Part shown: piece after piece, positions 1 to 64,000 of the stretch
How the letters are laid out: every line of letters starts with the position of its first letter
Position numbering within the stretch: the stretch's first letter is position 1
NCBI GenBank assembly: GCA_017991635.1
Contig: JAGOQE010000002.1
Coordinates: 35,018-99,017 of the forward strand
Direction: 5' to 3'
DNA from: Minisyncoccota bacterium
Lineage (GTDB): Bacteria; Patescibacteriota; Minisyncoccia; Phycocordibacterales; Phycocordibacteraceae
Length of the DNA stretch: 64,000 nt
Program-made: the position numbers and the translations under genes
Notes under the pieces: model-generated
Told to the model about the DNA's origin: nothing
The model's input: only the letters and a program-made list of their open reading frames with translations
Database searches by the model: none

Positions 1-536
1 TTAAGGACAGGGTCCCATCCTTCAGTCAGCACGCCATCGTACCCTTGCGTACTTGCCCATACGCCAAGAGCGTCGTGATAGGCGAGCTCTGTATTTCTGA
101 ATACGCGTGGGTAGGCGTGGAAAAGGGTTGCAATGCGCTCTCGGTGAAGCCGTACCTGCTCTTCAAATTCCTCAAGATCGTAAAAGAAGGCCAGTGAGTG
201 GTGATACGTCTCTCCAATAAATTCTACTTTTCCTGTTGCAGAAAGGGCTTGGAGTTTCTGAATTACTTCAGGTGCGTCTTCGCTGAGTTGGTCAATCAAC
301 GTACCAGTAATTGATAGGGCAACTTTAAAATCCGGACATGTCTGAACGAGGGCAAGCAGTAGGTCGAGTGTCGGTAGATAGGATTTCTGAGCAACTTTTC
401 TGAGTACTCGGCGATTATTCAAATCATCTTCATCGTTTCCATTAAAGTATTCAGCATCATTACCGACAGAAAAAGCATCGTAGCGTTTTACGCGGTACGG
501 TTGGTGCATGTGAAGATAGAGACAGACAGCAGACAT
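1..536 (-). CDS. Glycoside hydrolase family 57 (alpha-amylase/4-alpha-glucanotransferase-like), N-terminal part; gene continues beyond window start
   Basis: Manual minus-strand translation from ATG at 534-536 gives MSAVCLYLHMHQPYR... with no stop to position 1. The HxHQPY motif is typical of the GH57 N-terminus. Not in the ORF track because no stop falls inside the window. Confidence 0.6.
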   Translation of the reverse strand, partial: MSAVCLYLHMHQPYRVKRYDAFSVGNDAEYFNGNDEDDLNNRRVLRKVAQKSYLPTLDLLLALVQTCPDFKVALSITGTLIDQLSEDAPEVIQKLQALSATGKVEFIGETYHHSLAFFYDLEEFEEQVRLHRERIATLFHAYPRVFRNTELAYHDALGVWASTQGYDGVLTEGWDPVL

Positions 537-538
537 AA

Positions 539-1918
539 TTAGTGTGGGGCCATGAGGCGCGGGTGTTTCGTAAGATCGAGTGCAATTGCCTGTATCTCCT
601 TCGCCTTCGCTTGCCAGGTGTGTGACTTCAGTGCTTGCTTTGCCTCGCGTGCACGTATGAGTGCCGTGTCTTTGTGTGTAAGTATGTCTTCCATACGTAA
701 TGCCATTTCAGCATGATTCCAAAAATCTACTGACTGTATGTGCGGTATCGCTTCTACCACACCGCTTTGCTTTGATACGAGTACAGGAGTTTGTAGATGC
801 ATTGCTTCAAGCGCTGCAATACCATACGGCTCTGATACTGAAGGCATAACGAAAAGGTCAGCTTCTTTATACGCTTCATACTGATCGTTGCCTCGCAAAA
901 ATCCAGGGAAGAGAACATGTGCAGAAATGCCAAGCCTGGCCGCCTGTTCAACGAGTGACTGTTCCATATCACCTCCACCCGCTACAACAATGGTTGTCTG
1001 AGGATGTTTCTTAAGAAGAAGTGCACATGCTTCAAGGAAGTGGTCCGGTCCTTTCTGAAGGGTAAGTCGACCCATAAATAGCACAATGCGATGACCCTGC
1101 TTTTTAAGTGCGCTCCATCTGCCTTTAGACACTCCTTGCGGGGCAGTCTGTTCATCGATTCCGTTATGTACCACTGAAATTTTTTCTTCGGGTATCTGGT
1201 ACTTGTCGATAAGGGTTTGCTTAGTCCTTTTTGACACGGCAATTACTTTGTCGGATGCATCAAGTCCTGCTTTTTCAATTTCATAGATGATTGGGTCAGC
1301 ACGATTCTCACCTGTGCGGTCAAACTCAGTTGCGTGTACGTGGGTGATGAGGGGTTTACCTGACAGGCGCTTCGCTTCTATACCTGCAGGGAAGGAGAGC
1401 CAGTCGTGCGCATAGATAACGTCGTGTGGTGTGGTGAGTGCAAGAGCGCCCCCTGAAACGGCATAGCGCATAACTTCTTCCTTGAGTGAACTTCCGTAGA
1501 CGGGAGACCCGTTTGGGAGTGTGGCGTAGGACGCTGTTGAAAGGTATGGAGAGAGTGGCGAGTCAATGACGGTAGTGCTTTCCACGCCGGCACTCAGAAA
1601 GGGTACGGTACTTGTCTGAGGTACAGACTTAGGAAGGACGAATGTAATAGATGTGCCTTCTTTGGTGAGGCCGTCCACAATTCCCTTACAGGCAACACCG
1701 AGTCCTCCGCTGTTGTGTGGTGGAAATTCCCAGCCAAACATAAGCATTTTGAGAGAGTTACCAATGTCTGAGAACGTTCGCTTCTTGTGATACCGGACAC
1801 TCACGAGTGGGTGATAGGTTTTGTCAGACGGAGGCGTGCGAAGTGCTTGAACGAGTACGAAGGCAAGGAAAACACTTATGGAGAGACTTACCGCATAGAC
1901 AAGAAGGAGAGCAAGCAT
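539..1918 (-). CDS. Glycosyltransferase family 4 (GT-B, glycogen-synthase-like) with N-terminal membrane anchor
   Basis: 459-aa ORF. The EFPPHNSGGLGVACKG motif resembles the glycogen synthase/GT4 N-terminus, and the C-terminal GT-B region resembles GT4 (VMPSVSEPYGIAALEAM). Abuts the GH57 gene with a 2-nt gap. Confidence 0.7.
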   Translation of the reverse strand: MLALLLVYAVSLSISVFLAFVLVQALRTPPSDKTYHPLVSVRYHKKRTFSDIGNSLKMLMFGWEFPPHNSGGLGVACKGIVDGLTKEGTSITFVLPKSVPQTSTVPFLSAGVESTTVIDSPLSPYLSTASYATLPNGSPVYGSSLKEEVMRYAVSGGALALTTPHDVIYAHDWLSFPAGIEAKRLSGKPLITHVHATEFDRTGENRADPIIYEIEKAGLDASDKVIAVSKRTKQTLIDKYQIPEEKISVVHNGIDEQTAPQGVSKGRWSALKKQGHRIVLFMGRLTLQKGPDHFLEACALLLKKHPQTTIVVAGGGDMEQSLVEQAARLGISAHVLFPGFLRGNDQYEAYKEADLFVMPSVSEPYGIAALEAMHLQTPVLVSKQSGVVEAIPHIQSVDFWNHAEMALRMEDILTHKDTALIRAREAKQALKSHTWQAKAKEIQAIALDLTKHPRLMAPH

Positions 1919-1972
1919 ACTGCTCTTAGCATACCGTATGGTGCCGTAGTTGTATGAGTCGTTATACCCAAG

Positions 1973-2380
1973 CTAGGCGTGGTTACCGGCTACCGCAAAG
2001 TTTATGTACAGGTTGAAAAGATAATTCATGACACCAACAAGACAAGCAACCAGTATGCGAGCAATAAGATAGGAAAGTCCTGCGTAGGTTACGAGAAGAT
2101 AGACTGCGCCCGTAATGCAGAGCGCGCCTACACCTGCAACACTAATGAAGTATAGGTATCCGCGAGGATGCGAACGTTTTGTTTGATGGAAAACGAACTT
2201 ACGCGAGAGTACGTAGTTGATGCTCACGGCAATTAAAAAGGCAAGTGGTGTTGAGACAGTGTAAGGAATGTCACAAAACTCCGTCAGCATATACAGGAGC
2301 ACTAAATCAAAGGCGAAGGTGGACCCGCCCACAAGTGTGTATGAGAAGAAACGCTTGATAGACCGTAGTGAAAGTCTCAT
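1973..2380 (-). CDS. GtrA-family small polytopic membrane protein (polysaccharide synthesis/flippase-associated)
   Basis: 135 aa with four predicted TM helices. Size and hydrophobicity pattern are typical of GtrA-like proteins. Confidence 0.55.
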   Translation of the reverse strand: MRLSLRSIKRFFSYTLVGGSTFAFDLVLLYMLTEFCDIPYTVSTPLAFLIAVSINYVLSRKFVFHQTKRSHPRGYLYFISVAGVGALCITGAVYLLVTYAGLSYLIARILVACLVGVMNYLFNLYINFAVAGNHA

Positions 2381-2438
2381 GGCACCATTCTATCCCCAAG
2401 TAGCAGAAAGAAGCCATCATAGGTATACTCACAGACGC

Positions 2439-3371
2439 ATGAGCGACACACCCGCACTCTCCATCCAAGAACTAACCAAGACATACCCTAAGGGGGCAGA
2501 AGCCCTCAAGGGTGTTTCTCTTACGGTAGAAAAGGGTGCTTTTTTCGCACTTCTCGGTCCAAACGGTGCCGGTAAGACCAGTTTGATTTCAATTGTCGCC
2601 GGGCTTGCGACAAAGACTTCAGGCGCGGTGTTTGTTGATGGGTACTCTCAGGAGATTGAGCCTGAGAAAGTGAAAGCCGCTATTGGACTCGTGCCACAGG
2701 AGTTTAATTTCAGTATTTTTGAAAAGGTTATTGATATTGTTCTTGATCAAGCTGGGTACTACGGTATTTCTCGTGTGGACGCCATGCCCTACGCAACTGA
2801 AATACTTACCAAGCTTGGACTTTGGGAGAAACACGATAAGAAAGCCGAGACGCTCTCAGGAGGCATGAAGCGCAGACTCATGATTGCGCGCGCACTTATT
2901 CATAAGCCCTCTCTTTTGCTTCTTGACGAGCCTACGGCGGGAGTTGATGTGGAGCTTCGACGAAGTATGTGGGAATTCCTTCGAGAACTTAATCAGTCAG
3001 GCACGACGATTATCTTAACGACGCATTATCTGGAAGAAGCAGAAGAGCTCTGTAAGGAAGTCGCCATCATCAATCAGGGGAGCATCATTCAAGAGGGAAG
3101 TGTTAAAGAGCTATTGCAGAAGTTGAATGTAGTTACCTTGCAACTTGATACGGTAGAACCTGTAACTGAGGCAACGATGGCACTCCTTAAAGAATTTCCA
3201 GTTACTAAGACCGATGAGCAGACACTGTCACTTGTCGTACAGCCAGGGGAAACTATTAATGAAGTGATGCGTAAGCTCACTTCAATTGGAGTGCAGGTGG
3301 CAAATGTGCGTAATCCAGGAAGTAGACTTGAGGAAGTCTTTATGAATTTGATTCAACAAGATACGGTATGA
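2439..3371 (+). CDS. ABC transporter ATP-binding protein
   Basis: Walker A GPNGAGKTS, signature LSGGMKRR, Walker B LLLDEP. Start moved to the internal ATG (MSDTPALSIQ...) to avoid overlapping the GtrA-like gene. Confidence 0.85.
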   Translation: MSDTPALSIQELTKTYPKGAEALKGVSLTVEKGAFFALLGPNGAGKTSLISIVAGLATKTSGAVFVDGYSQEIEPEKVKAAIGLVPQEFNFSIFEKVIDIVLDQAGYYGISRVDAMPYATEILTKLGLWEKHDKKAETLSGGMKRRLMIARALIHKPSLLLLDEPTAGVDVELRRSMWEFLRELNQSGTTIILTTHYLEEAEELCKEVAIINQGSIIQEGSVKELLQKLNVVTLQLDTVEPVTEATMALLKEFPVTKTDEQTLSLVVQPGETINEVMRKLTSIGVQVANVRNPGSRLEEVFMNLIQQDTV

Positions 3372-4138
3372 AATCACCCATATTCATAGGCTATGCAACG
3401 ATGGTACGAAAAGAGTTCGTACGTATTACTCGTATCTGGTCACAAACCTTGCTTCCTCCAGTCATTACGACATCACTGTACTTCCTTATCTTTGGTGGGT
3501 TCATAGGCTCTCAAGTTGCGCCGATTGCCGGGTACTCTTACATGCAGTTCATTATGCCGGGTCTTGTCATGATGACCTTGATAACGAGCGCCTACATGAA
3601 CACCGTCTCCACGTTCTACTTTTCAAAGTGGCAGAGAGTTATGGATGAGCTTCTCGTTTCGCCCATGCCTAACTGGACCATTATCGCCGGCTTTGTGACC
3701 GGTGGCCTTTTGCGTGCCTTCATGGTCGGTCTCCTTGTGGTTGGTGTGTCGATGTTCTTCACACATCTTTCTGTATTTAATATTTTTGCGCTCTTCTCGG
3801 CAGCATTTTTGACGGCGCTTCTCTTTGCGCTTGCCGGGATTATCAATGCTATCTATGCGAAGTCGTTTGACGCGATTTCAATAGTGCCGAACTTTGTGCT
3901 TACACCACTCACGTACCTTGGCGGCGTGTTCTATTCAGTGGAAGTGTTGCCACCGTTCTTCAGAGACATTTCGTATTTCAACCCAATTCTCTACATGGTG
4001 AATGCGTTTCGATATGGTTTCCTTGGTGTGTCTGACGTCTCAGTCGCTATGGCCTTTTCAATTATGGGAGGAATAGTCGTTTTACTTACTGTGTGGGTAC
4101 TTGTCTTGTTTAAACTTGGAGTTGGTATTCGCCGTTAG
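3368..4138 (+). CDS. ABC-2 family transporter permease
   Basis: 256 aa, six TM helices. Overlaps the stop of the upstream ABC ATPase by 4 nt. Confidence 0.8.
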   Translation: MKSPIFIGYATMVRKEFVRITRIWSQTLLPPVITTSLYFLIFGGFIGSQVAPIAGYSYMQFIMPGLVMMTLITSAYMNTVSTFYFSKWQRVMDELLVSPMPNWTIIAGFVTGGLLRAFMVGLLVVGVSMFFTHLSVFNIFALFSAAFLTALLFALAGIINAIYAKSFDAISIVPNFVLTPLTYLGGVFYSVEVLPPFFRDISYFNPILYMVNAFRYGFLGVSDVSVAMAFSIMGGIVVLLTVWVLVLFKLGVGIRR

Positions 4139-4938
4139 CGACGATTAAATTTTCGTTCGCGTCCAACCATACGTGCAAATTGAATCAGGACGATAAGGAG
4201 AATGAGTAGTGCTAGGTAAAACCAAAGTGGGGAAGAGGCAACAATCAAGAGAGCGCTCACCACGGCGTGAAGCAGTTTCTGTGCGCCTGACGCAATTTGG
4301 TCAACGAGATTCTCTTTTGCGGGAGCACCTTCTTGTGCTTGGTAATCTTCAGCTCCAAGAACTTCACCCTTAGGAGCGGTTGAACTAGCTAGAGAGGTTA
4401 GCGCGTCAACAACGCTTCCTCGAATATCTTCCGCAATATTTGATGTTGTGCTCGCTATGTCGGCAACAATAGGGGCGGTGTCGCCGAGTGTTCCTGCAAT
4501 CGTATCTACTGCAACTTGCGTGTCAGTCACGAGTTCTGATGGTGCTGGAGGGGGTAGCACTGAGACGGTCGTGGTACTTGTCTGCAGTGTGGTGAGTGGA
4601 ACCGAGCTTCCGGTAAGTCCTTCAATTTTCGCCGTGATGGAATGCTCGCCTTCGGTGGCTGCCCACGTTTGAGAAATAATTTCTGTGGTGCCAGGAGCAG
4701 CGCTCCACGGTTTGCTTCCGACTGGTTTCCCGTCCACCAAGAAAACGACTGTTCCTTGAAGGGACGATCCTGAACTGTTGTAAACAACAGTATAGATGGT
4801 CGCGCCGTCTCCTGTAATGAGGTTAGTCTTTGAAAGCCATACTGAACTTTGTGGAAAGCCTGCGGGGACGCTTTCGGCGTGGGCCTCGGGCGCTACTGCC
4901 ATAAGGAGAAGAAGAGGTATTATCCACAGACGTTTCAT
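4135..4938 (-). CDS. Secreted/cell-surface protein with signal peptide, Thr/Ser-rich region and C-terminal TM anchor
   Basis: Start set at internal MKRLWIIPLLLLMAVAPEAHA (signal peptide). Has a KGEVLGA motif before the C-terminal TM segment. Confidence 0.55.
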   Translation of the reverse strand: MKRLWIIPLLLLMAVAPEAHAESVPAGFPQSSVWLSKTNLITGDGATIYTVVYNSSGSSLQGTVVFLVDGKPVGSKPWSAAPGTTEIISQTWAATEGEHSITAKIEGLTGSSVPLTTLQTSTTTVSVLPPPAPSELVTDTQVAVDTIAGTLGDTAPIVADIASTTSNIAEDIRGSVVDALTSLASSTAPKGEVLGAEDYQAQEGAPAKENLVDQIASGAQKLLHAVVSALLIVASSPLWFYLALLILLIVLIQFARMVGRERKFNRR

Positions 4939-4989
4939 AAATAGGAGTATACGACAAAACAAGGAAGTATTCAGTGCTATCATACGGAC

Positions 4990-6573
4990 ATGTACCGGAT
5001 GTGGGCACTCGCTCTCCTCCTTGTGGCGCCGTCTAGTGCGTTTGCACTTTCTATTCCCCAGATAACTTCTATTGACGACGCCAGTGGCGCCGTTTTTTTT
5101 CAAACAAATTACATAAATAGCGCCAATGCAACATTCGGATTAAGTGCAAATGTGACGGCAGATGAAAGCTCAGTTATTACTATCATTGCAACAGATGGCA
5201 CGCTTTCAACTACGTTTGGTGGCACGGGTGCGTACACTGTTTCTTCACTTGGAACACTTTCTATAAATGCAGGAGACCTCTCATCACTTTCCGATGGTGA
5301 CGTGCAGGTAATAGCTCGTGCTTCTCGAAGCGGTGAGACTGTCGACTCACTCCCGGTTACGATGACGAAAGATACTGTGGTCACTGTTGCACTCTCATCG
5401 GGTATCGCTGAAGGGGGAGCAACTGGAGACACGACACCAACCTTTGCGTGGACTGCTGAAGATGGCGCAACGTTCACGTGTGCTGTTGATGGCGGAATTC
5501 CTGTTGTGTGCACCTCTCCATACACACTCCCTCTACTTTCCGACGGCGCTCACACGTTTACCGTAACGACAACAGACCTCGCTGGAAATACCCGCACATT
5601 GACGCGTTCGTTTACGGTTGACTCTCTCCTTGACGCTGTCGCGCCAACGCTTACGAGCGTCACTATGCAGTCAAACTTCACGACAACTAGTCGTGCTCGA
5701 ACAGGGGACAGAATAACGCTCAACATGCGAGCAGACGAAACTATAGCGACACCCGTGGTCACGATTCTCGGTCACTCAGTTACACCGTCAACCTTTAGTG
5801 ACCCGGCGTTTTACTTTGCAACGTATGATGTTGTCGCAGAGGATGCTGAAGGTGTGGTGACCTTTACTATCAGCGCTCAAGATACTTCAGGTAATGTTGC
5901 TGAAACCGTAAGCGCTACGACTGATAGTTCAGCAGTTCGTATTGATAGAACAGCTCCTGTACTTACCCTTACTGGAGATAATCCACTCACCCTAGATAGA
6001 GATGGTGTGTTTAGCGACCCTGGCGCAACAGCGCTCGATGAGAGCGATGGAACGCTCGTGGTGACTGAGTCAGGCGAAGTGAGTATGGGTGCGGCAGGCA
6101 CCTATACAAGAACGTATAGTGCGACTGACCTTTCAGGCAACCAAGGAACCATTACACGCACCGTTGAGGTTCTCGGGCCTGTGCAGTCAACAGGAGGTGG
6201 CGGTGGAGGTGGCAGTCATCCGAAAAGTGCTAAGCGAAAGGGTGAAGTGCTTGGCGCAACAACGTACCTGTTTACTCGAGAACTACAACGAGGAGACTCT
6301 GGTCAGGACGTCACTGAGCTTCAGAATGTTCTTATCGCGGGTGGATATTTAGAGAGTGAGCCAACAGGATTTTTTGGTCCACTTACAGAAACTGGAGTAA
6401 TGCTCTACCAGAGCGCGAACGGACTTCCTGCCGTGGGTCGTGTTGGACCTCAGACACTCGCGCTTTTGAATCAATCCTTAGGAATGAGTAAGGAAGCAGT
6501 GCTCGCACAGCTGTATGCTACATTGAACGAACTACTTATTGAGCTAGAAAAAGCAAAGAAAGCACAGTCTTAA
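4990..6573 (+). CDS. Secreted protein with tandem Ig-like repeats and C-terminal peptidoglycan-binding (PG_binding_1-like) domain
   Basis: Signal peptide MYRMWALALLLVAPSSAFA and Thr/Val-rich beta repeats. C-terminus: GDSGQDVTELQNVLIAGGYL...GFFGPLTETGVMLYQSANGLPAVGRVGPQTL. A KGEVLGA motif precedes that domain. Confidence 0.6.
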   Translation: MYRMWALALLLVAPSSAFALSIPQITSIDDASGAVFFQTNYINSANATFGLSANVTADESSVITIIATDGTLSTTFGGTGAYTVSSLGTLSINAGDLSSLSDGDVQVIARASRSGETVDSLPVTMTKDTVVTVALSSGIAEGGATGDTTPTFAWTAEDGATFTCAVDGGIPVVCTSPYTLPLLSDGAHTFTVTTTDLAGNTRTLTRSFTVDSLLDAVAPTLTSVTMQSNFTTTSRARTGDRITLNMRADETIATPVVTILGHSVTPSTFSDPAFYFATYDVVAEDAEGVVTFTISAQDTSGNVAETVSATTDSSAVRIDRTAPVLTLTGDNPLTLDRDGVFSDPGATALDESDGTLVVTESGEVSMGAAGTYTRTYSATDLSGNQGTITRTVEVLGPVQSTGGGGGGGSHPKSAKRKGEVLGATTYLFTRELQRGDSGQDVTELQNVLIAGGYLESEPTGFFGPLTETGVMLYQSANGLPAVGRVGPQTLALLNQSLGMSKEAVLAQLYATLNELLIELEKAKKAQS

Positions 6574-6577
6574 ATTC

Positions 6578-7495
6578 ATGCCTCGAAAATCTTTTTTCAA
6601 ACACGTACATAATGCCGTTGTTCCTTCAAGGGACAATGGTCACCATCCGCATCTCCTGAAGCGGGAAGTCGTTGTTGCTGTCCTTTCATTTGCGGTGCTT
6701 CTTGAAATGCTCGTCCTTACCGATGGCTTCTTGTTTCTTCGTCAGGCGGGGAACATGGCAAGCGTCCTTCCTGGAGTAGTTGCCTCTCTCACTAATCAAG
6801 AGCGAAGAGACAATCACCTGACCACGCTCACTCAGAATCCTTTACTTGCTGAAGCTGCAAGTCTAAAAGCCAAAGATATGGCTGAAAAGGGATACTTTTC
6901 ACACACAGGCCCTGATGGCGCGCTTCCGTGGAAGTGGCTTAAACAGGTTGGGTATACCTATGAATACGCGGGAGAGAATCTTGCTGTGAACTTTGTTGAT
7001 TCTGATGAAGTGGTTGATGCGTGGATGAACTCACCGACACATAAGGCAAACATCCTCAAACAGAACTTTACGGAAATTGGTGTGGGTATGGCGAAGGGAG
7101 AGTATAAGGGAGAGGAGACTATATTCGTTGTTCAGTTTTTTGGAAAGCCTTCAGCCGTTCCAACAAAGGGTGGTGCTTCTGAAGGAAACGGACTAGCGGT
7201 TTCTGCCGATACGCTAATGACGACTGGAGAGGTCTTGGGTATTTCAACAGAGAGCATTCCACTTGTTGACCACTTCATAGGAAGTCCTATGACCATGTCC
7301 AAGTATGTCTTCGTGGCGCTTGGTGTGCTTTTTGTACTGGTCTTCCTCATTGGAGTCTTTTTTGGAAGACGTCTACCTCGTCTTGCGGCGACTATCGGAG
7401 TTCTGCTTATTCTTGCGATGATGTTTGGTCTTGTAGCATTCAACAAATCAGCGTTTCTAGGAGACGTTGAAGTTATAGAGGAGCCAGCTCCATAA
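6578..7495 (+). CDS. CAP/SCP (PR-1-like, YkwD-type) domain membrane-anchored protein
   Basis: CAP-like core: YFSHTGPDGALPWKWL...YEYAGENLAVNF...WMNSPTHKANIL. C-terminal TM; TGEVLGI motif before the TM. Confidence 0.6.
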   Translation: MPRKSFFKHVHNAVVPSRDNGHHPHLLKREVVVAVLSFAVLLEMLVLTDGFLFLRQAGNMASVLPGVVASLTNQERRDNHLTTLTQNPLLAEAASLKAKDMAEKGYFSHTGPDGALPWKWLKQVGYTYEYAGENLAVNFVDSDEVVDAWMNSPTHKANILKQNFTEIGVGMAKGEYKGEETIFVVQFFGKPSAVPTKGGASEGNGLAVSADTLMTTGEVLGISTESIPLVDHFIGSPMTMSKYVFVALGVLFVLVFLIGVFFGRRLPRLAATIGVLLILAMMFGLVAFNKSAFLGDVEVIEEPAP

Positions 7496-7524
7496 AACGC
7501 ATCAGGTCTGGTACACTTGAGGGC

Positions 7525-8076
7525 ATGACGTACGATTTTTCTACCCTCAAAAAAGATATTACTGAAACAGATGAATGGCTCCAGCGTGAGCTCACTGGAG
7601 TACGTACTGGGCGCGCCACACCTGCTCTTATGGATACGGTTAAGCCTGAAGTGTATGGCTCTCGCACGCCTATGGCGCAGGTCGCCTCACTCTCTATTGA
7701 GGACGCCCGCACGCTTCGTGTGGTGCCGTGGGATAAATCTCTAGTGAAGGCAATTGAGAAGGCAATCACTGAAGCAGACCTCGGTGTTTCAGTTGCGACA
7801 GATGATATGGGTCTCCGCGTCATGTTTCCAGAATTGACTGCCGAGCGACGCGTCATGCTTGCGAAGATTGCAAACGAAAAAACTGAACATGCAAAGGTCA
7901 CACTGCGTGGTCATCGCAATGAAGCCATCAAAGCACTTGATGCAAGTGAGAAAGAAGGTGGCATGAGCAAGGACGAGCTGTTTAGGTATAAGGAAGAGGT
8001 GCAGAAGATGATTGATAAGGGTACTGAATCTCTTGAAGCGCAATTGAAGCGCAAGCAAGAGGAGATTTCTAAATAG
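7525..8076 (+). CDS. frr: Ribosome recycling factor
   Basis: 183 aa; characteristic RRF sequence throughout (VRTGRATPALMDTVKPEVYGSRTPM...). Confidence 0.9.
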   Translation: MTYDFSTLKKDITETDEWLQRELTGVRTGRATPALMDTVKPEVYGSRTPMAQVASLSIEDARTLRVVPWDKSLVKAIEKAITEADLGVSVATDDMGLRVMFPELTAERRVMLAKIANEKTEHAKVTLRGHRNEAIKALDASEKEGGMSKDELFRYKEEVQKMIDKGTESLEAQLKRKQEEISK

Positions 8077-8077
8077 C

Positions 8078-9181
8078 ATGAGCGTCCTCATCTTCATCAT
8101 CGTTCTTGTTGTGCTCATTGTCGTACATGAGCTCGGACACTTTGTAGTGGCAAAGCTCTCAGGTATGCGTGTGGATGAGTTTGGACTTGGCTATCCACCA
8201 AAAATTGTTGGAAAAAAGTACAAGGGAACAGAGTACAGTTTGAACTGGCTTCCGTTTGGAGGGTTCGTGAAAATTCACGGAGAGGATTTGGAGGAGGGAC
8301 GCGCAAAGACCTCAACAGGTGACGCGTTTACTGATAAACCTCGTCACATACAGGCACTAGTCTTGGTGGCAGGTATTGTAATGAACCTTCTTTTCGCGTG
8401 GCTGTTGATTTACGTCACGCTTGTCATGGGTGCACCTAAGGCACTCTCTTTGGAGGAAGCAAAAACCACTCCGAACGCTGTGCTTACCGTAACTCAGGTA
8501 CTCCCTGATTCTCCTGCGGATAAGGCCGGGCTTAAGGCTGGAGACGCTATTGTGAGTGCTGCTGGCCCACACGGAAACTTTAACGAAACTACTCCAGAAG
8601 CGTTCACTGCCTATGTAGGCGCTGATGTTGAAGGAACGCCCATCTCCTTTAGAGTCATGCGTTCGGGTGAAGAGCGTTTGTTCACTGCGTCCCCTGAGGC
8701 GGGTGTAGTAAAGGATGAACCAAATAGAAAAATTATCGGCGTCACGGTAGCAACCGTTGCAACCGTCTCCACGCCCCCTTTTGAAGCAATCGGTGAAAGC
8801 TTGATGACCACAGCAAACCTCACGGTACGTACTGGAGAAGGACTGCTCGCATTCTTTGGAAGTGTCTTCTCACTTTCTGCAGATCTTTCCCAAGTTTCAG
8901 GCCCGGTGGGTATTGCGGGTGTGGTAGGAGACGCTTCACAGAGCGGTCTTGCGTCTCTCCTTACTATCACGGCCCTCATCTCTATAAACCTTGCCCTCAT
9001 TAATATTCTTCCTATTCCAGCCTTGGATGGCGGAAGGCTCTTCTTTGTTCTCATTGAATCAGTAACGCGTAAGCCAATTTGGCCAAAACTCGCTGGTACC
9101 CTTAATGTTCTTGGATTTGGCTTCTTGGTCTTACTTATGGTTGCTATTACCGTAAGCGACATCTTTAAAATCGCTGCATAA
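8078..9181 (+). CDS. rseP: RseP-type site-2 zinc metalloprotease (M50) with PDZ domain
   Basis: HELGHF zinc motif, PDZ region, C-terminal LDGG motif (ALDGGRLFF). Confidence 0.85.
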   Translation: MSVLIFIIVLVVLIVVHELGHFVVAKLSGMRVDEFGLGYPPKIVGKKYKGTEYSLNWLPFGGFVKIHGEDLEEGRAKTSTGDAFTDKPRHIQALVLVAGIVMNLLFAWLLIYVTLVMGAPKALSLEEAKTTPNAVLTVTQVLPDSPADKAGLKAGDAIVSAAGPHGNFNETTPEAFTAYVGADVEGTPISFRVMRSGEERLFTASPEAGVVKDEPNRKIIGVTVATVATVSTPPFEAIGESLMTTANLTVRTGEGLLAFFGSVFSLSADLSQVSGPVGIAGVVGDASQSGLASLLTITALISINLALINILPIPALDGGRLFFVLIESVTRKPIWPKLAGTLNVLGFGFLVLLMVAITVSDIFKIAA

Positions 9182-9226
9182 TCATCCCTTTTGCAGGCTT
9201 TCATATTCCGCGTATACTTTAGGGAT

Positions 9227-10477
9227 ATGAGGCAATCAGCACTCTTCACCAAAACACGCAGAGATGCGCCTAGTGACGAAACAGCAAAGAACGCCGAACT
9301 CTTGATTCGTGCTGGATTTGTACGAAAGGAGATGGCTGGCGTGTATGCGTATTTGCCACTTGGCTACAAAACGCTACAAAACATCATTGCTGTTATCCGA
9401 GAAGAGATGAATGCCATTGGCGGAGAAGAGGTACTTTTGACATCCCTTCAGGATGCTCTGGTCTGGAAGAAGAGTGGCAGATGGAATGACGATGTCGTTG
9501 ATGTTTGGTTTAAGACTAAGCTCAAAAATGATACTGAACTTGGACTAGCTAATACGCACGAAGAAGCGCTCACGAACTTGATGCGTGATCATATTGCTTC
9601 ATACAAAGATTTACCTCGTGCGGTGTATCAATTCCAGACGAAGTTTAGAAATGAGCTCCGTGCAAAATCAGGCATCATGCGTAGTCGTGAATTTATTATG
9701 AAGGACTTGTATTCCTTCTCTAAGGACAAGGAAGAGCACGACGCATTCTACGAGCAGGCAAGTGATGCCTATACTCGAATCTTCGAGCGTATGGGAATCG
9801 GAGCAAAGACGTACAAAACCTTTGCGTCAGGTGGTTCTTTCAGTAAGTACTCTCATGAGTTTCAAACTGAGTGCGACGCGGGTGAGGACATTATCTATAT
9901 TGATGACGCACAGGGTATTGCCCTCAATAAAGAGGTGTATGACGACAACGAGCTCTTGGAGTCAAACAATATAGTGAAAGATTCACTTCGTGAGGCAAAG
10001 GCTATTGAGGTTGGAAATATCTTTACTCTCGGTACGAAATTTTCTGACGCGCTTGAGCTTTCGTACATGAACGAAGCAGGTGAAAGCGTCCCCGTCTTTA
10101 TGGGAAGCTATGGTATTGGTCCAGGGCGTGTGATGGGAACTATTGCGGAACTGCTCTCTGATGAGAAGGGACTTGTCTGGCCTGAATCGGTTGCTCCATT
10201 TATGTATCACCTGGTCTCAGTCATGCCTCATGACGATGGTGTGCGAGCCTTGGCCGACGATCTCTACAGCGAACTGACTCGTGCAGGAGCAAGTGTTTTG
10301 TATGACGACCGTGATATGCGTGCCGGAGAGAAGTTCGCTGAGAGCGACTTGCTTGGTATGCCGTGGCGCATCACCGTTGGAAAGGATGCACTTGCCGGAA
10401 ACGGATTTGAACTTACTAACCGCCAGACAGGAGAGATGATGCTTATTACCAAGGATGAATTAGTGAGACGTATATAG
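9227..10477 (+). CDS. proS: Prolyl-tRNA synthetase (short form without editing domain)
   Basis: Class II aaRS motifs: SGRWNDDVVDVW, THEEALTNL, FQTKFRNELRAKSGIMRSREFIMKD. Start set at internal MRQSALF. Confidence 0.8.
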   Translation: MRQSALFTKTRRDAPSDETAKNAELLIRAGFVRKEMAGVYAYLPLGYKTLQNIIAVIREEMNAIGGEEVLLTSLQDALVWKKSGRWNDDVVDVWFKTKLKNDTELGLANTHEEALTNLMRDHIASYKDLPRAVYQFQTKFRNELRAKSGIMRSREFIMKDLYSFSKDKEEHDAFYEQASDAYTRIFERMGIGAKTYKTFASGGSFSKYSHEFQTECDAGEDIIYIDDAQGIALNKEVYDDNELLESNNIVKDSLREAKAIEVGNIFTLGTKFSDALELSYMNEAGESVPVFMGSYGIGPGRVMGTIAELLSDEKGLVWPESVAPFMYHLVSVMPHDDGVRALADDLYSELTRAGASVLYDDRDMRAGEKFAESDLLGMPWRITVGKDALAGNGFELTNRQTGEMMLITKDELVRRI

Positions 10478-10479
10478 GT

Positions 10480-11535
10480 ATGGTTAAGCACATCAGTAAG
10501 AATTCAATTTTTTCCCAAGACATTGGTATTGATTTGGGAACGGCAAACACACTCGTCTACGTGCGTGGGCGAGGCATTGTAATGAACGAACCGTCAGTAG
10601 TTGCGGTAAACGATAAGACCGGGCAGGTCGTCGCGGTGGGACAGGGAGCAAAGGTAATGCTTGGGAAAACACCACCACACATCCGCGCAGTACGCCCTCT
10701 TTCACATGGAGTTATTTCTGATTTTGAGGTGACGCAGGAATTGCTGTCGTACCTAATACAAAAGGCAAGTGATGGACGTGCTCGCTTGATTGGTCCTCGT
10801 GTCGTAGTTGGTGTTCCAACAGGAGTTACGAATGTGGAGAGTCGTGCGGTGCGCGATGCAGCACTCTCTTCAGGAGCGCGCGAAGTCTACATCGTTGAGG
10901 AACCAACAGCAGGAGCTATCGGAGCGCTTCTCCCAATCACTGAGGCGAAGGGGACCATGGTTCTTGATATTGGAGGGGGAACAACTGACATTGCAGTCCT
11001 TGCTCTTGGAGGCACGGTTGCCTCAAAGAGTTCTCAAGTTGCTGGTGACCGTTTTAATGAAAATATTATTGACTACGTACGTAGTGAATTTCAGCTTGCG
11101 ATTGGAGAGCGTACTGCTGAAGACGTGAAGATTGATATTGGAGCTGTGATACCTCTTGCCGAAGAACTGTCTCGCCCTGTGCGTGGTCGTGATCTTGCGA
11201 CAGGACTTCCTCGAGAAATTATTCTGACTGACTCACACGTACGTGAAGCACTCTCCGCATCTTTGGATTCCTTGATGGAAGCGCTTAAAGAGGTGATTGA
11301 GAAAACGCCACCAGAACTTCTTTCAGATGTGCTTGAGCATGGCGCGGTGGTGTTTGGTGGAGGTGCTATGCTTCGTGGCTTGCCAGAACTTCTATCAAAA
11401 ATGCTTGGTGTTCCTGTGCGTGTCGCTGACGACCCATTAACCGCTGTCGTGCGTGGCACTGGTATCATTACAGAGGATCCTCGCATATGGGGAGACGTAT
11501 TCATGCATGAAGAAGCGATTCTCGCGAAGCAGTAA
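10480..11535 (+). CDS. mreB: Rod shape-determining actin homolog MreB
   Basis: IGIDLGTANTLVY, DIGGGTTD and the rest of the actin-fold pattern. Confidence 0.92.
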   Translation: MVKHISKNSIFSQDIGIDLGTANTLVYVRGRGIVMNEPSVVAVNDKTGQVVAVGQGAKVMLGKTPPHIRAVRPLSHGVISDFEVTQELLSYLIQKASDGRARLIGPRVVVGVPTGVTNVESRAVRDAALSSGAREVYIVEEPTAGAIGALLPITEAKGTMVLDIGGGTTDIAVLALGGTVASKSSQVAGDRFNENIIDYVRSEFQLAIGERTAEDVKIDIGAVIPLAEELSRPVRGRDLATGLPREIILTDSHVREALSASLDSLMEALKEVIEKTPPELLSDVLEHGAVVFGGGAMLRGLPELLSKMLGVPVRVADDPLTAVVRGTGIITEDPRIWGDVFMHEEAILAKQ

Positions 11536-12253
11536 CAGTGGTCTGTTGACCCCATCCCGCGCACTGTTTGCGGGGCTCCTTGGAGTACTCCTGGTACTTT
11601 TTGGTGTGCGCTCTTTCTTTCCAGATACTTTTGTTGGATTTGTCGCACCACTCTTTAAAGGTGGAGAACAGTTGACCTCATTGTTTGCGGGAGGAGATAG
11701 TGTTCGTGCTGAGCGCGACCAACTCTTGCGTGCCCTTGAGGAGGAGAAGGCGAAGTACGCTGTGCTAGAAGCCACATATACCGACGTGACTGGATTTAGT
11801 CCTGAGGTGTCAGGATTGCTTGCGGGCGTCACCCTTCGTCCTCCTGTCTCACCCTATGACGTGCTCGTGGTTGCACTTGGTTCTGATGCTGGGGTGCGTG
11901 CTGGTATGGTTGCGTACACACGTGCGAATGTGCCCATTGGTACTGTTGAGCAAGTATCAAACACGAGTTCACGCATACTACTCTACAGCGCTCCTGAGCG
12001 TGTGACGTTGGGCTGGGTAGGGGAAGGCAAGGTCCCTGTTTCTCTTGTTGGACGGGGTTCGGGCGCCTTTGTGGGCGAACTCTCAAAGGATAGTCAAATT
12101 GTTGTTGGTGATGGTGTTTTCATCCCAGGTCCTGGAGCACAACTAATCGGACATATTGCAGCTATAGACAATGCGCCTTCGGCGCCGTCAGCGAGAGTAC
12201 AGATACGTCCGCTTGGCAATCCCTTTTCTGTAACGTGGGTGAAGCTTCGCTAG
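11507..12253 (+). CDS. mreC: Rod shape-determining protein MreC
   Basis: Follows mreB; N-terminal TM, coiled-coil, beta-rich C-terminal domain. Start uncertain: the ATG at 11507 overlaps mreB, and an alternative start lies around 11549. Confidence 0.7.
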   Translation: MKKRFSRSSNSGLLTPSRALFAGLLGVLLVLFGVRSFFPDTFVGFVAPLFKGGEQLTSLFAGGDSVRAERDQLLRALEEEKAKYAVLEATYTDVTGFSPEVSGLLAGVTLRPPVSPYDVLVVALGSDAGVRAGMVAYTRANVPIGTVEQVSNTSSRILLYSAPERVTLGWVGEGKVPVSLVGRGSGAFVGELSKDSQIVVGDGVFIPGPGAQLIGHIAAIDNAPSAPSARVQIRPLGNPFSVTWVKLR

Positions 12254-12254
12254 T

Positions 12255-12497
12255 ATGGTGCTCAAGATTTTTATTTTTATACTCTCGCTACTTTCCTTGA
12301 TGTGGTTCCCGTGGCCTCTTACGGTCGTATTGATGTGTCTTGCCGGTCTCGTATTTCCGCCTTTTGCTCTCTTTCTTGGAGTCGTTGCAGAACTTGTATA
12401 CGGAGTGTCGGGGTTTCCTGTTGCGTTCACTACAGGCCTCTCCATTATGCTGGTTTCGTATGCCGTGCGCGTCTTTGTAAAAAAACGTATCATATAG
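12255..12497 (+). CDS. mreD: MreD-like small membrane protein
   Basis: 80-aa polytopic membrane protein in the mreC-mreD-mrdA position. Confidence 0.55.
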   Translation: MVLKIFIFILSLLSLMWFPWPLTVVLMCLAGLVFPPFALFLGVVAELVYGVSGFPVAFTTGLSIMLVSYAVRVFVKKRII

Positions 12498-12500
12498 GCC

Positions 12501-14171
12501 ATGCTACGCAGGTTCTTCAAACGACGACGTTTCCGCGAGGAGCTTGCTCCTGAGGATATTTTTCTTGATGCTTCAAACCTACCTTCATTTAACATCGGAC
12601 AGCTTGAAGGACGATTGGAGAAACCTCTCAAGAAGAGCGCCTTCACTTCACTTGGTATCGCTATCTTTCTTGTGCTTGTGGTCTTGGTAGTGCAAGCGGG
12701 AAGACTCGGTGTTATTGATGGTGAGCGCTACGCACTTCAGAGTGAGCGTAATCGTCTTCGTAATGAAGTAATTTTTGCAAAACGAGGAGCCATCGTTGAT
12801 AGGAATGGTATTCCACTTGCCTATAACGAAGACGGCGAGACTGGTTTTGATGTGCGTACCTATAAGTATCCTGGGTTCTCATCGCTTCTAGGATACGTGT
12901 CGTACCCTAAAAAGGATTCGTCAGGACACTACTACGAAACTGAAATTGAAGGACTCGCAGGTATTGAGGCGTTCTTCGACCAACAGCTTAAAGGCACTAA
13001 TGGACGACTGCTTGTTGAGGAAGATGCGAAAGGGGTAATACAGTCACAGGGTAGTGTTATTCCCGCAACTGATGGAGAAACACTTACGCTCTCAATCGAT
13101 AGTCGGGTACAGGAAGCGTTCTATAGTTCGCTCTCAGAACTTGCTGACCGAATCCCATTTCAAGGAGGAGCAGCGATGCTCCTGGATGTGGAGACGGGTG
13201 AAGTCATCGCCCTTGCTTCGTTCCCTGAGTACGACTCAAACATTCTTTCTAAGGGAGAGAATAGGGAAGTGATCGCTTCGTACAACACTAATCCGAGGCG
13301 AGTGTATCTAAACCGAGCAACGGGTGGACTTTACGCGCCTGGCTCTATCGTGAAGCCTGTAGTTGCTGCGGGTGCTTATAACGATGGCATTATTAGCGCT
13401 GAGAAAATAATCGTCTCTACAGGAGCGCTCACGATTCCAAATCCGTACAATCCAGATAATCCAACGGTGTTTAAAGACTGGAAGGCGCACGGTGCCGTTG
13501 ATATGCGTAAAGCTATTGCAGTTTCGTCTGACGTTTATTTCTACACCATTGGTGGTGGGTTTGGTGATCAGAAGGGGCTTGGTATTGAGCGACTGAAGTA
13601 CTGGTACGAAACGTTTGGGTACACAACGGAAACAGGCATTGAGCTTCCGAGCGAGAAATCAGGTTTTGTTCCTGATCCTGCATGGAAACAGGAGACGTAT
13701 GATGAACCGTGGAGAATTGGTAACACGTATCACACCTCAATTGGGCAGTATGCAATGCAAGTCACACCGCTTGAGGCGTTGCGAGCTGTTGCTGCAGTTG
13801 CTAATGGAGGAAAACTTTTAAAACCTACCTTGATTAAGGATGCGCCTCTTCAAGGAAAATCTATCACCATTTCAAGTGAGGCACTGCGCATTGCACGAGA
13901 GGGTATGCGTCAGGGAGTTCTTGAAGGGACAGCGAAAGGATTGAATGTAGGATTCACTGACATTGCTGCGAAGACTGGTACTGCTGAAATTGGTGCTGCC
14001 AAGGATTATATTAATGCATGGGTAGTTGGTTTCTTCCCGTACGATAAGCCAAAATACGCCTTTGCCGTAGTTATGGAGCGAGGACCTGTTCATAACACGG
14101 TGGGCGGTGTATACGTTGCTGTGACGGCGCTCCAGAAGCTTAATCAGAGCGCGCCAGAATACTTCAAGTAG
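12501..14171 (+). CDS. mrdA: Penicillin-binding protein 2 (elongasome transpeptidase)
   Basis: N-terminal TM, dimerisation domain and transpeptidase motifs (SIVKP..., KTGTAE). Synteny with mreBCD. Confidence 0.85.
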   Translation: MLRRFFKRRRFREELAPEDIFLDASNLPSFNIGQLEGRLEKPLKKSAFTSLGIAIFLVLVVLVVQAGRLGVIDGERYALQSERNRLRNEVIFAKRGAIVDRNGIPLAYNEDGETGFDVRTYKYPGFSSLLGYVSYPKKDSSGHYYETEIEGLAGIEAFFDQQLKGTNGRLLVEEDAKGVIQSQGSVIPATDGETLTLSIDSRVQEAFYSSLSELADRIPFQGGAAMLLDVETGEVIALASFPEYDSNILSKGENREVIASYNTNPRRVYLNRATGGLYAPGSIVKPVVAAGAYNDGIISAEKIIVSTGALTIPNPYNPDNPTVFKDWKAHGAVDMRKAIAVSSDVYFYTIGGGFGDQKGLGIERLKYWYETFGYTTETGIELPSEKSGFVPDPAWKQETYDEPWRIGNTYHTSIGQYAMQVTPLEALRAVAAVANGGKLLKPTLIKDAPLQGKSITISSEALRIAREGMRQGVLEGTAKGLNVGFTDIAAKTGTAEIGAAKDYINAWVVGFFPYDKPKYAFAVVMERGPVHNTVGGVYVAVTALQKLNQSAPEYFK

Positions 14172-14243
14172 TGTTGATTGACGTGTGGGCTGGGGCACGT
14201 ACAATACACACACCACAAACGGTTTTGTAATTATCGTACCTTC

Positions 14244-14714
14244 ATGACTGAGCAAGAAACAATAGTGAGCCAGGAGAAATTTGACGAAATGGTTAAAGAG
14301 CTTGAAACGCTTAAGACCGTACGACGTACAGAAATCGCAAAGAATCTCGAATATGCACGTTCTCTTGGAGATTTGTCTGAGAATGCTGAATACCAAGAAG
14401 CACGTGAGCTACAAGCAGCAACAGAAGAACGCATCCGAAAGCTCGAGGAATTGGTTAAGCGCGCAAAGATTGTCACTGATGGCAAAAAGAAAGATGTTGT
14501 TGGATTTAGTTCTAAGGTACAAATCAAGCGCGAGGGAAGTTCTGAATCTCACGAGTACACCATCGTAGGTTCTGAGGAAGCAGATATGCGTGAGCGAAAG
14601 CTTTCTCACGTCTCACCACTTGGAGCTGCACTCATGGGTAAGAAGAAAGGAGATACGTTTACGTTTGAAACACCAGGAGGTAAGCAGACGTATTTAGTTG
14701 AAAAAGTCTCGTAA
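14244..14714 (+). CDS. greA: Transcription elongation factor GreA
   Basis: 157 aa; the GDLSENAEYQEARE coiled-coil motif and FKBP-like C-terminal domain. Start moved to internal MTEQE. Confidence 0.88.
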   Translation: MTEQETIVSQEKFDEMVKELETLKTVRRTEIAKNLEYARSLGDLSENAEYQEARELQAATEERIRKLEELVKRAKIVTDGKKKDVVGFSSKVQIKREGSSESHEYTIVGSEEADMRERKLSHVSPLGAALMGKKKGDTFTFETPGGKQTYLVEKVS

Positions 14715-14731
14715 GTAATTGTTTGTATGAA

Positions 14732-14760
14732 AAAGGGCGGGTCCTATGGACCCGCCCTTT
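14732..14760. terminator. Bidirectional intrinsic terminator between convergent greA and the 14784..15197 gene
   Basis: 13-bp perfect stem aaagggcgggtcc / ggacccgcccttt with a 3-nt loop, A-tract before and T-tract after, so it can work in both directions. Confidence 0.6.
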
Positions 14761-14783
14761 GCCGTTGGTGATGTCTCGCAACG

Positions 14784-15197
14784 CTAGATCATCAGACCGT
14801 TGTCCCGTGCCCGGAGGCTACGGTTTGCACGCCACCGTGCGAAGCGTTCCCGTTTTCTCTTAGGAGGGAAAAGTCCAGAGAGATTGAGAAGCGCCGTCTT
14901 CAAGGCTCGCTCGAGATCTTCCTTGGGCCCTTGGCGAACCCGGAGTGCGACCATGCGCGCTGAAGAGCGAGCAAAGGTCGGCACGTGGATGTCTCGCGCA
15001 AGCAAGGCCTCGAGGGAAGTCGCCACGCGAAGAAATTTCCCCGGGAAGCGACCCTTCAGACTCGTGAAGAGGGTCGTGGCATTCGTGGGGGCGACAGGGT
15101 CTGCTCCCGTGAGAATCAGCGTACTGGCGCCAAGTTCACGGAGTGAGGCGAGAGCCGAGACAGCGAGTGCGTCGTTCTCGTGTGCAACATACAGCAT
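14784..15197 (-). CDS. Hypothetical protein, GC-rich orphan gene (unknown function, Arg/Lys-rich C-terminus)
   Basis: 137 aa with a protein-like hydrophobic pattern. AGGGGA SD 9 nt upstream of the ATG. Coding region is noticeably more GC-rich than its surroundings. The overlapping plus-strand ORF is Arg-rich antisense noise. Confidence 0.5.
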   Translation of the reverse strand: MLYVAHENDALAVSALASLRELGASTLILTGADPVAPTNATTLFTSLKGRFPGKFLRVATSLEALLARDIHVPTFARSSARMVALRVRQGPKEDLERALKTALLNLSGLFPPKRKRERFARWRANRSLRARDNGLMI

Positions 15198-15488
15198 TAT
15201 AGTTCCCCTAGGTGTCTTCTTTGGGCTAAAGACAACAGTGTGAAAGATCAGTGGTGCCCAAACTAAAACGAGCTTCCGATTTTTGGTCGGAAGCTCGCGT
15301 GAATTTTCAGTGTAGGAGAGTTAATCTGCTGAACGCTCAAGCGAAGTCCCGACCGGACGTAGAAGTCCGACCCAAATAAAGGTGTAGGTGACGTTTGAGC
15401 GCATGCGATTCATGACTGTAGAAGAATAGCGTCAGACCTCGATACGGTCAAATGAAACATACGATTTCTGGGGATAAGGTATGCGTGG

Positions 15489-15534
15489 TGGGAGATTGTG
15501 TCATATACTAGTCTACTAGTGGGATGAAGTGGGA
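15489..15534 (+). promoter_or_regulatory. Putative MraZ operator: three TGGGA direct repeats upstream of mraZ
   Basis: TGGGA at 15489-15493, 15520-15524 and 15530-15534. The last two sit inside 10-bp tandem units AGTGGGATGA and AGTGGGATAT, 28 nt upstream of the mraZ ATG. E. coli MraZ binds spaced TGGGN repeats in its own promoter. Confidence 0.4.
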
Positions 15535-15561
15535 TATTCGCTTCAAACCTAAAAACTACCT

Positions 15562-15996
15562 ATGTTCATCGGAGAATACCGTCACACTTTTGATACTAAG
15601 AATCGCGTCTCACTTCCTGCGAAGTTTCGTAAGGCTATTGGTACCTCCGTCATTGTTACTCGTGGCTTGGACCACTGTCTCTTTGTGTACTCAAAGACTG
15701 CTTGGAAGAAGGAAGCAGAGAAAATTGCTAAACACGCTACAGGAAATGCTGCTGGGCGTGGTCTTTCTCGTTTGATGCTTGCTGGCGCGTCAGAGGCTGA
15801 TGTTGATAGCGCAGGACGTATTCTTGTACCTGATTACCTACGCACCTTTGCTGGACTCTCAGACAAGGCAGTAATTGCTGGTGTGTCAGAGCGCATTGAA
15901 ATCTGGGATGAGAAGGCTTGGGAAACCTACACCAAGGCTATTGAGCGTGATGCAGATATGTTTGCAGAGACCCTCGGCACGCAAGGCGCCCTATAA
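15562..15996 (+). CDS. mraZ: Transcriptional regulator MraZ
   Basis: 144 aa; two MraZ/SpoVT-AbrB-like repeats (DTKNRVSLPAKFR...). First gene of the dcw cluster. Confidence 0.9.
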   Translation: MFIGEYRHTFDTKNRVSLPAKFRKAIGTSVIVTRGLDHCLFVYSKTAWKKEAEKIAKHATGNAAGRGLSRLMLAGASEADVDSAGRILVPDYLRTFAGLSDKAVIAGVSERIEIWDEKAWETYTKAIERDADMFAETLGTQGAL

Positions 15997-16000
15997 CAGT

Positions 16001-16948
16001 ATGAGCACGCACGTATCAGTCCTCCTTGATGAAGCAGTAGAAGCTCTCGACCTTGTAGGCGGAGATGTCGTTGTTGACGCAACTCTTGGTGGTGGGGGAC
16101 ATTTCGGCAAAATCCTTGAACGCTTGTCAGGAGAGGGAACGGCCATTGGTATCGATGCTGATCATGAAGCGATAGAGCGCGCAGAGGCTGTCTCCAAAAC
16201 CTTTGAGAGCAAAGATCTCACCGTGCATCTCGTGGAGAACAATTTCCGTAACCTAGATGAGATTCTCGACTCACTCGATATAGAAGCAATTGACGCGTCA
16301 CTCTTTGACCTTGGGTGGAGCAGTTTCCAACTTGAGCGCGGTCGTGGATTCTCTTTTAAGACAGAAGAGCCACTACTGATGACTTATGGCGAGCCTACGT
16401 CAGGAAAGACTGCAGCGGACTTAGTAAACAGTGCATCAGAGGAAGCACTCTCAGAGCTCATCTACACCTTTGGCGAAGAGCGATTTGCACGAAGTATTGC
16501 AGCAAGTATCGTCACGCTTCGCAAAGAGAAGAGCATTCTCACTACGGGTGACCTTGTTGATGCTGTGATGAAGGGAACTCCACGTTGGTACCATCATCGC
16601 CGCCTCCATCCTGCAACAAAGACCTTCCAGGCGCTCCGTATTGCGGTGAACGATGAACTACAGGTAGTTCGCGAAGGACTTCAAAGCGCACTTACCCGTA
16701 CCCGTCATGGTGGGCGTATTGCCGTGATTACTTTCCACAGTATTGAGGACCGTATCGTGAAGGGAATATTCCGTGACGCACAGTACCAGGGACTTGGCGC
16801 CTCAGTTACTAAAAAGCCGATTGCTCCTTCTGCGGGAGAAATTGCTCGTAATCCTCGAGCACGAAGCGCAAAACTCCGTGTCTTTGAACGCGGTAAGGTC
16901 GCCTCTCTTGGGGAGAAACTTACACAAAGCCGATACACCTATGCCTGA
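16001..16948 (+). CDS. rsmH: 16S rRNA (cytosine1402-N4)-methyltransferase RsmH
   Basis: HVSVLLDEAVEAL...DATLGGGGH SAM motif. Start moved to internal MSTHVSV. Confidence 0.88.
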   Translation: MSTHVSVLLDEAVEALDLVGGDVVVDATLGGGGHFGKILERLSGEGTAIGIDADHEAIERAEAVSKTFESKDLTVHLVENNFRNLDEILDSLDIEAIDASLFDLGWSSFQLERGRGFSFKTEEPLLMTYGEPTSGKTAADLVNSASEEALSELIYTFGEERFARSIAASIVTLRKEKSILTTGDLVDAVMKGTPRWYHHRRLHPATKTFQALRIAVNDELQVVREGLQSALTRTRHGGRIAVITFHSIEDRIVKGIFRDAQYQGLGASVTKKPIAPSAGEIARNPRARSAKLRVFERGKVASLGEKLTQSRYTYA

Positions 16949-17225
16949 CCGAACTATTCCACTTTTGAGTGCTACTGCCATCCTCCTCTTCGTAGGGTAT
17001 TTGGGTCTTATGGTGACCACTATTTCATTTGCAACGTGGCAGACAGAGCTTACGCGTGAAATGCGCGACACTGAAGTGCGTATCGCTTCTCTTGAGGGTC
17101 GCTACTATGACCTCATAAAGACCGTTGGAGCAGAGGACCCAAGCACCTTTGGACTTGTTGAGCCGCGCGCTGTGCGCTACGTTGCTGAGGCTTCTCGCAA
17201 TGACCTCTCACTTCGGGGGGAGTAG
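16941..17225 (+). CDS. ftsL: FtsL-like cell division protein (single TM plus coiled-coil)
   Basis: About 94 aa, bitopic, positioned between rsmH and ftsI. Start at internal MPDRTIPLL. Confidence 0.55.
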   Translation: MPDRTIPLLSATAILLFVGYLGLMVTTISFATWQTELTREMRDTEVRIASLEGRYYDLIKTVGAEDPSTFGLVEPRAVRYVAEASRNDLSLRGE

Positions 17226-17234
17226 TATGGTGCT

Positions 17235-18962
17235 ATGCGAAGAGCATTTAGAGCACGACTTCGTATCCTCATCGTAGGCGTATTTGCAGTAGCGCTCTTT
17301 CTTGTCCTTAGACTCTATTTTGTACAGGTAGTGCACCAGGAAGATTACGCGTTAAAGGCAGAACGTCAGTATGTAAGCTCAAGCGCACGTCTGTATGACC
17401 GTGGCGCTATTTTCTTTACGCGAAAGGACGGCACGCTCATTTCAGCAGCAACACTTGGAACTGGTTTCACCATTGCGATGGACCCGTCTCACGTCAAAGA
17501 CCCAGAGGCGCTCTACGCCTCTGTTTCAGCTCTCGCCACTATTGACCGTACAGCGTTTGACCAGAGCATCGCAAAGACTGATGACCCGTATGAAGTCCTC
17601 GTTAAGCAAGTTCCCGAAGACGTTGGTCAAATCCTGTCTGAGAAGAAGATTCCAGGGCTTATCATTGAGCGCAATCGTTGGCGCGAGTATCCTGCAGGTG
17701 ATATTGCCTCACAGACTATTGGTTTTGTTGCCTATGACCAAGATGTCTTGGTGGGGCGCTACGGACTTGAGCGCTACTACGAACAGACTCTGAGTCATAA
17801 CTCAGACGGACTGTTCGGAAACTTCTTTGCTGAACTGTTTGCAAGTTTGGATAACGTTCTTGCCGACGGAAAGGAGGCAAAGCAGGGAGACATCATCACT
17901 ACCATTGAACCAGTGGTTGCGGACAAACTTTCCAGCATTCTTGATGGTGTGCAGGCACAGTACGGAAGTGTTGAGACAGCCGGTATCATCATGAACCCAA
18001 AGACCGGAGAAATTATTGCTATGGAAGTGCGTCCAAGTTTTGATTTGAATAATTATCGCGAAGCAGACAGTAGTCGCTTCGCGAATCCCTTTGTTGAAGA
18101 CGTGCGTGAGTTCGGCTCCATCATGAAGCCACTCACGATGACTGCTGGCTTGGATGCTGGTGTGATTACACCGGAGACTACCTACAACGACACGGGCTGT
18201 ATTACAGTGAATAAAAGTAAAATCTGCAACTTTGACCTTCGGGGTCGTGGAGTGGTACCGATGCAACGCATTTTGTCCGACTCGCTTAATACGGGCGTAT
18301 CCTTTATTACAGGACAGCTAGGTCACGATAGATTCCGAGACTACTTTATGAAGCTTGGTTTTGGTACTGAAACAGGTATTGATTTGCCTGAGGAGACTCG
18401 AGGACTTGTAGAAAACTTGAAGAGTCCTCGCGATGTTGAGTACTACACCGCATCCTTTGGTCAGGGTGTTGCGGTGACTCCTGTTGAAATGATTCGTGCA
18501 CTCGGCTCACTCGCAAATGATGGACAAATCGTGACTCCACACTTGGTGAAATCTATTCGTCTTGAGTCAGGCATCATGAAGCAGTTGTCATGGGGTTCGC
18601 CTGAGCGAGTATTCTCTAAGGAGGCGACAGAACAAACCACGCATATGCTCGTGAAGGTGGTGGACGAGTCACTTGCACACGGCACGGTGAAAATTCCTGA
18701 AATGAGTGTTGCCGCAAAGACCGGTACGGCTCAGCTTGCCGGACCTGGAGGGAAGTACTATGAATCAAAGTACCTCCACTCCTTCTTCGGGTACTTCCCA
18801 GCGTACGACCCTGAATTTGTCATTCTCCTCTATACGCGCGAGCCACAGGGTGTACAGTATGCATCTGAGACCCTGACGCATCCCTTTATGGAGTTGACGC
18901 ACTTCCTCATCAGCTATTACGATATTGCCCCAGATAGGGCCGTATACGAAGACCCCTCGTAA
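17235..18962 (+). CDS. ftsI: Penicillin-binding protein (FtsI/PBP3-type divisome transpeptidase)
   Basis: N-terminal TM, PBP dimerisation domain and transpeptidase motifs (SIMKP, KTGTAQ). dcw synteny. Confidence 0.85.
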   Translation: MRRAFRARLRILIVGVFAVALFLVLRLYFVQVVHQEDYALKAERQYVSSSARLYDRGAIFFTRKDGTLISAATLGTGFTIAMDPSHVKDPEALYASVSALATIDRTAFDQSIAKTDDPYEVLVKQVPEDVGQILSEKKIPGLIIERNRWREYPAGDIASQTIGFVAYDQDVLVGRYGLERYYEQTLSHNSDGLFGNFFAELFASLDNVLADGKEAKQGDIITTIEPVVADKLSSILDGVQAQYGSVETAGIIMNPKTGEIIAMEVRPSFDLNNYREADSSRFANPFVEDVREFGSIMKPLTMTAGLDAGVITPETTYNDTGCITVNKSKICNFDLRGRGVVPMQRILSDSLNTGVSFITGQLGHDRFRDYFMKLGFGTETGIDLPEETRGLVENLKSPRDVEYYTASFGQGVAVTPVEMIRALGSLANDGQIVTPHLVKSIRLESGIMKQLSWGSPERVFSKEATEQTTHMLVKVVDESLAHGTVKIPEMSVAAKTGTAQLAGPGGKYYESKYLHSFFGYFPAYDPEFVILLYTREPQGVQYASETLTHPFMELTHFLISYYDIAPDRAVYEDPS

Positions 18963-18974
18963 TACCTATATTTT

Positions 18975-20261
18975 ATGAAACAAATACTCAAATCCATGGT
19001 TGCCGGTATCCTCGCCCTTTTTGCGAGAGCTATTATTCGCAAATATAAACCCTACGTAGTCATGATTACGGGTAGCGTGGGTAAGACATCCACCAAGGAT
19101 GCAGTTCACGCCGTACTCGCGTCCTCTACCTTCGTGCGTGCCAGTGAGAAGAGCTATAACAGTGAGTTTGGAGTACCGCTCACCATTATTGGCGCCAAGA
19201 ATCCCTGGAACAATCCTATTGCCTGGCTTCGTGTCTTTCACGAGGCCACCTTGCTTTTATGTACAAAAAATCATTTTCCTAAGACACTCGTTCTTGAAGT
19301 TGGGGCAGATAGACCAGGAGACCTCAAGAATATTTTAAAAATTGCCACACCAGACGCAGTCGTCGTAACAAAGCTTCCTGAAGTGCCTGTCCATGTTGAA
19401 GCGTACGCTTCTCCGAGCGCCGTTCGTGATGAGGAATTTCTCCCAGCATATGCACTTAAGTCCGGCTCTCCGCTCATCTTGAGTAGTGACGACCCCTACG
19501 CACGTGAGATGGCCTCTCGTATTCAAGCTAAGGTCACTACGTATGGCACCGCCCCTGACGCTGATGTGCGCCTATCGGAGCCACATATTCGCTTTATAGA
19601 GGATACGCCAGTTGGCATGGAAGCGACACTCACTATTAAAGGGAAGTCATATCCGCTTCAGGTAAATGGCGCTCTCGGTATTCCACAGCTCTACGCGCCC
19701 TCAGCAGCATTCGCGCTTGCGTATGAGCTTTCCATGAGTGAGGAGGATATCTTGAAAGGTGTCGCTTCCTATGTGTCTCCAGCAGGGCGGGGAAGAGTCC
19801 TTCGCGGAATCAACAACTCAGTTCTTATTGATGATACGTATAATGCCTCTCCTGCTGCAGTTGTAGAGGCTCTCAACAATCTCTCCTTTATCCCTAATCG
19901 TCGCCGTGTCGCTATTTTAGGTGACATGCTTGAGCTCGGTCGGTTCTCCATTGAGGAGCATGAGAAGATTGGAGTTCTCGCAAAAGAAAAAGCGGACGTC
20001 TTGGTTACGGTCGGTGTGCGCTCTCGGGAGACCTGCACGGCCTCAAAGAAGGCTGGTATGGAGGAAGCTGTCACACACTGCTTCGATAGTACAAAGGACG
20101 CACTAAAGGGCATTAGAGACCTCGTAGGGGAGGGTGATGTGATTCTCATAAAGGGCTCGCAGTCTATCCGTATGGAGCATATTGTTGAGACACTGCTTGA
20201 GAACCCTGATGATAGCCAGTATCTGGTCCGCCAGGATACGGAATGGAAATCTATTAAGTAG
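18975..20261 (+). CDS. murF: Mur ligase family, most likely UDP-MurNAc-tripeptide--D-Ala-D-Ala ligase
   Basis: ATP-binding TGSVGKTSTK and C-terminal IDDTYNASP motif. About 430 aa, in the dcw position after ftsI. MurE cannot be excluded. Confidence 0.65.
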   Translation: MKQILKSMVAGILALFARAIIRKYKPYVVMITGSVGKTSTKDAVHAVLASSTFVRASEKSYNSEFGVPLTIIGAKNPWNNPIAWLRVFHEATLLLCTKNHFPKTLVLEVGADRPGDLKNILKIATPDAVVVTKLPEVPVHVEAYASPSAVRDEEFLPAYALKSGSPLILSSDDPYAREMASRIQAKVTTYGTAPDADVRLSEPHIRFIEDTPVGMEATLTIKGKSYPLQVNGALGIPQLYAPSAAFALAYELSMSEEDILKGVASYVSPAGRGRVLRGINNSVLIDDTYNASPAAVVEALNNLSFIPNRRRVAILGDMLELGRFSIEEHEKIGVLAKEKADVLVTVGVRSRETCTASKKAGMEEAVTHCFDSTKDALKGIRDLVGEGDVILIKGSQSIRMEHIVETLLENPDDSQYLVRQDTEWKSIK

Positions 20262-20457
20262 AGTTTGACCACAGAGCTCACCACCTACTTCGTTACGGGT
20301 CCCAACTCGTCGCTTCACCGTACTAGAAGTACGTCTCCGCTCCTCATTCTCCCGTGCCTCGCATCTGGCGCCTCTGAAGTCAAAGGGATAATAGAGGGTT
20401 TGGGGAATAGACTTGAGAAACAGAGCAAATTGTTTTATAGTCAGAAAGTTCACAGAC

Positions 20458-20529
20458 GGCCTCATCGTCTAACGGTTAGGACAGATCCCTCTCACGGATC
20501 AAATCGGGGTTCGATTCCCCGTGAGGTCA
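20458..20529 (+). tRNA. tRNA-Glu (anticodon CUC)
   Basis: Cloverleaf folded by hand: 7-bp acceptor stem (one G-U), 4-bp D stem with a GG-containing loop, anticodon stem gatcc/ggatc with loop c-t-CTC-a-c, 4-nt variable region, T arm cgggg-ttcgatt-ccccg, discriminator A, no encoded CCA. 72 nt. Confidence 0.8.
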
Positions 20530-20541
20530 CAAATCGGCCAA

Positions 20542-20563
20542 CCCAAAAGCGTAAGCTTTTGGG
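20542..20563 (+). terminator. Hairpin directly after the tRNA (cccaaaagc-gtaa-gcttttggg)
   Basis: 9-bp stem with a GTAA loop, followed by ctgttgccgtttg. Confidence 0.4.
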
Positions 20564-20807
20564 CTGTTGCCGTTTGTAGACCTCACGGGAATCGAAGGAC
20601 GGAGGCCGCGAAGCCTTGCGAAGCAAGTGGCCGAGTCGGGCGTAGATTTTGTTGCGCGTGAGCGAGCTAGAAAATCAAGTGCAAAGCACTGCGAAATTTC
20701 AGCGGAAAATTATCTGTGGTCGATGGGCGCTCGTATTCCACACGAACGCAGTGACTCGGGAATATGCAGTCTCTTCATGAATTCACAGAAATATAAACCA
20801 CAGGCCT

Positions 20808-22931
20808 TTGACGTACAGATCAAATTTTATCCGCTATACTATATCTGTGGAATTTTTCTCGTACATTGGTTTACACACTCTATACTTGCTCGTTTTTTCT
20901 ATTGCCCTCGGGCTCGGTTTGGGTGCGTCTGCGCTGAGCCATATACTTTTTCTTTTTTCAGGTCGTGATCGAACAGTGTCGCGCGACGAGTTTAAATTGT
21001 TGAAAGTGTCGCGCATTGTGGTCTGGGTCGCAATTCTTTTGTATGGGTTTAGTGGACTAGGTCTCTTTACACTTGCGTATGAGTCGATGATTGAGCTTGG
21101 AATTTTTTACGCAAGCCTGACCATCGCAGTGATCCTTATCGGGAATGAAATTGTATTTGCTATGCGTCACCTACCTCGCGTGCGCGATATTCGCGACGGA
21201 AGGATCGCGCTCGATGCACTCGTTTTAGAAAGTGGGGCTGTATCCGCGGTCTCGTGGGTATTTTTAATGTTTCATCACACAATCTACAGGACTGATATAG
21301 GATATTTTGCATTTATGGCGCTTTACGCCGTGGCTATTGCTATTGTTATGCTTTTGACATGGACTGTACGCCGAAGAGATGCGCGCACTCACGACACAAT
21401 AGTGTTGAAGCGGTCAGTTCTTGCCGCTCTTTTTTTCGCACTTGTTTTTGCAGGTGCATGGCTCGCCAAGGCTGACAGCGTTATAAAGCCTGCCGAAATA
21501 GGAAAGCGTCTAGCCACCGAAGTTGTTGGCTCGACTTACACAATTGATGATGTTGCCCTTCATAATAATTCAGAGGATTGTTGGCTCGTCATTGATAGCA
21601 AGGTATTCAACGCGACTGAAGCGTCACGTCTTCATCCTGCAATGTTCAACTGTGGCGAGGAGGTGAGTGAGAATTATCACAAGAACCATGGCGAGGGCAT
21701 CAGAGATAAGATGATGAAGTACTACATAGGCGATCTTCGCAGCGGGAAAGGTGTAACGAATACCGACGCACCCTTCAAGAGGAACGAGACACTCAAACCG
21801 TACCGCGAGTTGTATGTTGACGAAGGATCGTGGAATGCACTTGAATTGATGCTTGTTGTTGAAAAAGATGCCGAGAAGCTCCTTGCTATCGACGGAACGA
21901 CGCACACGGTGATTGGGCGCGTGCACGATGTTGGTTTTCAGCCACACACCTCTGTCTACTCTTCGGATGCAAAATACATGTATATCATTTCTCGGGATGG
22001 ATGGCTCACGAAGATTGACCTAACTACTCTCGAGCCAGTCGCATCAGTGCTCGTAGGTGAGAATTCGCGCGGGACAGCTATCACTGATAACGATAAATAT
22101 GTTGCCATCGGCAATTACAATCCCGGGAATGTTGTTATCCTTGACGCTTCATCGATGGAAATTCTAAAAACTATACCGCTCTCGATGGAAAAGGATGGTA
22201 AACAGATTGAGTCTCGTGCGGGTGCAGTTGTCGAAGATGGAAATCGGATTATTGTTGCGCTTAAAGACGGGACCAGTGTTTGGGCGATAGATACTGACCA
22301 ATCTGGGTTCCCTGTGACGCATAAATTTTCGGACATAGGAGCCGGCAGGCCCGCGCTCCACGACGCCTTTCTCACACCAAATGGCTCGCATTATATTGTT
22401 GCATCGCAAGGATCGAAGACCGCATGGATACTTGATGTGGCGACCATGAAACCAGTTGCGGAGATAGAGACTGGCGATACACCGCACACGGGCCCGGGTG
22501 CTGCTTGGGGTAACTACATTTACATCCCGTCGTTGGGAGAGGGCCTTATTACTGTTATCGATATGACCACATGGAAGCCAGCGAAATATATAAAGACCGG
22601 CGGACCAGGTCTGTTTGTGCGGAGCTACAGTAAGGATCCGACCTATCCATATGTGTGGGCCGACACTGCATTCGGCGATCACAAGGATGAGATTTATGTT
22701 ATTGACGCGCGAGTCAATGAGATCGTGAAAACGATTATTCCGGTTAAGGGCGAAAGTTCGTGGCATCCGGAGTTCACCTATGATGGAAAATTTGTTTACG
22801 TTGTATCTCAATCTGCGAACGAAGTTGAGGTGTACGATGCGTACACCTTTGATATCGTAAAGCGCATTAAATCTGAGACACCTTCAGCGATATCTAACGT
22901 TGGCCTACGAATCGAAGAGCCAGGACTGTAA
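20808..22931 (+). CDS. Membrane-anchored fusion protein: N-terminal polytopic membrane domain, cytochrome b5-like heme-binding domain, C-terminal beta-propeller (YVTN/cd1-like repeats)
   Basis: Several N-terminal TM helices. The middle segment fits the cyt-b5 pattern (LHNNSEDCWLVIDSKVFNATEASRLHPAMF...YHKNHGEG). The C-terminal region has repeated beta-propeller-like blades. Confidence 0.6.
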   Translation: MTYRSNFIRYTISVEFFSYIGLHTLYLLVFSIALGLGLGASALSHILFLFSGRDRTVSRDEFKLLKVSRIVVWVAILLYGFSGLGLFTLAYESMIELGIFYASLTIAVILIGNEIVFAMRHLPRVRDIRDGRIALDALVLESGAVSAVSWVFLMFHHTIYRTDIGYFAFMALYAVAIAIVMLLTWTVRRRDARTHDTIVLKRSVLAALFFALVFAGAWLAKADSVIKPAEIGKRLATEVVGSTYTIDDVALHNNSEDCWLVIDSKVFNATEASRLHPAMFNCGEEVSENYHKNHGEGIRDKMMKYYIGDLRSGKGVTNTDAPFKRNETLKPYRELYVDEGSWNALELMLVVEKDAEKLLAIDGTTHTVIGRVHDVGFQPHTSVYSSDAKYMYIISRDGWLTKIDLTTLEPVASVLVGENSRGTAITDNDKYVAIGNYNPGNVVILDASSMEILKTIPLSMEKDGKQIESRAGAVVEDGNRIIVALKDGTSVWAIDTDQSGFPVTHKFSDIGAGRPALHDAFLTPNGSHYIVASQGSKTAWILDVATMKPVAEIETGDTPHTGPGAAWGNYIYIPSLGEGLITVIDMTTWKPAKYIKTGGPGLFVRSYSKDPTYPYVWADTAFGDHKDEIYVIDARVNEIVKTIIPVKGESSWHPEFTYDGKFVYVVSQSANEVEVYDAYTFDIVKRIKSETPSAISNVGLRIEEPGL

Positions 22932-22981
22932 GTCAGCACACCTCTTGCAATCGGAGCAGACGAAATATTAAACGGTCGAGT

Positions 22982-24004
22982 TTGCATGCTAAAATCCCCT
23001 CAATGCGCCCCCTACGTCTCCGCAAACTCCTCAAACGCAAACTCCCACTCCTCGTCTTCCTCATTCTCCTCGTTGTAGCTTTCTCTGTCGCATTTTATAT
23101 ATACCGAAACTCTCCCGTAGAGCCTCTAAGCCCCGAGGCATACAAAGAACTTGAGGCAAGGCTTGTAACACTTGTTGAGGACGAGGACCCGCGCGTCGCA
23201 CTCCATGCTCTACAAGAAGAAATTGATAGAAGTGAGAGTGTACTTCGCTCATGTCATGGCTTGGTACACGAAATAGGACATGAGGCATATGAGAAATACG
23301 GAGACGTGGCGAAGGCATTTTCATACCGAGACGAAATCTGCGGGGCAGGGTACATACACGGCGTGATTGAGTCCTATATGGATGATAAGGGGTTTGAGGA
23401 GAGTGAACTTTCTTCTATTTGCACTTCGTATAAAGGGGAAGATCGCGATAACTGCTTCCATGGTGTGGGGCATGGACTCATGTTCTATACGAGAAATGAT
23501 GTACCCGCGTCTATAACGTCATGTCATGCACTTACGGACGCGAAAGCACGTATGCGGTGTGCCGAGGGAGTCTTCATGGAGAACTTTGAGAGTGACGATG
23601 TCTTCCACCTCTCTGAGTATGTGGATGATAACGACCTCTTTGGAATTTGCAGGGAACAAAAAGAAATCTATCAAAAGGGTGCGTGTTACTTCTACGCACC
23701 ACTCTTTTATTTGAATGAACATGAGCGGGATTACGCCGACATGTTTGCATTGTGTAGGGAAGCTGAGGCTCCCTATATTTCTACCTGTATAAAAGGTACT
23801 TCAAGTAGGGTCACGAAGGAGAATATTGAACGCCCATCTCTAGTCTCTTCATACTGTATGAAGCAGAAAGGGTATGAGGGTGCGTGCGTTGAGGGAATAG
23901 GAAGTTACTACTATACGCACTACGGCGACACGAAAAAGGTAGAGGAACTCTGCAGTAAGGTTGCAAAGGATTATATGTCTGCCTGTACGAGCACGCTTAA
24001 GTAA
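22982..24004 (+). CDS. Hypothetical membrane-anchored Cys/His-rich repeat protein
   Basis: N-terminal TM followed by about seven spaced C-x-x-G/E-x-x-H/Y units: SCHGLVHEIGH, ICGAGYIHG, NCFHGVGHG, RCAEGVF, GACYFYAPL, TCIKGTS, GACVEGIGSYYY. Confidence 0.5.
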   Translation: MHAKIPSMRPLRLRKLLKRKLPLLVFLILLVVAFSVAFYIYRNSPVEPLSPEAYKELEARLVTLVEDEDPRVALHALQEEIDRSESVLRSCHGLVHEIGHEAYEKYGDVAKAFSYRDEICGAGYIHGVIESYMDDKGFEESELSSICTSYKGEDRDNCFHGVGHGLMFYTRNDVPASITSCHALTDAKARMRCAEGVFMENFESDDVFHLSEYVDDNDLFGICREQKEIYQKGACYFYAPLFYLNEHERDYADMFALCREAEAPYISTCIKGTSSRVTKENIERPSLVSSYCMKQKGYEGACVEGIGSYYYTHYGDTKKVEELCSKVAKDYMSACTSTLK

Positions 24005-24047
24005 AAACAGAAAAGCTCCACCAAAAGGCAAAGCCTTTCCGTAGAGC

Positions 24048-24365
24048 CTAGAAATTCCTGCGTTTTGTTCGTGTCAGTTCAGGCCAGATAGGCAGGCAGA
24101 GGACGACGATGAAAAGGAGAGCAAGGAAGGCAAGCACACTGCTTGTGGTCACGAAATAGTCACGCGGAGAGTGCTTCCAGCCAAGCCAGAAACACACACC
24201 ACAACACAAGGACCAGAAGAGGGAGTACGACCACGCGATGATTCGGTGCTGTGCCTTAGAGGCGCTCATGCGTAAGAGCGCGACTACCACAAAAACGAGA
24301 AAGAAGTTCAGTACAAACACTATAGTCCAAACGAGCACAGGAATGCTGATTCCAGCTTTTTCCAT
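24048..24365 (-). CDS. Hypothetical small polytopic membrane protein
   Basis: Start moved to the internal ATG (MEKAGISIP...), which has a GGAGGA SD 6 nt upstream. The longer GTG-started ORF in the track would overlap the divergent promoter. Confidence 0.5.
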   Translation of the reverse strand: MEKAGISIPVLVWTIVFVLNFFLVFVVVALLRMSASKAQHRIIAWSYSLFWSLCCGVCFWLGWKHSPRDYFVTTSSVLAFLALLFIVVLCLPIWPELTRTKRRNF

Positions 24366-24432
24366 AGCGTTTCCTCCAGTTTCTACCTCTACGCTATGAC
24401 CTAGAAGGCATAAAATCAAGCCCTCTAGGTAC

Positions 24433-24461
24433 TTGACTTTTGACACTATGTGTGATAATAT
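24433..24461 (+). promoter_or_regulatory. Sigma70-like promoter for the GC-rich gene: TTGACT ... TGtGATAAT (extended -10)
   Basis: TTGACT at 24433-24438. TGTGATAAT at 24451-24459 (alternatively read as TAATAT at 24456-24461 with a 17-nt spacer). Sits in an AT-rich 163-bp spacer 70 nt upstream of the 24529 ATG. Confidence 0.4.
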
Positions 24462-24528
24462 ATATGTACGTCAGGAAGGCTGACGAAGTACCTCAACATC
24501 AATCAGTTTACCTCTGGAGACGACCCAC

Positions 24529-25596
24529 ATGACCCAGTCCCAAGAAGCGCGTTTCGACTTCCCGGGTTTCAACCTGGTGAAGACGCAGGACAACGACCGC
24601 CACCAGGTGGAAGTCGGCACGATCGAGGACGGGGACCACGTGTTCACCGTCACCATGATCCGCAGCCAACAGCACCAGTTCCTCCCGTTCGCCATCTCGA
24701 CGGTGGCCGACAAGGACGGCAAAAAGATCTGGACCTTCCAGGGCGCCAAGCACGACGGTGTCGGCCTTCTGGCCTACGCCGGCGATGTGCCCGTCATCGC
24801 GCTCATCACGCGCGGCAAGGATCCCATCGTCGAGCGGGTCATTCCGCTCACTTCCCTGGTCAGCAACAAGCCCGTCGGGCTTCGTGAACTGATCAAGGGC
24901 AAGATGGGCGCCGCCATCGACCTCGACTGCCGCTACCGGCTGACCGAGGACGAGGGGAAGGTCGTCAAGATCGACGAAGGCCGGATGCACGCCGAGATGG
25001 TCCGCAAGGACCGCGAGGCGAGCGAGCGTCGGAACTCGGCCCGCGATGCGGAGAAAATCCGCAGGCAGGAAGAGGCCCGGGCACAAGAGGCGGAGCGCGA
25101 AAAGCGCGTCGCCCTGATCATGATCCGGGAAATCGTCACGGGCTACACCGCCCTGGGCGAACGGCGCTACGGCACTCCGGTCCTCGAGGCCGAGTGGCAG
25201 TCGCTTCCGAACGGCACCTTCGCCATTCTCGTCGACGCCATCGGCGAAGACGGGAAGGTCGGCAAACTGCTCGAAAGCTTCAAGATCGTGAAGCAGGCGG
25301 GCAGGCAACCGATGAAGGTGATGACCAGCCAGCTGGCCGCCAGGCAGGAAGGTCCGACGGAAATTCCGGAGGAGCTTCAGCCCACGGGCACGGTTCTGGT
25401 GGAGATCAAGGACGACTTCTTCAATGTCGGCCTCTACGCCTCCAAGGACCTGATCAACAGGGCCTGGAAGGCCGGTCTCAACGGCGGCGCCTATGTGGCC
25501 GTCGACGACCGTGACGCCGACGGCAAACTGGTCGTCTTCACCGTCACGAAGGAAACCGGCGCCAAGAAGGTCGGCTCCTTCATCCCCCTCGGCTAG
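24529..25596 (+). CDS. Hypothetical protein encoded by a strongly GC-rich (foreign-looking) ORF: two globular regions joined by a highly charged E/R-rich helix
   Basis: 355 aa; GGAG SD 9 nt upstream. The third codon position is almost always G or C (GAC, GGC, CTG, ATC, AAG, CGC...). Followed by a textbook intrinsic terminator. No family recognised. Confidence 0.6.
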   Translation: MTQSQEARFDFPGFNLVKTQDNDRHQVEVGTIEDGDHVFTVTMIRSQQHQFLPFAISTVADKDGKKIWTFQGAKHDGVGLLAYAGDVPVIALITRGKDPIVERVIPLTSLVSNKPVGLRELIKGKMGAAIDLDCRYRLTEDEGKVVKIDEGRMHAEMVRKDREASERRNSARDAEKIRRQEEARAQEAEREKRVALIMIREIVTGYTALGERRYGTPVLEAEWQSLPNGTFAILVDAIGEDGKVGKLLESFKIVKQAGRQPMKVMTSQLAARQEGPTEIPEELQPTGTVLVEIKDDFFNVGLYASKDLINRAWKAGLNGGAYVAVDDRDADGKLVVFTVTKETGAKKVGSFIPLG

Positions 25597-25645
25597 TCCG
25601 AGTACTGCACCTTAGGCCCCACCCAATTGGCCTTTCAAATGGGAA

Positions 25646-25678
25646 CCCCGTAGTCATGCGACTACGGGGTTTTGTTTT
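25646..25678 (+). terminator. Intrinsic terminator of the GC-rich gene
   Basis: Perfect 10-bp stem ccccgtagtc / gactacgggg with an atgc loop, followed by TTTTGTTTT. Confidence 0.7.
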
Positions 25679-25686
25679 ATACAGAG

Positions 25687-25717
25687 CGCCCCTGAAGACC
25701 TTCGGTCTTCAGGGGCG
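25687..25717. other. Second GC-rich hairpin (about 14-bp stem, 3-nt loop) between the convergent genes
   Basis: gcgcccctgaagacc-ttc-ggtcttcaggggcg. No clear T-tract on either strand. Confidence 0.4.
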
Positions 25718-25720
25718 TCT

Positions 25721-26035
25721 TCATTGCAGTGTCTTAAATTTTGTCGGATCAAGACCCGCAAGAACATTTATGGTGTGTTCACCAGGCACGGGCTCTGTGG
25801 GCACGTGAATCAATGCACACTCAGGAGAGAGACAGACGCCATCGCGTAGTTGCGTCAGGCACATAATGGCTCTCTCAAGCATCTCAGTAATGGCGAGAGT
25901 TGAAGCACTTTGAAGGAGGGACTTCTTTGTGCTTGTAATCACTCCGTCATAGATGACGGCACCGAAGCTTGACCCTTCAAATTCAAAGTCAAGAATCCAC
26001 GAGCCAGGTTGGTTCGGAAACAACAGGTCGTTCAT
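25721..26035 (-). CDS. Hypothetical protein (104 aa), downstream of truB on the same strand
   Basis: Host-like composition; no motif recognised. Confidence 0.45.
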   Translation of the reverse strand: MNDLLFPNQPGSWILDFEFEGSSFGAVIYDGVITSTKKSLLQSASTLAITEMLERAIMCLTQLRDGVCLSPECALIHVPTEPVPGEHTINVLAGLDPTKFKTLQ

Positions 26036-26071
26036 GGGTGTCTCCCAAGCAACGTCTAGAAAAACTCTACC

Positions 26072-26881
26072 CTAGGAAAAGCGCTTAAGCCAGAGACGAA
26101 GAAGGGGGAAGTATCTACCAATAGTTGTGCGGTGAATAGAGAGAGCGAGCCCGTTCGTGGCAAGGTTCTCTCCTATTCTTCCTGAAAGCGAACGCATGTA
26201 CGCTCCACTTCCTGAAATTACCCGTATACGAAGAACGGTAAAAGATTCCTGCGACGTAGTGGCAAAAAGTTCATCCCATGACTTCGTGATGGCATCAATT
26301 CTAAAATCGGCACCCAAATGTTTTGAAGGCTCGGTTGTCCGTGGTGTCTTATCCAAATGTTCACGTACACGCTCCATAAGCTCAGCCTTGGTGTAGGTAT
26401 TTCGCTCAATGAGACGAATAGCATAGAAGGCTTCTTGGTGTGTGGGGATGGTGATGTTTGCGAGCGTGCCTTCAAGTGCGTGTAGGAATAATGGCTTACC
26501 TGAAACAGTCTTGGAAGAAAATGCGGGGTAGGGAACTGCATGCACTCCTACAAGTGGTGTGAGCGCTTTGCGAATCTCATCGTCTGACACTGTCACGCCC
26601 TTTCCTTCGTGTGGAAGTCCAAGCACGTCCCCAGTATCGCTCCCGACACCAAGCAGTACTTCTACAATGTATTCCTTATCAAGCTTGGTGAAGTGGCGCT
26701 GGCGCTTGCACGTGTCTCCTACAAGTACGAGAAGCTTCCCGCTTGCCATAGGGTCAAGCCGTCCTGCGTAGGAGAGGCGTGTATCGTCAGGCATGGCGTG
26801 CTTCTCTTTAAGCTTCGTTACTACTTCAAGGGGCGTCTGGCCGACTTCTTTTTCAGCGATGACATAGGGAGGAAGGTTCAT
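26072..26881 (-). CDS. truB: tRNA pseudouridine synthase (TruB-like)
   Basis: Catalytic-Asp motif GRLDPMASG, 269 aa, PUA-less short form. Confidence 0.75.
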   Translation of the reverse strand: MNLPPYVIAEKEVGQTPLEVVTKLKEKHAMPDDTRLSYAGRLDPMASGKLLVLVGDTCKRQRHFTKLDKEYIVEVLLGVGSDTGDVLGLPHEGKGVTVSDDEIRKALTPLVGVHAVPYPAFSSKTVSGKPLFLHALEGTLANITIPTHQEAFYAIRLIERNTYTKAELMERVREHLDKTPRTTEPSKHLGADFRIDAITKSWDELFATTSQESFTVLRIRVISGSGAYMRSLSGRIGENLATNGLALSIHRTTIGRYFPLLRLWLKRFS

Positions 26882-26916
26882 AGGTTCACAGTACGTGCTT
26901 TGTATGAAAAGGAAAA

Positions 26917-26949
26917 GGCCGGTTTGAAAGCTGTGCTTTCAAACCGGCC
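26917..26949 (-). terminator. Intrinsic terminator of the small GC-rich gene (minus strand)
   Basis: Perfect 15-bp stem ggccggtttgaaagc / gctttcaaaccggcc with a 3-nt loop, followed on the minus strand by TTTTCCTTTTC. It ends 35 nt before the truB ATG. Confidence 0.65.
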
Positions 26950-26974
26950 CTGTCGTGTGTCCTGACTTCGGCGC

Positions 26975-27277
26975 TTACTGCACCGTCGCCGGGACTCCCA
27001 GATGACGCTTGATGCGGTCGGCGAGCGTTCTGGACTCACGAGCGATGCCCGTGTAGTGGCAGAACTTGCCGACCTTGGTGATCTCGACCTTGCCGTCCTT
27101 GTGGACGATGTCGAGCGTGCCGCCGTAGACTTCCTGCAGGGCCTCGTAGGCCGAAACGGGAATGGCGCCGGCGCGGTCGGGCATCCAGGCCTTTATGGGA
27201 AGCTCGACCCCCTTGGAGGTGAGTCCCGTAGCCGGCGGCTTCTGGACGACGGCTTCAAAGTCGATATTGCTGGCCAT
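26975..27277 (-). CDS. Hypothetical small protein (100 aa) encoded by a GC-rich ORF
   Basis: AGGGGG SD 6 nt upstream of the ATG. G/C-dominated third codon positions like the 24529..25596 gene. No family recognised. Confidence 0.55.
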   Translation of the reverse strand: MASNIDFEAVVQKPPATGLTSKGVELPIKAWMPDRAGAIPVSAYEALQEVYGGTLDIVHKDGKVEITKVGKFCHYTGIARESRTLADRIKRHLGVPATVQ

Positions 27278-27359
27278 GTGGCCCCCTGTTGAGTGGTTTT
27301 TGAGTTTACTAAAACACCATCATTGGAGCGCACCTTATACTCGATGTGCTTCCTTTACT

Positions 27360-27368
27360 ATTATACCA
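27360..27368 (-). promoter_or_regulatory. Extended -10 promoter element TGgTATAAT (minus strand) for the small GC-rich gene
   Basis: A perfect TATAAT hexamer preceded by TGn on the minus strand, about 83 nt upstream of the ATG at 27277. The surrounding sequence is AT-rich. Confidence 0.45.
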
Positions 27369-27385
27369 TAATTATGAAAAAAGCG

Positions 27386-27421
27386 AAAGGACGGCAACCG
27401 GGGTTAATCGGGCCGTCCTTT
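27386..27421 (-). terminator. Intrinsic terminator of the 27429..27857 gene (minus strand)
   Basis: 10-bp stem aaaggacggc / gccgtccttt, with an inner extension, followed on the minus strand by CGCTTTTTTC. Confidence 0.6.
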
Positions 27422-27428
27422 GCATAGG

Positions 27429-27857
27429 CTAGAAAAGCATTACGCGTTGCCCGCTCTTCTCCTCGCCAAAGAGGCTTGGATCAAGAAGCGTGCGTGACGT
27501 GACTGATTCTGGCGCAGGTGCTCTACGTTGTCTGGCGTAGTGCGCTCTGTTTGAAAACAGTTTGCTCACCGCGGAACTATAGGCATCAAACCTGACGCTG
27601 TCGTTCCTGCACTGCTGAGGCAGGAGTCGAAGCAGCGTTTCGCGCTTGGCCGTGTAGAAACTCTTCGGCCGGCGTCTGTGCTTCGTGTACCAGTGAACAC
27701 CGACAGCGTTCGCGAGTGTGCGAAGCATGTCTGGATCAAGTGTGGCACCCAAAACGACACGCTTATCTTTTCCGCGACCTACTGTGTGATCGCTACTAGC
27801 ATATGCAATTCCCTTGGCCACATCGGCCGTGGAGAAATGCAGAAATGAACTCTCCAA
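27429..27857 (-). CDS. Hypothetical Arg-rich protein (142 aa), TTG start
   Basis: TTG start with an AGGAGG SD 7 nt upstream. Consensus-like promoter upstream and terminator downstream. No family recognised (contains HWYTKHRRRP). Confidence 0.5.
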   Translation of the reverse strand: MESSFLHFSTADVAKGIAYASSDHTVGRGKDKRVVLGATLDPDMLRTLANAVGVHWYTKHRRRPKSFYTAKRETLLRLLPQQCRNDSVRFDAYSSAVSKLFSNRAHYARQRRAPAPESVTSRTLLDPSLFGEEKSGQRVMLF

Positions 27858-27908
27858 CGACGCCTCCTATGGCTACAGGGAAACAAGTATCAATGTTCTT
27901 TGCTCTAA

Positions 27909-27936
27909 ATTCTAGTATATAACTTAGACTTGTCAA
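27909..27936 (-). promoter_or_regulatory. Sigma70-like promoter TTGACA-N16-TAGAAT (minus strand) for the 27429..27857 gene
   Basis: Perfect -35 TTGACA (27931-27936, overlapping the yqeY stop) and -10 TAGAAT (27909-27914). Confidence 0.45.
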
Positions 27937-28388
27937 GCAAGAAGCTTATCAACAACTGCTTTAACGGTTGCACCGTCTGCCTTTCCTTTAAGTTCTTGCA
28001 TAACTGCACTCATAAAACGCCCTGTATCTTTTTTGTCGGTGATACCAAGTTCAGCTTTCTTAGCCTCTGCAATAGGGAAGACCTCTTCCTCGCTCATGAG
28101 TGTGGGGAGATATGCCTCAAGTAGAGCGAGCTCTTCCTTCTCGGGAACTGCAAGCTCATGGCGTCCTGCATTTTCAAACTGTTCTATTGAATCTTTACGC
28201 TGACTTGCGGCACGCTTGATTACAGCAAGCGCTTCCTCATCAGTGAGAAACTCATCGGGCTTGCGCTTCTTTGAGACAACCTCATTCGTCATCATCGTTG
28301 AAAGGGAGCGAAGGGTACGGAGGCGAATGCCGTCACGCGCTTTTAATGCTTCTGGGATACCTTGTTTGATTGATTCGTGTAGCGTCAT
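27933..28388 (-). CDS. GatB/YqeY domain protein
   Basis: About 151 aa of YqeY-like sequence (MTLHESIKQGIPEALKARD...). Start moved to the internal ATG. Confidence 0.7.
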   Translation of the reverse strand: MTLHESIKQGIPEALKARDGIRLRTLRSLSTMMTNEVVSKKRKPDEFLTDEEALAVIKRAASQRKDSIEQFENAGRHELAVPEKEELALLEAYLPTLMSEEEVFPIAEAKKAELGITDKKDTGRFMSAVMQELKGKADGATVKAVVDKLLA

Positions 28389-28427
28389 AGTGAGGTAATC
28401 GTACCACGGCTGATATACTAGCTCTAT

Positions 28428-31112
28428 ATGGATTCCCTGTGGCACTCGTTGAGTGAAGTTGAAACTGCAAATCAACTCAGTACCGATTTAGAGAAGGGAC
28501 TTACGACCCTTGAGGCGGAGCTTCGTCTTAAAGAAGGCACGAACGGTCTCCCAGAGGGAAAGAAAGATACGCTCTTTCTACGTATTCTTAGACAATTTAA
28601 AAGTCCTATTGCTCTCGTTCTCATTCTTGCAGCGCTCGCAACACTTTTCATAAGTCACGTGACTGACGCTGTGGTTATTGCGGTCGCCCTTCTTGTGAAC
28701 GTAATCATCGGCGTCTTTCAGGAGGGAAGGGCAGGCAATGCCTTTAAGAAGCTCAAGGAAAGCTCTGCATCTTTTGCTGTAGTTATCCGCGACGGTAAGA
28801 AGAAAGAGGTGCAAAGCAGGGATGTGGTGCCAGGTGATGTTGTTGTGCTCATGCTTGGTACAAAGGTACCCGCTGATGTCCGGCTCACGGAAGCGCACGG
28901 ACTCTCGCTTCAAGAGGCACAACTAACGGGTGAATGGGTACCGTCAGAGAAGGGAGAGAATGCTGTTCATGCTGAGGCACCACTCGCCGAGCGCAGTTCA
29001 ATGGCGTATGCAGGCTCACTCGTTTCTTCTGGAACTGGACAGGGAATCGTCGTTGCTACAGGTACGAAGACTGAAATTGGTGCTATTGCTAAGGCACTTC
29101 TCACCAGCCAAGAAAGTGAAACACCATTACAGAAAGACTTGGCGAAGATTGCAAACCTTCTTCTCTTCATTAGTGTCATCACGCTTGTTGTTATTTCAGC
29201 ACTCGCACTCATACGTGGAGTGTCGCTTGCTGACACAATGCTCATCGCGATTTCTATTGCCGTGTCGTCTATTCCTGAAGGGTTGCCTGCTGCAGTGACG
29301 GTAGTGCTCGCTCTTGGTATGGAGCGTATTTTGAAATCAGGAGGGCTCGTGCGTTCACTTGTCGCTGCTGAAACTCTGGGTGCGACGAGTGTCATTCTGA
29401 CAGACAAAACAGGAACACTAACTGAAGGCTCGATGCGCGTGTCGGGCGTCATCACGCTTTCTGGAACCACTGAAGAGGTGGCGAGCGAACAAGCTAAAGG
29501 AATTCTTCGAGCAGCACTTCTTGCTACAGAGGGATACCTTGAAGAAAAGGATGGACCTTCACCCGAGGGTGAGACGGTAGTGGCGCACGGTCGACCGGTG
29601 GAACAGGCAGTCATGTTGGCCGCACTTCGTGCTGGAATGTCTGAGAGCGAGTTCCGCGGAAAGTTTCCAAAAATTGACCTTATTCCATTTGCGTCTGAAC
29701 GCCGGTTTGGCGGTTCTCTCGTGCGGGAGGGCGATACGCACATGCTCTATGTCACCGGAGCACCTGAACTACTACTCTCACGCGCCGTGTGCACTAAAGG
29801 GGAAGCGTGTCGCGCACTCGTGAAGGCAGAACATGACGTACTCAATGAGGCGTTGGTGCGTGCTGCTCGTGAGGGAATGCGAGTGCTTGCTGTTGGAGAG
29901 CGCTCGTGGAGAGAACCTGACTTGCCTGAAGGCGAAGAAGAGCGTGATCAATTATTGTCTGAAGTGCACGTTCTCGGGCTTCTCTTGCTCTCAGACCCAA
30001 TTCGCAGTGAGGCACGTCAGGCGGTCGTGAGTATGCAGGAGGCAGGTGCTCGCGTGATTATGCTTACGGGTGACAATCCAGAAACTGCGCTTTGGGCCGC
30101 GCGTCTCACCAACATTGCTCAGGAAGGCGACACTGCGCTTACCGGTGTGGAGATACAGAACCTCTCAGATGAGATGTTGCTTGAAGCACTGCGCACGAAG
30201 AGCGTATTTGCGCGCGTGGCACCTGCCGATAAGATGCGCATTGCGCGTGTTTTGGAGGATGCGGGTGAAGTTGTTGCTATGACTGGAGACGGTGTGAATG
30301 ATGCGCCAGCGCTTCAACAGGCATCTATTGGCGTTGCGCTTGGAAGTGGTACTGATGTCGCAAAGGAAGCTGCTGACATTGTGCTTCTGACAGATAGTTT
30401 CTCCGTAATTACTGTCGCAATCTCAGAGGGGAGACGGCTTCGCGACAATATTAAGAAGATTTTTGTGTACATGCTCTCCACAAACTTTAGCGAGACATTT
30501 CTCATTACCGTTGCACTCTTCTTTGGACTTCCGCTTCCAATTCTTCCAACGCAGATTCTTTGGGCGAATCTTATTGAAGGAGGACTCATGAACGTTGCTC
30601 TTGCCTTTGAGCCCTTGTACCCATCAGCAATGCGTCGCTCGCCCAAGGATGATGAAAATGCCCACGTTATCTCAAAGAATGTACTTAAGCTTATTATCGT
30701 CATTGGTCTTCTTACCGGCCTGCTCTTACTCTCACTCTACTTAGTTCTTCTTGGTATTGAGTTGCCTGAAGGGGAGCTTCAAACAGCAATGTTTGTCGCA
30801 CTCTCACTCTCTTCAGTCTTTGGCGCTTTCTCTATGAAGAGCTTTGGAACACCGCTCTGGCGTCTTAATCCAAAAGGAAATCCGTTTCTTTTGATTTCAC
30901 TTCTCGTGAGTTTCCTCATGCTCGGTGTGGCGCTCTTCGTGCCTCAGGTGTCCATGATTATCAAAACCGTACCGCTTCATGGAGTAACGCTTGCTGCGCT
31001 TGCGGTCGTTGGAGTTCTCAACCTCATCATTATTGAGACGGTTAAGTATCTGCTCTACATTCGTCCTGAGGAAAAGAGAAAGGGCAGGGAAGGTGGTGAA
31101 CCTGTATACTAA
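28428..31112 (+). CDS. P2-type cation-transporting P-type ATPase (Ca2+/Mg2+-like)
   Basis: DKTGTLT phosphorylation motif, TGDGVNDAPAL, PEGLPA in M4, ten TM helices, 894 aa. Confidence 0.88.
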   Translation: MDSLWHSLSEVETANQLSTDLEKGLTTLEAELRLKEGTNGLPEGKKDTLFLRILRQFKSPIALVLILAALATLFISHVTDAVVIAVALLVNVIIGVFQEGRAGNAFKKLKESSASFAVVIRDGKKKEVQSRDVVPGDVVVLMLGTKVPADVRLTEAHGLSLQEAQLTGEWVPSEKGENAVHAEAPLAERSSMAYAGSLVSSGTGQGIVVATGTKTEIGAIAKALLTSQESETPLQKDLAKIANLLLFISVITLVVISALALIRGVSLADTMLIAISIAVSSIPEGLPAAVTVVLALGMERILKSGGLVRSLVAAETLGATSVILTDKTGTLTEGSMRVSGVITLSGTTEEVASEQAKGILRAALLATEGYLEEKDGPSPEGETVVAHGRPVEQAVMLAALRAGMSESEFRGKFPKIDLIPFASERRFGGSLVREGDTHMLYVTGAPELLLSRAVCTKGEACRALVKAEHDVLNEALVRAAREGMRVLAVGERSWREPDLPEGEEERDQLLSEVHVLGLLLLSDPIRSEARQAVVSMQEAGARVIMLTGDNPETALWAARLTNIAQEGDTALTGVEIQNLSDEMLLEALRTKSVFARVAPADKMRIARVLEDAGEVVAMTGDGVNDAPALQQASIGVALGSGTDVAKEAADIVLLTDSFSVITVAISEGRRLRDNIKKIFVYMLSTNFSETFLITVALFFGLPLPILPTQILWANLIEGGLMNVALAFEPLYPSAMRRSPKDDENAHVISKNVLKLIIVIGLLTGLLLLSLYLVLLGIELPEGELQTAMFVALSLSSVFGAFSMKSFGTPLWRLNPKGNPFLLISLLVSFLMLGVALFVPQVSMIIKTVPLHGVTLAALAVVGVLNLIIIETVKYLLYIRPEEKRKGREGGEPVY

Positions 31113-31118
31113 AGCCAT

Positions 31119-32171
31119 ATGGAAGTCTTGCTCATCATTGGTCTTGTTGTCGTAGTTCTGTTGCAGGGTATTGGTATCTTTGTGTTTTTGAAGGGAAGAC
31201 AGGCCCCAAAGGAAGACGGCACGGGGTTAGTGTTGATTCAAAAGCAAATGGAGAATCTTGAACGTTCTCTTGATACGCGTATGGCTGACTCATCTCGTCA
31301 GATGCACGAGACGATGCGTAGTCAGGTTGGAGAATCTACTCGTTTGATTAGAGAGATTACTGAGGAAATTACTTCAGTAAAGGAAATCAGTAGGCAGACT
31401 GGTGAATTTGCAAAGGAACTGCAGTCACTTTCTGACGTGCTTAAAAATCCAAAGCAACGTGGAGTACTTGGTGAGTACTATCTTGAGACGGTGCTTAAAA
31501 ATGTGCTTGCTCCAGGTATGTATCAGATTCAGTATCCGTTCAAAAACGGAGAGATTGTGGATGCGGCAGTCTTTGTGAATGATAAAATCGTACCGATTGA
31601 CTCAAAGTTCTCTCTTGAAAATTACAATCGCTTCATTCATGCAAAGGAGCCTGCAGAGAAGATTGCTCTAGAGAAGGCATTCGTGAATGACCTTAAGATG
31701 CGTATCACAGAAACGGCAAAATACATTCGACCAGAGGAAGGGACTATGGACTTCGCTTTCATGTTTATTCCTTCAGAGGGTATCTACTATGACCTTCTTG
31801 TAAATCAGGTGGGAGCCGGAGAGGACGAGAACCTTATCCAACGAGCAGCAAGTAAGTACAAGGTCATCATCGTGTCACCGACATCATTTCTTGCGTACTT
31901 GCAGACCGTGCTTCAGGGACTTCGCGCTCTTTCAATTGAGCAGAAGGCTGTTGAAATTCAAAAGCGTGTGGGAGAGCTTGGTAAGCACGTGGCAAGTTAC
32001 GAGACGTACTACAAGAAGCTCGGTACTGCTCTTGGTACTGCTGTCTCGCACTACAACACAGGCTATAAGGAACTCGGAAAGATTGATAAGGATGTGTATC
32101 GTATCAGCGAAGAAAAGATTGGAATTGAAGCGGAACTACTCGAGAAGCCATCTGAGGATGATGACGATTAG
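31119..32171 (+). CDS. rmuC: DNA recombination protein RmuC
   Basis: N-terminal TM, coiled-coil and a conserved RmuC C-terminal region. Confidence 0.75.
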   Translation: MEVLLIIGLVVVVLLQGIGIFVFLKGRQAPKEDGTGLVLIQKQMENLERSLDTRMADSSRQMHETMRSQVGESTRLIREITEEITSVKEISRQTGEFAKELQSLSDVLKNPKQRGVLGEYYLETVLKNVLAPGMYQIQYPFKNGEIVDAAVFVNDKIVPIDSKFSLENYNRFIHAKEPAEKIALEKAFVNDLKMRITETAKYIRPEEGTMDFAFMFIPSEGIYYDLLVNQVGAGEDENLIQRAASKYKVIIVSPTSFLAYLQTVLQGLRALSIEQKAVEIQKRVGELGKHVASYETYYKKLGTALGTAVSHYNTGYKELGKIDKDVYRISEEKIGIEAELLEKPSEDDDD

Positions 32172-32181
32172 ATAAAGCAAT

Positions 32182-32204
32182 CGCCCGAGCTTGTGACTCG
32201 GGCG
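32182..32204. terminator. Bidirectional terminator hairpin between rmuC and the convergent 32211..32495 gene
   Basis: 8-bp stem cgcccgag / ctcgggcg with a 7-nt loop; T-rich flank on the minus strand. Confidence 0.45.
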
Positions 32205-32210
32205 TGCGCT

Positions 32211-32495
32211 TCAGTTCTTCTGAAAGAGCGGAAGCCTTAAGAGGTCGAGCGGGATGTCTTTACGCTCCACCGATTCATAGGGGTGGTGTGCAGGTGTATT
32301 GAGAAGCTTGCGATCGCAGGCAATGAGACCAGTTTTGGTCTTGCCGATACGATATTCAAAGTCGAATATCGTTACGACACGATAGCTCATGCCCACTTCT
32401 TTCCCGTCGATGACGAGGGTAATGCTTTCAGACGATGATTGGTCGCCCATAGAGGCCTCCCTAGGTACAAGTTGATACTCATAAGACATTCCCAC
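32211..32495 (-). CDS. Hypothetical protein (94 aa)
   Basis: GGTGGGA SD upstream; no motif recognised. Confidence 0.4.
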   Translation of the reverse strand: MGMSYEYQLVPREASMGDQSSSESITLVIDGKEVGMSYRVVTIFDFEYRIGKTKTGLIACDRKLLNTPAHHPYESVERKDIPLDLLRLPLFQKN

Positions 32496-32574
32496 CTTTC
32501 AGGAGTCATTGCAAGAGGGCAGGTACGCTCATTTAGGTGTATAGTCTTCAAAGAAACAGCACAGGGGACTAGTC

Positions 32575-32775
32575 ATGGAAGCCGCATTATTCTGGCTCGG
32601 ACTACTTAGCCTTCTTGGAGCCCTCGTGTCCTTTGTGGCGGGGATTTCCGAGAGGGTAATGGGAAGACCTTCACTTTGGCACTTCATTTCAGCTGTAAGC
32701 CTGTTCATCACCTTCGTACTCATGTTTGGCGAACTCTATCTTCGGAGCGTCCTCGCCATCTCATTTCCGCTCTAA
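32575..32775 (+). CDS. Hypothetical small membrane protein (66 aa, two TM)
   Basis: AGGGGAC SD. Followed by a hairpin gccaccc...gggtggc plus T-tract around 32810-32850. Confidence 0.4.
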   Translation: MEAALFWLGLLSLLGALVSFVAGISERVMGRPSLWHFISAVSLFITFVLMFGELYLRSVLAISFPL

Positions 32776-32874
32776 GTGCCCCAAAGGCCAAAAGGGCCCA
32801 TATAAGCGACTTCGCCACCCTGAGAACTCGGGGTGGCTTGCTTTTTAGGGCTGAAATAGTAAGATGTGGGGATT

Positions 32875-33192
32875 ATGGAATACGCCGTTATAAAGACTGG
32901 TGGAAAGCAATATGTCGTTGCCCCTGGCGACCTTGTTACCATCGAGAAGATGAAAGATGAGCACAAGAAGGGTGATGCGGTAGTTTTTGATACCGTTCTT
33001 CTTGTTGATAACGGCAAGGACACTACTATTGGAGCTCCAGCTATCAAGGGAGCAAAGGTTACAGGAACCGTCTACTCTGTAGGACGCGCAAAGAAGATTG
33101 AGGTGGTGAAGTACAAGGCAAAGAGCCGATACCTCAAGCGAAACGGACACCGTCAGCCTTTCGTTAAAGTAACGATTGATTCAATCTCCTAA
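32875..33192 (+). CDS. rplU: 50S ribosomal protein L21
   Basis: MEYAVIKTGGKQYVV...; characteristic L21. Start at internal Met4 of the track ORF. Confidence 0.9.
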   Translation: MEYAVIKTGGKQYVVAPGDLVTIEKMKDEHKKGDAVVFDTVLLVDNGKDTTIGAPAIKGAKVTGTVYSVGRAKKIEVVKYKAKSRYLKRNGHRQPFVKVTIDSIS

Positions 33193-33244
33193 ACAAACAC
33201 TCCCGAAAGGGAGTTTTTGCTATCTCGCGGGATATACTTTTTGC

Positions 33245-33499
33245 ATGGATACACTAATTTTCTTATTGCTCCTGCTCGGTCCGTCACTGCTCATACTCTT
33301 CATGCTGTATGACAGCTCTACTCGTAAGAGTGTAAACAGTAAGTTTGTAGAAAAGTCACGCAAGGTAGTAAGAGTTCTTTCGATACTCCTGTTTGTCGCA
33401 ATGGCACTCACAATTCTGTACTTCCTTATTAAGGACAACAGCCTCTCAAGCTTCCCATTCTTTGCCCAGTTAGGACAGATGCTACCTCCAAGTAATTAG
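33245..33499 (+). CDS. Hypothetical small membrane protein
   Basis: Two TM helices; start at internal MDTLIFLLLL. Preceded by a short GAAA-loop hairpin plus T-tract after rplU. Confidence 0.35.
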   Translation: MDTLIFLLLLLGPSLLILFMLYDSSTRKSVNSKFVEKSRKVVRVLSILLFVAMALTILYFLIKDNSLSSFPFFAQLGQMLPPSN

Positions 33500-34095
33500 G
33501 TTTCCTTACGATTTTGAAATGCAGCCTGGAGCGTTTCCTTGTCGGAGTACTCAAGCTCGCTCCCTGTAGAAAGACCGCGTCCAAGCGTGGTGAGTTTTAG
33601 GTGGGGAGTAAGAGGTGCAAGGGTGCGCCTAAGGTGATCGGTCGTGTGCTCTCCTTCGGCCGTTGCTGAAAGGGCAAGAATAATTTCAGAGAGGCCCTTG
33701 TCCTTGTAGTGCTCGATTGCCTTTAAAAGAGCGTCCTCTCGAATAGCCCCTTTCCCAGAAAGGGTAAGCGCGCCCCCGAGGACGAGGTAGCGTCCCTTAT
33801 AGGTGCCCGAGCGTTCAAGGGCTTCAAGGTCCTGATCTTTCTCAACTACCATCAAGAGTGTGTTCTCTCGGTGTGTGTCGCTACAGTACGCACAGAGTGC
33901 CGTTTTAGCTCCTGAGAAGCGTTTACAGAGCGTACACTGACCTATCTCTCCCTGAAGTTTAGTAATGAGTGAGGCGAGCTTATCGCGTTCACTCGGAGGT
34001 ACATTCAAAAGGTGATAGACAAAACGTTTGGCCTGACGAGGTCCAATTCCTGGGAAGCGTGCAAAGGCTGAGGCGAGTTCGGAAATGCTATCCAT
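33496..34095 (-). CDS. recR: Recombination protein RecR
   Basis: HhH N-terminus, C4 zinc finger CTLCKRFSGAKTALCAYC, Toprim domain. Confidence 0.9.
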   Translation of the reverse strand: MDSISELASAFARFPGIGPRQAKRFVYHLLNVPPSERDKLASLITKLQGEIGQCTLCKRFSGAKTALCAYCSDTHRENTLLMVVEKDQDLEALERSGTYKGRYLVLGGALTLSGKGAIREDALLKAIEHYKDKGLSEIILALSATAEGEHTTDHLRRTLAPLTPHLKLTTLGRGLSTGSELEYSDKETLQAAFQNRKET

Positions 34096-34098
34096 AGA

Positions 34099-35463
34099 TT
34101 AAAACTCAGAGGCAAGTCCGCCATAGCCTGACTTATCAAGAGGTTGGAATGTGGTGCGCTTATCGTCAAAGAAGAGTTCAACCATACCGGTAGGGCCGTT
34201 ACGGTGCTTTTCAATAAGGATTTCTGCAATGTTTGGTCGGTCACTGTCTGGATTACGTTTGTCCTCGCGGTGAATGAACATAACGACGTCAGCGTCCTGC
34301 TCAATAGAACCTGAGTCACGAAGGTCTGAAAGACGAGGCTTTCCTCCGCGCTGTTCAACGGCACGAGAGAGCTGTGAGAGGGCAAGGACGGGAACCTTGA
34401 GCTCACGGGCAAGGGACTTGAGGGAGCGAGAAATTTCGGTTACTTGTTGCACCATGTTGTCTGAGTTTTTGGTATTGGTCGGAGCCATGAGCTGGAGGTA
34501 GTCCACAATGATGAGACCGATACCGTGTTCACGCTTAAGTCGTCTAGCAACGGCACGCATGGATAGAATATTGTTGCCAGGCTTATCGTCAATAAAGATA
34601 GGCGCCTTTGAAAGAGACTCAAGCGCATCTCGAATGCGTCCAAAATCTTCCTCATCCTTCACGCCTCCGGTACGAAGCTTCCATGAGTTCACGTAGCTCT
34701 CTGAGGAGAGCATACGGTCAATCAACTGCTCGGAGCTCATTTCAAGTGAGAAGATACCCACTGGAACGTTGTGACGCACGGCGGCATTACGTGCGATATC
34801 GAGGGCAAGGGAAGTCTTACCCATAGAAGGACGCGCAGCAAGAATGATGAGGTCTGAGGGGTGAAGACCTGAGAGAAGAGAATCCAAATCAGGGAAGCCG
34901 GTTGGTGTACCGCGAATACCGTCTTCTTTTTTGGAGAGGGCTTCAATACGATTCCATGCGTCTTCAATCTTTTCCGAGATGGCAATGAACTTGTGTGTCG
35001 CTGAGCGGTCTCCAATTGAGTAGATAAGCTTCTCCGCTCTATCAAGCACTGCAGCAGAGTCCTCACTGTCTTGAAAGGCAGATTCAGAAATTTCATGAGA
35101 CGCATCAATCAAGGCACGCATGACGTGCTTACGAGCCACAAGCTCAGCGTAGTGGTGATAGTTACCGGGAGCAGGAGCAGAGTTTGCAAGCTCGGCAATG
35201 TAGGCACGTCCACCAATGCGCTCCAGAGTACCCTTAGCGCTCAAGCGTTCAGAAAGTGAGACGATATCAATCGGCTCTCCACGTTCAGAGAGTTCACGCA
35301 TCGCCTCAAAAATGGAGCGGTGCTTGTCAGCATAAAAAGAATCATGACGCACGATATCTCCTACGTCATGAATAACGTCAGGCTTCAAAAGAAGTGCACC
35401 AAGAAGGGCGCGCTCAGACTCAAGACTTTGAGGTGGAATGCGGACAGTGGGGTCGTTGGCCAT
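34099..35463 (-). CDS. dnaB: Replicative DNA helicase DnaB
   Basis: Walker A GARPSMGKTS, DnaB N- and C-domain patterns, 454 aa. Confidence 0.92.
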   Translation of the reverse strand: MANDPTVRIPPQSLESERALLGALLLKPDVIHDVGDIVRHDSFYADKHRSIFEAMRELSERGEPIDIVSLSERLSAKGTLERIGGRAYIAELANSAPAPGNYHHYAELVARKHVMRALIDASHEISESAFQDSEDSAAVLDRAEKLIYSIGDRSATHKFIAISEKIEDAWNRIEALSKKEDGIRGTPTGFPDLDSLLSGLHPSDLIILAARPSMGKTSLALDIARNAAVRHNVPVGIFSLEMSSEQLIDRMLSSESYVNSWKLRTGGVKDEEDFGRIRDALESLSKAPIFIDDKPGNNILSMRAVARRLKREHGIGLIIVDYLQLMAPTNTKNSDNMVQQVTEISRSLKSLARELKVPVLALSQLSRAVEQRGGKPRLSDLRDSGSIEQDADVVMFIHREDKRNPDSDRPNIAEILIEKHRNGPTGMVELFFDDKRTTFQPLDKSGYGGLASEF

Positions 35464-35481
35464 CCGCTTGATTGTAGCACT

Positions 35482-36978
35482 TTAGCGTTTATGAACGAGG
35501 GGGCCAGAAGCGCTGTCTTCCACACGATATCCCCGTTCCTCTATGTGGATACGGAAACGGTCTGCCTCTACGAAATTCTTCGATTTCCTTGCTTCTTCGC
35601 GGTTTTTGACCAGTATTTTTACTTCTTCAGGAATTTCGTGATCGGCAAGGGGAAGGAATCGTACCGGAGGGTAGAGAAGGGAAAGTCCAAGTACGTCATC
35701 AAGTACGGTGATGACTCCAAAGGCGTCTTTTGCGCTTATTGTGTCGTCCTTGAGTACGCTCCAGAGAAAGGCAATTGCTTGAGGAGTTGAAAGGTCCTCA
35801 CGCACAATGGTTAAGGCACGACGTGAAGCATCGCTTCCGTTGGCTACTCCCTTTGCCTCGTGTTTAATCTCTTCACAGGCACGCCAGAGGCGATGCAGTG
35901 CATCGTTAGACGCTTCAAGTGATTCCCATGAGAAGGAAAGGGGAGAACGGTAGTGTGCTGTTAAAAACAGGTAGCGAAGAGAGAGTGGGTGAAAGCCTCG
36001 TTCAACAATATCTGAAACGTAAATATCATTCCCAAGTGATTTTGAAATAGGGTCACCCTGTATAGAGAGAAACGCTCCATGAATCCAGAAACGTGCGAGC
36101 GGACGCTCGTTTGCAGATTCAGACTGCGCAATTTCATTATTGTGATGAATGGCTACGAGGTCTTCACCTCCCGCATGTATATCAATCTCGTCACCCAAAA
36201 GCGCTTTAATCATTGCAGAACACTCAATGTGCCATCCTGGATTTCCAAAGCCCCAAGGAGAATTCCATTGTTGTAGGTCACCACGCTTTGCTTTGCGCCA
36301 GAGGGCGAAGTCAGCCGGACTCTTCTTCTCAGTATTTTCTCCAATACGACTGACGGCTGCGAGGTGAATACGCTTCTTTAGCGATGCGGCGGAGCCCTGC
36401 TTGATAACGGCCTCAGGGGCGTGTCCGCCGAGCCTTCCGTAATTTGCAAACTGCGCAGTGTCAAAATAGAGACCATCACTTGTCTGGTACGTGTAGCCCT
36501 TCTTTTCAAGAACCTTAACCATGGCAATCTGCTCCTCAATATATTCAGTTGCTTTAGGAAAGCGGATGCTTCTGGTGTTAACTCCAAGAAGTTCCAAATC
36601 CTCTATAAACATATCGGTGTAGCGTTTCGCAATTTCTGCAGGCGTCGTGCCTTCGCGTTTGGCGCCGAGCGTCATCTTGTCTTCACCTGTCTCTTGGTCG
36701 GCTACGAGGTGACCCACGTCAGTGATGTTCGTAATACGATGTACGTGTAGTCCTGCCTGTGCAAGGGTGCGCGCAATACTGTCTGCCATGATGTGCGTGC
36801 GCATGTTACCGATGTGCGCTTTTCCGTACACTGTTGGACCGCAAGCATAAAAGGAAACCTCACCCTTATGCAGGGGCGCAAAAGCCTCACGCTTGCCCGA
36901 CTGTGTATTGGTGAAAAATATAGGGGCAGAACAATCGAGTGGTTTTGGAGCAGTCTTACGGACAAGAAATGAAAACAT
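35482..36978 (-). CDS. cysS: Cysteinyl-tRNA synthetase
   Basis: CGPTVYGKAHIGN (HIGH) and the KMSKS-equivalent ISKSLGN. Start ambiguous between Met1 (36990) and Met5 (36978). Confidence 0.88.
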   Translation of the reverse strand: MFSFLVRKTAPKPLDCSAPIFFTNTQSGKREAFAPLHKGEVSFYACGPTVYGKAHIGNMRTHIMADSIARTLAQAGLHVHRITNITDVGHLVADQETGEDKMTLGAKREGTTPAEIAKRYTDMFIEDLELLGVNTRSIRFPKATEYIEEQIAMVKVLEKKGYTYQTSDGLYFDTAQFANYGRLGGHAPEAVIKQGSAASLKKRIHLAAVSRIGENTEKKSPADFALWRKAKRGDLQQWNSPWGFGNPGWHIECSAMIKALLGDEIDIHAGGEDLVAIHHNNEIAQSESANERPLARFWIHGAFLSIQGDPISKSLGNDIYVSDIVERGFHPLSLRYLFLTAHYRSPLSFSWESLEASNDALHRLWRACEEIKHEAKGVANGSDASRRALTIVREDLSTPQAIAFLWSVLKDDTISAKDAFGVITVLDDVLGLSLLYPPVRFLPLADHEIPEEVKILVKNREEARKSKNFVEADRFRIHIEERGYRVEDSASGPLVHKR

Positions 36979-36980
36979 AC

Positions 36981-37898
36981 CTATATCCAACGCTTAACTT
37001 TGAAGAAGGTCAAGAAGGAGAGGGCGAGGGAGAGCATGATGGCAAGAATAATCCAGAAATCACCATGAATACCAATAATAGGTAGGTAATCAGTTTCCAT
37101 GGCAAACAAGGCCGCGAGGAAGGTGAGCGGGAAGGTCACGAAGGACATGATGGTGAGACTCTTCATGACTTGGTTTTGAGAAGAGGATAGGAGGGAGTCG
37201 TTGGTGATACGTAACTCTCCTGCAACTTCACGATAGGAAGCGATAAGTGCTGCCACATGGTCACGTTCAGCCGCAATGTGTGAGGCGTGCACCATGAATC
37301 CTTTTCCAAAGAATGACGCTGCAGAAAGGTGTTCGAAAACTAAATCAAGCGATTCTGCGTGACGACGAAGGGTTGTGTCAAAACGGAGGAGTACGCGATT
37401 TACTTCAGAAATAGTGTGCACGATTTCTCGCTCGTGACCGGCAAAAATATCCTTCTCAATACGTTCAAGCATGATACCGATGCGCTCACTCTCCTGACGA
37501 ATAGCACCATAGAGTCTACGCATCATGCGTTCAAATAGTTCGCTTGCATGAGTCTCGTGAATAGGAAGATCAAGGAGTTCTTCTGCTTCAAATACTTTGT
37601 GTAGGTTGTGAATCGTTTCGATGACTTCGTACCTCGCGGTAATGAGGAAGTTTTTTCCAACAATAAAGTCAATTTCCTGACGCTTAGCTCCTCCAGAGGC
37701 TTCCGTCGTTGGGAAGTGGAGAATCATGTAGATGTAGCTTGGGAAGGAGACGACAATAGGATACGGAGTGGGACTTATGATTTCCTCTTCAACGCGCGCA
37801 TCAATTCTGAACTCCCGCATAATGCTTTGGAGTTCATCAAGCGTGGGTGACTCCATGTCTACCCACACCACCTTGCCTCGCGTATGGCGTGTAATCAT
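36981..37898 (-). CDS. CorA-family divalent cation transporter (variant GMN motif)
   Basis: Cytoplasmic alpha/beta domain plus two C-terminal TM helices with MKSLTIMSFVTFPLTFLAALFAMET, where the canonical YGMNF is replaced. Confidence 0.65.
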   Translation of the reverse strand: MITRHTRGKVVWVDMESPTLDELQSIMREFRIDARVEEEIISPTPYPIVVSFPSYIYMILHFPTTEASGGAKRQEIDFIVGKNFLITARYEVIETIHNLHKVFEAEELLDLPIHETHASELFERMMRRLYGAIRQESERIGIMLERIEKDIFAGHEREIVHTISEVNRVLLRFDTTLRRHAESLDLVFEHLSAASFFGKGFMVHASHIAAERDHVAALIASYREVAGELRITNDSLLSSSQNQVMKSLTIMSFVTFPLTFLAALFAMETDYLPIIGIHGDFWIILAIMLSLALSFLTFFKVKRWI

Positions 37899-37996
37899 CG
37901 TACGTAAAGTATATCAGCGAACGGTTACTTCTTTATTGCGTACCCTGTGCGCCTTGTGTACAGAGCGAGACGGGTGCGTGATACACTGACTTCACG

Positions 37997-39253
37997 ATGG
38001 AGGATACACATACAAAAAATACATTTACTGGATGGAAGGGTGCACGCATGGCGATAGCGTTTGCTGTCGTGCTCGCCCTTGGTTTTGTTGGCGGAGTTTC
38101 AGTAGGCGCAAGTGGCGGACAGAATGTATTTTCAGGTAACGCACTTCTTGGTGGTCCTTCTGCACTCCCTGATCAAAGTGCTGACCTCGCTGATTTTTGG
38201 CGTGCATGGAACACCTTGAACGAGAAGTTTGTTGAGACGCATGCGTCTACGACACTACCTACGTCCGAAGAGCGTGTGTGGGGAGCTATTGAAGGACTCA
38301 CGAGTTCATACGGAGATCCGTACACTATCTTTATGCCACCAGAAAAGGCAAAGATTTTCAACGCAGACATTCAAGGAAACTTTGAGGGTGTGGGTATGGA
38401 AATTGGCATGAGTAAAAATAAGATTATCTCAGTCATTGCTCCTTTGAAGGGAACTCCTGCAGAGCGTGCTGGTATGCGCACCGGAGATGAAATTCTCGCC
38501 ATTAACGACACTTCAACTGAAGGCATGTCTACAGATGCTGCGGTAAAGATTATTCGTGGACCAAAGGGAACCGAAGTGGTATTCAAGGTGCTTCGTGAGG
38601 GAGAAATTTCTGAAATTACCGTTGTGCGTGATGTCATCAACGTGCCATCAATGGAGGCGATTAACGACCCATCAACAGGAGTATTCACCATCTCGTTCTA
38701 TTCCTTTAGTGGAAACTCAGCGCAACTATTTGCTAAGTCAATGGAAGAGTTCAAGGCTTCCGGCAGCACGCGACTTCTGATTGATCTTCGCGGTAATCCT
38801 GGAGGGTATCTTGATGCTGCGGTAAAGATTGCAGGTCACTTCCTTGCTAAGGGAGAGGTTGTGGTCACAGAAGACTACAAGGGTAACAGAGAGAATGTCG
38901 TGCACCGAAGCCCTGGCCCAGGCGTTCTGCCTCAAGGAACTCGTGTTGCGATTCTCATTGACCAAGGTTCAGCTTCTGCATCTGAAATTCTAGCGGGTGC
39001 GCTTCAAGACCATGAGAAAGCAACCCTTATTGGTACCCGTTCATACGGAAAGGGTTCTGTGCAGGAGTTGGTAAAGATTGGAGAGGCATCTCTTAAGGTT
39101 ACGGTAGCTCGCTGGCTCACTCCCGAAGAGCGCTCAATCTCAGATGGTGGATTAACTCCTGATATCGAGGTGCTTCGTACGCCTGAGGAAGCTAAGGCAG
39201 GAAAGGACCCGCAGAAAGAAAGAGCTCTTGAGTTCCTTCGTACTCTAGAATAG
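37997..39253 (+). CDS. ctpA: C-terminal processing peptidase (S41) with PDZ domain
   Basis: PDZ region, catalytic Ser region GSASASEILAGAL, Lys-region KGSVQ. Confidence 0.85.
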   Translation: MEDTHTKNTFTGWKGARMAIAFAVVLALGFVGGVSVGASGGQNVFSGNALLGGPSALPDQSADLADFWRAWNTLNEKFVETHASTTLPTSEERVWGAIEGLTSSYGDPYTIFMPPEKAKIFNADIQGNFEGVGMEIGMSKNKIISVIAPLKGTPAERAGMRTGDEILAINDTSTEGMSTDAAVKIIRGPKGTEVVFKVLREGEISEITVVRDVINVPSMEAINDPSTGVFTISFYSFSGNSAQLFAKSMEEFKASGSTRLLIDLRGNPGGYLDAAVKIAGHFLAKGEVVVTEDYKGNRENVVHRSPGPGVLPQGTRVAILIDQGSASASEILAGALQDHEKATLIGTRSYGKGSVQELVKIGEASLKVTVARWLTPEERSISDGGLTPDIEVLRTPEEAKAGKDPQKERALEFLRTLE

Positions 39254-39298
39254 GGCTTAGTTGCGCCATACCCGCATACACGGTAGGATAGACACACT

Positions 39299-39724
39299 AT
39301 GAAAGTTGTACTACTAAAAGACGTGAAGGACATGGGCCGTGCGCATACTACCGTTGAAGTTTCTGACGGACACGCTATTAATTTTCTTATTCCCCGAAAG
39401 CTTGCTGTTGCCGCAACTGAAGGAGCTCTCAAAAATGCCTCAGTTCGTGTGAAGCAGGTGATTGACCGAAAGGAGCTTGACCACAAGCTTGTGGAGGAGC
39501 GTCTTCAGGCCCTTTCTGAGGGAGTTCTTGAGATTATCAAGAAAGCGAACGAGCAGGGTCACCTCTACGATGGAGTTGATGCAAAGGAGCTTGCAGAGGT
39601 TGCTGCACTTCCTGCTGACGTTATCCGTATTGAGAAGCCTTTCAAGGAGCTCGGTGATTTTGAAGTGCCTGTCTCTTACGGTGAAGCTTTCGGCTCATTC
39701 CACATCCGTATTGTTGCTGAGTAG
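39299..39724 (+). CDS. rplI: 50S ribosomal protein L9
   Basis: MKVVLLKDVKDMG...; characteristic L9. Confidence 0.88.
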   Translation: MKVVLLKDVKDMGRAHTTVEVSDGHAINFLIPRKLAVAATEGALKNASVRVKQVIDRKELDHKLVEERLQALSEGVLEIIKKANEQGHLYDGVDAKELAEVAALPADVIRIEKPFKELGDFEVPVSYGEAFGSFHIRIVAE

Positions 39725-39736
39725 TGAATATACAGG

Positions 39737-39769
39737 GAAAGGGCGCGGAAGAATCTCTTCCGCGCCCTT
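39737..39769 (+). terminator. Intrinsic terminator of rplI
   Basis: 15-bp perfect stem aaagggcgcggaaga / tcttccgcgcccttt with a 3-nt loop, followed by TTTCGTTTTTCT. Confidence 0.7.
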
Positions 39770-39785
39770 TTTCGTTTTTCTCGTG

Positions 39786-40382
39786 CTAGAAGAAGCTTTC
39801 GCCTCTCGCACGATTTCGCTTCGAGAGCGTGCCACCCTTTTGGCGGCTCCATTTTTTACCAGATTTCTGCCATCTCCATCCGAGGACAATGATTGAGAAC
39901 ACGCGCCACAGAAAGAAGAGGAACGAACAGATAGGCTTTATGAGAACAATGATCAGCAAAGTAAAGAAGCCGACCACGTAGAATTCATAATTTTCCTTGA
40001 ACGTATTAGGCCGAAGCTCGCGATCAAGCGCTTCTTTCAGTTCGCGGGCTTGTCCTTCAGCGGTGGCAGCTTTCGCCTGTGCCTCTGTAACGAGTGCGTC
40101 CTTACTGGCAAGAAGTGCTTGGTCAGCTATGGCGCGTGCGCACACGTCACCAGGCATCTCGCCTAGAGCAATAGGGTACGTTCGCTCGAAAAGCGTGAAG
40201 CGAAAGCCCGGCTGGATTCGCGTAAGGTCCTCTTGGCCGTACTTTTCGACAAGACCAGCTTCACACTGTGCTTTTGGCGAAGAGACGCTTGCGGGCACCG
40301 CCTCTGCTGGAGTTTGGGCTCCAGACAGAGAGGGGACCGCAAAAGCTATTAGCAACACGAGTGCCGTCAAATATCTATGCAT
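39786..40382 (-). CDS. Hypothetical secreted/membrane protein (signal peptide plus C-terminal TM)
   Basis: N-terminus MHRYLTALVLLIAFAVPSLSGAQ; hydrophobic C-terminus. Confidence 0.45.
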   Translation of the reverse strand: MHRYLTALVLLIAFAVPSLSGAQTPAEAVPASVSSPKAQCEAGLVEKYGQEDLTRIQPGFRFTLFERTYPIALGEMPGDVCARAIADQALLASKDALVTEAQAKAATAEGQARELKEALDRELRPNTFKENYEFYVVGFFTLLIIVLIKPICSFLFFLWRVFSIIVLGWRWQKSGKKWSRQKGGTLSKRNRARGESFF

Positions 40383-40497
40383 GTGCCCCTCCCGAAAGGC
40401 TCAAAATGATCTATAAGGGCCGTTTGCCCCAAGAAAGGATACTGACACAAAAAGACCCTGGAAACAACTCCAGGGTCTTTTTAGGGAAGGGTAATCC

Positions 40498-40776
40498 TTA
40501 TGCTGGGATAACGTGCACGATTTTCTTTCGGCGAGTATTGCCGTCAAAGTTAGTCTTGCGCATTTCTCCGAACTTAACGACACCTGTAACCATTGAGAAA
40601 AGGGTGTGGTCACGGCCTACGCGAACATTCTTGCCTGGTTCAACCTTTGTACCGCGCTGACGAATGATAACCATGCCTGGGCGAGCAGATGCGCCGTCAG
40701 CAAGCTTAACCCCAAGGTATTTTGGGTTTGAGTCGCGTAAGTTTTTTGTTGAGCCGCCGGCTTTTGTACTTGCCAT
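40498..40776 (-). CDS. rpmA: 50S ribosomal protein L27
   Basis: [24 protein letters not shown]...; characteristic L27. Confidence 0.9.
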
Positions 40777-40833
40777 AATGGTATGCTGTTAGTGCGTATG
40801 AGTATAGCAACACTCACCCAGAAAGGCAAGGAT

Positions 40834-41214
40834 ATGCTCACTTCAGTGCCAAATCACGTCCTCTATGTCCTTCTTCTCCTCGTTACGGCAATTCTAGCCT
40901 TTTCCCTAGGTATATTGGCGGGGAAAGATCTTGAACGAGGCGCCCTGGAGCTTCAAATGACGACTTTTCCTATGGAAGAGGTACAGACTACCAAGAACAC
41001 GTCAGAAGCCAGTGTTTCCAAGGCTGTTCAGGAGCAAGCAGTTGTGCCTAAGGAGGGTGGGGGATATGTGGCTTCTAAAAGTGGCACTCGCTACTACCTC
41101 CCATGGTGCAGTGGTGTCTCCCGTATTAAGGAAGAAAATAAGGTCTGGTTCAGTACGAAGGAAGAGGCTGAGGCTCGCGGACTTACTCCAGCAAAGAATT
41201 GTGAGGGTATGTAA
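40834..41214 (+). CDS. Hypothetical membrane-anchored protein with an Ada-N-like C-terminal motif
   Basis: TM at the N-terminus. The C-terminus YYLPWCSGVSRIKEENKVWFSTKEEAEARGLTPAKNC resembles the Ada metal-binding/HTH N-domain pattern but has only two Cys. Confidence 0.4.
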   Translation: MLTSVPNHVLYVLLLLVTAILAFSLGILAGKDLERGALELQMTTFPMEEVQTTKNTSEASVSKAVQEQAVVPKEGGGYVASKSGTRYYLPWCSGVSRIKEENKVWFSTKEEAEARGLTPAKNCEGM

Positions 41215-41259
41215 CTATCCCCGAGGAGTGGGGAAGTTGTCCTGGTATAGTGTATCTAC

Positions 41260-41859
41260 ATGATTGCTCTTGATGTTGAGACAACTGGCATGAGTCCTGA
41301 GCATTGCTCCATTGTTTCCTTGGGCGCTGTTGATACAAAGAACCCTTCTAATCAGTTTTATGAAGAGTGCGGAGTGAGAGAAGATGCGCACATCCACGAA
41401 GAAGCACTCGCCGTACATGGCTTCACGAGGGAAGAGCTTCTTCATGGTGGGAAGCAGTCGGAATCTGAGCTTATTAAAAACTTTGTTGCGTGGGCACTCG
41501 ATGGTATTGAGGACAGGACACTCATTGCACAGAATCCATCCTTCGACCATGACTTCGTGAGGAGCGCGTGTGACAGAGCAAATATAGAATTTCCTTTCGC
41601 AAAGCGTACGCTCGATGTCCATTCGCTTGTTTGGCTGCATATGCAACACAAGGGAATCCCACAGCCAACAGGCAGACATCACTCACTTATAAATTTGGAC
41701 TTTGCACTTCGCTACTGCGGTATTCCTGAAGAGCCACATCCACACAATGCACTCACCGGAGCACTATCCCATGCGGAGGTGTTCTTTCGCGTAGCGTATA
41801 ATCAAAAAACATTGCCAGAGTTTCTAGCGTACGACATACCATGGATGACGAATCAGTAG
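41260..41859 (+). CDS. DnaQ-like (DEDDh) 3'-5' exonuclease
   Basis: Exo I LDVETTG, Exo II FDHDF and an Exo III H/D region. Confidence 0.75.
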   Translation: MIALDVETTGMSPEHCSIVSLGAVDTKNPSNQFYEECGVREDAHIHEEALAVHGFTREELLHGGKQSESELIKNFVAWALDGIEDRTLIAQNPSFDHDFVRSACDRANIEFPFAKRTLDVHSLVWLHMQHKGIPQPTGRHHSLINLDFALRYCGIPEEPHPHNALTGALSHAEVFFRVAYNQKTLPEFLAYDIPWMTNQ

Positions 41860-42599
41860 TGCCAACAACCATCAAGGAGCCAAACCACCGAGCCGTAGCA
41901 GAAAAGCTCACTCGCGCCATAGAGGAAGGTAGACATGAGATGCCCGAATCTCCTGAGCCTCTTGTGTGTAAACCACGACAACTTGAATCGTGGAGAGTGT
42001 TTAAGATTATGTCTGAATTTGTTGAGGGCTTTGAACTTATTCAGAAGTACGGTCTAGCGGCTTCAGTGTTTGGCACTGCGCGTTGCGGTTTTGATGATGA
42101 AGTGTACCAGTCTGCTACCGAACTTTCGGCACGACTTGCCAAAAGTGGCTATGCAATTATCACCGGAGGAAGTGCCGGGGTGATGGAGGCTGCCAACAAG
42201 GGAGCGTATGACGCTGGAGGTGCTTCTATTGGGCTCAATATCGAACTACCGCATGAGCAGAATGAGAACGGCTATCTGACTGAGTCACAGACGTTCCATC
42301 ACTTTTTTGTTCGTAAGGTGATGCTCACGTTTGCGTCAGAGGTGTACATCTATTTCCCCGGAGGTTTCGGCACACTGGATGAGTTTACAGAAATTCTAAC
42401 GTTGGTGCAGACAAAGAAAATAAAGCGCGTGCCGATTGTGCTCTATGGAAAGGATTACTGGTCTCCACTCATCACGTTCTTTGAGAACGACCTCTTCAAG
42501 AAGCATCACGCAATAGATGAAGCGGACTTGGAACTCTATAAGGTCGTTGACTCAGTTGATGATGCGTATGACTACATCATCAAGACGGTGCGGTGCTAA
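41841..42599 (+). CDS. LOG family protein (cytokinin riboside 5'-monophosphate phosphoribohydrolase-like)
   Basis: GGSAGVMEAANKGA and PGGFGTLDEF motifs. Confidence 0.8.
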   Translation: MDDESVVPTTIKEPNHRAVAEKLTRAIEEGRHEMPESPEPLVCKPRQLESWRVFKIMSEFVEGFELIQKYGLAASVFGTARCGFDDEVYQSATELSARLAKSGYAIITGGSAGVMEAANKGAYDAGGASIGLNIELPHEQNENGYLTESQTFHHFFVRKVMLTFASEVYIYFPGGFGTLDEFTEILTLVQTKKIKRVPIVLYGKDYWSPLITFFENDLFKKHHAIDEADLELYKVVDSVDDAYDYIIKTVRC

Positions 42600-42600
42600 G

Positions 42601-42629
42601 TTGACATACTTCATTTTTCGGGTTAGATT
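42601..42629 (+). promoter_or_regulatory. Promoter-like TTGACA-N17-TAGATT upstream of the leader region of the ABC exporter
   Basis: Perfect -35 directly after the LOG stop; weaker -10. Confidence 0.35.
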
Positions 42630-42810
42630 CTTTCTACGTCGGATAACCGGCAGAACTACTATGACAAATACCATTTCACAGTTTGCGCCAACAACCATGC
42701 GTTTTGCAGGGTTTTCAGGTGTGTTCCTACCTTCTGGTGCGCCACGCGCGTACACCAAGAGTGGAGGGCAGTGTGTTATGGCTACGTAATCAGTATTCTG
42801 ATAGGTACCC

Positions 42811-42840
42811 ACAACGCCCTGCTCTCAAGCAGGGCGTTGT
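42811..42840 (+). terminator. Hairpin (12-bp stem) 33 nt upstream of the ABC exporter start; candidate attenuator/terminator
   Basis: acaacgccctgc-tctcaa-gcagggcgttgt, followed by TCGTTG. Confidence 0.45.
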
Positions 42841-42873
42841 TCGTTGATATAGGGAAAGAAAAAGGAGACAGAC

Positions 42874-44709
42874 ATGTCTACACCCCAAACAGTATCTGAG
42901 GTAGGTTTCAGTGCGTATGTGCGCGAAATAAAGCATACGGCAGATGCACTGTCGTGGATCTGGAAGGTGCTTGTTGGTCCTGAAGGGAAGCGGTTCACGC
43001 TCCTCATGTTCGTGGCCTTCATTGTGTCTGCGTTATTTGGGACACTCCAACCACTCATGTTCTCTCGTGCAGTTAACCTTGTTGACGATAGTAAGCTTCA
43101 AATGCTTCTTCTGGCCTGTGGCGCGCTAGCATCCGTTGCTCTCGTTCACCTCATTTCTCAAGTGACACAACAGTTGTTGCGTGAGAGAGCGTGGAATAGG
43201 AACATGCTGCACTTGCAGTCAAAGGTAAATGAACTCTTCTACGAGAAATCTCTGGGACAACACTCTAGCGAGGGAAGTCTTCTGAGTCACACCACTATCG
43301 ACAGGGCAAAAGGTCGAGTAGAGAACGTGCAAATGATCTTGTTCTTCGATGTGGGTTCATCGCTCGTACAGTTGCTGTTCGTGTATATCCTACTGTGGAC
43401 GCTTGGTCCCTTGATTGGACTGATTGCAACGCTGCTCATACTGGTGCACGTTTCGTGGTCGCTCTACTTGAATTACCACGTCTCAACAAAGACGGAGTCA
43501 ATCGAGAAACAGTTCCGCGCTCATAACCGACAACTGATTGAGCGATGGGAAAAAATCTCCCGCGTGAAGACGAGTGGAAAGTCGAGTGCTGAGCATGAAC
43601 GTCTTACCTTGTGGTTTGATGAAATTCTACGTACTGACCTTTCGTTTTGGACGTGGTTCATTACTCGTTCCGCTTTGCGCGACGCGCTTGCTCTCTCGGT
43701 GAACCTCGGCGTGATTGGGTATGGAGTCTTTTTGGTCTACACAGACGTGTGGCCCGTTGGCTCACTCATCCCTCTCTTTGCGTGGATGACGACGTTGTAT
43801 CAGAACCTCGGCTACATTGGTTTGGCCGAACGGCGGTTGAGTCAACAAGTTCCTTTCATTAAGTCCATGCAACGAGCTCTTGAGCTTCCTGTGGATTTTG
43901 TTGAAGGGGCAGGGAAGACGCTCTCGCACACCACGCCTATCAGTGTTCGGTTTGAAGGTGTCGGACTCTCCTATGAGGACGGCACATACCCGATTCTCGA
44001 GGACATCCATTTCACGATTAATCCCGGAGAAAAGGTTGCCTTGATTGGTTCTTCAGGAGCAGGGAAGACAAGCATCATGAAGCTCCTGCTCAGGTACACT
44101 GACCCTTCAGAAGGAGAAATCTGGGTTAATGGGTCTCGGCTCACCGATATCGCCCTTCCGTCATGGATGGAGCGTGTGGGGTACATTCCTCAGCAGTCAG
44201 AAGTGTTTGATGGCACCATTCGGTACAATCTCACCTTTGGCTTGCCTGAGGAGCGAAAGAACACTATCACTGACGAAGAGATATGGGACGTAATGCAACT
44301 CTTGCAGATAGACTTTGGTGCCCGGCTGACTGACGGTCTTGAAACACGCGTCGGCAGGAATGGGCTCAAGCTCTCTGGAGGACAAGCACAACGACTCATG
44401 ATTGGTGCTGCAGTCATCAAGAAGCCCATCTTCATGGTGATTGATGAAGCAACATCATCGCTCGACTCAACTACTGAACGACTGGTACAAAAGGGTCTTG
44501 AAGCAGTACTCTCAGGGCCTGTGGGTGCGCTTATCGTTGCTCACCGACTCTCGACAGTGCGAACGATGTGTAATCGATTCATCGTACTTCGTCCTCATCA
44601 AGGAAGAGGCATTCCTCAGATTGAGGCAGACGCCAGTTCGTTCGAGGAACTCTACAAAGGTTCAGAGACGTTCCGTAGGCTTGCCGATGATCAAGGGATC
44701 GTAATCTAA
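42874..44709 (+). CDS. ABC exporter, fused permease-ATPase (MsbA/lipid A-like type I exporter)
   Basis: Six TM helices plus an NBD with Walker A GSSGAGKTS, signature LSGGQAQR and Walker B MVIDEA. AAAAAGGAG SD. Confidence 0.88.
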   Translation: MSTPQTVSEVGFSAYVREIKHTADALSWIWKVLVGPEGKRFTLLMFVAFIVSALFGTLQPLMFSRAVNLVDDSKLQMLLLACGALASVALVHLISQVTQQLLRERAWNRNMLHLQSKVNELFYEKSLGQHSSEGSLLSHTTIDRAKGRVENVQMILFFDVGSSLVQLLFVYILLWTLGPLIGLIATLLILVHVSWSLYLNYHVSTKTESIEKQFRAHNRQLIERWEKISRVKTSGKSSAEHERLTLWFDEILRTDLSFWTWFITRSALRDALALSVNLGVIGYGVFLVYTDVWPVGSLIPLFAWMTTLYQNLGYIGLAERRLSQQVPFIKSMQRALELPVDFVEGAGKTLSHTTPISVRFEGVGLSYEDGTYPILEDIHFTINPGEKVALIGSSGAGKTSIMKLLLRYTDPSEGEIWVNGSRLTDIALPSWMERVGYIPQQSEVFDGTIRYNLTFGLPEERKNTITDEEIWDVMQLLQIDFGARLTDGLETRVGRNGLKLSGGQAQRLMIGAAVIKKPIFMVIDEATSSLDSTTERLVQKGLEAVLSGPVGALIVAHRLSTVRTMCNRFIVLRPHQGRGIPQIEADASSFEELYKGSETFRRLADDQGIVI

Positions 44710-44741
44710 CCATCACCCTCTCCTTTTCGATTCCCAAACTT

Positions 44742-44768
44742 ACACCCGCGACTAAACATCGCGGGTGT
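44742..44768 (+). terminator. Intrinsic terminator of the ABC exporter
   Basis: 9-bp stem acacccgcg / cgcgggtgt with a 9-nt loop, followed by CTTTAT. Confidence 0.5.
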
Positions 44769-45210
44769 CTTTATATGTAGGGTAGGGGAGTTAGGCGTCT
44801 TTTTCTAAGGTCTTCAAACTATCAACTTACACAATCCCCCGCTCTTCCAGAACAAAATCGGGGGAGGGGTTGCAGTAGCAAAAGATACGTATGAACACAT
44901 ATGATGAATGACATTGAAGGCGTACAGAAGAAAATTATGAGTCGCTAGGGAAGGGGTGGTTATTAATAGAATGTGATTTGGGTCAATGGATTCCTACTCT
45001 TGAGTGTCGCACAATGTATCTTTTGCGACTAAGTCTCTAGAAAAACCAAGGCTGGATTGAATTCCGGCATCGCCTTGCATGGGCTCATTATTCGTACCGC
45101 TTCTCTACTATCTCAGTGATTTGCTTGCGAGTGTTGGCGGTAGATATATTTGTGTATACAAAGAGCGCCAGTAAGGCGCTCGTGTACCACTTCCCCGAAC
45201 GGTCATTTTT

Positions 45211-45468
45211 TTACGAAGCATCGGCGGGTAGATGTCGTGTGAAATGTTGTTTAATTGTTTGATCAAGTGCACGGCTGAACTCTATGGCGTGTTTTGGTGA
45301 CAATACAATCTCAGATACCAGTTGTCCTTGTGGTGTTCCTGGTCGTAGGTACGCAAATTGTATGACCACAGAGTCATCTGAAACGTTTACCTGAGTCGCA
45401 TTTGAGAATGCGGGCATCTGTCCTTGTGGAATGGTAATAGAGAACTCCTTGGGTGTTTCGTCTGGCAT
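45211..45468 (-). CDS. Hypothetical small protein (DUF3467-like?)
   Basis: 85 aa; loose resemblance to the DUF3467 pattern (VNVSDDSVVIQFAYLRP). Low certainty. Confidence 0.4.
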   Translation of the reverse strand: MPDETPKEFSITIPQGQMPAFSNATQVNVSDDSVVIQFAYLRPGTPQGQLVSEIVLSPKHAIEFSRALDQTIKQHFTRHLPADAS

Positions 45469-45507
45469 ACGAGAGGTGTGTAAGGCTTATAAGCCTCTCT
45501 ATTGTAT

Positions 45508-45729
45508 CTATCCGCGGAGAATCTGACCAATTGCGCCAATCCATGTGGTGACAAAGGCCCAGCCATCACGAAGAAGTGTCTGGAGGAAACGGAAGTTATC
45601 TACCGTCTGTGGATCCTGCACCAACTCTCGTAAAGAAATTCCAAAGAAGGAGAGGGCAAGGACTCCTATGACGACCCAGGCAATAAGCTTTAGCATGGTA
45701 TTAAGTATATATCTTCTTTTGTCGTACAA
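45508..45729 (-). CDS. Hypothetical small membrane protein
   Basis: 73 aa, two TM helices. Confidence 0.35.
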   Translation of the reverse strand: MYDKRRYILNTMLKLIAWVVIGVLALSFFGISLRELVQDPQTVDNFRFLQTLLRDGWAFVTTWIGAIGQILRG

Positions 45730-45737
45730 TAGCGCTA

Positions 45738-46370
45738 ATGACTGATTCTGTTGAGAAGCGTGCCAAGAAGCATTTTAAAAAGACGGACGAAGTCATGTAT
45801 CGTCTAGCCGAGAATGCCGAGAAAAAGCACCTGTGGACAACTCGCCTGACCGAGAAGCGAGTAAGTGGGCGCTTGTTTGAGACCCTTGCTTCTTCAGTCG
45901 TAAGTCAGCAACTTTCAACGAAGGCGGCAGACACTATCTGGAATCGACTCAAGGGTGTGTGTGGTGGCAGGGTCACCCCTGACACTATTTTGGCTACGCC
46001 ACTTCCCTCTCTCCGTAGTGCGGGACTCTCTAATGCAAAGTGCAAAACGCTTACCGAACTTTCCCTTGCTATAAAAAATGGACTCAACCTCCCTGCCCTC
46101 AGGAACATTTCAGAAGATGAAGCTATCAAGAAATTATCTGCTGTCTGGGGTATTGGCACATGGACCGCTGAGATGTTTCTCATCTTTGCCTTGCAGAGAG
46201 AGGATGTTTTTTCCGTAGGTGATCTTGGTCTCGTGCGCGCTGTTGAAGAGGCGTATGGACTTCCAAAAGATACGCCAAAGAAAACTATTGAGGAGATGAG
46301 TCTTGCGTGGGCGCCGTATCGTTCGTACGCCTGCCTACTGTTGTGGAATTTTCGCGATACCAAATCCTAA
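45738..46370 (+). CDS. HhH-GPD superfamily DNA glycosylase (AlkA/3-methyladenine glycosylase II-like)
   Basis: VWGIGTWTAEMFLIFAL...VGDLGLVRA hairpin-helix-GPD region with the catalytic Asp. Confidence 0.7.
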   Translation: MTDSVEKRAKKHFKKTDEVMYRLAENAEKKHLWTTRLTEKRVSGRLFETLASSVVSQQLSTKAADTIWNRLKGVCGGRVTPDTILATPLPSLRSAGLSNAKCKTLTELSLAIKNGLNLPALRNISEDEAIKKLSAVWGIGTWTAEMFLIFALQREDVFSVGDLGLVRAVEEAYGLPKDTPKKTIEEMSLAWAPYRSYACLLLWNFRDTKS

Positions 46371-47734
46371 AGGAAGGACATTGGGTTTAGGTATCCATCC
46401 TTCGGAGCGACTGGCATACGAGCATTTGCGCATGGTGATGTTGCACCTCGGTACTGTGCAAGCGTCATAATCTGTACTGCCTGACTTGCGTACACACTAA
46501 AGTGAAGGTGAGGACCAGTTGCGTAGCCAGTCATGCCTGAGTAGCCGATAGTTTGTCCTGTCGTGACTGTCTGTCCAGCAACGACATCAATAGTTGAGAG
46601 ATGGGCGTAGAGCGTTGACAGGCCGTTAGCGTGCTTTATGAGCACCCATTTTCCGTAGGAATAACAACCAGCAACGGCATCGGTATTTCCGGTTCCAGAC
46701 ACTGTGCCAGAAAGGGCTGCGAGAAGTGGAGTACCTACAGGAAGACCGATATCAATGGCATTGTGGCCGTTGCCGTTATAGACCTGTGAGTTTGCTGTAG
46801 CGAAGGGAGTATTACCAAAATACTGAGTAATACAGTAGGGATTTCCAAGCGCTGAAGCCTTCCCGCGACAGCTCTCTGCGACTGAGGCTGAGTAGGGCCA
46901 AATGAGGACACCAGAGCCAACTGAAGGAATGCGCGTCGAGTCAATGTCTACCTTCAGGCTGTTTTCGAGTGCTTGGAGTTCGCTCTCAAAGGCTTTCTGC
47001 TGAGCGCGCTTCTGCGCGATGAGTGTTTGGTAACTTCCCTCTTGAGACTTCGTTTGCGCAAGGAGTTGCTCCTTTGCGCGCTTGTTTGCAACAAGCTCGG
47101 CCTCTTGAGAGCTGAGGTCATTGTTGAGTGAGATGAGCTCCTTTCGTGATTTTGCAACTTCAGCCTGTTGGTCCACGAGCACAATCTTTGCTGAGGCAAG
47201 ATCAATAGTTCGTTCACGAAGCGCGTCTGAAAGTTGAGCCATGTCATCAGCAGCAGTCCACGCTTCAGTTAAGCTTCTTGATGAAAAAAGGTGTTCGACG
47301 AGCGTAGTATCGTCGGCACTATCTAGGGAGCGTATGGAGGCGGCAATTGCCTGCCTATCAAGGGCAATAGCCTCCTCCTTACTTCCAATCATGGAACCAA
47401 GTTCCTCTATGCGAAGATTTGCAGCGCTAATTTTACTCTGGGTGAGTTTAATCTGGGCGGTGATTTTAGACCGGGAGACATCAAGTCCCTTAATGGCTGA
47501 CTGAAGTGTCTGGCGCTGATTGCCTAGAGCATTTAGTTCTTTCTGATAGCCCGCGATTTCTTTCTCAAGATCCTTAATCTTGTCGTTTGTCGTACTAATT
47601 TGAGACTTAATATCATCAACCGCTTGTCCAAAAACAGTTTGTGGAGAATTTCCTAACAGAAAGAAGATACTAAGGAGAAAAACAAAGGCAAGAGACCCTT
47701 GTCTAAGCTCTGAAGGAACACGGGACAAACTCAT
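46367..47734 (-). CDS. M23 family peptidase with N-terminal coiled-coil (EnvC-like murein hydrolase/activator)
   Basis: Signal/TM, long coiled-coil, C-terminal LytM domain (HxxxD...H..GYSGMTGYATGPHLHF). Confidence 0.8.
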   Translation of the reverse strand: MSLSRVPSELRQGSLAFVFLLSIFFLLGNSPQTVFGQAVDDIKSQISTTNDKIKDLEKEIAGYQKELNALGNQRQTLQSAIKGLDVSRSKITAQIKLTQSKISAANLRIEELGSMIGSKEEAIALDRQAIAASIRSLDSADDTTLVEHLFSSRSLTEAWTAADDMAQLSDALRERTIDLASAKIVLVDQQAEVAKSRKELISLNNDLSSQEAELVANKRAKEQLLAQTKSQEGSYQTLIAQKRAQQKAFESELQALENSLKVDIDSTRIPSVGSGVLIWPYSASVAESCRGKASALGNPYCITQYFGNTPFATANSQVYNGNGHNAIDIGLPVGTPLLAALSGTVSGTGNTDAVAGCYSYGKWVLIKHANGLSTLYAHLSTIDVVAGQTVTTGQTIGYSGMTGYATGPHLHFSVYASQAVQIMTLAQYRGATSPCANARMPVAPKDGYLNPMSFL

Positions 47735-47736
47735 TC

Positions 47737-49167
47737 CTACAGTATAGCAAGAGCTCCTTCTATGCGTGAAATGACTTCCTTGCGGGGTAGGATATGAATA
47801 AGAGTAAACGGATCGGGAGAACGCTCTTGTCCTGTGAGTGCGTATCGAAGTGGCCAGAGCACAGCTCCTCTTCCTCCGCGCTCCTTCGAAATTGAATCTG
47901 CGTATGGCATGAGGTGCGATTTAATCGTCTCTACATCAGCTAATTCAGGTAGGGAGTCAACGAGAGCCTGTAGCGCATGAAGATGCTCTCCTGTTGCGGA
48001 AGTGTCCTTCGTGGGCTCTTTGCTGACCAAGAGCTCTTTATCTAGGGTCGGAGCGTTGAAAAAGAATGAGAGCTCTGTTGCGAGCATGTCACGTGCCTCG
48101 CTAAAGGTAGCTGCCCGCTCTTTGAGGAGAGGTACAAGCATAGGTAGGAGTTCTCGGCTCGCACTCGTCTCACCGAGCTTCTCTATGTATGTCTCCTCGC
48201 TGAGAGTACGCATCCACTCACGATTAATGTGAAGTAGTTTATCTTCATCAAAACGAGCACCGCTTTTACCTATATCGGTGATATCAAAAGCTGCAGTTAT
48301 GTCCTCTAGGGAAAGTACCTCACTTCCCTCCTCTGGGTGCCAGCCAAGCAAAGAGAGGAAATTCACCATTGCGTGCGGAAGATACCCCTCAGCACGGTAG
48401 TCGAGAATATCTTTTGCGCCATCGCGCTTACTTAGTTTCTTAGTGCCTGCCTCTCCAAGAATTGGTGGCAACGTTACGAAAATAGGTGGTGGCATATCCA
48501 GTGCCTCGTACAAAGAAAGGAATTTAGGCGTTGAGGACACAAACTCGTTCCCACGCATGACGTGCGTGACACCCATCTCAATATCATCTACTACGTGAGC
48601 AAAGTTATAGGTGGGGTATCCGTCATTCTTGATTAATACAAAGTCATCAAGCGCTTCTTCGCCTGCAGAGAGTTCTCCGAGGACAGCATCCTGCCAGGTG
48701 TAGCGCACTACGCGAGGTACCTTGAAACGAAGTGTTGTTTCACCATCCCACTCACCTGCCTGCTCTGGACGATGTTCTCGGTAGAGAAACGGACGTCCTT
48801 CAGACTCTGCGCTTTTGCGAAGCTCGTCTATTTCTTCCTCAGTAAAGGGGTCAGGATATGCAAATCCGGCTTCAAGAAGACGACGTGCGTAGTCTTGATA
48901 GAGCGGTAGTCGTGCAGACTGAATGTATGGGCCATACGGGCCATCAACGTCTGGTCCTTCATCCCACTCTATGCCAAGCCAACGGAGACTCTCCATAATG
49001 TGTCCAATAGCGCCTTCAACTTCCCGTTCCTTATCGGTGTCCTCAATACGAAGAAGAAACTGACCTCCCATTTTGCGAGCGTAGAGCCACGCAAAAAGTG
49101 CGGTGCGAACACCGCCTACGTGCATAAAGCCAGTTGGACTTGGGGCGAAACGGGTACGTACACTCAT
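47737..49167 (-). CDS. gltX: Glutamyl-tRNA synthetase
   Basis: RFAPSPTGFMHVGG (HIGH) and KLSKR (KMSKS). Confidence 0.9.
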   Translation of the reverse strand: MSVRTRFAPSPTGFMHVGGVRTALFAWLYARKMGGQFLLRIEDTDKEREVEGAIGHIMESLRWLGIEWDEGPDVDGPYGPYIQSARLPLYQDYARRLLEAGFAYPDPFTEEEIDELRKSAESEGRPFLYREHRPEQAGEWDGETTLRFKVPRVVRYTWQDAVLGELSAGEEALDDFVLIKNDGYPTYNFAHVVDDIEMGVTHVMRGNEFVSSTPKFLSLYEALDMPPPIFVTLPPILGEAGTKKLSKRDGAKDILDYRAEGYLPHAMVNFLSLLGWHPEEGSEVLSLEDITAAFDITDIGKSGARFDEDKLLHINREWMRTLSEETYIEKLGETSASRELLPMLVPLLKERAATFSEARDMLATELSFFFNAPTLDKELLVSKEPTKDTSATGEHLHALQALVDSLPELADVETIKSHLMPYADSISKERGGRGAVLWPLRYALTGQERSPDPFTLIHILPRKEVISRIEGALAIL

Positions 49168-50318
49168 ACTGTTTCCTCTGTTATGTCATGAGCTCGTCCG
49201 ATAGACAAGAGCGCTTCCGCTATACGGGTAGAGGCCATTCCATCTGAAAAGAGCGCTCCCTTTGCTCCCATATCAGACCCTAGAGAAGGATTCTCAGCAA
49301 TACGGCGTATCTCAGATACCAGCACGTGAGGGGTGAGGTTGGATTGCTCCACAACGACTGCGGCGCCTGTGTGTGCGTATGAGTAGGCATTAGTGCGCTG
49401 GTCGTGACTTACATCCTCTGGGATTGGAATAAGCACGGCAGGACGTCTCCATAGTGAGGCTTCAGCAATAGCTGTTGCGCCTGCTCGAGAGACAATAACG
49501 TGCGCGGCACCAGCGGCCATCTTGAGCGATTCTGCTGAGAAAAATGGCTGGGCATGGTAGCGAGTTGCGTACGGATTCTTGTGAAGAATCACTTCAGCCG
49601 TCTTTGCCACTTCCTTGTAGTGTTCCTTTCCTGTTTGATGAATAACATTAATGTGCGAAACCAAATCAAGAAGGCCAGCAAGAACAATTTCATTAATGGC
49701 AACAGAGCCCGATGAACCACCCAGGATGAGTACTGTAGGTACCGAAGCATCAAGCCCAAAATGAGCGATACCTCCAGAAGGGTCAAGGTGTTGAAGCGTC
49801 TTTCGAAGCGGAATACCCGTCTTAGCTATTTTTGCGCGAGCCTTTAGAGGAAAGTATTTAGCGGAGTCATCAAAGGAGACGGCAATGTGTGTTGCGAACC
49901 GTGAAGCAAGGAGATTTGCGCGCCCGGGTTTCGCGTCTGACTCGTGGATAATAATAGGGATACGCAGAAGGTGTGCTGCAAGCACTGTGGGCACACTCGC
50001 GTACCCTCCCTTTGAAAAAACGACATCAGGATAGATTTTAAAAAGTGTGACGAGACACCAAAAAGTCCCCCAGAGTGTCACAAAGGGGTCAGTAAGATTC
50101 TTCAAGCTCGCATAACGGCGCATCTTCCCTGCAGGACTCTTGATGTAACGAATGCCGTTAGCAAAGAGGGACTCCTCGTCATAGGGGCTTGGCGCAATAT
50201 AAAAGAGTTCGGGCTCAAGTTCCCTCTTCTCATTACGGATATCTCGCAGTGCCTCGGCTACTGCAATAATGGGGTAAAAATGCCCTCCTGTGCCTCCTCC
50301 GGTAAAGACAATTTTCAT
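49164..50318 (-). CDS. murG: UDP-GlcNAc:lipid I N-acetylglucosaminyltransferase MurG
   Basis: FTGGGTGGHFYP N-terminal motif; GT-B fold GT28. Confidence 0.88.
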   Translation of the reverse strand: MKIVFTGGGTGGHFYPIIAVAEALRDIRNEKRELEPELFYIAPSPYDEESLFANGIRYIKSPAGKMRRYASLKNLTDPFVTLWGTFWCLVTLFKIYPDVVFSKGGYASVPTVLAAHLLRIPIIIHESDAKPGRANLLASRFATHIAVSFDDSAKYFPLKARAKIAKTGIPLRKTLQHLDPSGGIAHFGLDASVPTVLILGGSSGSVAINEIVLAGLLDLVSHINVIHQTGKEHYKEVAKTAEVILHKNPYATRYHAQPFFSAESLKMAAGAAHVIVSRAGATAIAEASLWRRPAVLIPIPEDVSHDQRTNAYSYAHTGAAVVVEQSNLTPHVLVSEIRRIAENPSLGSDMGAKGALFSDGMASTRIAEALLSIGRAHDITEETV

Positions 50319-50343
50319 ACCTAACGTCTATAGAGTATAGCAC

Positions 50344-51435
50344 TTAGTCCAAAGTGAGCTTCTCGGGTGGCTTGGTCGCCTTCTCAAGAAGCATTTCCGT
50401 GTAATCTTTAAGATGAGGAACAATAATACTGTCGGCAAGGTGTGTGTAGTACCGAAATACGGAAGACACAACACTTACACTCCTTTCTCCTGAGACACCT
50501 TGAGTCCGAGCATCTCTTGCAGGACAGCCAAGACGAAGTTCGTCGTTGTCATTGCCTCCCCTGACTTTTTTGTATAATTCAAACTGCGTCAGCGCTTCCT
50601 GATCGAAGACTAGTCTCGGTGAGCCTTCATTATCCTCAAGCGAGAAGAACTCAAGGGGAAACTCAAGGCGTACCGATTTATTGAGCGACTTCCCTGCCCG
50701 AGCAAATTGTAAGAGACGCGAGAAGCTGTGTATGTGTAGTGAGGAAAGTTGTATGACGAGCGCTTCAGCTTGCCGTGCTACCTCTCGATACTCGTCTTCT
50801 GAAATAACCTTTCCGTACGTGTTGTAGTAGGCAAAAGGAATAGCTCGAAGAATATCGAAGGAGACACTTCCTACAGTATTGGCTCCTCGGATAATAAACG
50901 ATTCGACGTGATGATAAGGGTCAATCTTTCTTGTGTTGGTAAGTGAGGTCTCAATAAAGAGGTCGTGGAGTCTACTGTACACTCTGTGGTCATACTGAGC
51001 GTCTCCCTTCCCTGCCTTGGCGCGATTTGACCACGCTTCAAGAGAATCAGTAAACGCAGTAACGTACGCCTGCTCTGCCCACTCAAGAACCGTTTTGGCA
51101 TAGGAGGCGTCTTCACGAGACTTGCGTAAATCATACACGTGAACCTCTCCATCCTCAGGCACTGGAAATTTAATAATGTTTCTCACCACAAGTTTATCTG
51201 GATTCTCAGTAAGCTCTTTAAAAGCTTCATCATGCACTTTTTCAATAATATAGGCTGAGAGTGCATATGCTTCAGTTTTCACTTTCTCGTATTCAGGAAG
51301 TTCAATAGTGTCAGGATCTTCAGGAGAGTGCGGAATGGGATAGACGTGTTCACGAAGCTCTTTCAGTTTTCGGGCAATTGGCTCCCCGGTTCTTTCCGGA
51401 TACAAAATACTTTTGATTGGAAATTTCTCACTCAT
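50344..51435 (-). CDS. Hypothetical protein (363 aa) between ftsW and murG
   Basis: Soluble; no motif recognised. Occupies a slot inside the conserved mraY-ftsW-murG block. Confidence 0.5.
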   Translation of the reverse strand: MSEKFPIKSILYPERTGEPIARKLKELREHVYPIPHSPEDPDTIELPEYEKVKTEAYALSAYIIEKVHDEAFKELTENPDKLVVRNIIKFPVPEDGEVHVYDLRKSREDASYAKTVLEWAEQAYVTAFTDSLEAWSNRAKAGKGDAQYDHRVYSRLHDLFIETSLTNTRKIDPYHHVESFIIRGANTVGSVSFDILRAIPFAYYNTYGKVISEDEYREVARQAEALVIQLSSLHIHSFSRLLQFARAGKSLNKSVRLEFPLEFFSLEDNEGSPRLVFDQEALTQFELYKKVRGGNDNDELRLGCPARDARTQGVSGERSVSVVSSVFRYYTHLADSIIVPHLKDYTEMLLEKATKPPEKLTLD

Positions 51436-51437
51436 AC

Positions 51438-52553
51438 TTAGGTAACGGCTCGCTTAACTTTGGGACGATGGGCGGCAATATTCAAAATAACACCCACCGA
51501 GGCTAGGGTGACCAAGAGCGCTGTTCCTCCATGGGAGATGAATGGAAGTGGAAGACCCGTGAGTGGCATAACACCGAGCATGGCACCCATGTTCATAAAG
51601 GCCGATATGGCTATCATTAAGGTAAGGCCTGTGGCAGCCAGAAGTCCAAAAAGGTTCGGTGCGTCTGCCGCAATCATAAAACCTCTTGCCGTGAACATAA
51701 GGAAAAGAAAGACCAGGAATATGGTTCCCAGAAGTCCAAACTCCTCTCCGTAGACTGCAAAAATAGAGTCGCCGTGAGGCTCGGGAAGATAGTTAAACTT
51801 CTGGACGCTCTGACCATATCCGCGTCCAAGGAGCCCGCCAGAACCAATGGCGATGAGTGATTGCTGTACTTGATACCCTTCATGAAGTGGGTCTGCTGCA
51901 GGATTAACAAAGGTCATGACACGGTCCATGAGGTACGGTCGGAATGAAATAAGTATGGCAAGTCCCACGATAGCCGTTGCAATAATGATTGCGATGTCAC
52001 GTAGTTTGGCTCCTGCGAGGAAGTAGAGAGCAAGAGACGTCGCACCAATGACGAGGACTGTTGAGGTGTTTGGTTGCAGAAGAAGAAGTATGGACGGAAG
52101 TCCTACAATTATGCCAAGGCCAAGGAGACCGAACCGTGGACTTTGAATCTTAGTTTTAATATGCGCCAGGTACGCTGAGAGCATTAAGATAGTACCTATT
52201 TTAATAAATTCAGCTGGCTGAATAGTGGTGAATCCCAGATTAATCCAACGCGTAGCACCGTTTGCACTCTGTCCAATCCCGGGAACGAAAACGAGAGCAG
52301 TTAGTATGAGTGCAACGATATAGAGTGGGAGAATCCCCTTCGCGAGAAGCTTGGGTGGTGTAAAACGAACGGCAATGAGGGCTATGATACCTGGCACAAG
52401 ACCAAGAAGAAGTTGGGTAAAGGCAAGTCGCCATGGAGAGGCTCCTTCAGTACGTGCGAGAAGACCGAGTGCTGCAGAAGCGAAAAGCGCGATGCCAAGC
52501 ACTACCAATACAAGAACAATGAGTGCGAAGAGTCGGTCTCCAGTAAGGTGCAT
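51438..52553 (-). CDS. ftsW: SEDS-family peptidoglycan glycosyltransferase FtsW/RodA
   Basis: Ten TM helices, SEDS pattern, dcw context. Confidence 0.85.
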   Translation of the reverse strand: MHLTGDRLFALIVLVLVVLGIALFASAALGLLARTEGASPWRLAFTQLLLGLVPGIIALIAVRFTPPKLLAKGILPLYIVALILTALVFVPGIGQSANGATRWINLGFTTIQPAEFIKIGTILMLSAYLAHIKTKIQSPRFGLLGLGIIVGLPSILLLLQPNTSTVLVIGATSLALYFLAGAKLRDIAIIIATAIVGLAILISFRPYLMDRVMTFVNPAADPLHEGYQVQQSLIAIGSGGLLGRGYGQSVQKFNYLPEPHGDSIFAVYGEEFGLLGTIFLVFLFLMFTARGFMIAADAPNLFGLLAATGLTLMIAISAFMNMGAMLGVMPLTGLPLPFISHGGTALLVTLASVGVILNIAAHRPKVKRAVT

Positions 52554-52557
52554 TTTC

Positions 52558-53619
52558 CTATTGTAACAGGGCGATGGCTACTCCGAACATGCCAGAGATG
52601 ATGGTGATAACCCAGTAACGCATAGTGACCTTATAGGGTGGCCAGCCAAGTGCTTCAAAGTGGTGATGAATAGGGGCAATCTTGAAAAGCTTTCGTTTGA
52701 ATACTTTCTTCGAGAAGACCTGAAGTACGTCGGTCACTACTGTTACAAAAAGTGGCAGTGCAATTATGGGAAGTACAGAAACACCCACTCCCTCTGAAAG
52801 CACGTCTGAGGAGAACGCAGTGAGTGTAAGCGCCATGGTAAGCGCCATGGTCCCAGTCTCTGATAGGTAGAATCGCGCTGGCGGAATATTGAACCAAAGA
52901 AAGGCAAACAAGCTTCCGGCGACCGTGGCCGCAAATCCAGCAAGGGCTATTTGATTCTGTGAGAATGCTATTCCTGCGTAGGCAAGGAAAATAATAGCGA
53001 ATACGCCTCCAGCCAAGCCATCAATTCCATCAATGACACCACTGGCGTAGACGGCGAGTGCGACGAGTACAAAAAACACAATGAAGAGCGGACCTAGAGG
53101 CAATGCTCCCATAAACGGTATTCCTACTGCTGACACGCCAAGTTTTGCATAAAACCACCAGCCAGCAAAAAGACCAAAACCTCCAACTAGGAGAAGACGC
53201 TTGGTAAGTGAAAGGCCTCCCTTCCCCCGAGTAACTTCAAGAATATCGTCTATAAGTCCTACACAGCCTCCAAGGACAAGTGCAAATAACGGAAGCCATG
53301 TTTGACCACGGTTAAGGAAATCAAGATCAGTAAATGCGCCATTGAAGAGTGCGGCGAGGATGACGAGAATAAGGGTCACGACAAGCGTGGTGCCCCATAC
53401 CAACACGCCTCCCATGCGAGGTGTGTTTACTTCACGTTCCTTATGAAGTTCATTGAAGAGTGGTGTGCCTGAGGCGTCACCGAGTCCCTTTTCCTTACCG
53501 CCTTTCTTCTTCCATGCCTTGTGTGCGTAGAGGTAGTGCGCAAGTACAGGAGCGAGCGCGATGCCGAGCGTAAAGGCAATAACAAAAGGAATAAGGACTC
53601 GTGCGGCGTCTAGAATCAT
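52558..53619 (-). CDS. mraY: Phospho-N-acetylmuramoyl-pentapeptide transferase MraY
   Basis: Polytopic; MraY conserved Asp and His region (PIHHHFE). Confidence 0.9.
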   Translation of the reverse strand: MILDAARVLIPFVIAFTLGIALAPVLAHYLYAHKAWKKKGGKEKGLGDASGTPLFNELHKEREVNTPRMGGVLVWGTTLVVTLILVILAALFNGAFTDLDFLNRGQTWLPLFALVLGGCVGLIDDILEVTRGKGGLSLTKRLLLVGGFGLFAGWWFYAKLGVSAVGIPFMGALPLGPLFIVFFVLVALAVYASGVIDGIDGLAGGVFAIIFLAYAGIAFSQNQIALAGFAATVAGSLFAFLWFNIPPARFYLSETGTMALTMALTLTAFSSDVLSEGVGVSVLPIIALPLFVTVVTDVLQVFSKKVFKRKLFKIAPIHHHFEALGWPPYKVTMRYWVITIISGMFGVAIALLQ

Positions 53620-54560
53620 GGTGCGTCTGGGTAAGCAAAGCCGTCTAGGGTTGCATCCATAAGTGCTTCAACATCACTGAAGCGACCTTCCTTGGTAGAG
53701 CCTAGTACCACCACTGCTATAGGGTGATTAAAGGACGCATCAAATACCACAGCAAGGTTCCCTCCTGCTAGGTCGGTGAATCCAGTCTTTGACAAGAGTG
53801 TTCCTGGCTGGCTTGAGACATGCTGATTCGTGTTTTGAAGTGTATGCAGAGCCCCCTCTTCGCTGTAGACACTCACGCTATTTGAGACAGTGGCCGAAGC
53901 AAGCTCAGGCGCTGCTGCGAGAAGTGCTCCAGATAGAAGAGCAACATCTCTTGCTGAACCATAGGCCCCAGAAACATTGGTGCTCTCATCAAGTCCTGTT
54001 CCGTTCACCGCATAGGTTTGAGTGAGTTTTGCAGCAGTAATAGCACTTCCCATAAGCGCAGCCTTCGCGACTCCCTTCTTGGTGCTTGCTGTTTCCGCAA
54101 TCGCCGCCGCCGCATCGTTTGATGAGGCCACAAGCGCAAGTTTGGCGAGGCGTTCAAATGTAAACGACTCACCTAAGGCAAGACCACTCTCGCCTTCAAC
54201 GGCAAGTGCTGAGTCAGAAATAGTGATGCGAGTTTCTTTAGGAATAGCACCAAGAGCTGCATAGACGGTAAGAAGCTTGGTCAAAGATGCGAGTGGAAGT
54301 TGTGCCTCTGCATTCTTTTCATACAGAGTCTCTCCAGTAGTGAGGTCATATACAATTGCAGCCTTTGCAGTAACTCGAACAGAACTCAAGCGCTCGCTTG
54401 AGAATGTAGGAAGAACAGCAGTTTGCGATGGTGGCTTCTGTACTATCGGGAAGAACAAAGTAAGGATGCCGAGAATGATGCTGAGCACAATGATTGCAGC
54501 ACCAGCCTGAAGCCAGCGTTTATCTCCGGTCCAAAAATGTGAAAGTCTAGGCAGTGTCAT
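53616..54560 (-). CDS. D-alanyl-D-alanine carboxypeptidase (S11/PBP5-like), membrane-anchored
   Basis: SxxK motif ASLTKLLT, SxN SSN and KTG motifs. Start moved to the internal ATG (MTLPRLSHFW) to reduce overlap with scpB. Confidence 0.75.
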   Translation of the reverse strand: MTLPRLSHFWTGDKRWLQAGAAIIVLSIILGILTLFFPIVQKPPSQTAVLPTFSSERLSSVRVTAKAAIVYDLTTGETLYEKNAEAQLPLASLTKLLTVYAALGAIPKETRITISDSALAVEGESGLALGESFTFERLAKLALVASSNDAAAAIAETASTKKGVAKAALMGSAITAAKLTQTYAVNGTGLDESTNVSGAYGSARDVALLSGALLAAAPELASATVSNSVSVYSEEGALHTLQNTNQHVSSQPGTLLSKTGFTDLAGGNLAVVFDASFNHPIAVVVLGSTKEGRFSDVEALMDATLDGFAYPDAP

Positions 54561-55110
54561 GAATGGTTTCTGAGGCGGTCTGGCGTACTTCTTCCTTTGC
54601 AAGAGCGACTTTAAATGTTTGGTACTCGGGAAGCTCAGTAAGTGATGAGACTCCAAGGTGTGAAAGAGCGTCTACTGTAGGTTCGTAACAGGCTCTTCGC
54701 TTGTCGCTCGGGTCGTCTACACGCTTCACCAGTCCTCGCATCAAGAGAGAGCGGAGCGCTGCTCCAGAGTTCACACCACGCACCCAGTCTATGTGTCCAC
54801 GCGTTGCTTGTCCGCGATACACAATTACAGCAAGTGTCTCAAGACCGGCCTTTCCTAGGTCACGAGAGAGCTCGGCCTCACGAAGCTTCTTGGTAAGTTC
54901 AAAGGTCTCCGGATGAGTGCGGAGTTCAACGTCGTCATTAACTTCAACCAATGCTAGTCCACGGTCGTCTAAGTCGGTACGAAGCTGGCCAAGGGCCATT
55001 TCTAGGAGGTCAGGACTCACTCCAAGAAGCGTACATAGCTTCTTTTTAGAAAGAGGCTCTCCTGCGGCAAACAGAAGGGCTTCAAGAGTTGCTCCAGGCG
55101 AACGTGCCAT
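54547..55110 (-). CDS. scpB: Segregation and condensation protein B
   Basis: Winged-helix ScpB pattern (ALLFAAGEPLS...). Start at internal MARSPG. Confidence 0.75.
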   Translation of the reverse strand: MARSPGATLEALLFAAGEPLSKKKLCTLLGVSPDLLEMALGQLRTDLDDRGLALVEVNDDVELRTHPETFELTKKLREAELSRDLGKAGLETLAVIVYRGQATRGHIDWVRGVNSGAALRSLLMRGLVKRVDDPSDKRRACYEPTVDALSHLGVSSLTELPEYQTFKVALAKEEVRQTASETIHDTA

Positions 55111-55164
55111 ATCTATAGAGAATACCCTACTAAAACTCGAAGACCAACCTGTTTCAAGTGAGTT

Positions 55165-55953
55165 TTGGCGTATACTACGAAGTACATGACGTATATAGAT
55201 AGTATTATCCTCGGCATCATAGAAGGATTCACCGAGTTTCTCCCTATTTCTTCCACAGGTCACCTTATTTTGGGAAGTGTTCTGCTTGGCCTTCCCCAGA
55301 CTGATGTTCTAAAAAGTTTTGAAATAGCTATCCAGCTTGGTGCTATTTGTGCAGTTGCCCTGTTGTTCTGGAAGCGATTTTTAGACTGGAGTATCCTTAC
55401 GCGCCTTCTTTCGGCATTTATACCAACGGCTGTTATTGGTCTCCTCCTCCATTCTTTTGTAAAAGAGCACTTGCTTGGTAATCCTTACGTCGTGGTGGCG
55501 GCGCTCTTTCTTGGTGGTGTTTTTCTTATCGTCTTTGAGTTTTTTCACAAAGAGGACAAAACTAAAGAAGAAGACATCACTGACATTTCACACAAGCAGG
55601 CCTTCATTGTCGGTGTGTGTCAGGCTTTCGCCATAGTTCCAGGCGTGTCGCGTTCTGCTGCAACTATTGTGGGCGGTCTTTCGCTCGGCCTCCGCCGTGC
55701 ATCAATTGTTGAGTTTTCATTCCTGCTCGCTGTTCCTACCATGCTCGCAGCAACGACGCTTGATGTCGCAAAAAGCTACCAGCTATTTTCCGTTAACGAT
55801 ATCGGTCTTATCCTAACTGGATTTACCACTGCCTTTCTTGTTGCTCTCGTTTCAGTTAAATTCCTCCTTCACTATGTAAAGCGCTACACATTTATGCCAT
55901 TTGGTGTGTACCGTATTATTGTGGCACTACTCTTTTTCTTCCTAGTGCTTTAA
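55165..55953 (+). CDS. uppP: Undecaprenyl-diphosphatase
   Basis: BacA/UppP conserved regions (EGFTEFLPISSTGHL, PGVSRSAAT). Confidence 0.9.
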   Translation: MAYTTKYMTYIDSIILGIIEGFTEFLPISSTGHLILGSVLLGLPQTDVLKSFEIAIQLGAICAVALLFWKRFLDWSILTRLLSAFIPTAVIGLLLHSFVKEHLLGNPYVVVAALFLGGVFLIVFEFFHKEDKTKEEDITDISHKQAFIVGVCQAFAIVPGVSRSAATIVGGLSLGLRRASIVEFSFLLAVPTMLAATTLDVAKSYQLFSVNDIGLILTGFTTAFLVALVSVKFLLHYVKRYTFMPFGVYRIIVALLFFFLVL

Positions 55954-56684
55954 TAGCGAGGCACGTCAGCCTTTGAATTAGTTATCGTGATGTCCTCAAA
56001 TTTTTCGTGTTGCTCTGCGCCAACGACACCTTGCTTCACAAGCTCCAAGAGAGCAAGAAACGACACAATTACCTCAACCTTTTCCTTTGAGTTTCCAGAA
56101 AACTCTTTAAATGAAAGCGTCAGTGCAGTCTGCACACGCTTTGTCAGTGTATCCATAACCTCTTCAAGGGAAATAATAGAACGCACTCTCGCCTCAGGAA
56201 GTTCGACCTGTTTCTCAAGCGCCATAAGAGCATCACGAAGTGCACTTTGAAGGGATGCGGATGAAAGGTCTTTGCTTGGTGCAAAAATAATTTCTGGAGC
56301 TTTCTCCCCTCTCTCAAGTAGCACTGCTTTTCCGAACATGCCCGAAAGAATGCGCGAAGCTCTACGTGCTTCCTCATATGCCTTAAGTCTTCGCGTGAGA
56401 TCATCAACATCTCCTTCCTCTTCCTCAGTGAGTTCAAGTTGCGGAAGAAGTGATTTTGATTTTATTAAAAGTAGTGTGGCGGCAACAGCGATGAAGTCAG
56501 TCGCCTGCTCCATAGGAAATTCTGCGTGAGAACGGATATGGAGAATAAAGTCGTCAGTGACGCTCGTGAGCGATACTTCGTTCACGAGAAGTTTACGCTT
56601 TTCTATAAGGTCCAAGAGAAGTTCTAATGGGCCTTCAAAGCTCGTGGTGCGTACGGTGTAGTTCTTCTGTACTAGTTCTTCCAT
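55950..56684 (-). CDS. scpA: Segregation and condensation protein A
   Basis: ScpA kleisin pattern, 244 aa. Confidence 0.75.
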   Translation of the reverse strand: MEELVQKNYTVRTTSFEGPLELLLDLIEKRKLLVNEVSLTSVTDDFILHIRSHAEFPMEQATDFIAVAATLLLIKSKSLLPQLELTEEEEGDVDDLTRRLKAYEEARRASRILSGMFGKAVLLERGEKAPEIIFAPSKDLSSASLQSALRDALMALEKQVELPEARVRSIISLEEVMDTLTKRVQTALTLSFKEFSGNSKEKVEVIVSFLALLELVKQGVVGAEQHEKFEDITITNSKADVPRY

Positions 56685-58087
56685 GACTCTATGAAGTGTA
56701 GCAGAAGTCTGACCGGAGAACCGGCAGCACCCTTCCCTAACTCTTCACCCGGAGCTGAGGTCATTCTTGGAGCTATATCAATGTGCGCCCAAGGTGCGTC
56801 TATTTCCTTTGCAAACTGATAGAGGAAGACTGCGCCTTCAATAGCGCCCCCTCCCTTACTTCCTCCGTTTGCTACGTTTGCGAGGTCGGCAAAGGTACCT
56901 TTAATTGAGGACTCATACTCGTCCCACAAAGGAAGACGCCATGCGTAGTCACCGCTATTTTCTGCGTGTGTGAGAAGGGTCTCTGCAAGTGTGTCGTCCT
57001 TAGTCATAAGTGCATTTGCATGAAGTCCAAGAGCGGTAATGGCGGCACCTGTAAGTGTTGCTACATCAACTACAACACTTGGATTAAGACGCTTCGCGTA
57101 TGTAAGTGCGTCAGCGAGAACGAGTCTTCCTTCAGCGTCAGTGTTCAATACTTCAATAGTTTTTCCTGAAAGCGAGGTGAGAATGTCTCCTGGGCGATAG
57201 CTCTCTCCTGAAAGTGAGTTCTCCGCTGAAGGCATAAGGGCAATGACGTGTTGCTTCACTTTTAGGCGTGAGGCAAGCACAACGGCAAAGAGAACTGCCG
57301 CAGCACCAGACATGTCCATGTGCATCTCGTAAATTCCTGATGTTGGTTTTAGATTCAAGCCGCCCGAATCAAAGGTAATTCCTTTCCCAGCGAGAATGAT
57401 AGGTTTGGTTTTCTTTCCAGCCTTTGTGCCGTTGTAGGAGACGATGGTGAAAGTTGGTTCATTTACAGAGCCCTGGGCCACACCAAGGAGTGCTCCCATG
57501 CCGAGCTTTTGCATCTCCTTCTTTCCAAGCACCTCAACCGTGATTCCTCCCTTCCCTCCAAACTTCTTTGCAGCTTCAGAGAGTTTACGAGGTGTCATGA
57601 GTCCTCCCGGAGTATTGGCAAGGACACGACACTCATTTACGGTGTCGCCAATAATCTGTCCGCGCGAAAATCCACGACGCGTCTCCAAATCAAACTCTCC
57701 CACAAAGAGTACTTCTTTAAGTTCTGGAAATCCTTCCTTTGGCTTTGACTTATAGTTGGTGAACTCAAAGTCAGCCATGATGAGGTTCTCCGCAATACGC
57801 TCCGCAAGTGTCGCGCGCTCAATGTGCGCAAGTTCCCTAAACGAGAACAGTTCTTCTCCGATACTTATCTTTGAGAGTCTGTGCTGTTTTGCGGTGCGTG
57901 CAATCTTGCGTACAAGAATGATGAAGGTTCGAAGCGTCTGCTTCTTCACATCACCCAGGGGAAAATCCAAGTACTCGTATCCGTCTTCGCGCACGATACG
58001 TGCAACTGCTTTGTCTTCCTGGCTTATGCGTACTCGAACGACCCCTTTCAGTTCCCTGCTCTCAAGCGTATGGAAGGAGAACTTCAT
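56672..58087 (-). CDS. pepA: Leucyl aminopeptidase (M17)
   Basis: NTDAEGRL and the surrounding M17 metal ligand pattern. Confidence 0.88.
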   Translation of the reverse strand: MKFSFHTLESRELKGVVRVRISQEDKAVARIVREDGYEYLDFPLGDVKKQTLRTFIILVRKIARTAKQHRLSKISIGEELFSFRELAHIERATLAERIAENLIMADFEFTNYKSKPKEGFPELKEVLFVGEFDLETRRGFSRGQIIGDTVNECRVLANTPGGLMTPRKLSEAAKKFGGKGGITVEVLGKKEMQKLGMGALLGVAQGSVNEPTFTIVSYNGTKAGKKTKPIILAGKGITFDSGGLNLKPTSGIYEMHMDMSGAAAVLFAVVLASRLKVKQHVIALMPSAENSLSGESYRPGDILTSLSGKTIEVLNTDAEGRLVLADALTYAKRLNPSVVVDVATLTGAAITALGLHANALMTKDDTLAETLLTHAENSGDYAWRLPLWDEYESSIKGTFADLANVANGGSKGGGAIEGAVFLYQFAKEIDAPWAHIDIAPRMTSAPGEELGKGAAGSPVRLLLHFIESWKN

Positions 58088-58090
58088 AGG

Positions 58091-59482
58091 CTACTTGTCC
58101 TTGGTGGGCTTAACAGTAAGACCGAGTTCAGTAAGTTGCTTGTCGTTGATTGCTGCCGGCGCTCCGGTCATGAGGTCCTTTCCCTCTCCAGTTTTAGCAA
58201 AGGCAATCACTTCTCGAATATTTGGCTGATTCTCCAAAATCATAACAATACGGTCGATACCTGGAGCAAATCCACCGTGAGGTGGCGTACCAAAGGTGAA
58301 GGCCTTAAGCATGTGACCAAAGCGTGACTGCTGTTCCTCTTCGCTAATACCAAGAAGATTGAAGACCTGCTTCTGCTCCTCGGCTTTGTGAATACGAATT
58401 GAACCTGATGAAAGTTCGTAACCGTTAAGCACTAGGTCGTATGAGTTAGCGCGAATTGAGAGAAGATCCTCTCCTTTCATAAACTTCTCATTATCCTCTG
58501 GCTTCACTGAACAGAATGGGTGGTGGGCAGCCTGTAGGCTTCCGTCGTCCATCTTTTCAAACATGGGGAAATCAACAATCCATGCAAAGGCGAGCTCGTT
58601 AGGGTCGTTCTTATCTTTTCTGAGGTCTGGCTTGTCTGAGCCGTAACGCTCCATACTCTCGGCATACGTGAGGCGAGGAAATGGTACCTCAGTGAAGTGC
58701 TTCTCTGGGTAGAGGGTCTGTACCATGCCAATAAACATGGCTTCGGTGTAGGTGAGAACATCCTCTTGCTCTACAAAGGACATCTCAAAGTCGAGCTGAG
58801 TAAATTCAGGCTGACGATCACCCCGAGTATCTTCGTCGCGCATACAGCGTGCAATTTGGAAGTACTTTTCAAATCCAGCAACCATAAGCAGTTGCTTAAA
58901 CTGCTGAGGTGACTGTGGAAGAACATAAAACTTTCCCTGTTCCAATCTGGAAGGTACGACGTACTCACGACTGCCTTCAGGAGTTCCCTTCATCATGAGT
59001 GGAGTCTCAATTTCAACGAAGTCGTGTGAGCGCATGTAGTTTCGAAGGAAGGCCACGATGCTGTCGCGCATGCGTAGGTTTCTCTGCATGCGTGGAGAGC
59101 GAAGGTCGAGGTAGCGGTAGGTCAAACGTGTTGCCTCATCAATTCCAAGCGTGTCGCCAGTGACATCAAAAGGAACGGGCTCACTTTCGTTAAGGACGGT
59201 AATGCCCTTAATCTCAAGCTCAATGTCGCCATTTATCTTTCCTTCCTGCACGTTCTTCTCGGGGCGCTTGTTTACTATGCCCTCGACAGAAACGACGTAT
59301 TCGTGGCGAACTTCTTTGGCTACTGTCATCAACTCGTCGTTTCCAGGAAGCACGACTCCCTGCACCGAGCCTGTGCGGTCACGAAAATCAAAAAACACCA
59401 TTTTCCCCTGGTCACGGCGCACGTCCACCCAGCCTGAAATAGACACCGTTTCCCCTGTCTTGCGGGCCAGTTCCCCAATCAT
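58091..59482 (-). CDS. aspS: Aspartyl-tRNA synthetase, archaeal/eukaryotic short type
   Basis: OB-fold N-terminus and class II motifs; no GAD insertion. Start at internal MIGELARK. Confidence 0.85.
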   Translation of the reverse strand: MIGELARKTGETVSISGWVDVRRDQGKMVFFDFRDRTGSVQGVVLPGNDELMTVAKEVRHEYVVSVEGIVNKRPEKNVQEGKINGDIELEIKGITVLNESEPVPFDVTGDTLGIDEATRLTYRYLDLRSPRMQRNLRMRDSIVAFLRNYMRSHDFVEIETPLMMKGTPEGSREYVVPSRLEQGKFYVLPQSPQQFKQLLMVAGFEKYFQIARCMRDEDTRGDRQPEFTQLDFEMSFVEQEDVLTYTEAMFIGMVQTLYPEKHFTEVPFPRLTYAESMERYGSDKPDLRKDKNDPNELAFAWIVDFPMFEKMDDGSLQAAHHPFCSVKPEDNEKFMKGEDLLSIRANSYDLVLNGYELSSGSIRIHKAEEQKQVFNLLGISEEEQQSRFGHMLKAFTFGTPPHGGFAPGIDRIVMILENQPNIREVIAFAKTGEGKDLMTGAPAAINDKQLTELGLTVKPTKDK

Positions 59483-59550
59483 TGTTCGTCCCTTCATATA
59501 GCTATAAAGTACCACGCCCGAGCTTTTTAGGCTCGGGCGTGAGGGCGGGA

Positions 59551-59670
59551 CTACTTGTCCCGAAACAGCTTGTGAAGTTGAAGGCCGATGGCGACACTGA
59601 CGACAATAATGCCGACAATCCAGACAAGGGTCGTGTCGCTTCCGTACGAGATGGTGGTCCCGTTATCCAT
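59551..59670 (-). CDS. Candidate small ORF: 39-aa hydrophobic peptide (MDNGTTISYGSDTTLVWIVGIIVVSVAIGLQLHKLFRDK)
   Basis: AGGGAG SD 8 nt upstream; single TM helix. Below the ORF-track size cutoff; purely an in-silico call. Confidence 0.3.
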   Translation of the reverse strand: MDNGTTISYGSDTTLVWIVGIIVVSVAIGLQLHKLFRDK

Positions 59671-59732
59671 AGCACGACTCCCTAGGTACAAAGGTCTGCG
59701 TATTATCATCGCGCTGACTCACAAAAGCGCAA

Positions 59733-60275
59733 TTAGTGTGAGTGCATATCCAAATATTCCTTCAAACTATCCAAGGCAGGCTTTCTAATGGATGCACGTA
59801 CATACTCATCAGGAGAGAGTTCCGAGCGCGTTACCGAATACCCTTCTTGAATAAAAATTGCATCCCAACCATATCCTCCACTTCCTTTCGGTTTGTCTGA
59901 AATAGTTCCGTTCACGCTTGAAACAAATGCAATAAAGTCCTTTCCATCAAAATAGCCAATAGCAACAGTCGCAATAGCTTTTCTGTTTCCATGTGCAGTC
60001 AAATTGCAAACACCTTCGTTACCAACTGTCTTCAGAAACCATTTAATCAATGGTCCAGGTAATCCGTGAAGTGACTCTATCTCAACACTTGCATCGTCAA
60101 CAAGAACAGGTGTCGCGAGTATACGGTAGGCTTCTCTAGCCTTTGCCTCAATAATTTCACGCACATCAAGTGATTGAATCTCATAGAGATCCAACGATGC
60201 GTGTGCTATTGGGTAGCCCAACTGCTGCCCAATTTCGCTCGCCTTGTCCTTGTTGCCAGTTACAAAGGTGAGCAT
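59733..60275 (-). CDS. rdgB: Non-canonical purine NTP pyrophosphatase (RdgB/HAM1)
   Basis: FVTGNKDKASE N-terminus and the Ham1 fold pattern. Confidence 0.8.
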   Translation of the reverse strand: MLTFVTGNKDKASEIGQQLGYPIAHASLDLYEIQSLDVREIIEAKAREAYRILATPVLVDDASVEIESLHGLPGPLIKWFLKTVGNEGVCNLTAHGNRKAIATVAIGYFDGKDFIAFVSSVNGTISDKPKGSGGYGWDAIFIQEGYSVTRSELSPDEYVRASIRKPALDSLKEYLDMHSH

Positions 60276-60281
60276 ACGAAG

Positions 60282-61298
60282 CTATGTGACTCCAACCACT
60301 TTTCGAACCTCTTCCATCTTCTTTTCGGCACGTTCTCTTGCTAGAGCGTTACCTCTCTCAAGTGCCTTCTCTACTACCTCAGGACTTGCTTTAAGTTCGT
60401 TATAGCGAGCGCGCATGGGTGCGAGGTATGCGTTTAGGTCTTCTGCAAGCGCATCCTTGAGTGGTTTGTATCTACCCTTATGCTCCTCATAAAGTGGTGC
60501 AAGTTCTTCCTCGCTCTTTATGAGTCGGTGAAGAGCATAGACGTTTTCAGGTCGCTCTCCTTCTGAGTCAGTGACGATGCTCATCACGCGCTCAGTAGTT
60601 TCCTCGGGTGTAGCGAAAAGTTTAATCGTGTTTCCGTAGCTCTTGCTCATTTTCTGACCATCAAGACCTGGGACAATTGCAACGTCCTCAACAATTTTTT
60701 CAGCAGGAAGTCTAAAGGTCTCACCAAAGACGCGATTAAATTTCTCCGCAGTATCACGCGCGTACTCAATGTGCTGTTTTTGGTCTTGCCCGACAGGAAC
60801 CACTGCTGTGTCATAGAGGAGAATGTCCGCAGCCATAAGCATCGGATAGTTAAACGTGCCTACTGAAATTTCTGGTGCCATTTTTGCTCTCAATGCCTTA
60901 CCTATAGCACCTCCAATAGGTCCAATTTCCTCCGTCGCCTTATCGAAAGCGGCCTTATAGGCGTGCGCGCGCATGAGGTACGGCACTGTGGTGATGGTGT
61001 CAAAAATCCATGCAAGTTCAGTGTGTGCAGAAACAGCAGATTGCTTAAAGAGAACTACCTTTTCAGGGTCAAGACCTGAAGCCATATAGGAGAGCATGAG
61101 TTCGTGGATGAGTGCGCGCATCTCTTCCCCATTTTGGACAAAGTTAAGAGCGTGGTAGTCAGCAACCATAATCATGACGTCGTGCGTGTCGTCCTTGCTC
61201 ATTTCAACAAACTGACGCACTGCGCCGAAGTAATTTCCAAGATGGAGTTCTCCCGTGGGCTTAATGCCCGAGAGAAGGACAGGTTTTGACTCGTTCAT
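60282..61298 (-). CDS. trpS: Tryptophanyl-tRNA synthetase
   Basis: GIKPTGELHLGNY (HIGH) and KMSKS. Start at internal MNESKP. Confidence 0.88.
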   Translation of the reverse strand: MNESKPVLLSGIKPTGELHLGNYFGAVRQFVEMSKDDTHDVMIMVADYHALNFVQNGEEMRALIHELMLSYMASGLDPEKVVLFKQSAVSAHTELAWIFDTITTVPYLMRAHAYKAAFDKATEEIGPIGGAIGKALRAKMAPEISVGTFNYPMLMAADILLYDTAVVPVGQDQKQHIEYARDTAEKFNRVFGETFRLPAEKIVEDVAIVPGLDGQKMSKSYGNTIKLFATPEETTERVMSIVTDSEGERPENVYALHRLIKSEEELAPLYEEHKGRYKPLKDALAEDLNAYLAPMRARYNELKASPEVVEKALERGNALARERAEKKMEEVRKVVGVT

Positions 61299-61396
61299 GC
61301 CTCTAAAGATACCACAAGGCGCTATGGAAAAAGAAAAAAGGTCGCGCAGGCACAGGACGTGTAGCGCGACCCTTTTCGAAGGCTGACCATAGGTCA

Positions 61397-61615
61397 CTAG
61401 ACCTTTCTGATGAGGACGATTTTGCCGTAAACGACGTTCTCCTCACCAGCAGGCAGGGTCACCGTGTCGCCGACTTTGTGGCCGATAACGATAGCTTCCC
61501 AGTGACCCGCAGGGCTCCTCCTTGCCACAAGCGTCTTCTGGCGCGGACGACGCCGGCCGGTTACGCCTGTGATTTTCATGCGGACGGTATCTCCGTCCGA
61601 AACAACAATGGGCAT
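61397..61615 (-). CDS. Hypothetical small basic protein (72 aa, OB/barrel-like?)
   Basis: AAGGAGGG SD before the internal ATG (MPIVVSDGDTV...). Moderately GC-rich; no family recognised. Confidence 0.4.
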   Translation of the reverse strand: MPIVVSDGDTVRMKITGVTGRRRPRQKTLVARRSPAGHWEAIVIGHKVGDTVTLPAGEENVVYGKIVLIRKV

Positions 61616-61738
61616 GGTGCCCTCCTTTTCTTTGGTCTGACCGAGTGTCAGACCATCGTTATACAGTACCCAGTCCAAGTGCTCAAGGTTACAAAATGTA
61701 GTGTCCCCGCGCATGCTTGGCATGCGCGGGGACCAGAA

Positions 61739-62332
61739 TCACGAAGCGGGACCGCCTTCCGTGATAATTTTCGTTTCAGGTACGGGCTTAGGCTTTTGCT
61801 TCGGCTTGGGAAGTTTCGTCACGGACTCAACTGGACGCTCACCTTTCTTGAGTGACTGAAGCTCCTCAATGAGCGGAGAGAGCGCCTTGTCAGCTTCAGC
61901 AACAGCCCTGTCTCGGGCTTTTTTGATTTCAAGCTCAAGATAGGCAATGCGAGTGAGGTCCTCCCAATTTCGGTATACGATGGCGAGCTCTTTCTCAGCA
62001 GCAATCAGTATGGCGCGAAGGACTGCACGGACCGAAATAGGTGATTCGTCCTGAGGCCAAACGAGACCACCCTTGGTGATCAGGAATTCGCTGATACCAT
62101 TTGCGAGCGAGCTAATCTTGACTTCATTCAGTTTTTCAAGCGCTTCGGAGTTAAAGCTTGCGCGCAGGATGTTGCCAACCTCAGTCGCGACCCGTTCCTC
62201 ATGAACGATGTCGATACATAGCTCGACACATTCATCACAGATGAACACGGTCGGCCCTGCAATGAGCTTTTTCACCTCGTGCTGGCTTTTTCCGCAGAAG
62301 GAGCAGTACAGAGTTGATTTCGGTTCGGCCAT
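61739..62332 (-). CDS. Standalone ClpX-type C4 zinc-finger protein (no AAA+ domain)
   Basis: N-terminus [35 protein letters not shown] matches the ClpX zinc-finger. The rest is a coiled-coil/Lys-Pro-rich tail. Confidence 0.65.
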
Positions 62333-62400
62333 GAGGCCCTCCTTGGTTTCTGGGCGTATTCCTCTACCACTTCACTACAACTGGCTATTTAAGTCAACGT

Positions 62401-63027
62401 CTAGAGCAAGATGGCTTGAGTCATGAATAATGTTCCGGCAATAAGTGGAAGGGCGAGATTGTCGAGGCCTTTATCTAGAGAAAGCTCAAGCGCGGTAAGA
62501 ATCAGTGGAATAAAAAGAAGGTGGAGCCCGAGAGTGGGTATGAAGCAAAACGTAATAACAAACGTTGTTAGAAAAAATACCAGAGACCCTTCGACACTTT
62601 TTGTTGCTCCCCATACCTTTAGTGGATGTTTTCCAAAATACTCTCCAACTATGCCAGCAAGAGCATCCGCAATACCCATGATAAGTACACCAGCTTGAAA
62701 TGCCATGAGTGAGTGTGGCAGTACTACAAAGGCAGACAACGCAACACCAAGAGGCAGATACACTTCTCCGTACGTGTGCCTCTCAACGCTGTGTAGTGAA
62801 CGCAGTATTTTGTATTTCTTACTTACATAAAGAAGTAGAGCAAGGAAAACACAGATGTATACAAAAAGTAGATGTGAGACATATAAGGGAGCAATCACCG
62901 CCACTATGGACGTGCCTATGTGTGCCCCTCTTCTGGTGAGCGTTGTAGCTACCTTGTGTCGGCGTTTACCGTATTCAGCCATTGCAATACATGCACCTGA
63001 AATCAGTAAGAGTACAAAAATCTCCAT
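62401..63027 (-). CDS. CTP-dependent cytidylyltransferase/kinase-like membrane protein (CdsA/dolichol-kinase superfamily)
   Basis: Polytopic. The C-terminal motif DALAGIVGEYFGKHPL...KSVEGS resembles the CdsA/DUF46 signature. Confidence 0.4.
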   Translation of the reverse strand: MEIFVLLLISGACIAMAEYGKRRHKVATTLTRRGAHIGTSIVAVIAPLYVSHLLFVYICVFLALLLYVSKKYKILRSLHSVERHTYGEVYLPLGVALSAFVVLPHSLMAFQAGVLIMGIADALAGIVGEYFGKHPLKVWGATKSVEGSLVFFLTTFVITFCFIPTLGLHLLFIPLILTALELSLDKGLDNLALPLIAGTLFMTQAILL

Positions 63028-63029
63028 AA

Positions 63030-63851
63030 TTACAGTCTAAAGGTAAAAGCAGAGTATTCTCTGAATATAGTCAGGTCCTCTGTAGGAAATTTATGCACGC
63101 CATTCCCCTTTCGTATGAGTGCGTAGATTATTGTCTTATATCTGCGCGCAAGCGCGTCCTTGTGTAGTCTGTACGCAAGCGCTCTTCCTAGCCCTTTCCC
63201 TTGATATGAGGGTTTAAGTGCAATCGTTTTGCAGATGAGTGTTTTTTCGTCTTCGCGGCCTGTACTTAAAAATCCCACAATGGTCTTGCCTTTGTAGAGG
63301 AGATACAGCGAGTTCATGTAGGTGCTTAACTTTTGTTTTGCGTACAGTTCGAGAAAGGCCGTAGGGCTTAGTGGTGTGTAAGCGAAACTATTTGAAAATG
63401 CTTCAAGGGAAATCTCGTACAGTGCTTGTGCTATATCCTCCGATACATGTGTCACTTCTTCTATGCGTACACCTTGCGTCATTAATTGAATTTGAGTCCC
63501 GGGCCCAAGTATGGGTATGAGAAAGCTAAACGCTTTTCTTAGAGCAGAGAGGTACTGAATCTCTTCTTGCGGAAGCTTTCCAAGCAGGAGGTGGTGATAG
63601 TACTCTTTTGAAAGTGGCTCAGAAGTAACGTAGGGTGTCCCGTCAGAATATGATACGCAACGGTATGAGTGCCAAATACTTCCTTGTATAGGTCCCTTAA
63701 GTGTTTCAATTCTCTCGTTGCGGGCTTTCTCTAAAAGCGCACCCCACAGTAGTTCAAATATCTCTTTGCTCTCGGGGAAATCCATAAAGCCAAAGAATGC
63801 TTCTGTCTTTGGTAGGCGGACATCCTTTATAAGAGCGATGTGTCCCACCAT
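63030..63851 (-). CDS. GNAT-family N-acetyltransferase domain protein
   Basis: Motif A LKPSYQGKGLGRALAY. The frame stays open upstream of the ATG to the window edge, so the gene may extend further. Confidence 0.5.
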   Translation of the reverse strand: MVGHIALIKDVRLPKTEAFFGFMDFPESKEIFELLWGALLEKARNERIETLKGPIQGSIWHSYRCVSYSDGTPYVTSEPLSKEYYHHLLLGKLPQEEIQYLSALRKAFSFLIPILGPGTQIQLMTQGVRIEEVTHVSEDIAQALYEISLEAFSNSFAYTPLSPTAFLELYAKQKLSTYMNSLYLLYKGKTIVGFLSTGREDEKTLICKTIALKPSYQGKGLGRALAYRLHKDALARRYKTIIYALIRKGNGVHKFPTEDLTIFREYSAFTFRL

Positions 63852-64000
63852 TCCTTCATCAGAAACGACGCGAATTGGAAAGAATGAAATTGAAGGCTCG
63901 GTGAGTACATATCGGTACGCCGTGAGGGAATCGTGTATTGCGTACTCCGCACCTCGCTGGCCTTGGTAGTTCCTTCTTAAGAAAGATTCGTACCCATCTG

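Follow-up and report, generated by a model that had tools for sequence, protein, structure and literature searches.

In CTXphi, two inverted att sites that lie 90 bp apart fold, and the exchange is performed by the host XerCD. For elements that target tRNA genes, accretion in which the newest arrival lies nearest the tRNA is known. Genomes of the CPR/Patescibacteria are tiny, and their mobile elements are poorly known. Here we describe a feature at the 3′ end of a tRNA-Glu gene in a 64-kb stretch of DNA (the window), together with its relatives in other contigs. On balance we think it probable that this feature is a small, non-coding, site-specific insertion cassette of tRNA 3′ ends, which would enter via att-like recombination of a folded hairpin with a recombinase acting in trans. 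Its known members occur in ultra-small bacteria of the CPR/Patescibacteria.

The cassette has its target and anchor in the gene for tRNA-Glu(CTC) at 20458-20530 (+ strand), which was called by ARAGORN and scores 59.3 bits against the Rfam tRNA model. It is intact, has no encoded CCA, and is identical in sequence to the tRNA of loci L002 and L005. A sigma-70-like promoter of the tRNA (TTGAGA, 17 nt, TATAGT; 20413-20441, + strand) has 10 of 12 consensus matches and is kept in L012, L013 and L039. When the + strand upstream of the cassette was scanned no other promoter-like site was found, so the cassette, if transcribed at all, would be transcribed by read-through from this promoter.

The left arm of the hairpin (ttcgattccccgtgaggtc, 20510-20528, + strand) corresponds to tRNA positions 54-72, that is the T-loop and the 3′ strands of the T-stem and acceptor stem, and 20515-20530 is the counterpart of the direct-repeat core TTCCCCGTGAGGTCAC of relatives. 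The preliminary description of this DNA had noticed an inverted copy of the tRNA 3′ end a short way downstream, and this was confirmed. The inverted copy of positions 54-72 (IR; gacctcacgggaatcgaa, 20579-20596, + strand) matches the left arm at 18 of 19 positions, being one G short of a perfect complement. Its 18-mer occurs once in the window against 0.05 expected, and a homologous IR is found at a similar offset (~46-48 nt past the tRNA) in L009/L011, in L010 and at the tRNA-Val of L011. It had also been stated that the downstream segment does not fold into a second tRNA, in agreement with ARAGORN and Rfam, which give one tRNA-Glu only; a second or degenerate tRNA behind tRNA-Glu was rejected as a candidate, since ARAGORN calls none.

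The long-range stem that had been proposed between the two copies is real in prediction and was, if anything, understated. Positions 20510-20596 (+ strand) form a single quasi-palindrome of 87 nt, here called the H module, with three helices and one bulged base per arm. In the outer helix the tRNA 3′ end pairs with the IR, in the middle helix acaaatcggc (20529-20538) pairs with gccgtttgt (20569-20577), and in the apical helix cccaaaagc (20542-20550) pairs with gcttttggg (20555-20563) around a GTAA loop. The tRNA and hairpin together have a predicted RNA fold of -82.1 kcal/mol (z = -8.6; none of 200 shuffles was as good), and the hairpin alone a DNA fold of -37.5 kcal/mol (z = -9.8). Compared with L012, the H module shows one compensatory change (A-U to G-C), and the loop changes from GTAA to GCAA. 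An alternative structure that affects tRNA 3′ processing had been suggested. A strong stem is predicted at the tRNA 3′ end, yet the loci with the identical tRNA (L002, L005) and L014 do without it, so that the comparison speaks neither clearly for such an effect nor against it. A terminator scan does not call the apical hairpin of the window, which precedes ctgttgccgtttgt, and the canonical terminator-type GGGCGG-TTTTT is present in the unit termed A in L012 and L013. In both the window and unit A the IR lies beyond the T-run and outside any terminator, and its G-run varies in length (3 in the window, 4 in L012, 5 in L013).

Template switching at quasi-palindromes yields exactly such extension by an inverted copy. 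A switch of the replication template at the tRNA terminator hairpin could have extended the palindrome spontaneously and left a neutral, immobile scar; in the extreme version of this reading the structure would be a matter of chance or of assembly. The inverted copy does directly extend an existing hairpin into one quasi-palindrome, the match of the arm to the local tRNA would be automatic, and the variable G-run (3, 4 or 5) is in keeping with such events, which may even be how the arm is kept or retargeted. However, template switching leaves the homologous X modules, distal direct repeats and arrays described below unexplained, as it does the similar spacing (~46-48 nt) and shared T54 end point at tRNA-Glu and tRNA-Val and the identical H module in diverged hosts. 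The chance version is excluded by the 0.05 copies expected per window and by the fold (z about -9). Independent assemblies from JGI, ENA and Logan contain the structure in diverged sequence, which excludes an assembly artefact. As the sole explanation template switching is already largely refuted, and we regard it as very improbable.

The whole cassette of the window, termed unit B, spans 20531-20786 (+ strand; ~256 nt) and consists of the rest of the hairpin, the IR, a module called X and a decayed repeat. The X module (20597-20770, + strand) is non-coding and single-copy in the 64-kb window. It contains a three-way hairpin P-a (20604-20632, + strand), a GCCGAG box (20630-20635, + strand), a degenerate and expanded hairpin P-b (+ strand; 5′ strand at ~20638-20646, 3′ strand in the box AATTATCTGTGGTCGAT at 20708-20724), and a hairpin P-c (20732-20766, + strand), after which a terminal GCAGT closes X; the hairpins are predicted by folding. 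Folded alone, 20531-20810 is no better than its shuffles (z = -1.4). The region had been described as non-coding, and as far as can be told it is, there being no conserved ORF and no Pfam match for the overlapping ORFs. The claim that it is unusually GC-rich was not borne out: 20597-20807 has a GC content of 0.512 and the window as a whole 0.489, and among windows of equal size 28% are at least as rich. The repeated GCGAAGC is indeed present, at 20608-20614 and 20618-20624, where the two copies form mini-hairpins within P-a, but with 8 copies on the + strand of the window against ~4 expected the 7-mer is not unusual, and as a hint of single-stranded-DNA biology it was set aside as weak. Searches of the window, L009, L010 and L012 against Rfam, at gathering and at permissive thresholds, gave tRNAs only, with weak matches that were inconsistent between units.

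The cassette ends in a putative distal direct repeat (20771-20786, + strand), in which ctcttcatgaattcac matches TTCCCCGTGAGGTCAC at 10 of 16 positions; transitions make up five of the six differences. In unit A of L012 a homologous ...GGAATAyGCAG is followed by a perfect repeat at the very same location, and the match in the window has P = 0.0016 at that single position, a value that is not significant without this positional homology. Because this repeat has decayed to 10/16, the window cassette is, to judge from its sequence, an old copy, and probably an inactive one at a recombination hotspot. The IR has changed at 1 of 19 positions and the distal repeat at 6 of 16 (Fisher p = 0.03), and an IR that still matches at 18 of 19 points to selection or to hairpin-templated correction against the adjacent tRNA. 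The cassette is flanked by a Mur ligase gene and a cytochrome-d1-like gene. The 3′ flank of tRNA-Glu is a variable hotspot in the clade, with truB 38 nt-1.5 kb away in relatives and 5.5 kb away in the window. A large island bounded by a distal repeat was considered and rejected, as between 20.8 and 27 kb the tRNA 3′ end has no further copy, direct or inverted, that matches at 11 of 16 positions or more.

Relatives were found by scanning metagenomes for a tRNA 3′ end followed by a gap and an inverted copy, which gave L009/L011 and L010. The sample comprises only two tRNA types from three host lineages, and an inverted copy was built into the search pattern. In these CPR metagenome contigs a common layout follows the tRNA, with a ~46-nt central hairpin, an inverted copy of 54-72, X (100-180 nt) and a direct repeat. 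In L009/L011 and L010 the gene is tRNA-Glu(TTC); hairpin, IR and X follow it in the same way, and a perfect direct repeat closes the series. About three units stand in tandem at the tRNA-Glu of L011, in an array flanked by GIY-YIG with tRNA-Ser, and units elsewhere are single or tandem. The X modules are related to each other in nhmmer searches (unit A of L012 against window positions 20694-20769, E = 1e-12; unit A against the L011 units, 8e-6; L010 against L011, 1e-3). Perfect distal repeats of 14-17 nt are present in L010, L011 (three copies at Glu, and at Val) and L012. Units range from 184 to 256 nt in length and share no common ORF, and all seven units or remnants found sit at tRNA 3′ ends. 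Comparison of these sequences shows the cassette layout, the family relationship across lineages, and differences in presence and copy number between contigs with a near-identical flanking gene or protein.

Several further ideas about the units were discarded. A target-site duplication of fixed length is not clearly supported, as the left edge of the repeat falls at tRNA position 57, 59 or 61 depending on the unit. An apparent 'mirror' truncation of the third L011 unit is actually a diverged X module without a sharp boundary. A primer-binding site for tRNA-primed reverse transcription was also rejected, as no unit has TGG (the complement of CCA) before the IR. A search for more family members via the PurD neighbourhood of L011 and via cytochrome-d1 homologues led only to the same organism or to unrelated contexts, and a full-text literature search found no description of such a cassette family.

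Differences between otherwise similar contigs provide signs of insertion. L012, whose downstream gene is 99.4% identical to that of the window, has an ortholog of unit B with 96.9% identity, and between this ortholog and the tRNA it carries an additional unit A and a perfect repeat. The identity of L012 to the window jumps from 85% to 99% at the tRNA; an assembly chimera there is possible, but it does not explain the junction between A and B. L013 and L014 encode an identical Mur ligase protein, and L013 has a unit where L014 has a plain terminator only. Filled and empty alleles are thus found (L013 against L014), as are alleles with one unit (the window) and two (L012), and the distal direct repeat of the tRNA 3′ segment is found in relatives and, at 10/16, in the window. 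Unit B is missing after the same tRNA in L002, L005, L014 and L053, and six relatives with ~40-64% Mur ligase identity and tRNA-Glu(CTC) near the ligase gene have no cassette. Several contigs terminate exactly at the tRNA 3′ end.

Over 84 nt past the tRNA, L012 and L013 are identical at 83 positions, whereas their Mur ligase and PBP DNA is merely 77-79% identical, and the similarity ends where the IR ends. The H module has evidently been transferred between these diverged hosts, as alignment of the two contigs shows. According to the preliminary description, absence of the inverted segment from close relatives would help to refute the observation. The outcome is mixed: the segment is absent at ~60% Mur ligase identity and from one contig with the identical protein, and present in others. 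Read at the level of sequence, this mixture is the signature of insertion and not noise. The suggestion of a scar of recombination at the tRNA therefore pointed in the right direction and was too weak, as the inverted copy belongs to a recurrent cassette with direct repeats that is polymorphic between contigs with identical Mur ligase.

A different view of the same data is that the units are the leftover attL and attR ends of larger, integrase-borne islands that have lost their interior, the inverted copy being part of a former attP region. Direct repeats of a tRNA 3′ end are a classic mark of integration by an integrase, old partial tRNAs pile up at hotspots, and the tRNA-Glu 3′ flank is such a variable hotspot in this clade, to judge from the distance to truB. 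The units, at 184-256 bp, are about as long as a complete attP. In L058 (tRNA-Glu) and L011 (tRNA-Ser), moreover, large serine recombinase genes have their ends within a tRNA gene. However, independent internal deletions would not repeat one layout with a homologous X in three lineages and at two tRNAs, nor would they be expected to leave different units in tandem (A then B in L012; u1 and u2 in L011) or an H module identical at 83 of 84 positions in hosts that are 21-23% diverged. No integrase remnant was found inside or beside any unit, and the module that adjoins the serine recombinase of L058 has no similarity to X. We consider remnants of islands unlikely. As a mobiliser of the cassette the serine recombinase was rejected too, since the modules that flank it in L011 and L058 are unrelated to X and there is none in the window.

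Further searches concerned a recombinase and an origin. Pfam recognises no domain of an integrase, transposase or recombinase in the 57 larger ORFs of the window (~100 aa or more), and the ORFs without annotation beside the tRNA, also compared with PHROGs, have no integrase or transposase. No integrase or recombinase gene lies inside the element. Viral contigs that were pattern-scanned for the cassette gave zero or chance matches only, and BLAST against phage and plasmid records found nothing related.

Alternatively, the cassette could act above all as a structured non-coding RNA that is produced when transcription from the tRNA promoter reads through, and that regulates or exploits tRNA maturation. 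The IR would then have two possible partners, the tRNA 3′ end and the direct repeat downstream, and with the latter a 12-14-bp minihelix resembling the acceptor stem and T-stem would close X and could be excised by tRNA-processing enzymes. Several observations agree with a function as RNA. The + strand folds better than the - strand in five of five units. P-b has 17 pairs in relatives, of which five are changed on both sides, with an invariant G-U and a bulged A. The apical loops GTAA and GCAA are both of GNRA type and the change between them is accompanied by a compensatory change in the stem. In units 2 and 3 of L011 the IR reads GGCCTCA, as does the real 5′ acceptor strand, including its G-U with position 71. 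In unit A a 23-nt hairpin sits within the IR at the junction of acceptor stem and T-stem, where positions 8-48 leave the real tRNA. Upstream of the cassette, the + strand offers no promoter-like site besides that of the tRNA. Yet a structured RNA leaves the direct repeats, the tandem arrays and the presence or absence beside an identical Mur ligase unexplained, and the complement of the T-loop in the IR has no role in the minihelix. In the window the helix between IR and distal repeat is broken (10/16), a state common to L012, and the window X is no more stable than shuffles and has no Rfam match. The earlier idea of the 5′ part of an unannotated structured RNA holds in so far as the next 175 nt belong, in diverged form, to a conserved hairpin module, in which P-b varies in a compensatory way in relatives, but the window copy is degenerate. 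As a primary explanation structured RNA is doubtful; as a secondary property it is compatible with the cassette and does not replace it.

A second tRNA type allows the arm to be compared with its target. The unit at tRNA-Val(GAC) of L011 is 88% identical to the Glu unit in X and 84% identical in the central hairpin. Its IR pairs with positions 54-72 of tRNA-Val at 16 of 19 positions without gaps (~2e-5 by chance), and its distal repeat matches tRNA-Val at 14 of 14 positions before the native terminator follows. Alignment thus shows the inverted arm to fit the resident tRNA at both tRNA types seen, Glu and Val. One tentative reading of this fit is that the 19-20-nt arm serves as a nucleic-acid guide. 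The elements would then be protein-less and programmable, with an arm, either RNA or folded single-stranded DNA, that specifies its tRNA target by pairing to a recombinase or nuclease acting in trans, and that could be re-set from Glu to Val while X is kept. The arm does differ between Glu and Val in L011 while the scaffold X is kept, but these are two targets only, and passive hairpin-templated correction gives the same result. If the arm is a guide, CPR bacteria would harbour a new class of mobile element that is non-coding, directed by a guide and homes to tRNA genes.

For the insertion cassette that we favour, a folded-hairpin att mechanism of the CTXphi/integron type is most likely, and for this we infer both the enzyme and a single-stranded intermediate. 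A circular single strand would fold into a hairpin with a target-like stem and integrate through it, and the single strand exchange, once resolved by replication, would give the order site, loop, inverted site, body, site. The cassette would bring a replacement tRNA 3′ end (from about position 59 to 73), leaving the tRNA intact, as well as the ~46-nt central hairpin (terminator-like in some members), the inverted 54-72 and X with two or three conserved hairpins. The displaced original 3′ end would remain as the direct repeat at the far end of the cassette. Newer cassettes would enter at the tRNA and shift older ones outward, giving tandem arrays. Candidate enzymes, to be supplied in trans, are a host Xer-like recombinase, a serine recombinase or an HUH enzyme; that no recombinase domain was found in the window fits such a supply, as in CTXphi. 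The paired changes in P-b and the better fold of the + strand also agree with the cassette. Two points run against the folded-att model. The hypothetical excised circle would have a stem of only 14-16 bp, and the part of the IR that complements the T-loop (TCGAA) would be without a partner in this circle, so that the model leaves its retention unexplained. Against the cassette in general count the negative searches of viral contigs, phage records and plasmids, the dependence of the distal repeat in the window on its position for significance, and the fold of the window X, which is no better than shuffles.

A cassette of ~200 nt that encodes no protein and homes to tRNA 3′ ends would rank among the smallest site-specific mobile elements known, and it would restore the tRNA that it interrupts and build arrays. 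Such cassettes also have practical consequences. Their hairpins break metagenome assemblies exactly at tRNA genes, and strains come to differ in ways that may be taken for noise or for partial tRNA genes.

Compared with known systems, the cassette resembles MITEs, REPINs, Correia, RUP/BOX and Rickettsia palindromic elements in being small, non-coding and intergenic, with a long imperfect hairpin and presumably mobilised in trans. MITE/REPIN-type repeats have tens to hundreds of dispersed copies, terminal inverted repeats and short target duplications; the cassette is single-copy in 64 kb and found at tRNA 3′ ends only, and its arm is derived from the target. A 19-20-nt stretch complementary to the target beside a scaffold of 100-180 nt recalls elements with guide RNAs, such as the omega RNAs of IS200/IS605 TnpB/IscB and the bridge RNAs of IS110. 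Those elements, however, do not duplicate 14-17 nt of their target, and bridge-RNA guides are short and split across loops. No Pfam domain of TnpB, IscB, TnpA or the IS110 recombinase, and so no cognate nuclease or recombinase gene, was found in the window, and there was no match to an RNA family in Rfam.

The cassette also resembles integron cassettes and attC sites. Both form arrays of short units with an imperfect, bulged palindromic site and a recombinase outside the cassette, the sequence of the site varies while its structure is kept, and modules are shuffled at the base of the hairpin. Where integron cassettes carry an ORF, however, the body here is a hairpin-rich non-coding module; the array has a tRNA gene as its anchor, and the stem copies the target. 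The base of the hairpin reads TTCGATT.../...AATCGAA(A/G) with G53 unpaired, and has no AAC/GTT pair as in the attC cores RYYYAAC/GTTRRRY; intI, attI and a cassette promoter were not found beside the array in the window or in the L011 flanks. Elements that target tRNA genes (prophages, ICEs/IMEs, cis-mobilizable elements, tycheposons) share insertion at the T-loop and 3′ end, restoration of the tRNA by a copy on the element, a displaced 3′ fragment as direct repeat, and successive integrations that displace older ones outward. They differ in being kilobases long and in encoding, or having once encoded, an integrase. We know of none with an inverted tRNA 3′ end hairpin, or in the form of a conserved non-coding unit of ~200 nt.

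The cassette is not an IMEX of the CTXphi type in the strict sense, as its target is a tRNA 3′ end and not dif. It also differs in size, with 184-256 nt that are wholly non-coding compared with several kilobases for those phages, and in that its inverted arm runs 5 nt past the duplicated core. No filamentous-phage genes lie near the cassette, and a role for Xer is proposed here by analogy. Both have two inverted, target-like sites that can form a hairpin and lie tens of nt apart (left arm and IR are separated by 30-50 nt), neither carries an integrase, and both leave the conserved chromosomal site usable for the next element, giving tandem arrays of related or satellite elements, as in L011 and L012. 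The integrated order of site, loop, inverted site, body and site is as predicted, by a derivation of our own. Together, the target-matched arm suggests that the folded-hairpin recombination logic of integrons and the cholera toxin phage may also operate at tRNA genes or, alternatively, that targeting is directed by a guide.

The only tRNA encoded by the window is a tRNA-Glu(CTC) (20458-20530), and the preliminary description had reported an inverted copy of its 3' end just downstream. This copy is real: ttcgattccccgtgaggtc at 20510-20528 (tRNA positions 54-72) has its reverse complement, short of a single G, at 20579-20596, and the window contains this 18-mer one time where 0.05 would be expected. 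Because complementarity extends inwards (acaaatcggc/gccgtttgt) to an apical hairpin, cccaaaagc-GTAA-gcttttggg, the whole of 20510-20596 is a single 87-nt quasi-palindrome. The tRNA-hairpin region folds far better than shuffled sequences, with z = -8.6 for RNA and z = -9.8 for DNA. The unusual GC richness ascribed to the DNA that follows did not hold up (GC 0.512 vs 0.489 window-wide, with 28% of equal-sized windows equally rich), and the downstream 280 nt folded alone are not better than shuffles (z = -1.4). An Rfam scan matched only the tRNA.

Upstream of the tRNA lie mraW, ftsI and a Mur ligase gene (MurF in source databases) (15875-20261, + strand), and downstream a gene for a membrane protein with cytochrome-b5-like and cytochrome-d1-like domains. 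The closest genome matches are Paceibacterota MAGs (~60% identity), the host belonging to the CPR/Patescibacteria. No integrase, transposase or recombinase domain was found in the 57 larger ORFs of the window (about 100 aa or more). A tRNA-Glu(CTC) is found near the Mur ligase gene in six relatives (ligase ~40-64% identical to that of the window), directly downstream of it in four and with an identical sequence in two. Comparison of the locus gave a divided answer, as all six lack the inverted copy (a plain terminator stands there in L005, for instance) and the closer relative L012 keeps it. truB, in relatives the conserved downstream neighbour of tRNA-Glu at a distance of 38 nt to 1.5 kb, is 5.5 kb away in the window (26072-26881, - strand), and 20531-26071 is therefore a variable islet.

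The islet holds the cytochrome-d1-like gene and four ORFs without a Pfam or PHROG match, and a search of it for a distal att-like repeat found none. A 355-aa ORF there without Pfam or PHROG matches (24529-25596) has three internal repeats ~300-350 nt apart and is probably a repeat-domain protein. The start codon of the gene following the tRNA is most likely GTG 20847, the one called in L012, rather than the TTG 20808 of the ORF finder; with a TATACT box 5 nt 5' of this GTG and no visible Shine-Dalgarno sequence, its mRNA may be leaderless. The stop codon of the Mur ligase gene is separated from the tRNA promoter by ~150 nt of non-coding sequence (20262-20411, no Rfam match), which is present in three compared loci (L013, L014, L039) and missing from L012 and the 60%-identity relatives, which have ~50 nt there. 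The cell-division/cell-wall (dcw) cluster is split, with mraW, ftsI and the Mur ligase gene ending at the tRNA and mraY, ftsW and murG ~29 kb away (49164-53619, - strand), a split that suggests an old rearrangement, one of whose breakpoints was at the tRNA-Glu locus.

L012, whose Mur ligase is 93% identical to that of the window, carries past the same tRNA a new cassette (unit A), a direct repeat that matches the tRNA 3' end perfectly, and a second cassette (unit B). The latter is orthologous to the unit in the window (96.9% identity), differing by one compensatory change in the apical stem and by GCAA for GTAA in the loop. Of L013 and L014, which encode an identical Mur ligase protein, the first has a hairpin of the unit A type behind the tRNA and the second only a plain terminator. 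Several contigs stop exactly one base past the tRNA, as expected of a polymorphic junction. At the site of unit A's perfect repeat, unit B in both the window and L012 ends ...GGAATATGCAGT then ctcttcatgaattcac. As ctcttcatgaattcac matches the direct repeat at 10/16 positions (P = 0.0016 at that single position), with transitions making up five of the six differences, we read it as an old, decayed repeat, and with this as outer edge the window's cassette spans 20531-20786. The inverted arm has changed at 1/19 positions and the distal repeat at 6/16 (p = 0.03). In the L012 tandem the intact repeat flanks the copy nearest the tRNA, and the window's copy is old and probably inactive.

The cassettes are also modular, and their hairpin part has moved horizontally between diverged hosts. 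Between L012 and L013 the Mur ligase and PBP DNA is only 77-79% identical, but the 84 nt past the tRNA (central hairpin and arm, the latter interrupted by a 23-nt hairpin) are identical at 83/84 positions, and similarity collapses exactly where the arm ends. The inserted hairpin, agcacgacttgggaagtcgtgcg, is perfect (L012 4448-4470; L013 about 4599-4621) and splits the unit A arm exactly between the acceptor-stem and T-stem complements, where nucleotides 8-48 leave the real tRNA. Window 18975-22931 and L012 3001-7021 are 84-86% identical upstream of the tRNA and 97-99.4% downstream (third codon positions 66% and 98.7%). Either recombination or transfer had a breakpoint here or the L012 assembly is chimeric, and in both cases the A-B junction of L012 is unaffected.

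A metagenome scan for a tRNA 3' end, 25-55 nt and an inverted copy matched three contigs from two further lineages (L010; L009/L011). In these a tRNA-Glu(TTC) is followed by a long hairpin, its central part unlike the window's in sequence, then by the inverted copy gacctcacggggaatcgaa, by a module of ~100 nt rich in hairpins (X) and by TTCCCCGTGAGGTCAC, which is a direct repeat, without mismatch, of the tRNA 3' end; in L011 the 184-nt unit stands in ~3 tandem copies. By nhmmer, X is homologous across the lineages (L012 unit A vs window, 1e-12; unit A vs L011 units, 8e-6; L010 vs L011, 1e-3). The modules share a fold in which the first hairpin (P-a) is variable and the second (P-b) is long; P-b has 17 pairs, five of them changed on both sides, together with a G-U that never varies and a bulged A. 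The + strand folds better than the - strand in all five units, which agrees with a structured RNA made by read-through and carrying a tRNA-like minihelix; such an RNA is at odds with the broken helix of the window and with the polymorphism between strains.

A tRNA-Val(GAC) in L011 bears the same kind of unit, with a central hairpin 84% and an X 88% identical to those of Glu unit 1. Its inverted arm, ggtgtGGTAGAGGACTCGAA, pairs without gaps at 16/19 positions of tRNA-Val 54-72 (chance about 2e-5), the Val-specific T-loop base among them, and its distal repeat, CCTCTACCGCCCAC, matches at 14/14 before the native tRNA-Val terminator. Arm complementarity stops at T54 in both Glu and Val units, and the arm begins ~46-48 nt past the tRNA in the window, L009, L010 and L011-Val despite differing intervening sequences. 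Spontaneous palindromes formed by template switching may account for the arm's continued match to its tRNA, but leave X, the repeats and the arrays unexplained.

We also considered that the units are deletion remnants of larger islands, as the tRNA-Glu flank is a hotspot and serine recombinase genes adjoin tRNA genes in L011 and L058. In the relative L058 (2139-6638) a tRNA-Glu(CTC) is followed directly by a 130-nt GC-rich hairpin module, with a second copy, 100% identical and inverted, across a large serine recombinase gene whose 3' end enters the tRNA antisense. The cytochrome-d1-like gene there lies between 298-nt inverted repeats (100% identical), and many 2199-nt contigs carry only that gene, starting exactly at TCGATTC of a T-loop-like motif. 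The arrangement resembles a cassette system, invertible or mobile, at the same hotspot. L011 (10833-11180; 11384-12926) has a copy of tRNA-Glu 1-35 and an 87-aa GIY-YIG ORF upstream of the real tRNA-Glu, into which the ORF runs, apparently through a separate small insertion by which the tRNA 5' half was duplicated. A 497-aa large serine recombinase gene in L011 ends within tRNA-Ser(CGA).

The existence of a family of small cassettes is well supported: they are non-coding, occupy tRNA 3' ends by site-specific insertion and each bring a replacement 3' end. The mechanism we infer is integration of a circular single strand through a folded hairpin att site, which would give the order site, loop, inverted site, body, site. 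The model is CTXphi, which has no integrase of its own and forms tandem arrays; there a fold is made by two inverted att sites separated by 90 bp, the XerCD of the host exchanges one strand pair and replication finishes the process. Integron attC sites work in a related way. Against this specific mechanism, the stem of an excised cassette circle would be only 14-16 bp, and the T-loop complement of the arm would lack a partner in it. It is unlikely that the inverted arm is a true guide; if it were, the family would be categorically new.

We found no description of such a family in the literature, no match in Rfam and no member in viral contigs, phage records or plasmid records, and a dispersed MITE was rejected as its identity. 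The cassettes share the att-repeat logic of tRNA-targeting integrative elements, which are known to accumulate with the latest arrival closest to the tRNA, but carry no integrase. Although they lack the defining sequence and enzyme features of IMEX and integron cassettes, it is these that they most resemble in their working.

Follow-up and report, generated by a model that had tools for sequence, protein, structure and literature searches.

A predicted membrane-tethered protein of Patescibacteria that joins cytochrome b5 to a heme d1-type propeller: a candidate c-heme-free terminal reductase

Introduction

To our knowledge, members of the CPR/Patescibacteria are commonly portrayed as strict fermenters that neither make heme nor possess electron-transport chains or c-type cytochromes. 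In a genome of this group, a first-pass annotation had read one open reading frame as about six transmembrane (TM) helices followed by a cytochrome b5-like domain and a beta-propeller, and had proposed that it might encode a horizontally acquired, extracytoplasmic redox or substrate-binding module. Such a protein raises the questions of which hemes it might hold, what chemistry it might carry out in such a cell and how its gene came to be there. The gene lies in a contig segment of 64,000 nucleotides, the whole of which was analyzed and is referred to here as the window (64 kb). No paper describing the b5-propeller family to which it belongs was found in the literature, and automated annotations label the protein YncE or YVTN.

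Results

Gene and Domain Organization

The reading frame at 20808..22931 (+) was present as annotated, whereas its start was not retained. Nearly all of the more than 190 clusters of homologues are 694 aa long and begin with MEFFSY, so the start was placed at the GTG codon at 20847, 39 nt downstream; the 13 additional codons of the longer version have no counterpart in the homologues. The resulting gene, which ends with its stop codon at 22931, encodes a 694-aa product with the following features.

20458..20530 (+), tRNA-Glu(CTC), 316 nt upstream of the gene
20847..22931 (+), complete gene of 694 codons plus stop; GTG start placed by comparison with homologues
20847..21482 (+), six-helix membrane module, aa 1-212, predicted N-out/C-out
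20874-20876 (+), H10, invariant in the family, outer end of TM1
21273-21278 (+), H143/H144, invariant in the family, outer end of TM4
21543..21737 (+), predicted cytochrome b5 domain, aa 233-297, from profile match and aligned axial His
21579-21581 (+), C245, invariant
21633-21635 (+), H263, candidate axial ligand aligned with b5 His39
21651-21653 (+), C269, invariant
21687-21689 (+), H281, candidate axial ligand aligned with b5 His63
21834..22928 (+), predicted eight-bladed heme d1-type beta-propeller, aa 330-694, from profile, AF2 model and structure search
21945-21947 (+), H367, proximal His, aligned with H48 of NirF, H200 of Paracoccus pantotrophus NirS and the proximal His of NirN
22359-22361 (+), H505, distal His, aligned with H345 of P. 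pantotrophus NirS; Asp in NirN and Tyr in NirF
22485-22487 (+), H547, distal His, aligned with H238 of NirF and H388 of P. pantotrophus NirS
22764-22766 (+), H640, aligned with H325 of NirF (ring-D propionate) and the corresponding His of NirN

The composite layout that had been read from the sequence was thus borne out, with six helices, a PF00173 match and a full-length PF02239 match following one another from the N- to the C-terminus.

The six helices were predicted by hydropathy and the positive-inside rule to run N-out/C-out, with 17 Lys or Arg residues in the three predicted inside loops vs. one in the outside loops, and the same helices appear in the AF2 models. This topology fits the extracytoplasmic placement proposed earlier. 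The membrane module itself matched no Pfam model. Among 150 of its homologues (E <= 0.01), however, 33 matched CopD, 20 DUF2214, 7 DUF2269 and 4 UPF0093/HemJ (superfamily models considered: PF05425, PF09980, PF10027, and PF03653), from which the module is predicted to belong to the CopD/DUF2214/DUF2269/HemJ-like superfamily. It differs from other members in its conserved His residues: the TM1 His of the superfamily (position 17) is Phe here, and H10 and H143/H144 are found instead. HemJ (also PgdH2 or UPF0093) is a membrane protein that holds a b-type heme and acts as protoporphyrinogen dehydrogenase. Elsewhere, related modules are fused to a cupredoxin, a cytochrome c or VKOR.

The 694-aa protein contains no CxxCH motif and only two Cys (C245 and C269), which leaves the b5 domain as the only candidate electron-entry heme. 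This domain matched PF00173 with 29.4 bits (gathering score, 23.7; E 8e-7) and, when used alone as a query, matched 47 b5 chains in the PDB (best E 7e-7), among them flavocytochrome b2 and the b5 proteins of microsomes and mitochondria. The His pair whose absence would have spoken against a b5 domain is present: H263 (in HPA) and H281 (in NHG) align with b5 His39 and His63, which lie in HPGG and GHS motifs of the reference proteins, and neither varies among 36 diverse members of the family. Thus, the domain is predicted to be a cytochrome b5 with a canonical bis-His site. Long variants of the family carry an extra b5-like domain that lacks both His ligands. Flavocytochrome b2 and other b5-fusion oxidoreductases, among them eukaryotic sulfite oxidase and nitrate reductase, use the b5 domain as an internal relay that passes single electrons to a catalytic domain or receives them from it. 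In contrast to these enzymes, the partner here is a putative heme propeller rather than a flavin or molybdenum domain, and the protein is bacterial and predicted to be extracytoplasmic, with a shortened inter-ligand loop and two invariant Cys.

The Propeller and Its Closest Relatives

The C-terminal domain matched Cytochrom_D1 (PF02239) with 229 bits vs. a threshold of 25.5 (E 7e-68) over profile positions 2-365 of 368. Its AF2 model shows eight blades of four strands each, with pLDDT mostly between 85 and 97, and the top 30 Foldseek matches in the PDB were all NirN, NirF, or NirS, with a wide gap to YVTN structures. Of the "YVTN/cd1-like" assignment made previously, the cd1 part therefore holds, while the YVTN part gives way to an eight-bladed d1-type propeller, and the domain falls in the heme d1 family of NirS/NirN/NirF rather than in a non-redox family. 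All of its heme-pocket His and basic residues (K340, R383, R408, R457, and R592 among the latter) are invariant in the 36 diverse members. These results bear on the possibility that the protein is a non-catalytic surface propeller, i.e., an adhesin, an S-layer-like protein or a substrate-binding YVTN protein, with a b5-like domain that has ceased to bind heme. Such a role would agree with the automated YncE or YVTN labels and with the ligand-free extra domain of the long variants. Given the full-length d1 match, the invariance of every pocket His and Arg and of the b5 ligands, and the wide separation from YVTN structures by fold, we regard it as highly improbable.

The closest solved relatives are, in order, NirN (234 bits), NirF (182 bits), and NirS (99 bits). 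NirN, the dihydro-heme d1 dehydrogenase of Pseudomonas aeruginosa (PDB 6rtd/6rte), ranks first in structural as well as in sequence comparison (family profile, E 2e-68). In both proteins an eight-bladed d1 propeller follows a one-electron heme domain and is placed extracytoplasmically, and they share the distal as well as the proximal His, together with R383, R592, the Arg at ring B (R408) and the His at ring D (H640). The ring-D His of NirN, His417, is reportedly essential for catalysis. They differ in that the heme domain is cytochrome c in NirN and predicted cytochrome b5 here, in the six-helix tether, in H505 where NirN has Asp and in genomic setting: the gene lies outside a nir cluster, and no NirS client was seen. 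NirF (PDB 6tv2), a heme d1 biosynthesis protein that sits on the outer side of the cytoplasmic membrane and is membrane-anchored in some species, has iron ligands (H48/H238) corresponding to H367/H547, with R65 and H325 corresponding to R383 and H640. However, NirF has no fused heme domain, has I90 at the position of R408 and has Tyr at that of H505.

NirS, the cytochrome cd1 nitrite reductase (P. pantotrophus, 1aof/1e2r; P. aeruginosa, 1nir), shares the propeller fold, and its H200, H345 and H388 align with the invariant H367, H505 and H547. The H345/H388 pair, the two distal catalytic His, corresponds to H327/H369 of the P. aeruginosa enzyme. R243 of NirS aligns with R408, which corresponds to the Arg that contacts the ring-B oxo/acetate groups in NirN and NirS, and R174 of NirS, like R21 of NirF, aligns with K340. 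The NirS match is nevertheless far weaker, and the protein has neither a c domain nor the Tyr-bearing N-terminal arm, while R391 of NirS is replaced by Pro.

The order of these similarities raises the possibility that the propeller binds a tetrapyrrole as a substrate to be oxidized or modified, not as a fixed cofactor. The b5 domain and the HemJ-like heme-b membrane module would then carry electrons away, and a heme-auxotrophic episymbiont could thereby take up heme or d1-type precursors from its host, or complete their maturation, at the cell surface. In addition to the closeness of NirN and NirF by sequence and structure, the retention of H640 and of the invariant basic residues that bind d1-type acetates, the distant relationship of the membrane module to UPF0093/HemJ and the cobalamin salvage genes described below would favor such an enzyme. 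On the other hand, H505, a distal His specific to NirS and missing from NirN and NirF, is invariant; matches of module homologues to CopD and DUF2214 far outnumber those to HemJ; and neither nirS, another heme d1 client nor d1 pathway genes were found in any context examined. The linkage to nirK, ArsR, Rrf2 and dehydrogenase genes likewise points to small-molecule redox chemistry. We consider tetrapyrrole processing a possible but unlikely function.

Family and Gene Neighborhoods

The clusters of the family are almost all from Patescibacteria, with an additional single-anchor clade of actinobacterial type, and the genes occur in many unrelated contexts. In 8 of 43 reference loci, a bona fide NirK (TIGR02376; 303-311 bits vs. 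a cutoff of 296.3) was encoded no more than 8 kb away. In five loci, nirK follows on the same strand 34-689 nt downstream, with an ArsR regulator gene directly upstream of the family gene, and the tightest arsR-gene-nirK arrangements have gaps of 34-36 nt. No nirK was found within 10 kb of most family loci, anywhere in the 64-kb window, or in the contexts read for the actinobacterial-type clade, where an Rrf2-family regulator gene overlaps the family gene in two loci. A FAD_binding_4/FAD-oxidase_C dehydrogenase (FAD-linked 2-hydroxyacid dehydrogenase) abuts the gene in six long-variant loci and in P0116, and in P0301 a d1 propeller is fused to a cupredoxin. Heme d1 biosynthesis genes (nirE/DLGH/J/F) did not recur within +/-10 kb in the 43 reference loci or 10 further contexts, and none were found in the window, whose remaining genes are housekeeping only. 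Cobalamin salvage genes (Cob_adeno_trans, DUF4430, DUF6580) adjoin the gene in four to five loci, where they probably serve a neighboring class II ribonucleotide reductase, which weakens their bearing on tetrapyrrole processing.

The arsR-gene-nirK order with its short gaps also suggests that the protein might be an electron donor or partner of NirK without being an enzyme itself. Its tethered b5 would then carry electrons from the membrane to the type-1 copper in membrane-anchored NirK, and the propeller heme would act as a further relay, as a platform for docking or as a trap for NO. The donor to CPR NirK is an acknowledged gap, and the same membrane module is elsewhere fused to cupredoxins, which are the classical NirK donors. 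A partnership of this kind is, however, hard to extend to the majority of loci without nearby nirK, to the window or to the actinobacterial-type clade, and an invariant catalytic pocket of the NirS type would be superfluous in a simple shuttle. This role therefore appears decidedly doubtful.

Codon Usage and Mobility

The four codons singled out earlier as deviant were indeed all raised relative to 41 neighboring genes (ATA, 0.23 vs. 0.15; TCG, 0.35 vs. 0.09; CGC, 0.39 vs. 0.28; GCG, 0.33 vs. 0.21). The TCG share of Ser codons was the highest among the 43 window genes, approximately 3.9 sd over the mean, and CpG-containing codons were enriched. Global usage, in contrast, was ordinary: the overall synonymous-codon likelihood ranked 10 of 42 (z = -0.84), and neither GC (0.476 vs. 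0.483 +/- 0.021) nor GC3 (0.482 vs. 0.452 +/- 0.038) was an outlier. A 76%-identical relative has the same murF-tRNA-Glu-gene-truB order. Given this kept position and the ordinary codon usage and GC, the gene has not entered this genome recently. Horizontal acquisition is thus supported in part; in its favor are the CpG codons, the many unrelated contexts of the family and a recombinase cassette: two sister MAGs carry the gene within an inverted-repeat cassette, beside a large serine recombinase gene and at the same tRNA-Glu. The relatives L003, L008, and L010 likewise have the tRNA-Glu(CTC) ahead of the gene; in L008 and L010, where the repeats are 300 nt long, it forms the edge of the recombinase/inverted-repeat cassette.

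Discussion

We propose, at about even probability, that the protein is a c-heme-free, extracytoplasmic "cytochrome b5-d1" terminal reductase, i.e., a membrane-tethered electron-transfer hemoprotein, for which nitrite or NO would be the likeliest substrate and O2 an alternative. Electrons would enter from the membrane side, from quinol or a cytoplasmic flavoprotein such as, possibly, the 2-hydroxyacid dehydrogenase that adjoins the long variants. They would then cross the membrane module, where a heme b bound by H10 and H144 near the outer face may serve as a stepping stone, and pass to the b5 heme, which would take the role of the c heme of NirS/NirN, and on to the propeller heme. There, a small oxidant would be reduced with the help of the NirS-like distal His pair (H505 and H547), and nitrite or NO is favored because genes of the family are linked to nirK and to genes for ArsR/Rrf2 regulators. 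The exchange of one-electron carriers within the family and its relatives, seen in the d1 propeller fused to a cupredoxin and in membrane modules fused to cupredoxin, cytochrome c or VKOR, suggests an electron-relay role. Such a protein would serve as an electron sink or as a detoxifier of N-oxides or O2 rather than in a full respiratory chain.

Several observations count against a reductase. Genes for d1 biosynthesis are lacking in the contexts examined, and CPR bacteria are generally not known to make tetrapyrroles. The similarity to the biosynthetic NirN and NirF is well above that to NirS, and H640, common to those two proteins, is kept. A second nitrite reductase would be redundant where nirK is adjacent, and most loci have no nirK nearby. 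The conserved His residues of the membrane module are all on the outer face, so that no continuous route for electrons across the membrane is apparent, and the conserved His of the wider superfamily is elsewhere (17, not 10/144). It should be noted that the protein is rich in soluble domains and open to direct expression and spectroscopy.

A broader scenario, which we offer as a rather improbable extension, is that heme-auxotrophic CPR episymbionts run a minimal c-heme-free surface chain from a HemJ/CopD-like heme-b module via b5 to the d1-type propeller, with tetrapyrroles, including a d1-type isobacteriochlorin, taken from a denitrifying host. This chain would feed or complement Parcubacteria NirK and dispose of nitrite/NO, and in some lineages its gene would be switched or mobilized by the serine-recombinase double-inverted-repeat cassette at tRNA-Glu.

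The protein, NirS/NirN-like in build but fitted with a six-helix module and with cytochrome b5 instead of cytochrome c, may be part of the missing nitrite/NO electron path in Patescibacteria/CPR. If this widely conserved and strongly constrained protein is a heme enzyme, a denitrification-type active site would be workable without cytochrome c maturation machinery, and the question would arise of where such cells obtain d1-type, or any, heme. An earlier study accounted neither for the route by which NirK of Parcubacteria is supplied with electrons nor for what becomes of the NO (Danczak, 2017); through its linkage to nirK, redox-sensing regulators and a flavin dehydrogenase, the family offers a concrete candidate for both gaps. 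Homology-based "nirS" scores in CPR surveys probably count members of the b5-propeller family, and their true activity would thus affect the inferences drawn about the nitrogen cycle.

Gene model, domains and membrane topology

The open reading frame that the first-pass annotation placed at 20808..22931 (+) exists, but its start had to be moved. A search of ~5.8 billion proteins with the b5-d1 protein matched 192 clusters at E <= 1e-5, and nearly all of the closest homologue clusters are exactly 694 aa long with MEFFSY at the N-terminus, which identifies the GTG at 20847 as the true start. Pfam identified two domains, Cytochrom_D1 (PF02239; a full-length match of 229 bits over profile positions 2-365 of 368) and Cyt-b5 (PF00173; 29.4 bits vs a gathering score of 23.7), while no Pfam model matched the first ~212 residues.

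The cytochrome b5 heme-binding pattern recognized earlier was borne out. The isolated domain matches 47 distinct PDB b5-type sequences, with which H263 (HPA) aligns at b5 His39 (HPGG) and H281 (NHG) at b5 His63 (GHS), with two short deletions in between, and both histidines are invariant in a 36-member alignment (47-100% identity). C245 and C269, the only cysteines of the whole protein, are also invariant and lie inside this domain, where a disulfide between them would be plausible after export. Scanning of the whole protein found no CxxCH, so a c-type heme is impossible.

About six transmembrane helices had been proposed ahead of the b5 domain. Hydropathy gives six, and their boundaries agree with AlphaFold2 models (mean pLDDT of 82 at full length; pLDDT of 88 and pTM of 0.86 for the membrane module alone). 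Predicted loops carry 17 Lys/Arg across the three inside loops vs 1 in the outside loops, a distribution that predicts an extracytoplasmic location for the N-terminus and for everything beyond TM6, namely the b5 domain and the propeller.

Searching 1.84 billion representative sequences with a profile built on residues 1-201 yielded 684 clusters, 269 of them at E <= 1e-10; most are free-standing proteins 175-220 aa long. Among the best 150 relatives, matches at E <= 0.01 were to CopD (33), DUF2214 (20), DUF2269 (7) and UPF0093/HemJ (4), of which HemJ (PgdH2) is a membrane protein carrying b-type heme; fusions in the same set included those to d1 propeller (9), VKOR (8), b5 (6), plastocyanin/cupredoxin (5) and cytochrome c (1). 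In the representative library, a CopD-like six-helix module is joined to cupredoxin, cytochrome c and VKOR (P0161, P0175, P0167 and P0239), and hundreds of ~190-aa proteins consist of this module alone, with the TM1 His conserved. This uncharacterized subfamily may serve redox carriers outside the cytoplasm as a membrane adaptor of general use.

Heme d1-type propeller

The first-pass annotation had likened the multi-blade propeller to both YVTN and nitrite reductase domains, and only the latter likeness stood. Its best solved sequence relatives are the dihydro-heme d1 dehydrogenase NirN (E of 2e-68 with the family profile), the heme d1 biosynthesis protein NirF (1e-52) and the cytochrome cd1 nitrite reductase NirS (about 2e-27). 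The top 30 PDB structural matches are all NirN, NirF or NirS, followed after a large gap by an archaeal YVTN S-layer protein; these best matches rule out a generic YVTN fold. The modeled propeller has 8 x 4 strands.

We mapped the pocket by combining profile alignments with residue roles from the NirF structure paper. All residues listed are invariant in the family.

Propeller pocket residues and their equivalents by profile alignment (NirS of P. pantotrophus)
H367: NirF H48, NirS H200; iron ligand
H547: NirF H238, NirS H388; second axial/distal His
R383: NirF R65; acetate binding
R408: NirS R243 and the equivalent NirN Arg, NirF I90; ring-B oxo/acetate contacts
K340: NirF R21, NirS R174; acetate binding
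L589/F590: NirF V280/F281; hydrophobic contacts
H640: NirF H325; beside the ring-D propionate
H505: NirS H345, Asp in NirN, Tyr in NirF; second catalytic distal His of NirS

NirN, the closest by sequence, differs at H505, and NirF differs at both H505 and R408; H505/H547 match the NirS distal pair H345/H388. Thus, the pocket is NirN-like overall, yet with a NirS-type distal His pair.

Distribution and gene neighborhoods

A pattern-limited scan of one genome per species found 43 loci, almost all in Patescibacteria (CPR) MAGs (Paceibacteria: Nomura-, Kaiser-, Wolfe- and Azambacteria). The six-helix module is present in every one of the 39 CPR copies of full length. Variants of ~770 aa (~764-785 aa; P0083-P0119 type) carry an extra b5-like domain before the canonical one (aa ~234-300 of P0091) in which both histidines are replaced (HP to YP; NYHKNH to EYR..R), and which, judged from these replacements, could be Tyr-ligated or heme-free. 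The b5 and d1 domains are retained but the six-helix module is missing in the ~515-aa forms of Yonathbacteria and the ~556-605-aa forms of an actinobacterial-type clade, in which a copy from an Acidimicrobiaceae-labeled MAG (L048) has a single TM anchor instead. A cupredoxin-d1 fusion was also found. Databases name the family only "YncE," "YVTN," "NirF," "cytochrome D1 domain-containing" or hypothetical, and our literature search found no paper on the b5-d1 architecture. The titles of L013, L021, L042 and several "Saccharibacteria" loci read Bdellovibrionales, Gammaproteobacteria or Saccharibacteria; given the Paceibacteria-type genes and synteny of these contigs, such labels are probably wrong, as mislabels of automated bins.

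In the window, the dcw cluster (mraZ-rsmH-PBP-murF) and tRNA-Glu(CTC) come just ahead of the b5-d1 gene, and the remaining genes are housekeeping. When every ORF flanking the 43 loci was clustered, no universal neighbor emerged. A bona fide copper nitrite reductase, NirK (TIGR02376 equivalog, 303-311 bits vs a cutoff of 296.3), is near the b5-d1 gene in 8 of the 43 loci. In five of them the two genes share a strand, with NirK 34-689 nt downstream, and these five comprise some close relatives of the window gene (L009, 86% identity); in these operons an ArsR/SmtB regulator is directly upstream. That the b5-d1 protein donates electrons to NirK is a less likely explanation of its role. In P0116 and in six loci with long variants, the immediate neighbor of the gene encodes an FAD_binding_4/FAD-oxidase_C protein (YdiJ/GlcD-like); it is the long variants that adjoin this FAD-linked dehydrogenase gene. 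Other recurrent neighbors include class I and II ribonucleotide reductases with accessory genes and, in six loci, a large serine recombinase. NirK, FAD oxidase, ArsR and recombinase are all absent from the 64-kb window. In two independent loci of the actinobacterial-type clade, the b5-d1 gene and an Rrf2-family regulator gene overlap by 4 nt; the regulator lies downstream at one locus and upstream at the other, with NsrR, IscR and RsrR-like proteins as candidate subtypes:
L051:11770-12252, Rrf2-family regulator
L053:7372-7785, Rrf2-family regulator

Composition and local rearrangements

Divergent codon usage and horizontal acquisition had also been suggested, and each was upheld in part. GC, GC3 and overall codon likelihood of the gene are ordinary; TCG, however, accounts for 35% of Ser codons in 20847-22931, the highest of 43 window genes (mean 8.4%, sd 6.9%), and NCG codons taken together exceed the mean by about 2 sd. 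A 76%-identical relative (645 kb contig) keeps the order murF-tRNA-Glu-gene-truB. In two independent MAGs (L008 and L010; 86-87% identity), the same tRNA-Glu leads into a large serine recombinase and then the b5-d1 gene, in a cassette that begins at the 3' end of the tRNA:
L008:7876-12375, cassette (compare window 20458-22931)
L010:7880-12373, cassette (compare window 20458-22931)

There, the recombinase is flanked by its own ~130-nt inverted repeats and the b5-d1 gene by ~300-nt inverted repeats that are 99-100% identical. The structure may be a cassette that is mobile or can be inverted (phase-variable); no such repeats surround the window copy. The L020 copy points the other way with respect to the tRNA. 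Conserved synteny together with these rearrangements indicates a gene that is old in the lineage and located at a hotspot of recombination; in sister genomes it is mobile or invertible. A double-repeat element around a serine recombinase and then ~1.7 kb of different cargo (L043:14272-18377) lies 2 kb downstream of the b5-d1 gene in L043; with the same design and another cargo, the recombinase cassette may be a general element type in Paceibacteria.

The only public contig with an identical murF (L001; Logan contig SRR11088468_436406) ends about 226 nt past murF, within tRNA-Glu (window ~20487), a hint of structural differences between strains at this site in its sample. Downstream of the b5-d1 gene, segment 22982-26071 is absent in its entirety from the syntenic relative L003 and looks like a separate insertion before truB. 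GC at 24000-26000 is 0.55-0.59 vs a window mean of about 0.48, with strong A-over-T skew. Features of the segment are:
22982-24004 (+), 340-aa protein, 50 nt downstream of the b5-d1 gene with no terminator in between
24529-25596, orphan 355-aa ORF, no Pfam match
25642-25673, strong terminator hairpin after the 355-aa ORF

The 340-aa protein carries a TM anchor at its N-terminus. Its exported domain is rich in Cys and holds an HExxH motif (HEIGHE) along with C.HG.GH-like motifs that recur; neither Pfam nor NCBIfam matches the protein, which is not a conserved neighbor at other loci.

Proposed function

Domain identity, conserved ligands, topology, distribution and gene linkage are established, and the first-pass observation is confirmed overall, its interpretation being supported with refinements. 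We propose that electrons would pass from the membrane through the module to the b5 heme and on to the propeller heme, where the NirS-like His pair would support reduction of nitrite, NO or O2; with this electron flow and His pair, the protein would be a counterpart of cytochrome cd1 that lacks the c heme. This proposal is weakest on the cofactor: the residues that bind d1-specific substituents are kept, yet no d1 pathway is in sight, as no heme d1 biosynthesis genes were seen in the flanks of the 43 loci, in further contexts or in the 64-kb window. The chief rival is tetrapyrrole processing or scavenging of the NirN/NirF/HemJ kind, and a non-catalytic surface protein is less likely. The general view of CPR bacteria is that they lack electron-transport and biosynthetic capacity, although heme-synthesis genes have been reported in some CPR MAGs.

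The NirN/NirS-type d1 propeller with b5 replacing c on a CopD-like module is a widespread, uncharacterized variant. For the NirK of Parcubacteria, electrons were described as arriving "by an unknown means" and NO toxicity was left unresolved; the proposed reductase role of the b5-d1 protein would fit this open problem of electron path and NO toxicity.

Follow-up and report, generated by a model that had tools for sequence, protein, structure and literature searches.

A GC3-rich small-protein gene conserved upstream of truB in Paceibacteria-type CPR bacteria

The gene upstream of truB in a Candidatus Pacebacteria MAG (locus KBC16_01615) encodes a real protein of 100 aa. The gene and truB form a syntenic unit that is conserved together with its flanking sequences, and the strong GC bias of the gene is limited to third codon positions and has outlasted the synonymous saturation of neighbouring genes. 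The best explanation, with a probability of roughly 65%, is that this is a native, long-resident, monocistronic gene whose unit with truB has been conserved, whose GC3 is likely under expression-linked selection and whose neighbour truB is probably fed by terminator read-through and/or from a compact promoter. The stretch of DNA analysed, here termed the window, is 64,000 nt in length. The features of the locus are as follows.

27386..27421, minus strand: hairpin terminator of the upstream 142-aa gene, inverted repeat AAAGGACGGC...GCCGTCCTTT followed by a T run
27360..27368, minus strand: extended -10 element TGGTATAAT, preceded by a T-rich stretch, with no good -35
27278..27356, minus strand: 5' leader of approximately 76–79 nt; the first 35 nt or so (AGGAAGCnCATCGAGTATnnGGTGnGCTCC) are conserved and the 3' end is the Shine-Dalgarno (SD) sequence AGGGGG
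26975..27277, minus strand: 100-aa protein-coding gene of an orphan family (the small gene), ATG at 27277, TAA at 26975–26977, GC3 0.83
26905..26951, minus strand: intrinsic terminator of the small gene, a 17-pair hairpin (26951..26915) followed by TTTTCCTTTTC
26882..26904, minus strand: spacer before truB with a conserved ACGTACTGTG block and no visible SD
26072..26881, minus strand: truB, tRNA pseudouridine-55 synthase (Pfam TruB_N, E = 2e-18)

The small gene and its protein family

A word-indexed search with the 100-aa protein recovered only four close homologues. An exhaustive HMMER search found 15 further proteins, 14 of them 95–104 aa in length, and a profile search then added more, which gives a family of about 20 members. 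The fifteenth HMMER match, P0022, a 1046-aa protein with TPR-like repeats, was spurious and was rejected as a family member. The sequences are of similar length and display three motifs: M..F.A.V at the N-terminus, EALQ..Y.G.L.I in the central region and HLG..TTVQ at the C-terminus. AlphaFold2 confidently predicts a generic ferredoxin-like sandwich with the order beta-beta-alpha-alpha-beta-beta-alpha-beta. The pI values of family members are spread from 5.5 to 10.4, thus the family has no consistent nucleic-acid-binding charge.

Comparisons with Pfam, PHROGs, NCBIfam and PADLOC gave no match for the 100-aa, 355-aa, 142-aa or 104-aa proteins. In Pfam the window protein has no match at E ≤ 0.1, and no recurring family is found at E ≤ 1 with 17 aligned family members. 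A PDB sequence profile search with the small protein returned noise only. There were also no matches in scans of GTDB-representative genomes and JGI metagenomes, a result that is not taken as a measure of taxonomic breadth. From these comparisons the proteins of about 100 aa appear to represent an orphan small-protein family, probably cytoplasmic and lineage-specific to Paceibacteria-type CPR bacteria, with a function unassigned by any match.

The coding status of the small gene was considered against the reading that this region is a GC-rich structured RNA or an antisense gene, with a spurious small ORF and no protein product. A 96-aa ORF does span the small gene on the antisense strand, and long open frames arise by chance in GC-rich DNA. 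The open antisense frames match the prediction from codon usage exactly, i.e., they are what the codon-usage null provides, and the idea of an antisense gene was rejected. The leader and coding sequence of the small gene have no match in Rfam, even at E ≤ 1. A dN/dS of 0.15 relative to the L001 orthologue, a conserved family in which both length and termini are alike and the confident structural model establish that a real protein is encoded. The non-protein reading is extremely improbable.

Transcription signals and position upstream of truB

The terminator of the 142-aa gene is the 5' boundary of a separate transcription unit for the small gene. It is almost unchanged in the related contigs L001, L007, L008 and L009. 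The extended -10 is inside a 150-nt spacer, about 85 nt 5' of the small-gene ATG. The motif TGNTATAAT occurs once in the 64-kb window, at the small-gene promoter, and the chance mean is 1.07 per window; a lone match is at the chance level, and it is the position of the element and its invariance in five lineages that make it credible. Element TGGTATAAT is unchanged in five of five close lineages, although the synonymous sites of neighbouring genes are saturated. Distant relatives have TGcTATATT, TGtTATAGT and TGgTACGCT at this position. The original prediction of a perfect extended -10 of the TGgTATAAT type, an AGGGGG SD and a leader of about 75 nt is borne out, with a leader that is slightly longer as listed above. 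The SD is 4–5 nt 5' of the ATG. The predicted fold of the leader has a delta G of -23.7 kcal/mol (z = -2.0).

The terminator of the small gene follows the TAA after a 23-nt spacer. The earlier description of a perfect 15-bp stem with a T-tract agrees with what was found, in that 15 of the 17 pairs are perfect Watson-Crick pairs, with the tail TTCCTTTTC and a delta G of -30.4 kcal/mol. As in intrinsic terminators, a GC-rich hairpin is joined to TTTTCCTTTT, and the stem is kept by compensatory changes: in L008 and L009 it is preserved via paired substitutions and paired single-base deletions. In L015, L016 and L018 a hairpin and T-tract are present at the equivalent place before truB. A comparison of the window with L001, L007, L008 and L009 shows that the upstream terminator, the -10, the start of the leader, the SD and the first three codons are nearly invariant, and the downstream hairpin and T-tract are likewise conserved. 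The promoter, SD and terminator of the small gene are near consensus, as expected of a highly expressed gene, in terms of consensus matches only.

The stem ends 33 nt, and the T-tract approximately 24 nt, before the truB ATG (position 26881). The distance of 35 nt given originally between terminator and truB is therefore roughly right when taken from the stem, but not when taken from the end of the T-tract. A consensus promoter scan of the spacer before truB called none. A near-leaderless truB mRNA might arise if TACTGT, 6 nt 5' of the truB ATG, serves as a weak -10. The gap between terminator and truB is short throughout the clade, thus the arrangement looks designed, and the small-gene terminator probably acts as an attenuating boundary toward truB. 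The conservation across the clade of the unit consisting of promoter, small gene, hairpin and truB suggests that transcription most likely reaches truB by reading through the terminator and/or begins at a compact promoter that would overlap the T-tract. The earlier argument that truB has little upstream room and may depend on read-through is thus plausible, but it does not imply that the small gene was inserted.

A model of expression for the locus can be proposed from these elements. Transcription of the small gene would start at its own extended -10, run through the conserved leader of about 78 nt and be closed by a strong terminator 24–33 nt before truB, and translation would use the strong SD. 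One locus would then yield the small protein in quantity and TruB sparingly. A high level of expression, read-through that reaches truB and any functional tie to TruB, tRNA or the ribosome are inferred.

A family member is present 5' of truB in all nine contigs recovered, which represent seven distinct alleles with identities as low as 26–28%. The contigs are the window, L001, L007/L011, L008 and L009, which are close, and L015, L016/L017 and L018, which are distant (26–28% identity). The small gene is directly 5' of truB in seven; a response-regulator gene lies between the two in L016 and probably also in its near-duplicate L017. In eight of the nine, a promoter, a leader and a hairpin can be made out (L011 ends inside the leader). 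The distant loci each have a TGn-extended -10, a leader of 55–65 nt and, immediately 5' of truB, a hairpin and T-tract.

The order of genes in L015 is that of the window: CorA-CysS-DnaB-RecR-L21-RmuC-P-type ATPase-YqeY-[variable ORF]-small gene-truB-[variable ORF]-MurE-FtsI. The segment CysS-DnaB-RecR-L21-RmuC-ATPase-YqeY is common to the window, L001 and L015 and in part to L018, where contigs reach. The window and L015 have non-homologous ORFs directly on either side of the small gene-truB pair, thus the pair is the conserved core.

These findings contradict the reading from which the analysis started, in which the small gene is a GC-rich mini-cassette recently inserted upstream of truB from a high-GC donor and not yet ameliorated. 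The gene does have the look of an import: a GC3 of 0.83 in a genome of 49% GC, its own promoter and terminator, and a codon usage similar to that of GC-rich genomes (r of 0.60–0.74 to the backgrounds of L016 and L018, which are 60–62% GC, with a stronger preference for C in the small gene). However, the position upstream of truB is found in all lineages recovered, including those with 26–28% identity, where the composition is host-like. GC3 values of the small gene and host in the three distant lineages are 0.58 vs. approximately 0.55, 0.76 vs. approximately 0.73 and 0.71 vs. approximately 0.72. Homologues of matching composition 5' of truB, named in the original prediction as evidence that would count against an insertion, are thus largely what was found, the matching composition being that of the distant relatives. 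When the truB upstream region is compared among relatives, as had been suggested, a family member is always there, the synteny is shared and there is no empty site or presence/absence polymorphism among the nine contigs. There are no flanking direct repeats around the unit in the window, where the only inverted repeats are the two terminators, and no mobility genes are beside the small gene, whose neighbours are YqeY, the 142-aa orphan and truB. All recovered contigs carrying family members show CPR-type synteny, the one named source is a Pacebacteria MAG, none points to a donor of matching composition or a mobile element, and IMG/VR scans with the 100-aa and 355-aa proteins show no viral relatives. 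The GC excess is limited to codon position 3; positions 1 and 2 and the untranslated regions have none (GC of 0.44 in the promoter and 0.46 in the leader). The insertion reading is very unlikely.

Third-position bias and the 355-aa gene

The GC1/GC2/GC3 values of the small gene are 0.62/0.44/0.83. GC3 in the remaining window ORFs of 80 aa or more ranges from 0.34 to 0.65, with one further outlier.

24529–25596, plus strand: 355-aa ORF, GC3 0.87, orphan

Third positions in both the small gene and the 355-aa ORF are approximately 53% C and 31–34% G. A GC3-dominated codon style common to the two had been proposed and is evident in an RSCU correlation of r = 0.80; this style is unique to them among approximately 65 window ORFs, and the correlation of both with the window background is r ~0. 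The RSCU correlation with ribosomal-protein genes L21, L27 and L9, the three in the window, is 0.04 for the small gene and -0.03 for the 355-aa gene, and these ribosomal-protein genes are mid-table in codon-style score within the window. The bias is therefore not the ordinary high-expression signature of this genome, as judged from three genes. The enrichment extends to CTG, CCG and CGG, codons that the genome otherwise uses rarely. This suggests a resemblance to high-GC mutational usage more than to tRNA adaptation.

In the confident model of the 355-aa protein (pLDDT 85), a 60-residue helix lies between a beta domain at the N-terminus and further beta domains at the C-terminus, and structural relatives of this model were not found. 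The gene is within a segment of approximately 5.5 kb between truB and tRNA-Glu/murE that also carries ORFs of 707 aa and 340 aa and a 105–132-aa membrane ORF. It was proposed originally that the GC-rich genes on either side of truB look like a split two-component accessory module; in such a module, their common codon style would come from co-expression or a common origin. In addition to this unique codon style, each gene is an orphan and forms a monocistronic unit with a TG-extended promoter and a hairpin terminator. A distance of 1.4 kb separates them in the window, L009 and L011, and in L006 a homologue of the 142-aa ORF adjoins the 355-aa homologue. The two are neighbours in the window, L009 and L011 only, however, and outside the sublineage of the window each family is found alone in the sequence available. 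The 355-aa family occurs without the small gene in L002, L003–5 and L006 (within the flanks available), and the small gene occurs without the 355-aa gene in L015 (±10 kb) and in L016 and L018 (within the flanks available); L015 and L016 do not have the 5.5-kb segment. There is no sequence similarity between the 100-aa and 355-aa proteins, or between the 100-aa protein and a 91-aa ORF beside the L006 homologue. Codon style is the sole link between the two genes, and a module is unlikely.

The bias of the small gene has been maintained over time. Its GC3 is 0.77–0.89 across five distinct alleles of the sublineage, and the value of 0.68 in L001 is diluted by a 47-codon miscalled extension. Among close lineages dS is 0.29–0.41 for the small gene and 0.9–2.8, i.e., saturated, for neighbouring genes. 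A permutation test shows that codon usage alone predicts 56–58% identical codons at conserved residues in the two biased genes and approximately 35% in the neighbours, thus most of the low dS of the small gene is due to the codon bias itself. After correction for bias, the excess codon identity retained is 48–64% of that possible in the small gene and 16–33% in the neighbours. This residual synonymous identity could represent an extra synonymous constraint or a recent exchange of alleles between lineages.

The 355-aa family makes a stronger case for persistence. Its GC3 exceeds that of neighbouring genes by 0.2–0.3 in three unrelated contexts, L002 (host GC 45%), L003 and L006 (51–52%), and the bias is still there when codon identity to the window gene has decayed to null. 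In the amelioration model of Lawrence and Ochman, the composition of an imported gene is said to fade over time; this should have erased the bias of an inserted small gene, yet it persists where the dS of neighbouring genes is > 1. The presence of the bias in every lineage of the sublineage, while neutral sites have been randomised, therefore points to active maintenance and not to an unameliorated import. The GC excess stops at the coding sequence and at codon position 3, which argues against a transferred segment or regional gene conversion.

The GC3 bias most likely results from selection associated with expression that is very high or very stable, through translation efficiency or mRNA stability. 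The strong promoter and SD, the monocistronic layout and the conserved regulatory DNA fit high expression. In the sublineage a persistent force specific to the small gene would keep its synonymous sites at about 85% G/C, with C in the majority, and this would be why the gene looks foreign. In the distant relatives the gene is unbiased, so high expression, if it is the cause, is not family-wide or is not visible as GC3 there. Nothing relevant was found in the literature on CPR codon usage or abundant orphan proteins.

A broader proposal, tentative and unlikely, is that a small set of CPR orphan genes is held synonymously at 70–90% G/C (mainly C), whatever the composition of the host and independent of ribosomal-protein usage, and that the slot of the small gene is also tolerant of radically different alleles. 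The set would include the 355-aa family, in all hosts where it was found, and the 100-aa gene, in its own sublineage. If true, this would represent a gene-specific, non-canonical selection, e.g., one that shields abundant mRNAs from AU-directed RNases; other examples are a dedicated decoding regime and a gene product that works in a GC-rich partner cell or is adapted to one.

The slot in L009 carries a 102-aa ORF with a GC3 of 0.77 that is 25% identical to the window protein. It is the most divergent member of the family, with identities of 14–30% to all others. The flanks are nearly the same as those of the window, including the promoter, the start of the leader, the SD, ATGGCCAG, the last codons and the terminator. 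The coding sequence can thus be replaced or radically diverged between invariant regulatory flanks, and this one example fits either replacement or accelerated evolution. The divergence spans the whole coding sequence and is not adenine-specific, and the idea of a DGR target was rejected. A DGR is present in L003, without linkage to the small gene.

The L009 allele is consistent with a recombination-prone variable slot, in which homologous recombination within the conserved flanks swaps alleles between lineages, and GC3 is lifted by repeated import or by GC-biased gene conversion. Window-type alleles are 89–91% identical in lineages where truB is only 70–75% identical, and the excess synonymous identity that survives correction for codon bias is in keeping with such exchange. 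Between the window and L009 dS follows a gradient over 5 kb, from 0.17 (340-aa gene) to 1.1–1.8 (truB to YqeY), thus the history is mosaic. Conversion, however, would enrich the untranslated regions, whereas the enrichment ends exactly at the borders of the coding sequence and is in third positions only. The flanks are conserved whatever the allele, as under purifying selection on regulatory DNA, only a single divergent allele has been found so far, and the 355-aa family is equally biased in unrelated contexts with no sign of exchange. A variable slot of this kind is an unlikely explanation.

Comparison with known systems

An island of sharply distinct composition can carry a promoter and terminator of its own without having been inserted. 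The small gene has in common with horizontally acquired genomic islets an atypical GC content and codon usage, sharp borders and self-contained expression signals. It differs from them in its fixed position in relatives, the lack of repeats and mobility genes, an excess in third positions only and host-like orthologues elsewhere. The gene-specific codon regime is not common to ribosomal-protein genes and, if it is general, composition-based calls of horizontal gene transfer in CPR genomes need a caveat.

Small genes 5' of truB are present in the classical nusA-infB-rbfA-truB-rpsO operon (RbfA, and YlxP/DUF503 in Firmicutes). The small protein has no Pfam or NCBIfam match to the RbfA or YlxP (DUF503) family models. 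What emerges is a small-protein family anciently and tightly coupled to truB in Paceibacteria-type CPR bacteria, with a slot that has tolerated a radically different allele in L009. The family is a candidate lineage-specific partner of the tRNA/ribosome maturation machinery, or it may simply be a very abundant protein.

The rpsO-pnp operon of E. coli has an internal intrinsic terminator that sets gene stoichiometry. The small gene-truB locus is similar in having a small upstream gene, probably highly expressed, a hairpin terminator and an enzyme gene close by with no obvious promoter; unlike in rpsO-pnp, read-through at this locus is deduced from the arrangement of the sequence.

Sharp and Li reportedly described reduced synonymous divergence in highly expressed, codon-biased bacterial genes. 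The small gene is unlike these in that its codon style is not found in the ribosomal-protein genes of the window and every G/C-ending codon is favoured, even the rare CTG, CCG and CGG. It is like them in its strong promoter and SD, monocistronic unit and efficient terminator, and in an extreme bias that is synonymous only, a low apparent dS and a long persistence.

Alleles of the small gene in close relatives

Within the family, divergence is greatest for the equivalent of the small gene (window 26975-27277) in the close-relative contig L009:

L009:3960-4268, minus strand, L009 allele of the small gene, 102 aa

It has only 25% identity to the window protein, yet its length and termini are those of the family, and its GC3 is 0.77. 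The promoter, leader, Shine-Dalgarno (SD) sequence and terminator that surround it are near-identical to those of the window. The orthologue in L001, another close relative, has a public gene call (L001:9283-9726, protein P0002) that begins 47 codons too early, and the miscalled extension spans the promoter and leader. Judged by the conserved ATG and SD sequence, the true L001 product is 100 aa.

Leader and start-site sequences

The leaders of three distant family members, in contigs L015, L016 and L018, hold a common block:

L015:9940-10030, leader
L016:385-460, leader
L018:3585-3665, leader

An invariant GGTGATGGTGG block is found within the common sequence TT[CT]GGTGATGGTGG[AT]T. Within codons 2-4 of the ORF that follows, AUCCACC or AUCGCC is complementary to GGUGGAU or GGUGAU in this block. 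This represents a candidate long-range pairing that could enclose the SD sequence and start codon. On the minus strand at window positions 26882-26904, before truB, there is no recognisable SD sequence. A conserved ACGTACTGTG block in this region ends 6 nt upstream of the truB ATG and could be the -10 element of a leaderless or near-leaderless truB transcript.

The segment with the 355-aa gene and its neighbours

The 355-aa gene, the other GC3-rich orphan of the window, is part of a segment placed between MurE and truB. The segment and two ORFs of the 142-aa family, which is represented directly upstream of the small gene, are:

window 20458-25700, variable segment: tRNA-Glu(CTC), 707-aa ORF, 340-aa ORF, 105-132-aa membrane ORF, 355-aa gene
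window 27429-27857, minus strand, 142-aa orphan ORF
L006:1920-2339, minus strand, 142-aa ORF homologue, 46% identical

L015 and L016 are otherwise syntenic but do not have segment 20458-25700; the 355-aa gene therefore lies in a variable segment adjoining a tRNA gene. Synonymous divergence between the window and L009 climbs steadily along window positions 22982-28388, the successive values being 0.17 (340-aa gene), 0.22, 0.32 (355-aa gene), 0.66, 1.06 (truB) and 1.3-1.8 (142-aa ORF and YqeY). This gradient is suggestive of a mosaic produced by recombination, the two lineages having recently shared the segment with the 355-aa gene. The L006 homologue of the 142-aa ORF is 600 bp from a homologue of the 355-aa protein (43% identical), a proximity that hints at a link between the two families. 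The 142-aa ORF shows no homology to the same-position ORF in L015.

A retroelement locus, and other orphan genes with elevated GC3

Contig L003, which carries a 355-aa homologue, also has a diversity-generating retroelement 7 kb away from it:

L003:18247-19645, diversity-generating retroelement (bAvd and reverse transcriptase)

A 204-aa ORF with a GC3 of 0.77 (L003:17200-17814) adjoins this element; no link of the element to the small gene was seen. In related genomes, further orphan ORFs with GC3 well above that of their neighbours are present at L002:7719-9536 (0.65 vs about 0.40) and L016:2495-2851 (0.85 vs about 0.73). GC3-elevated orphan genes may form a class that recurs among these CPR genomes.
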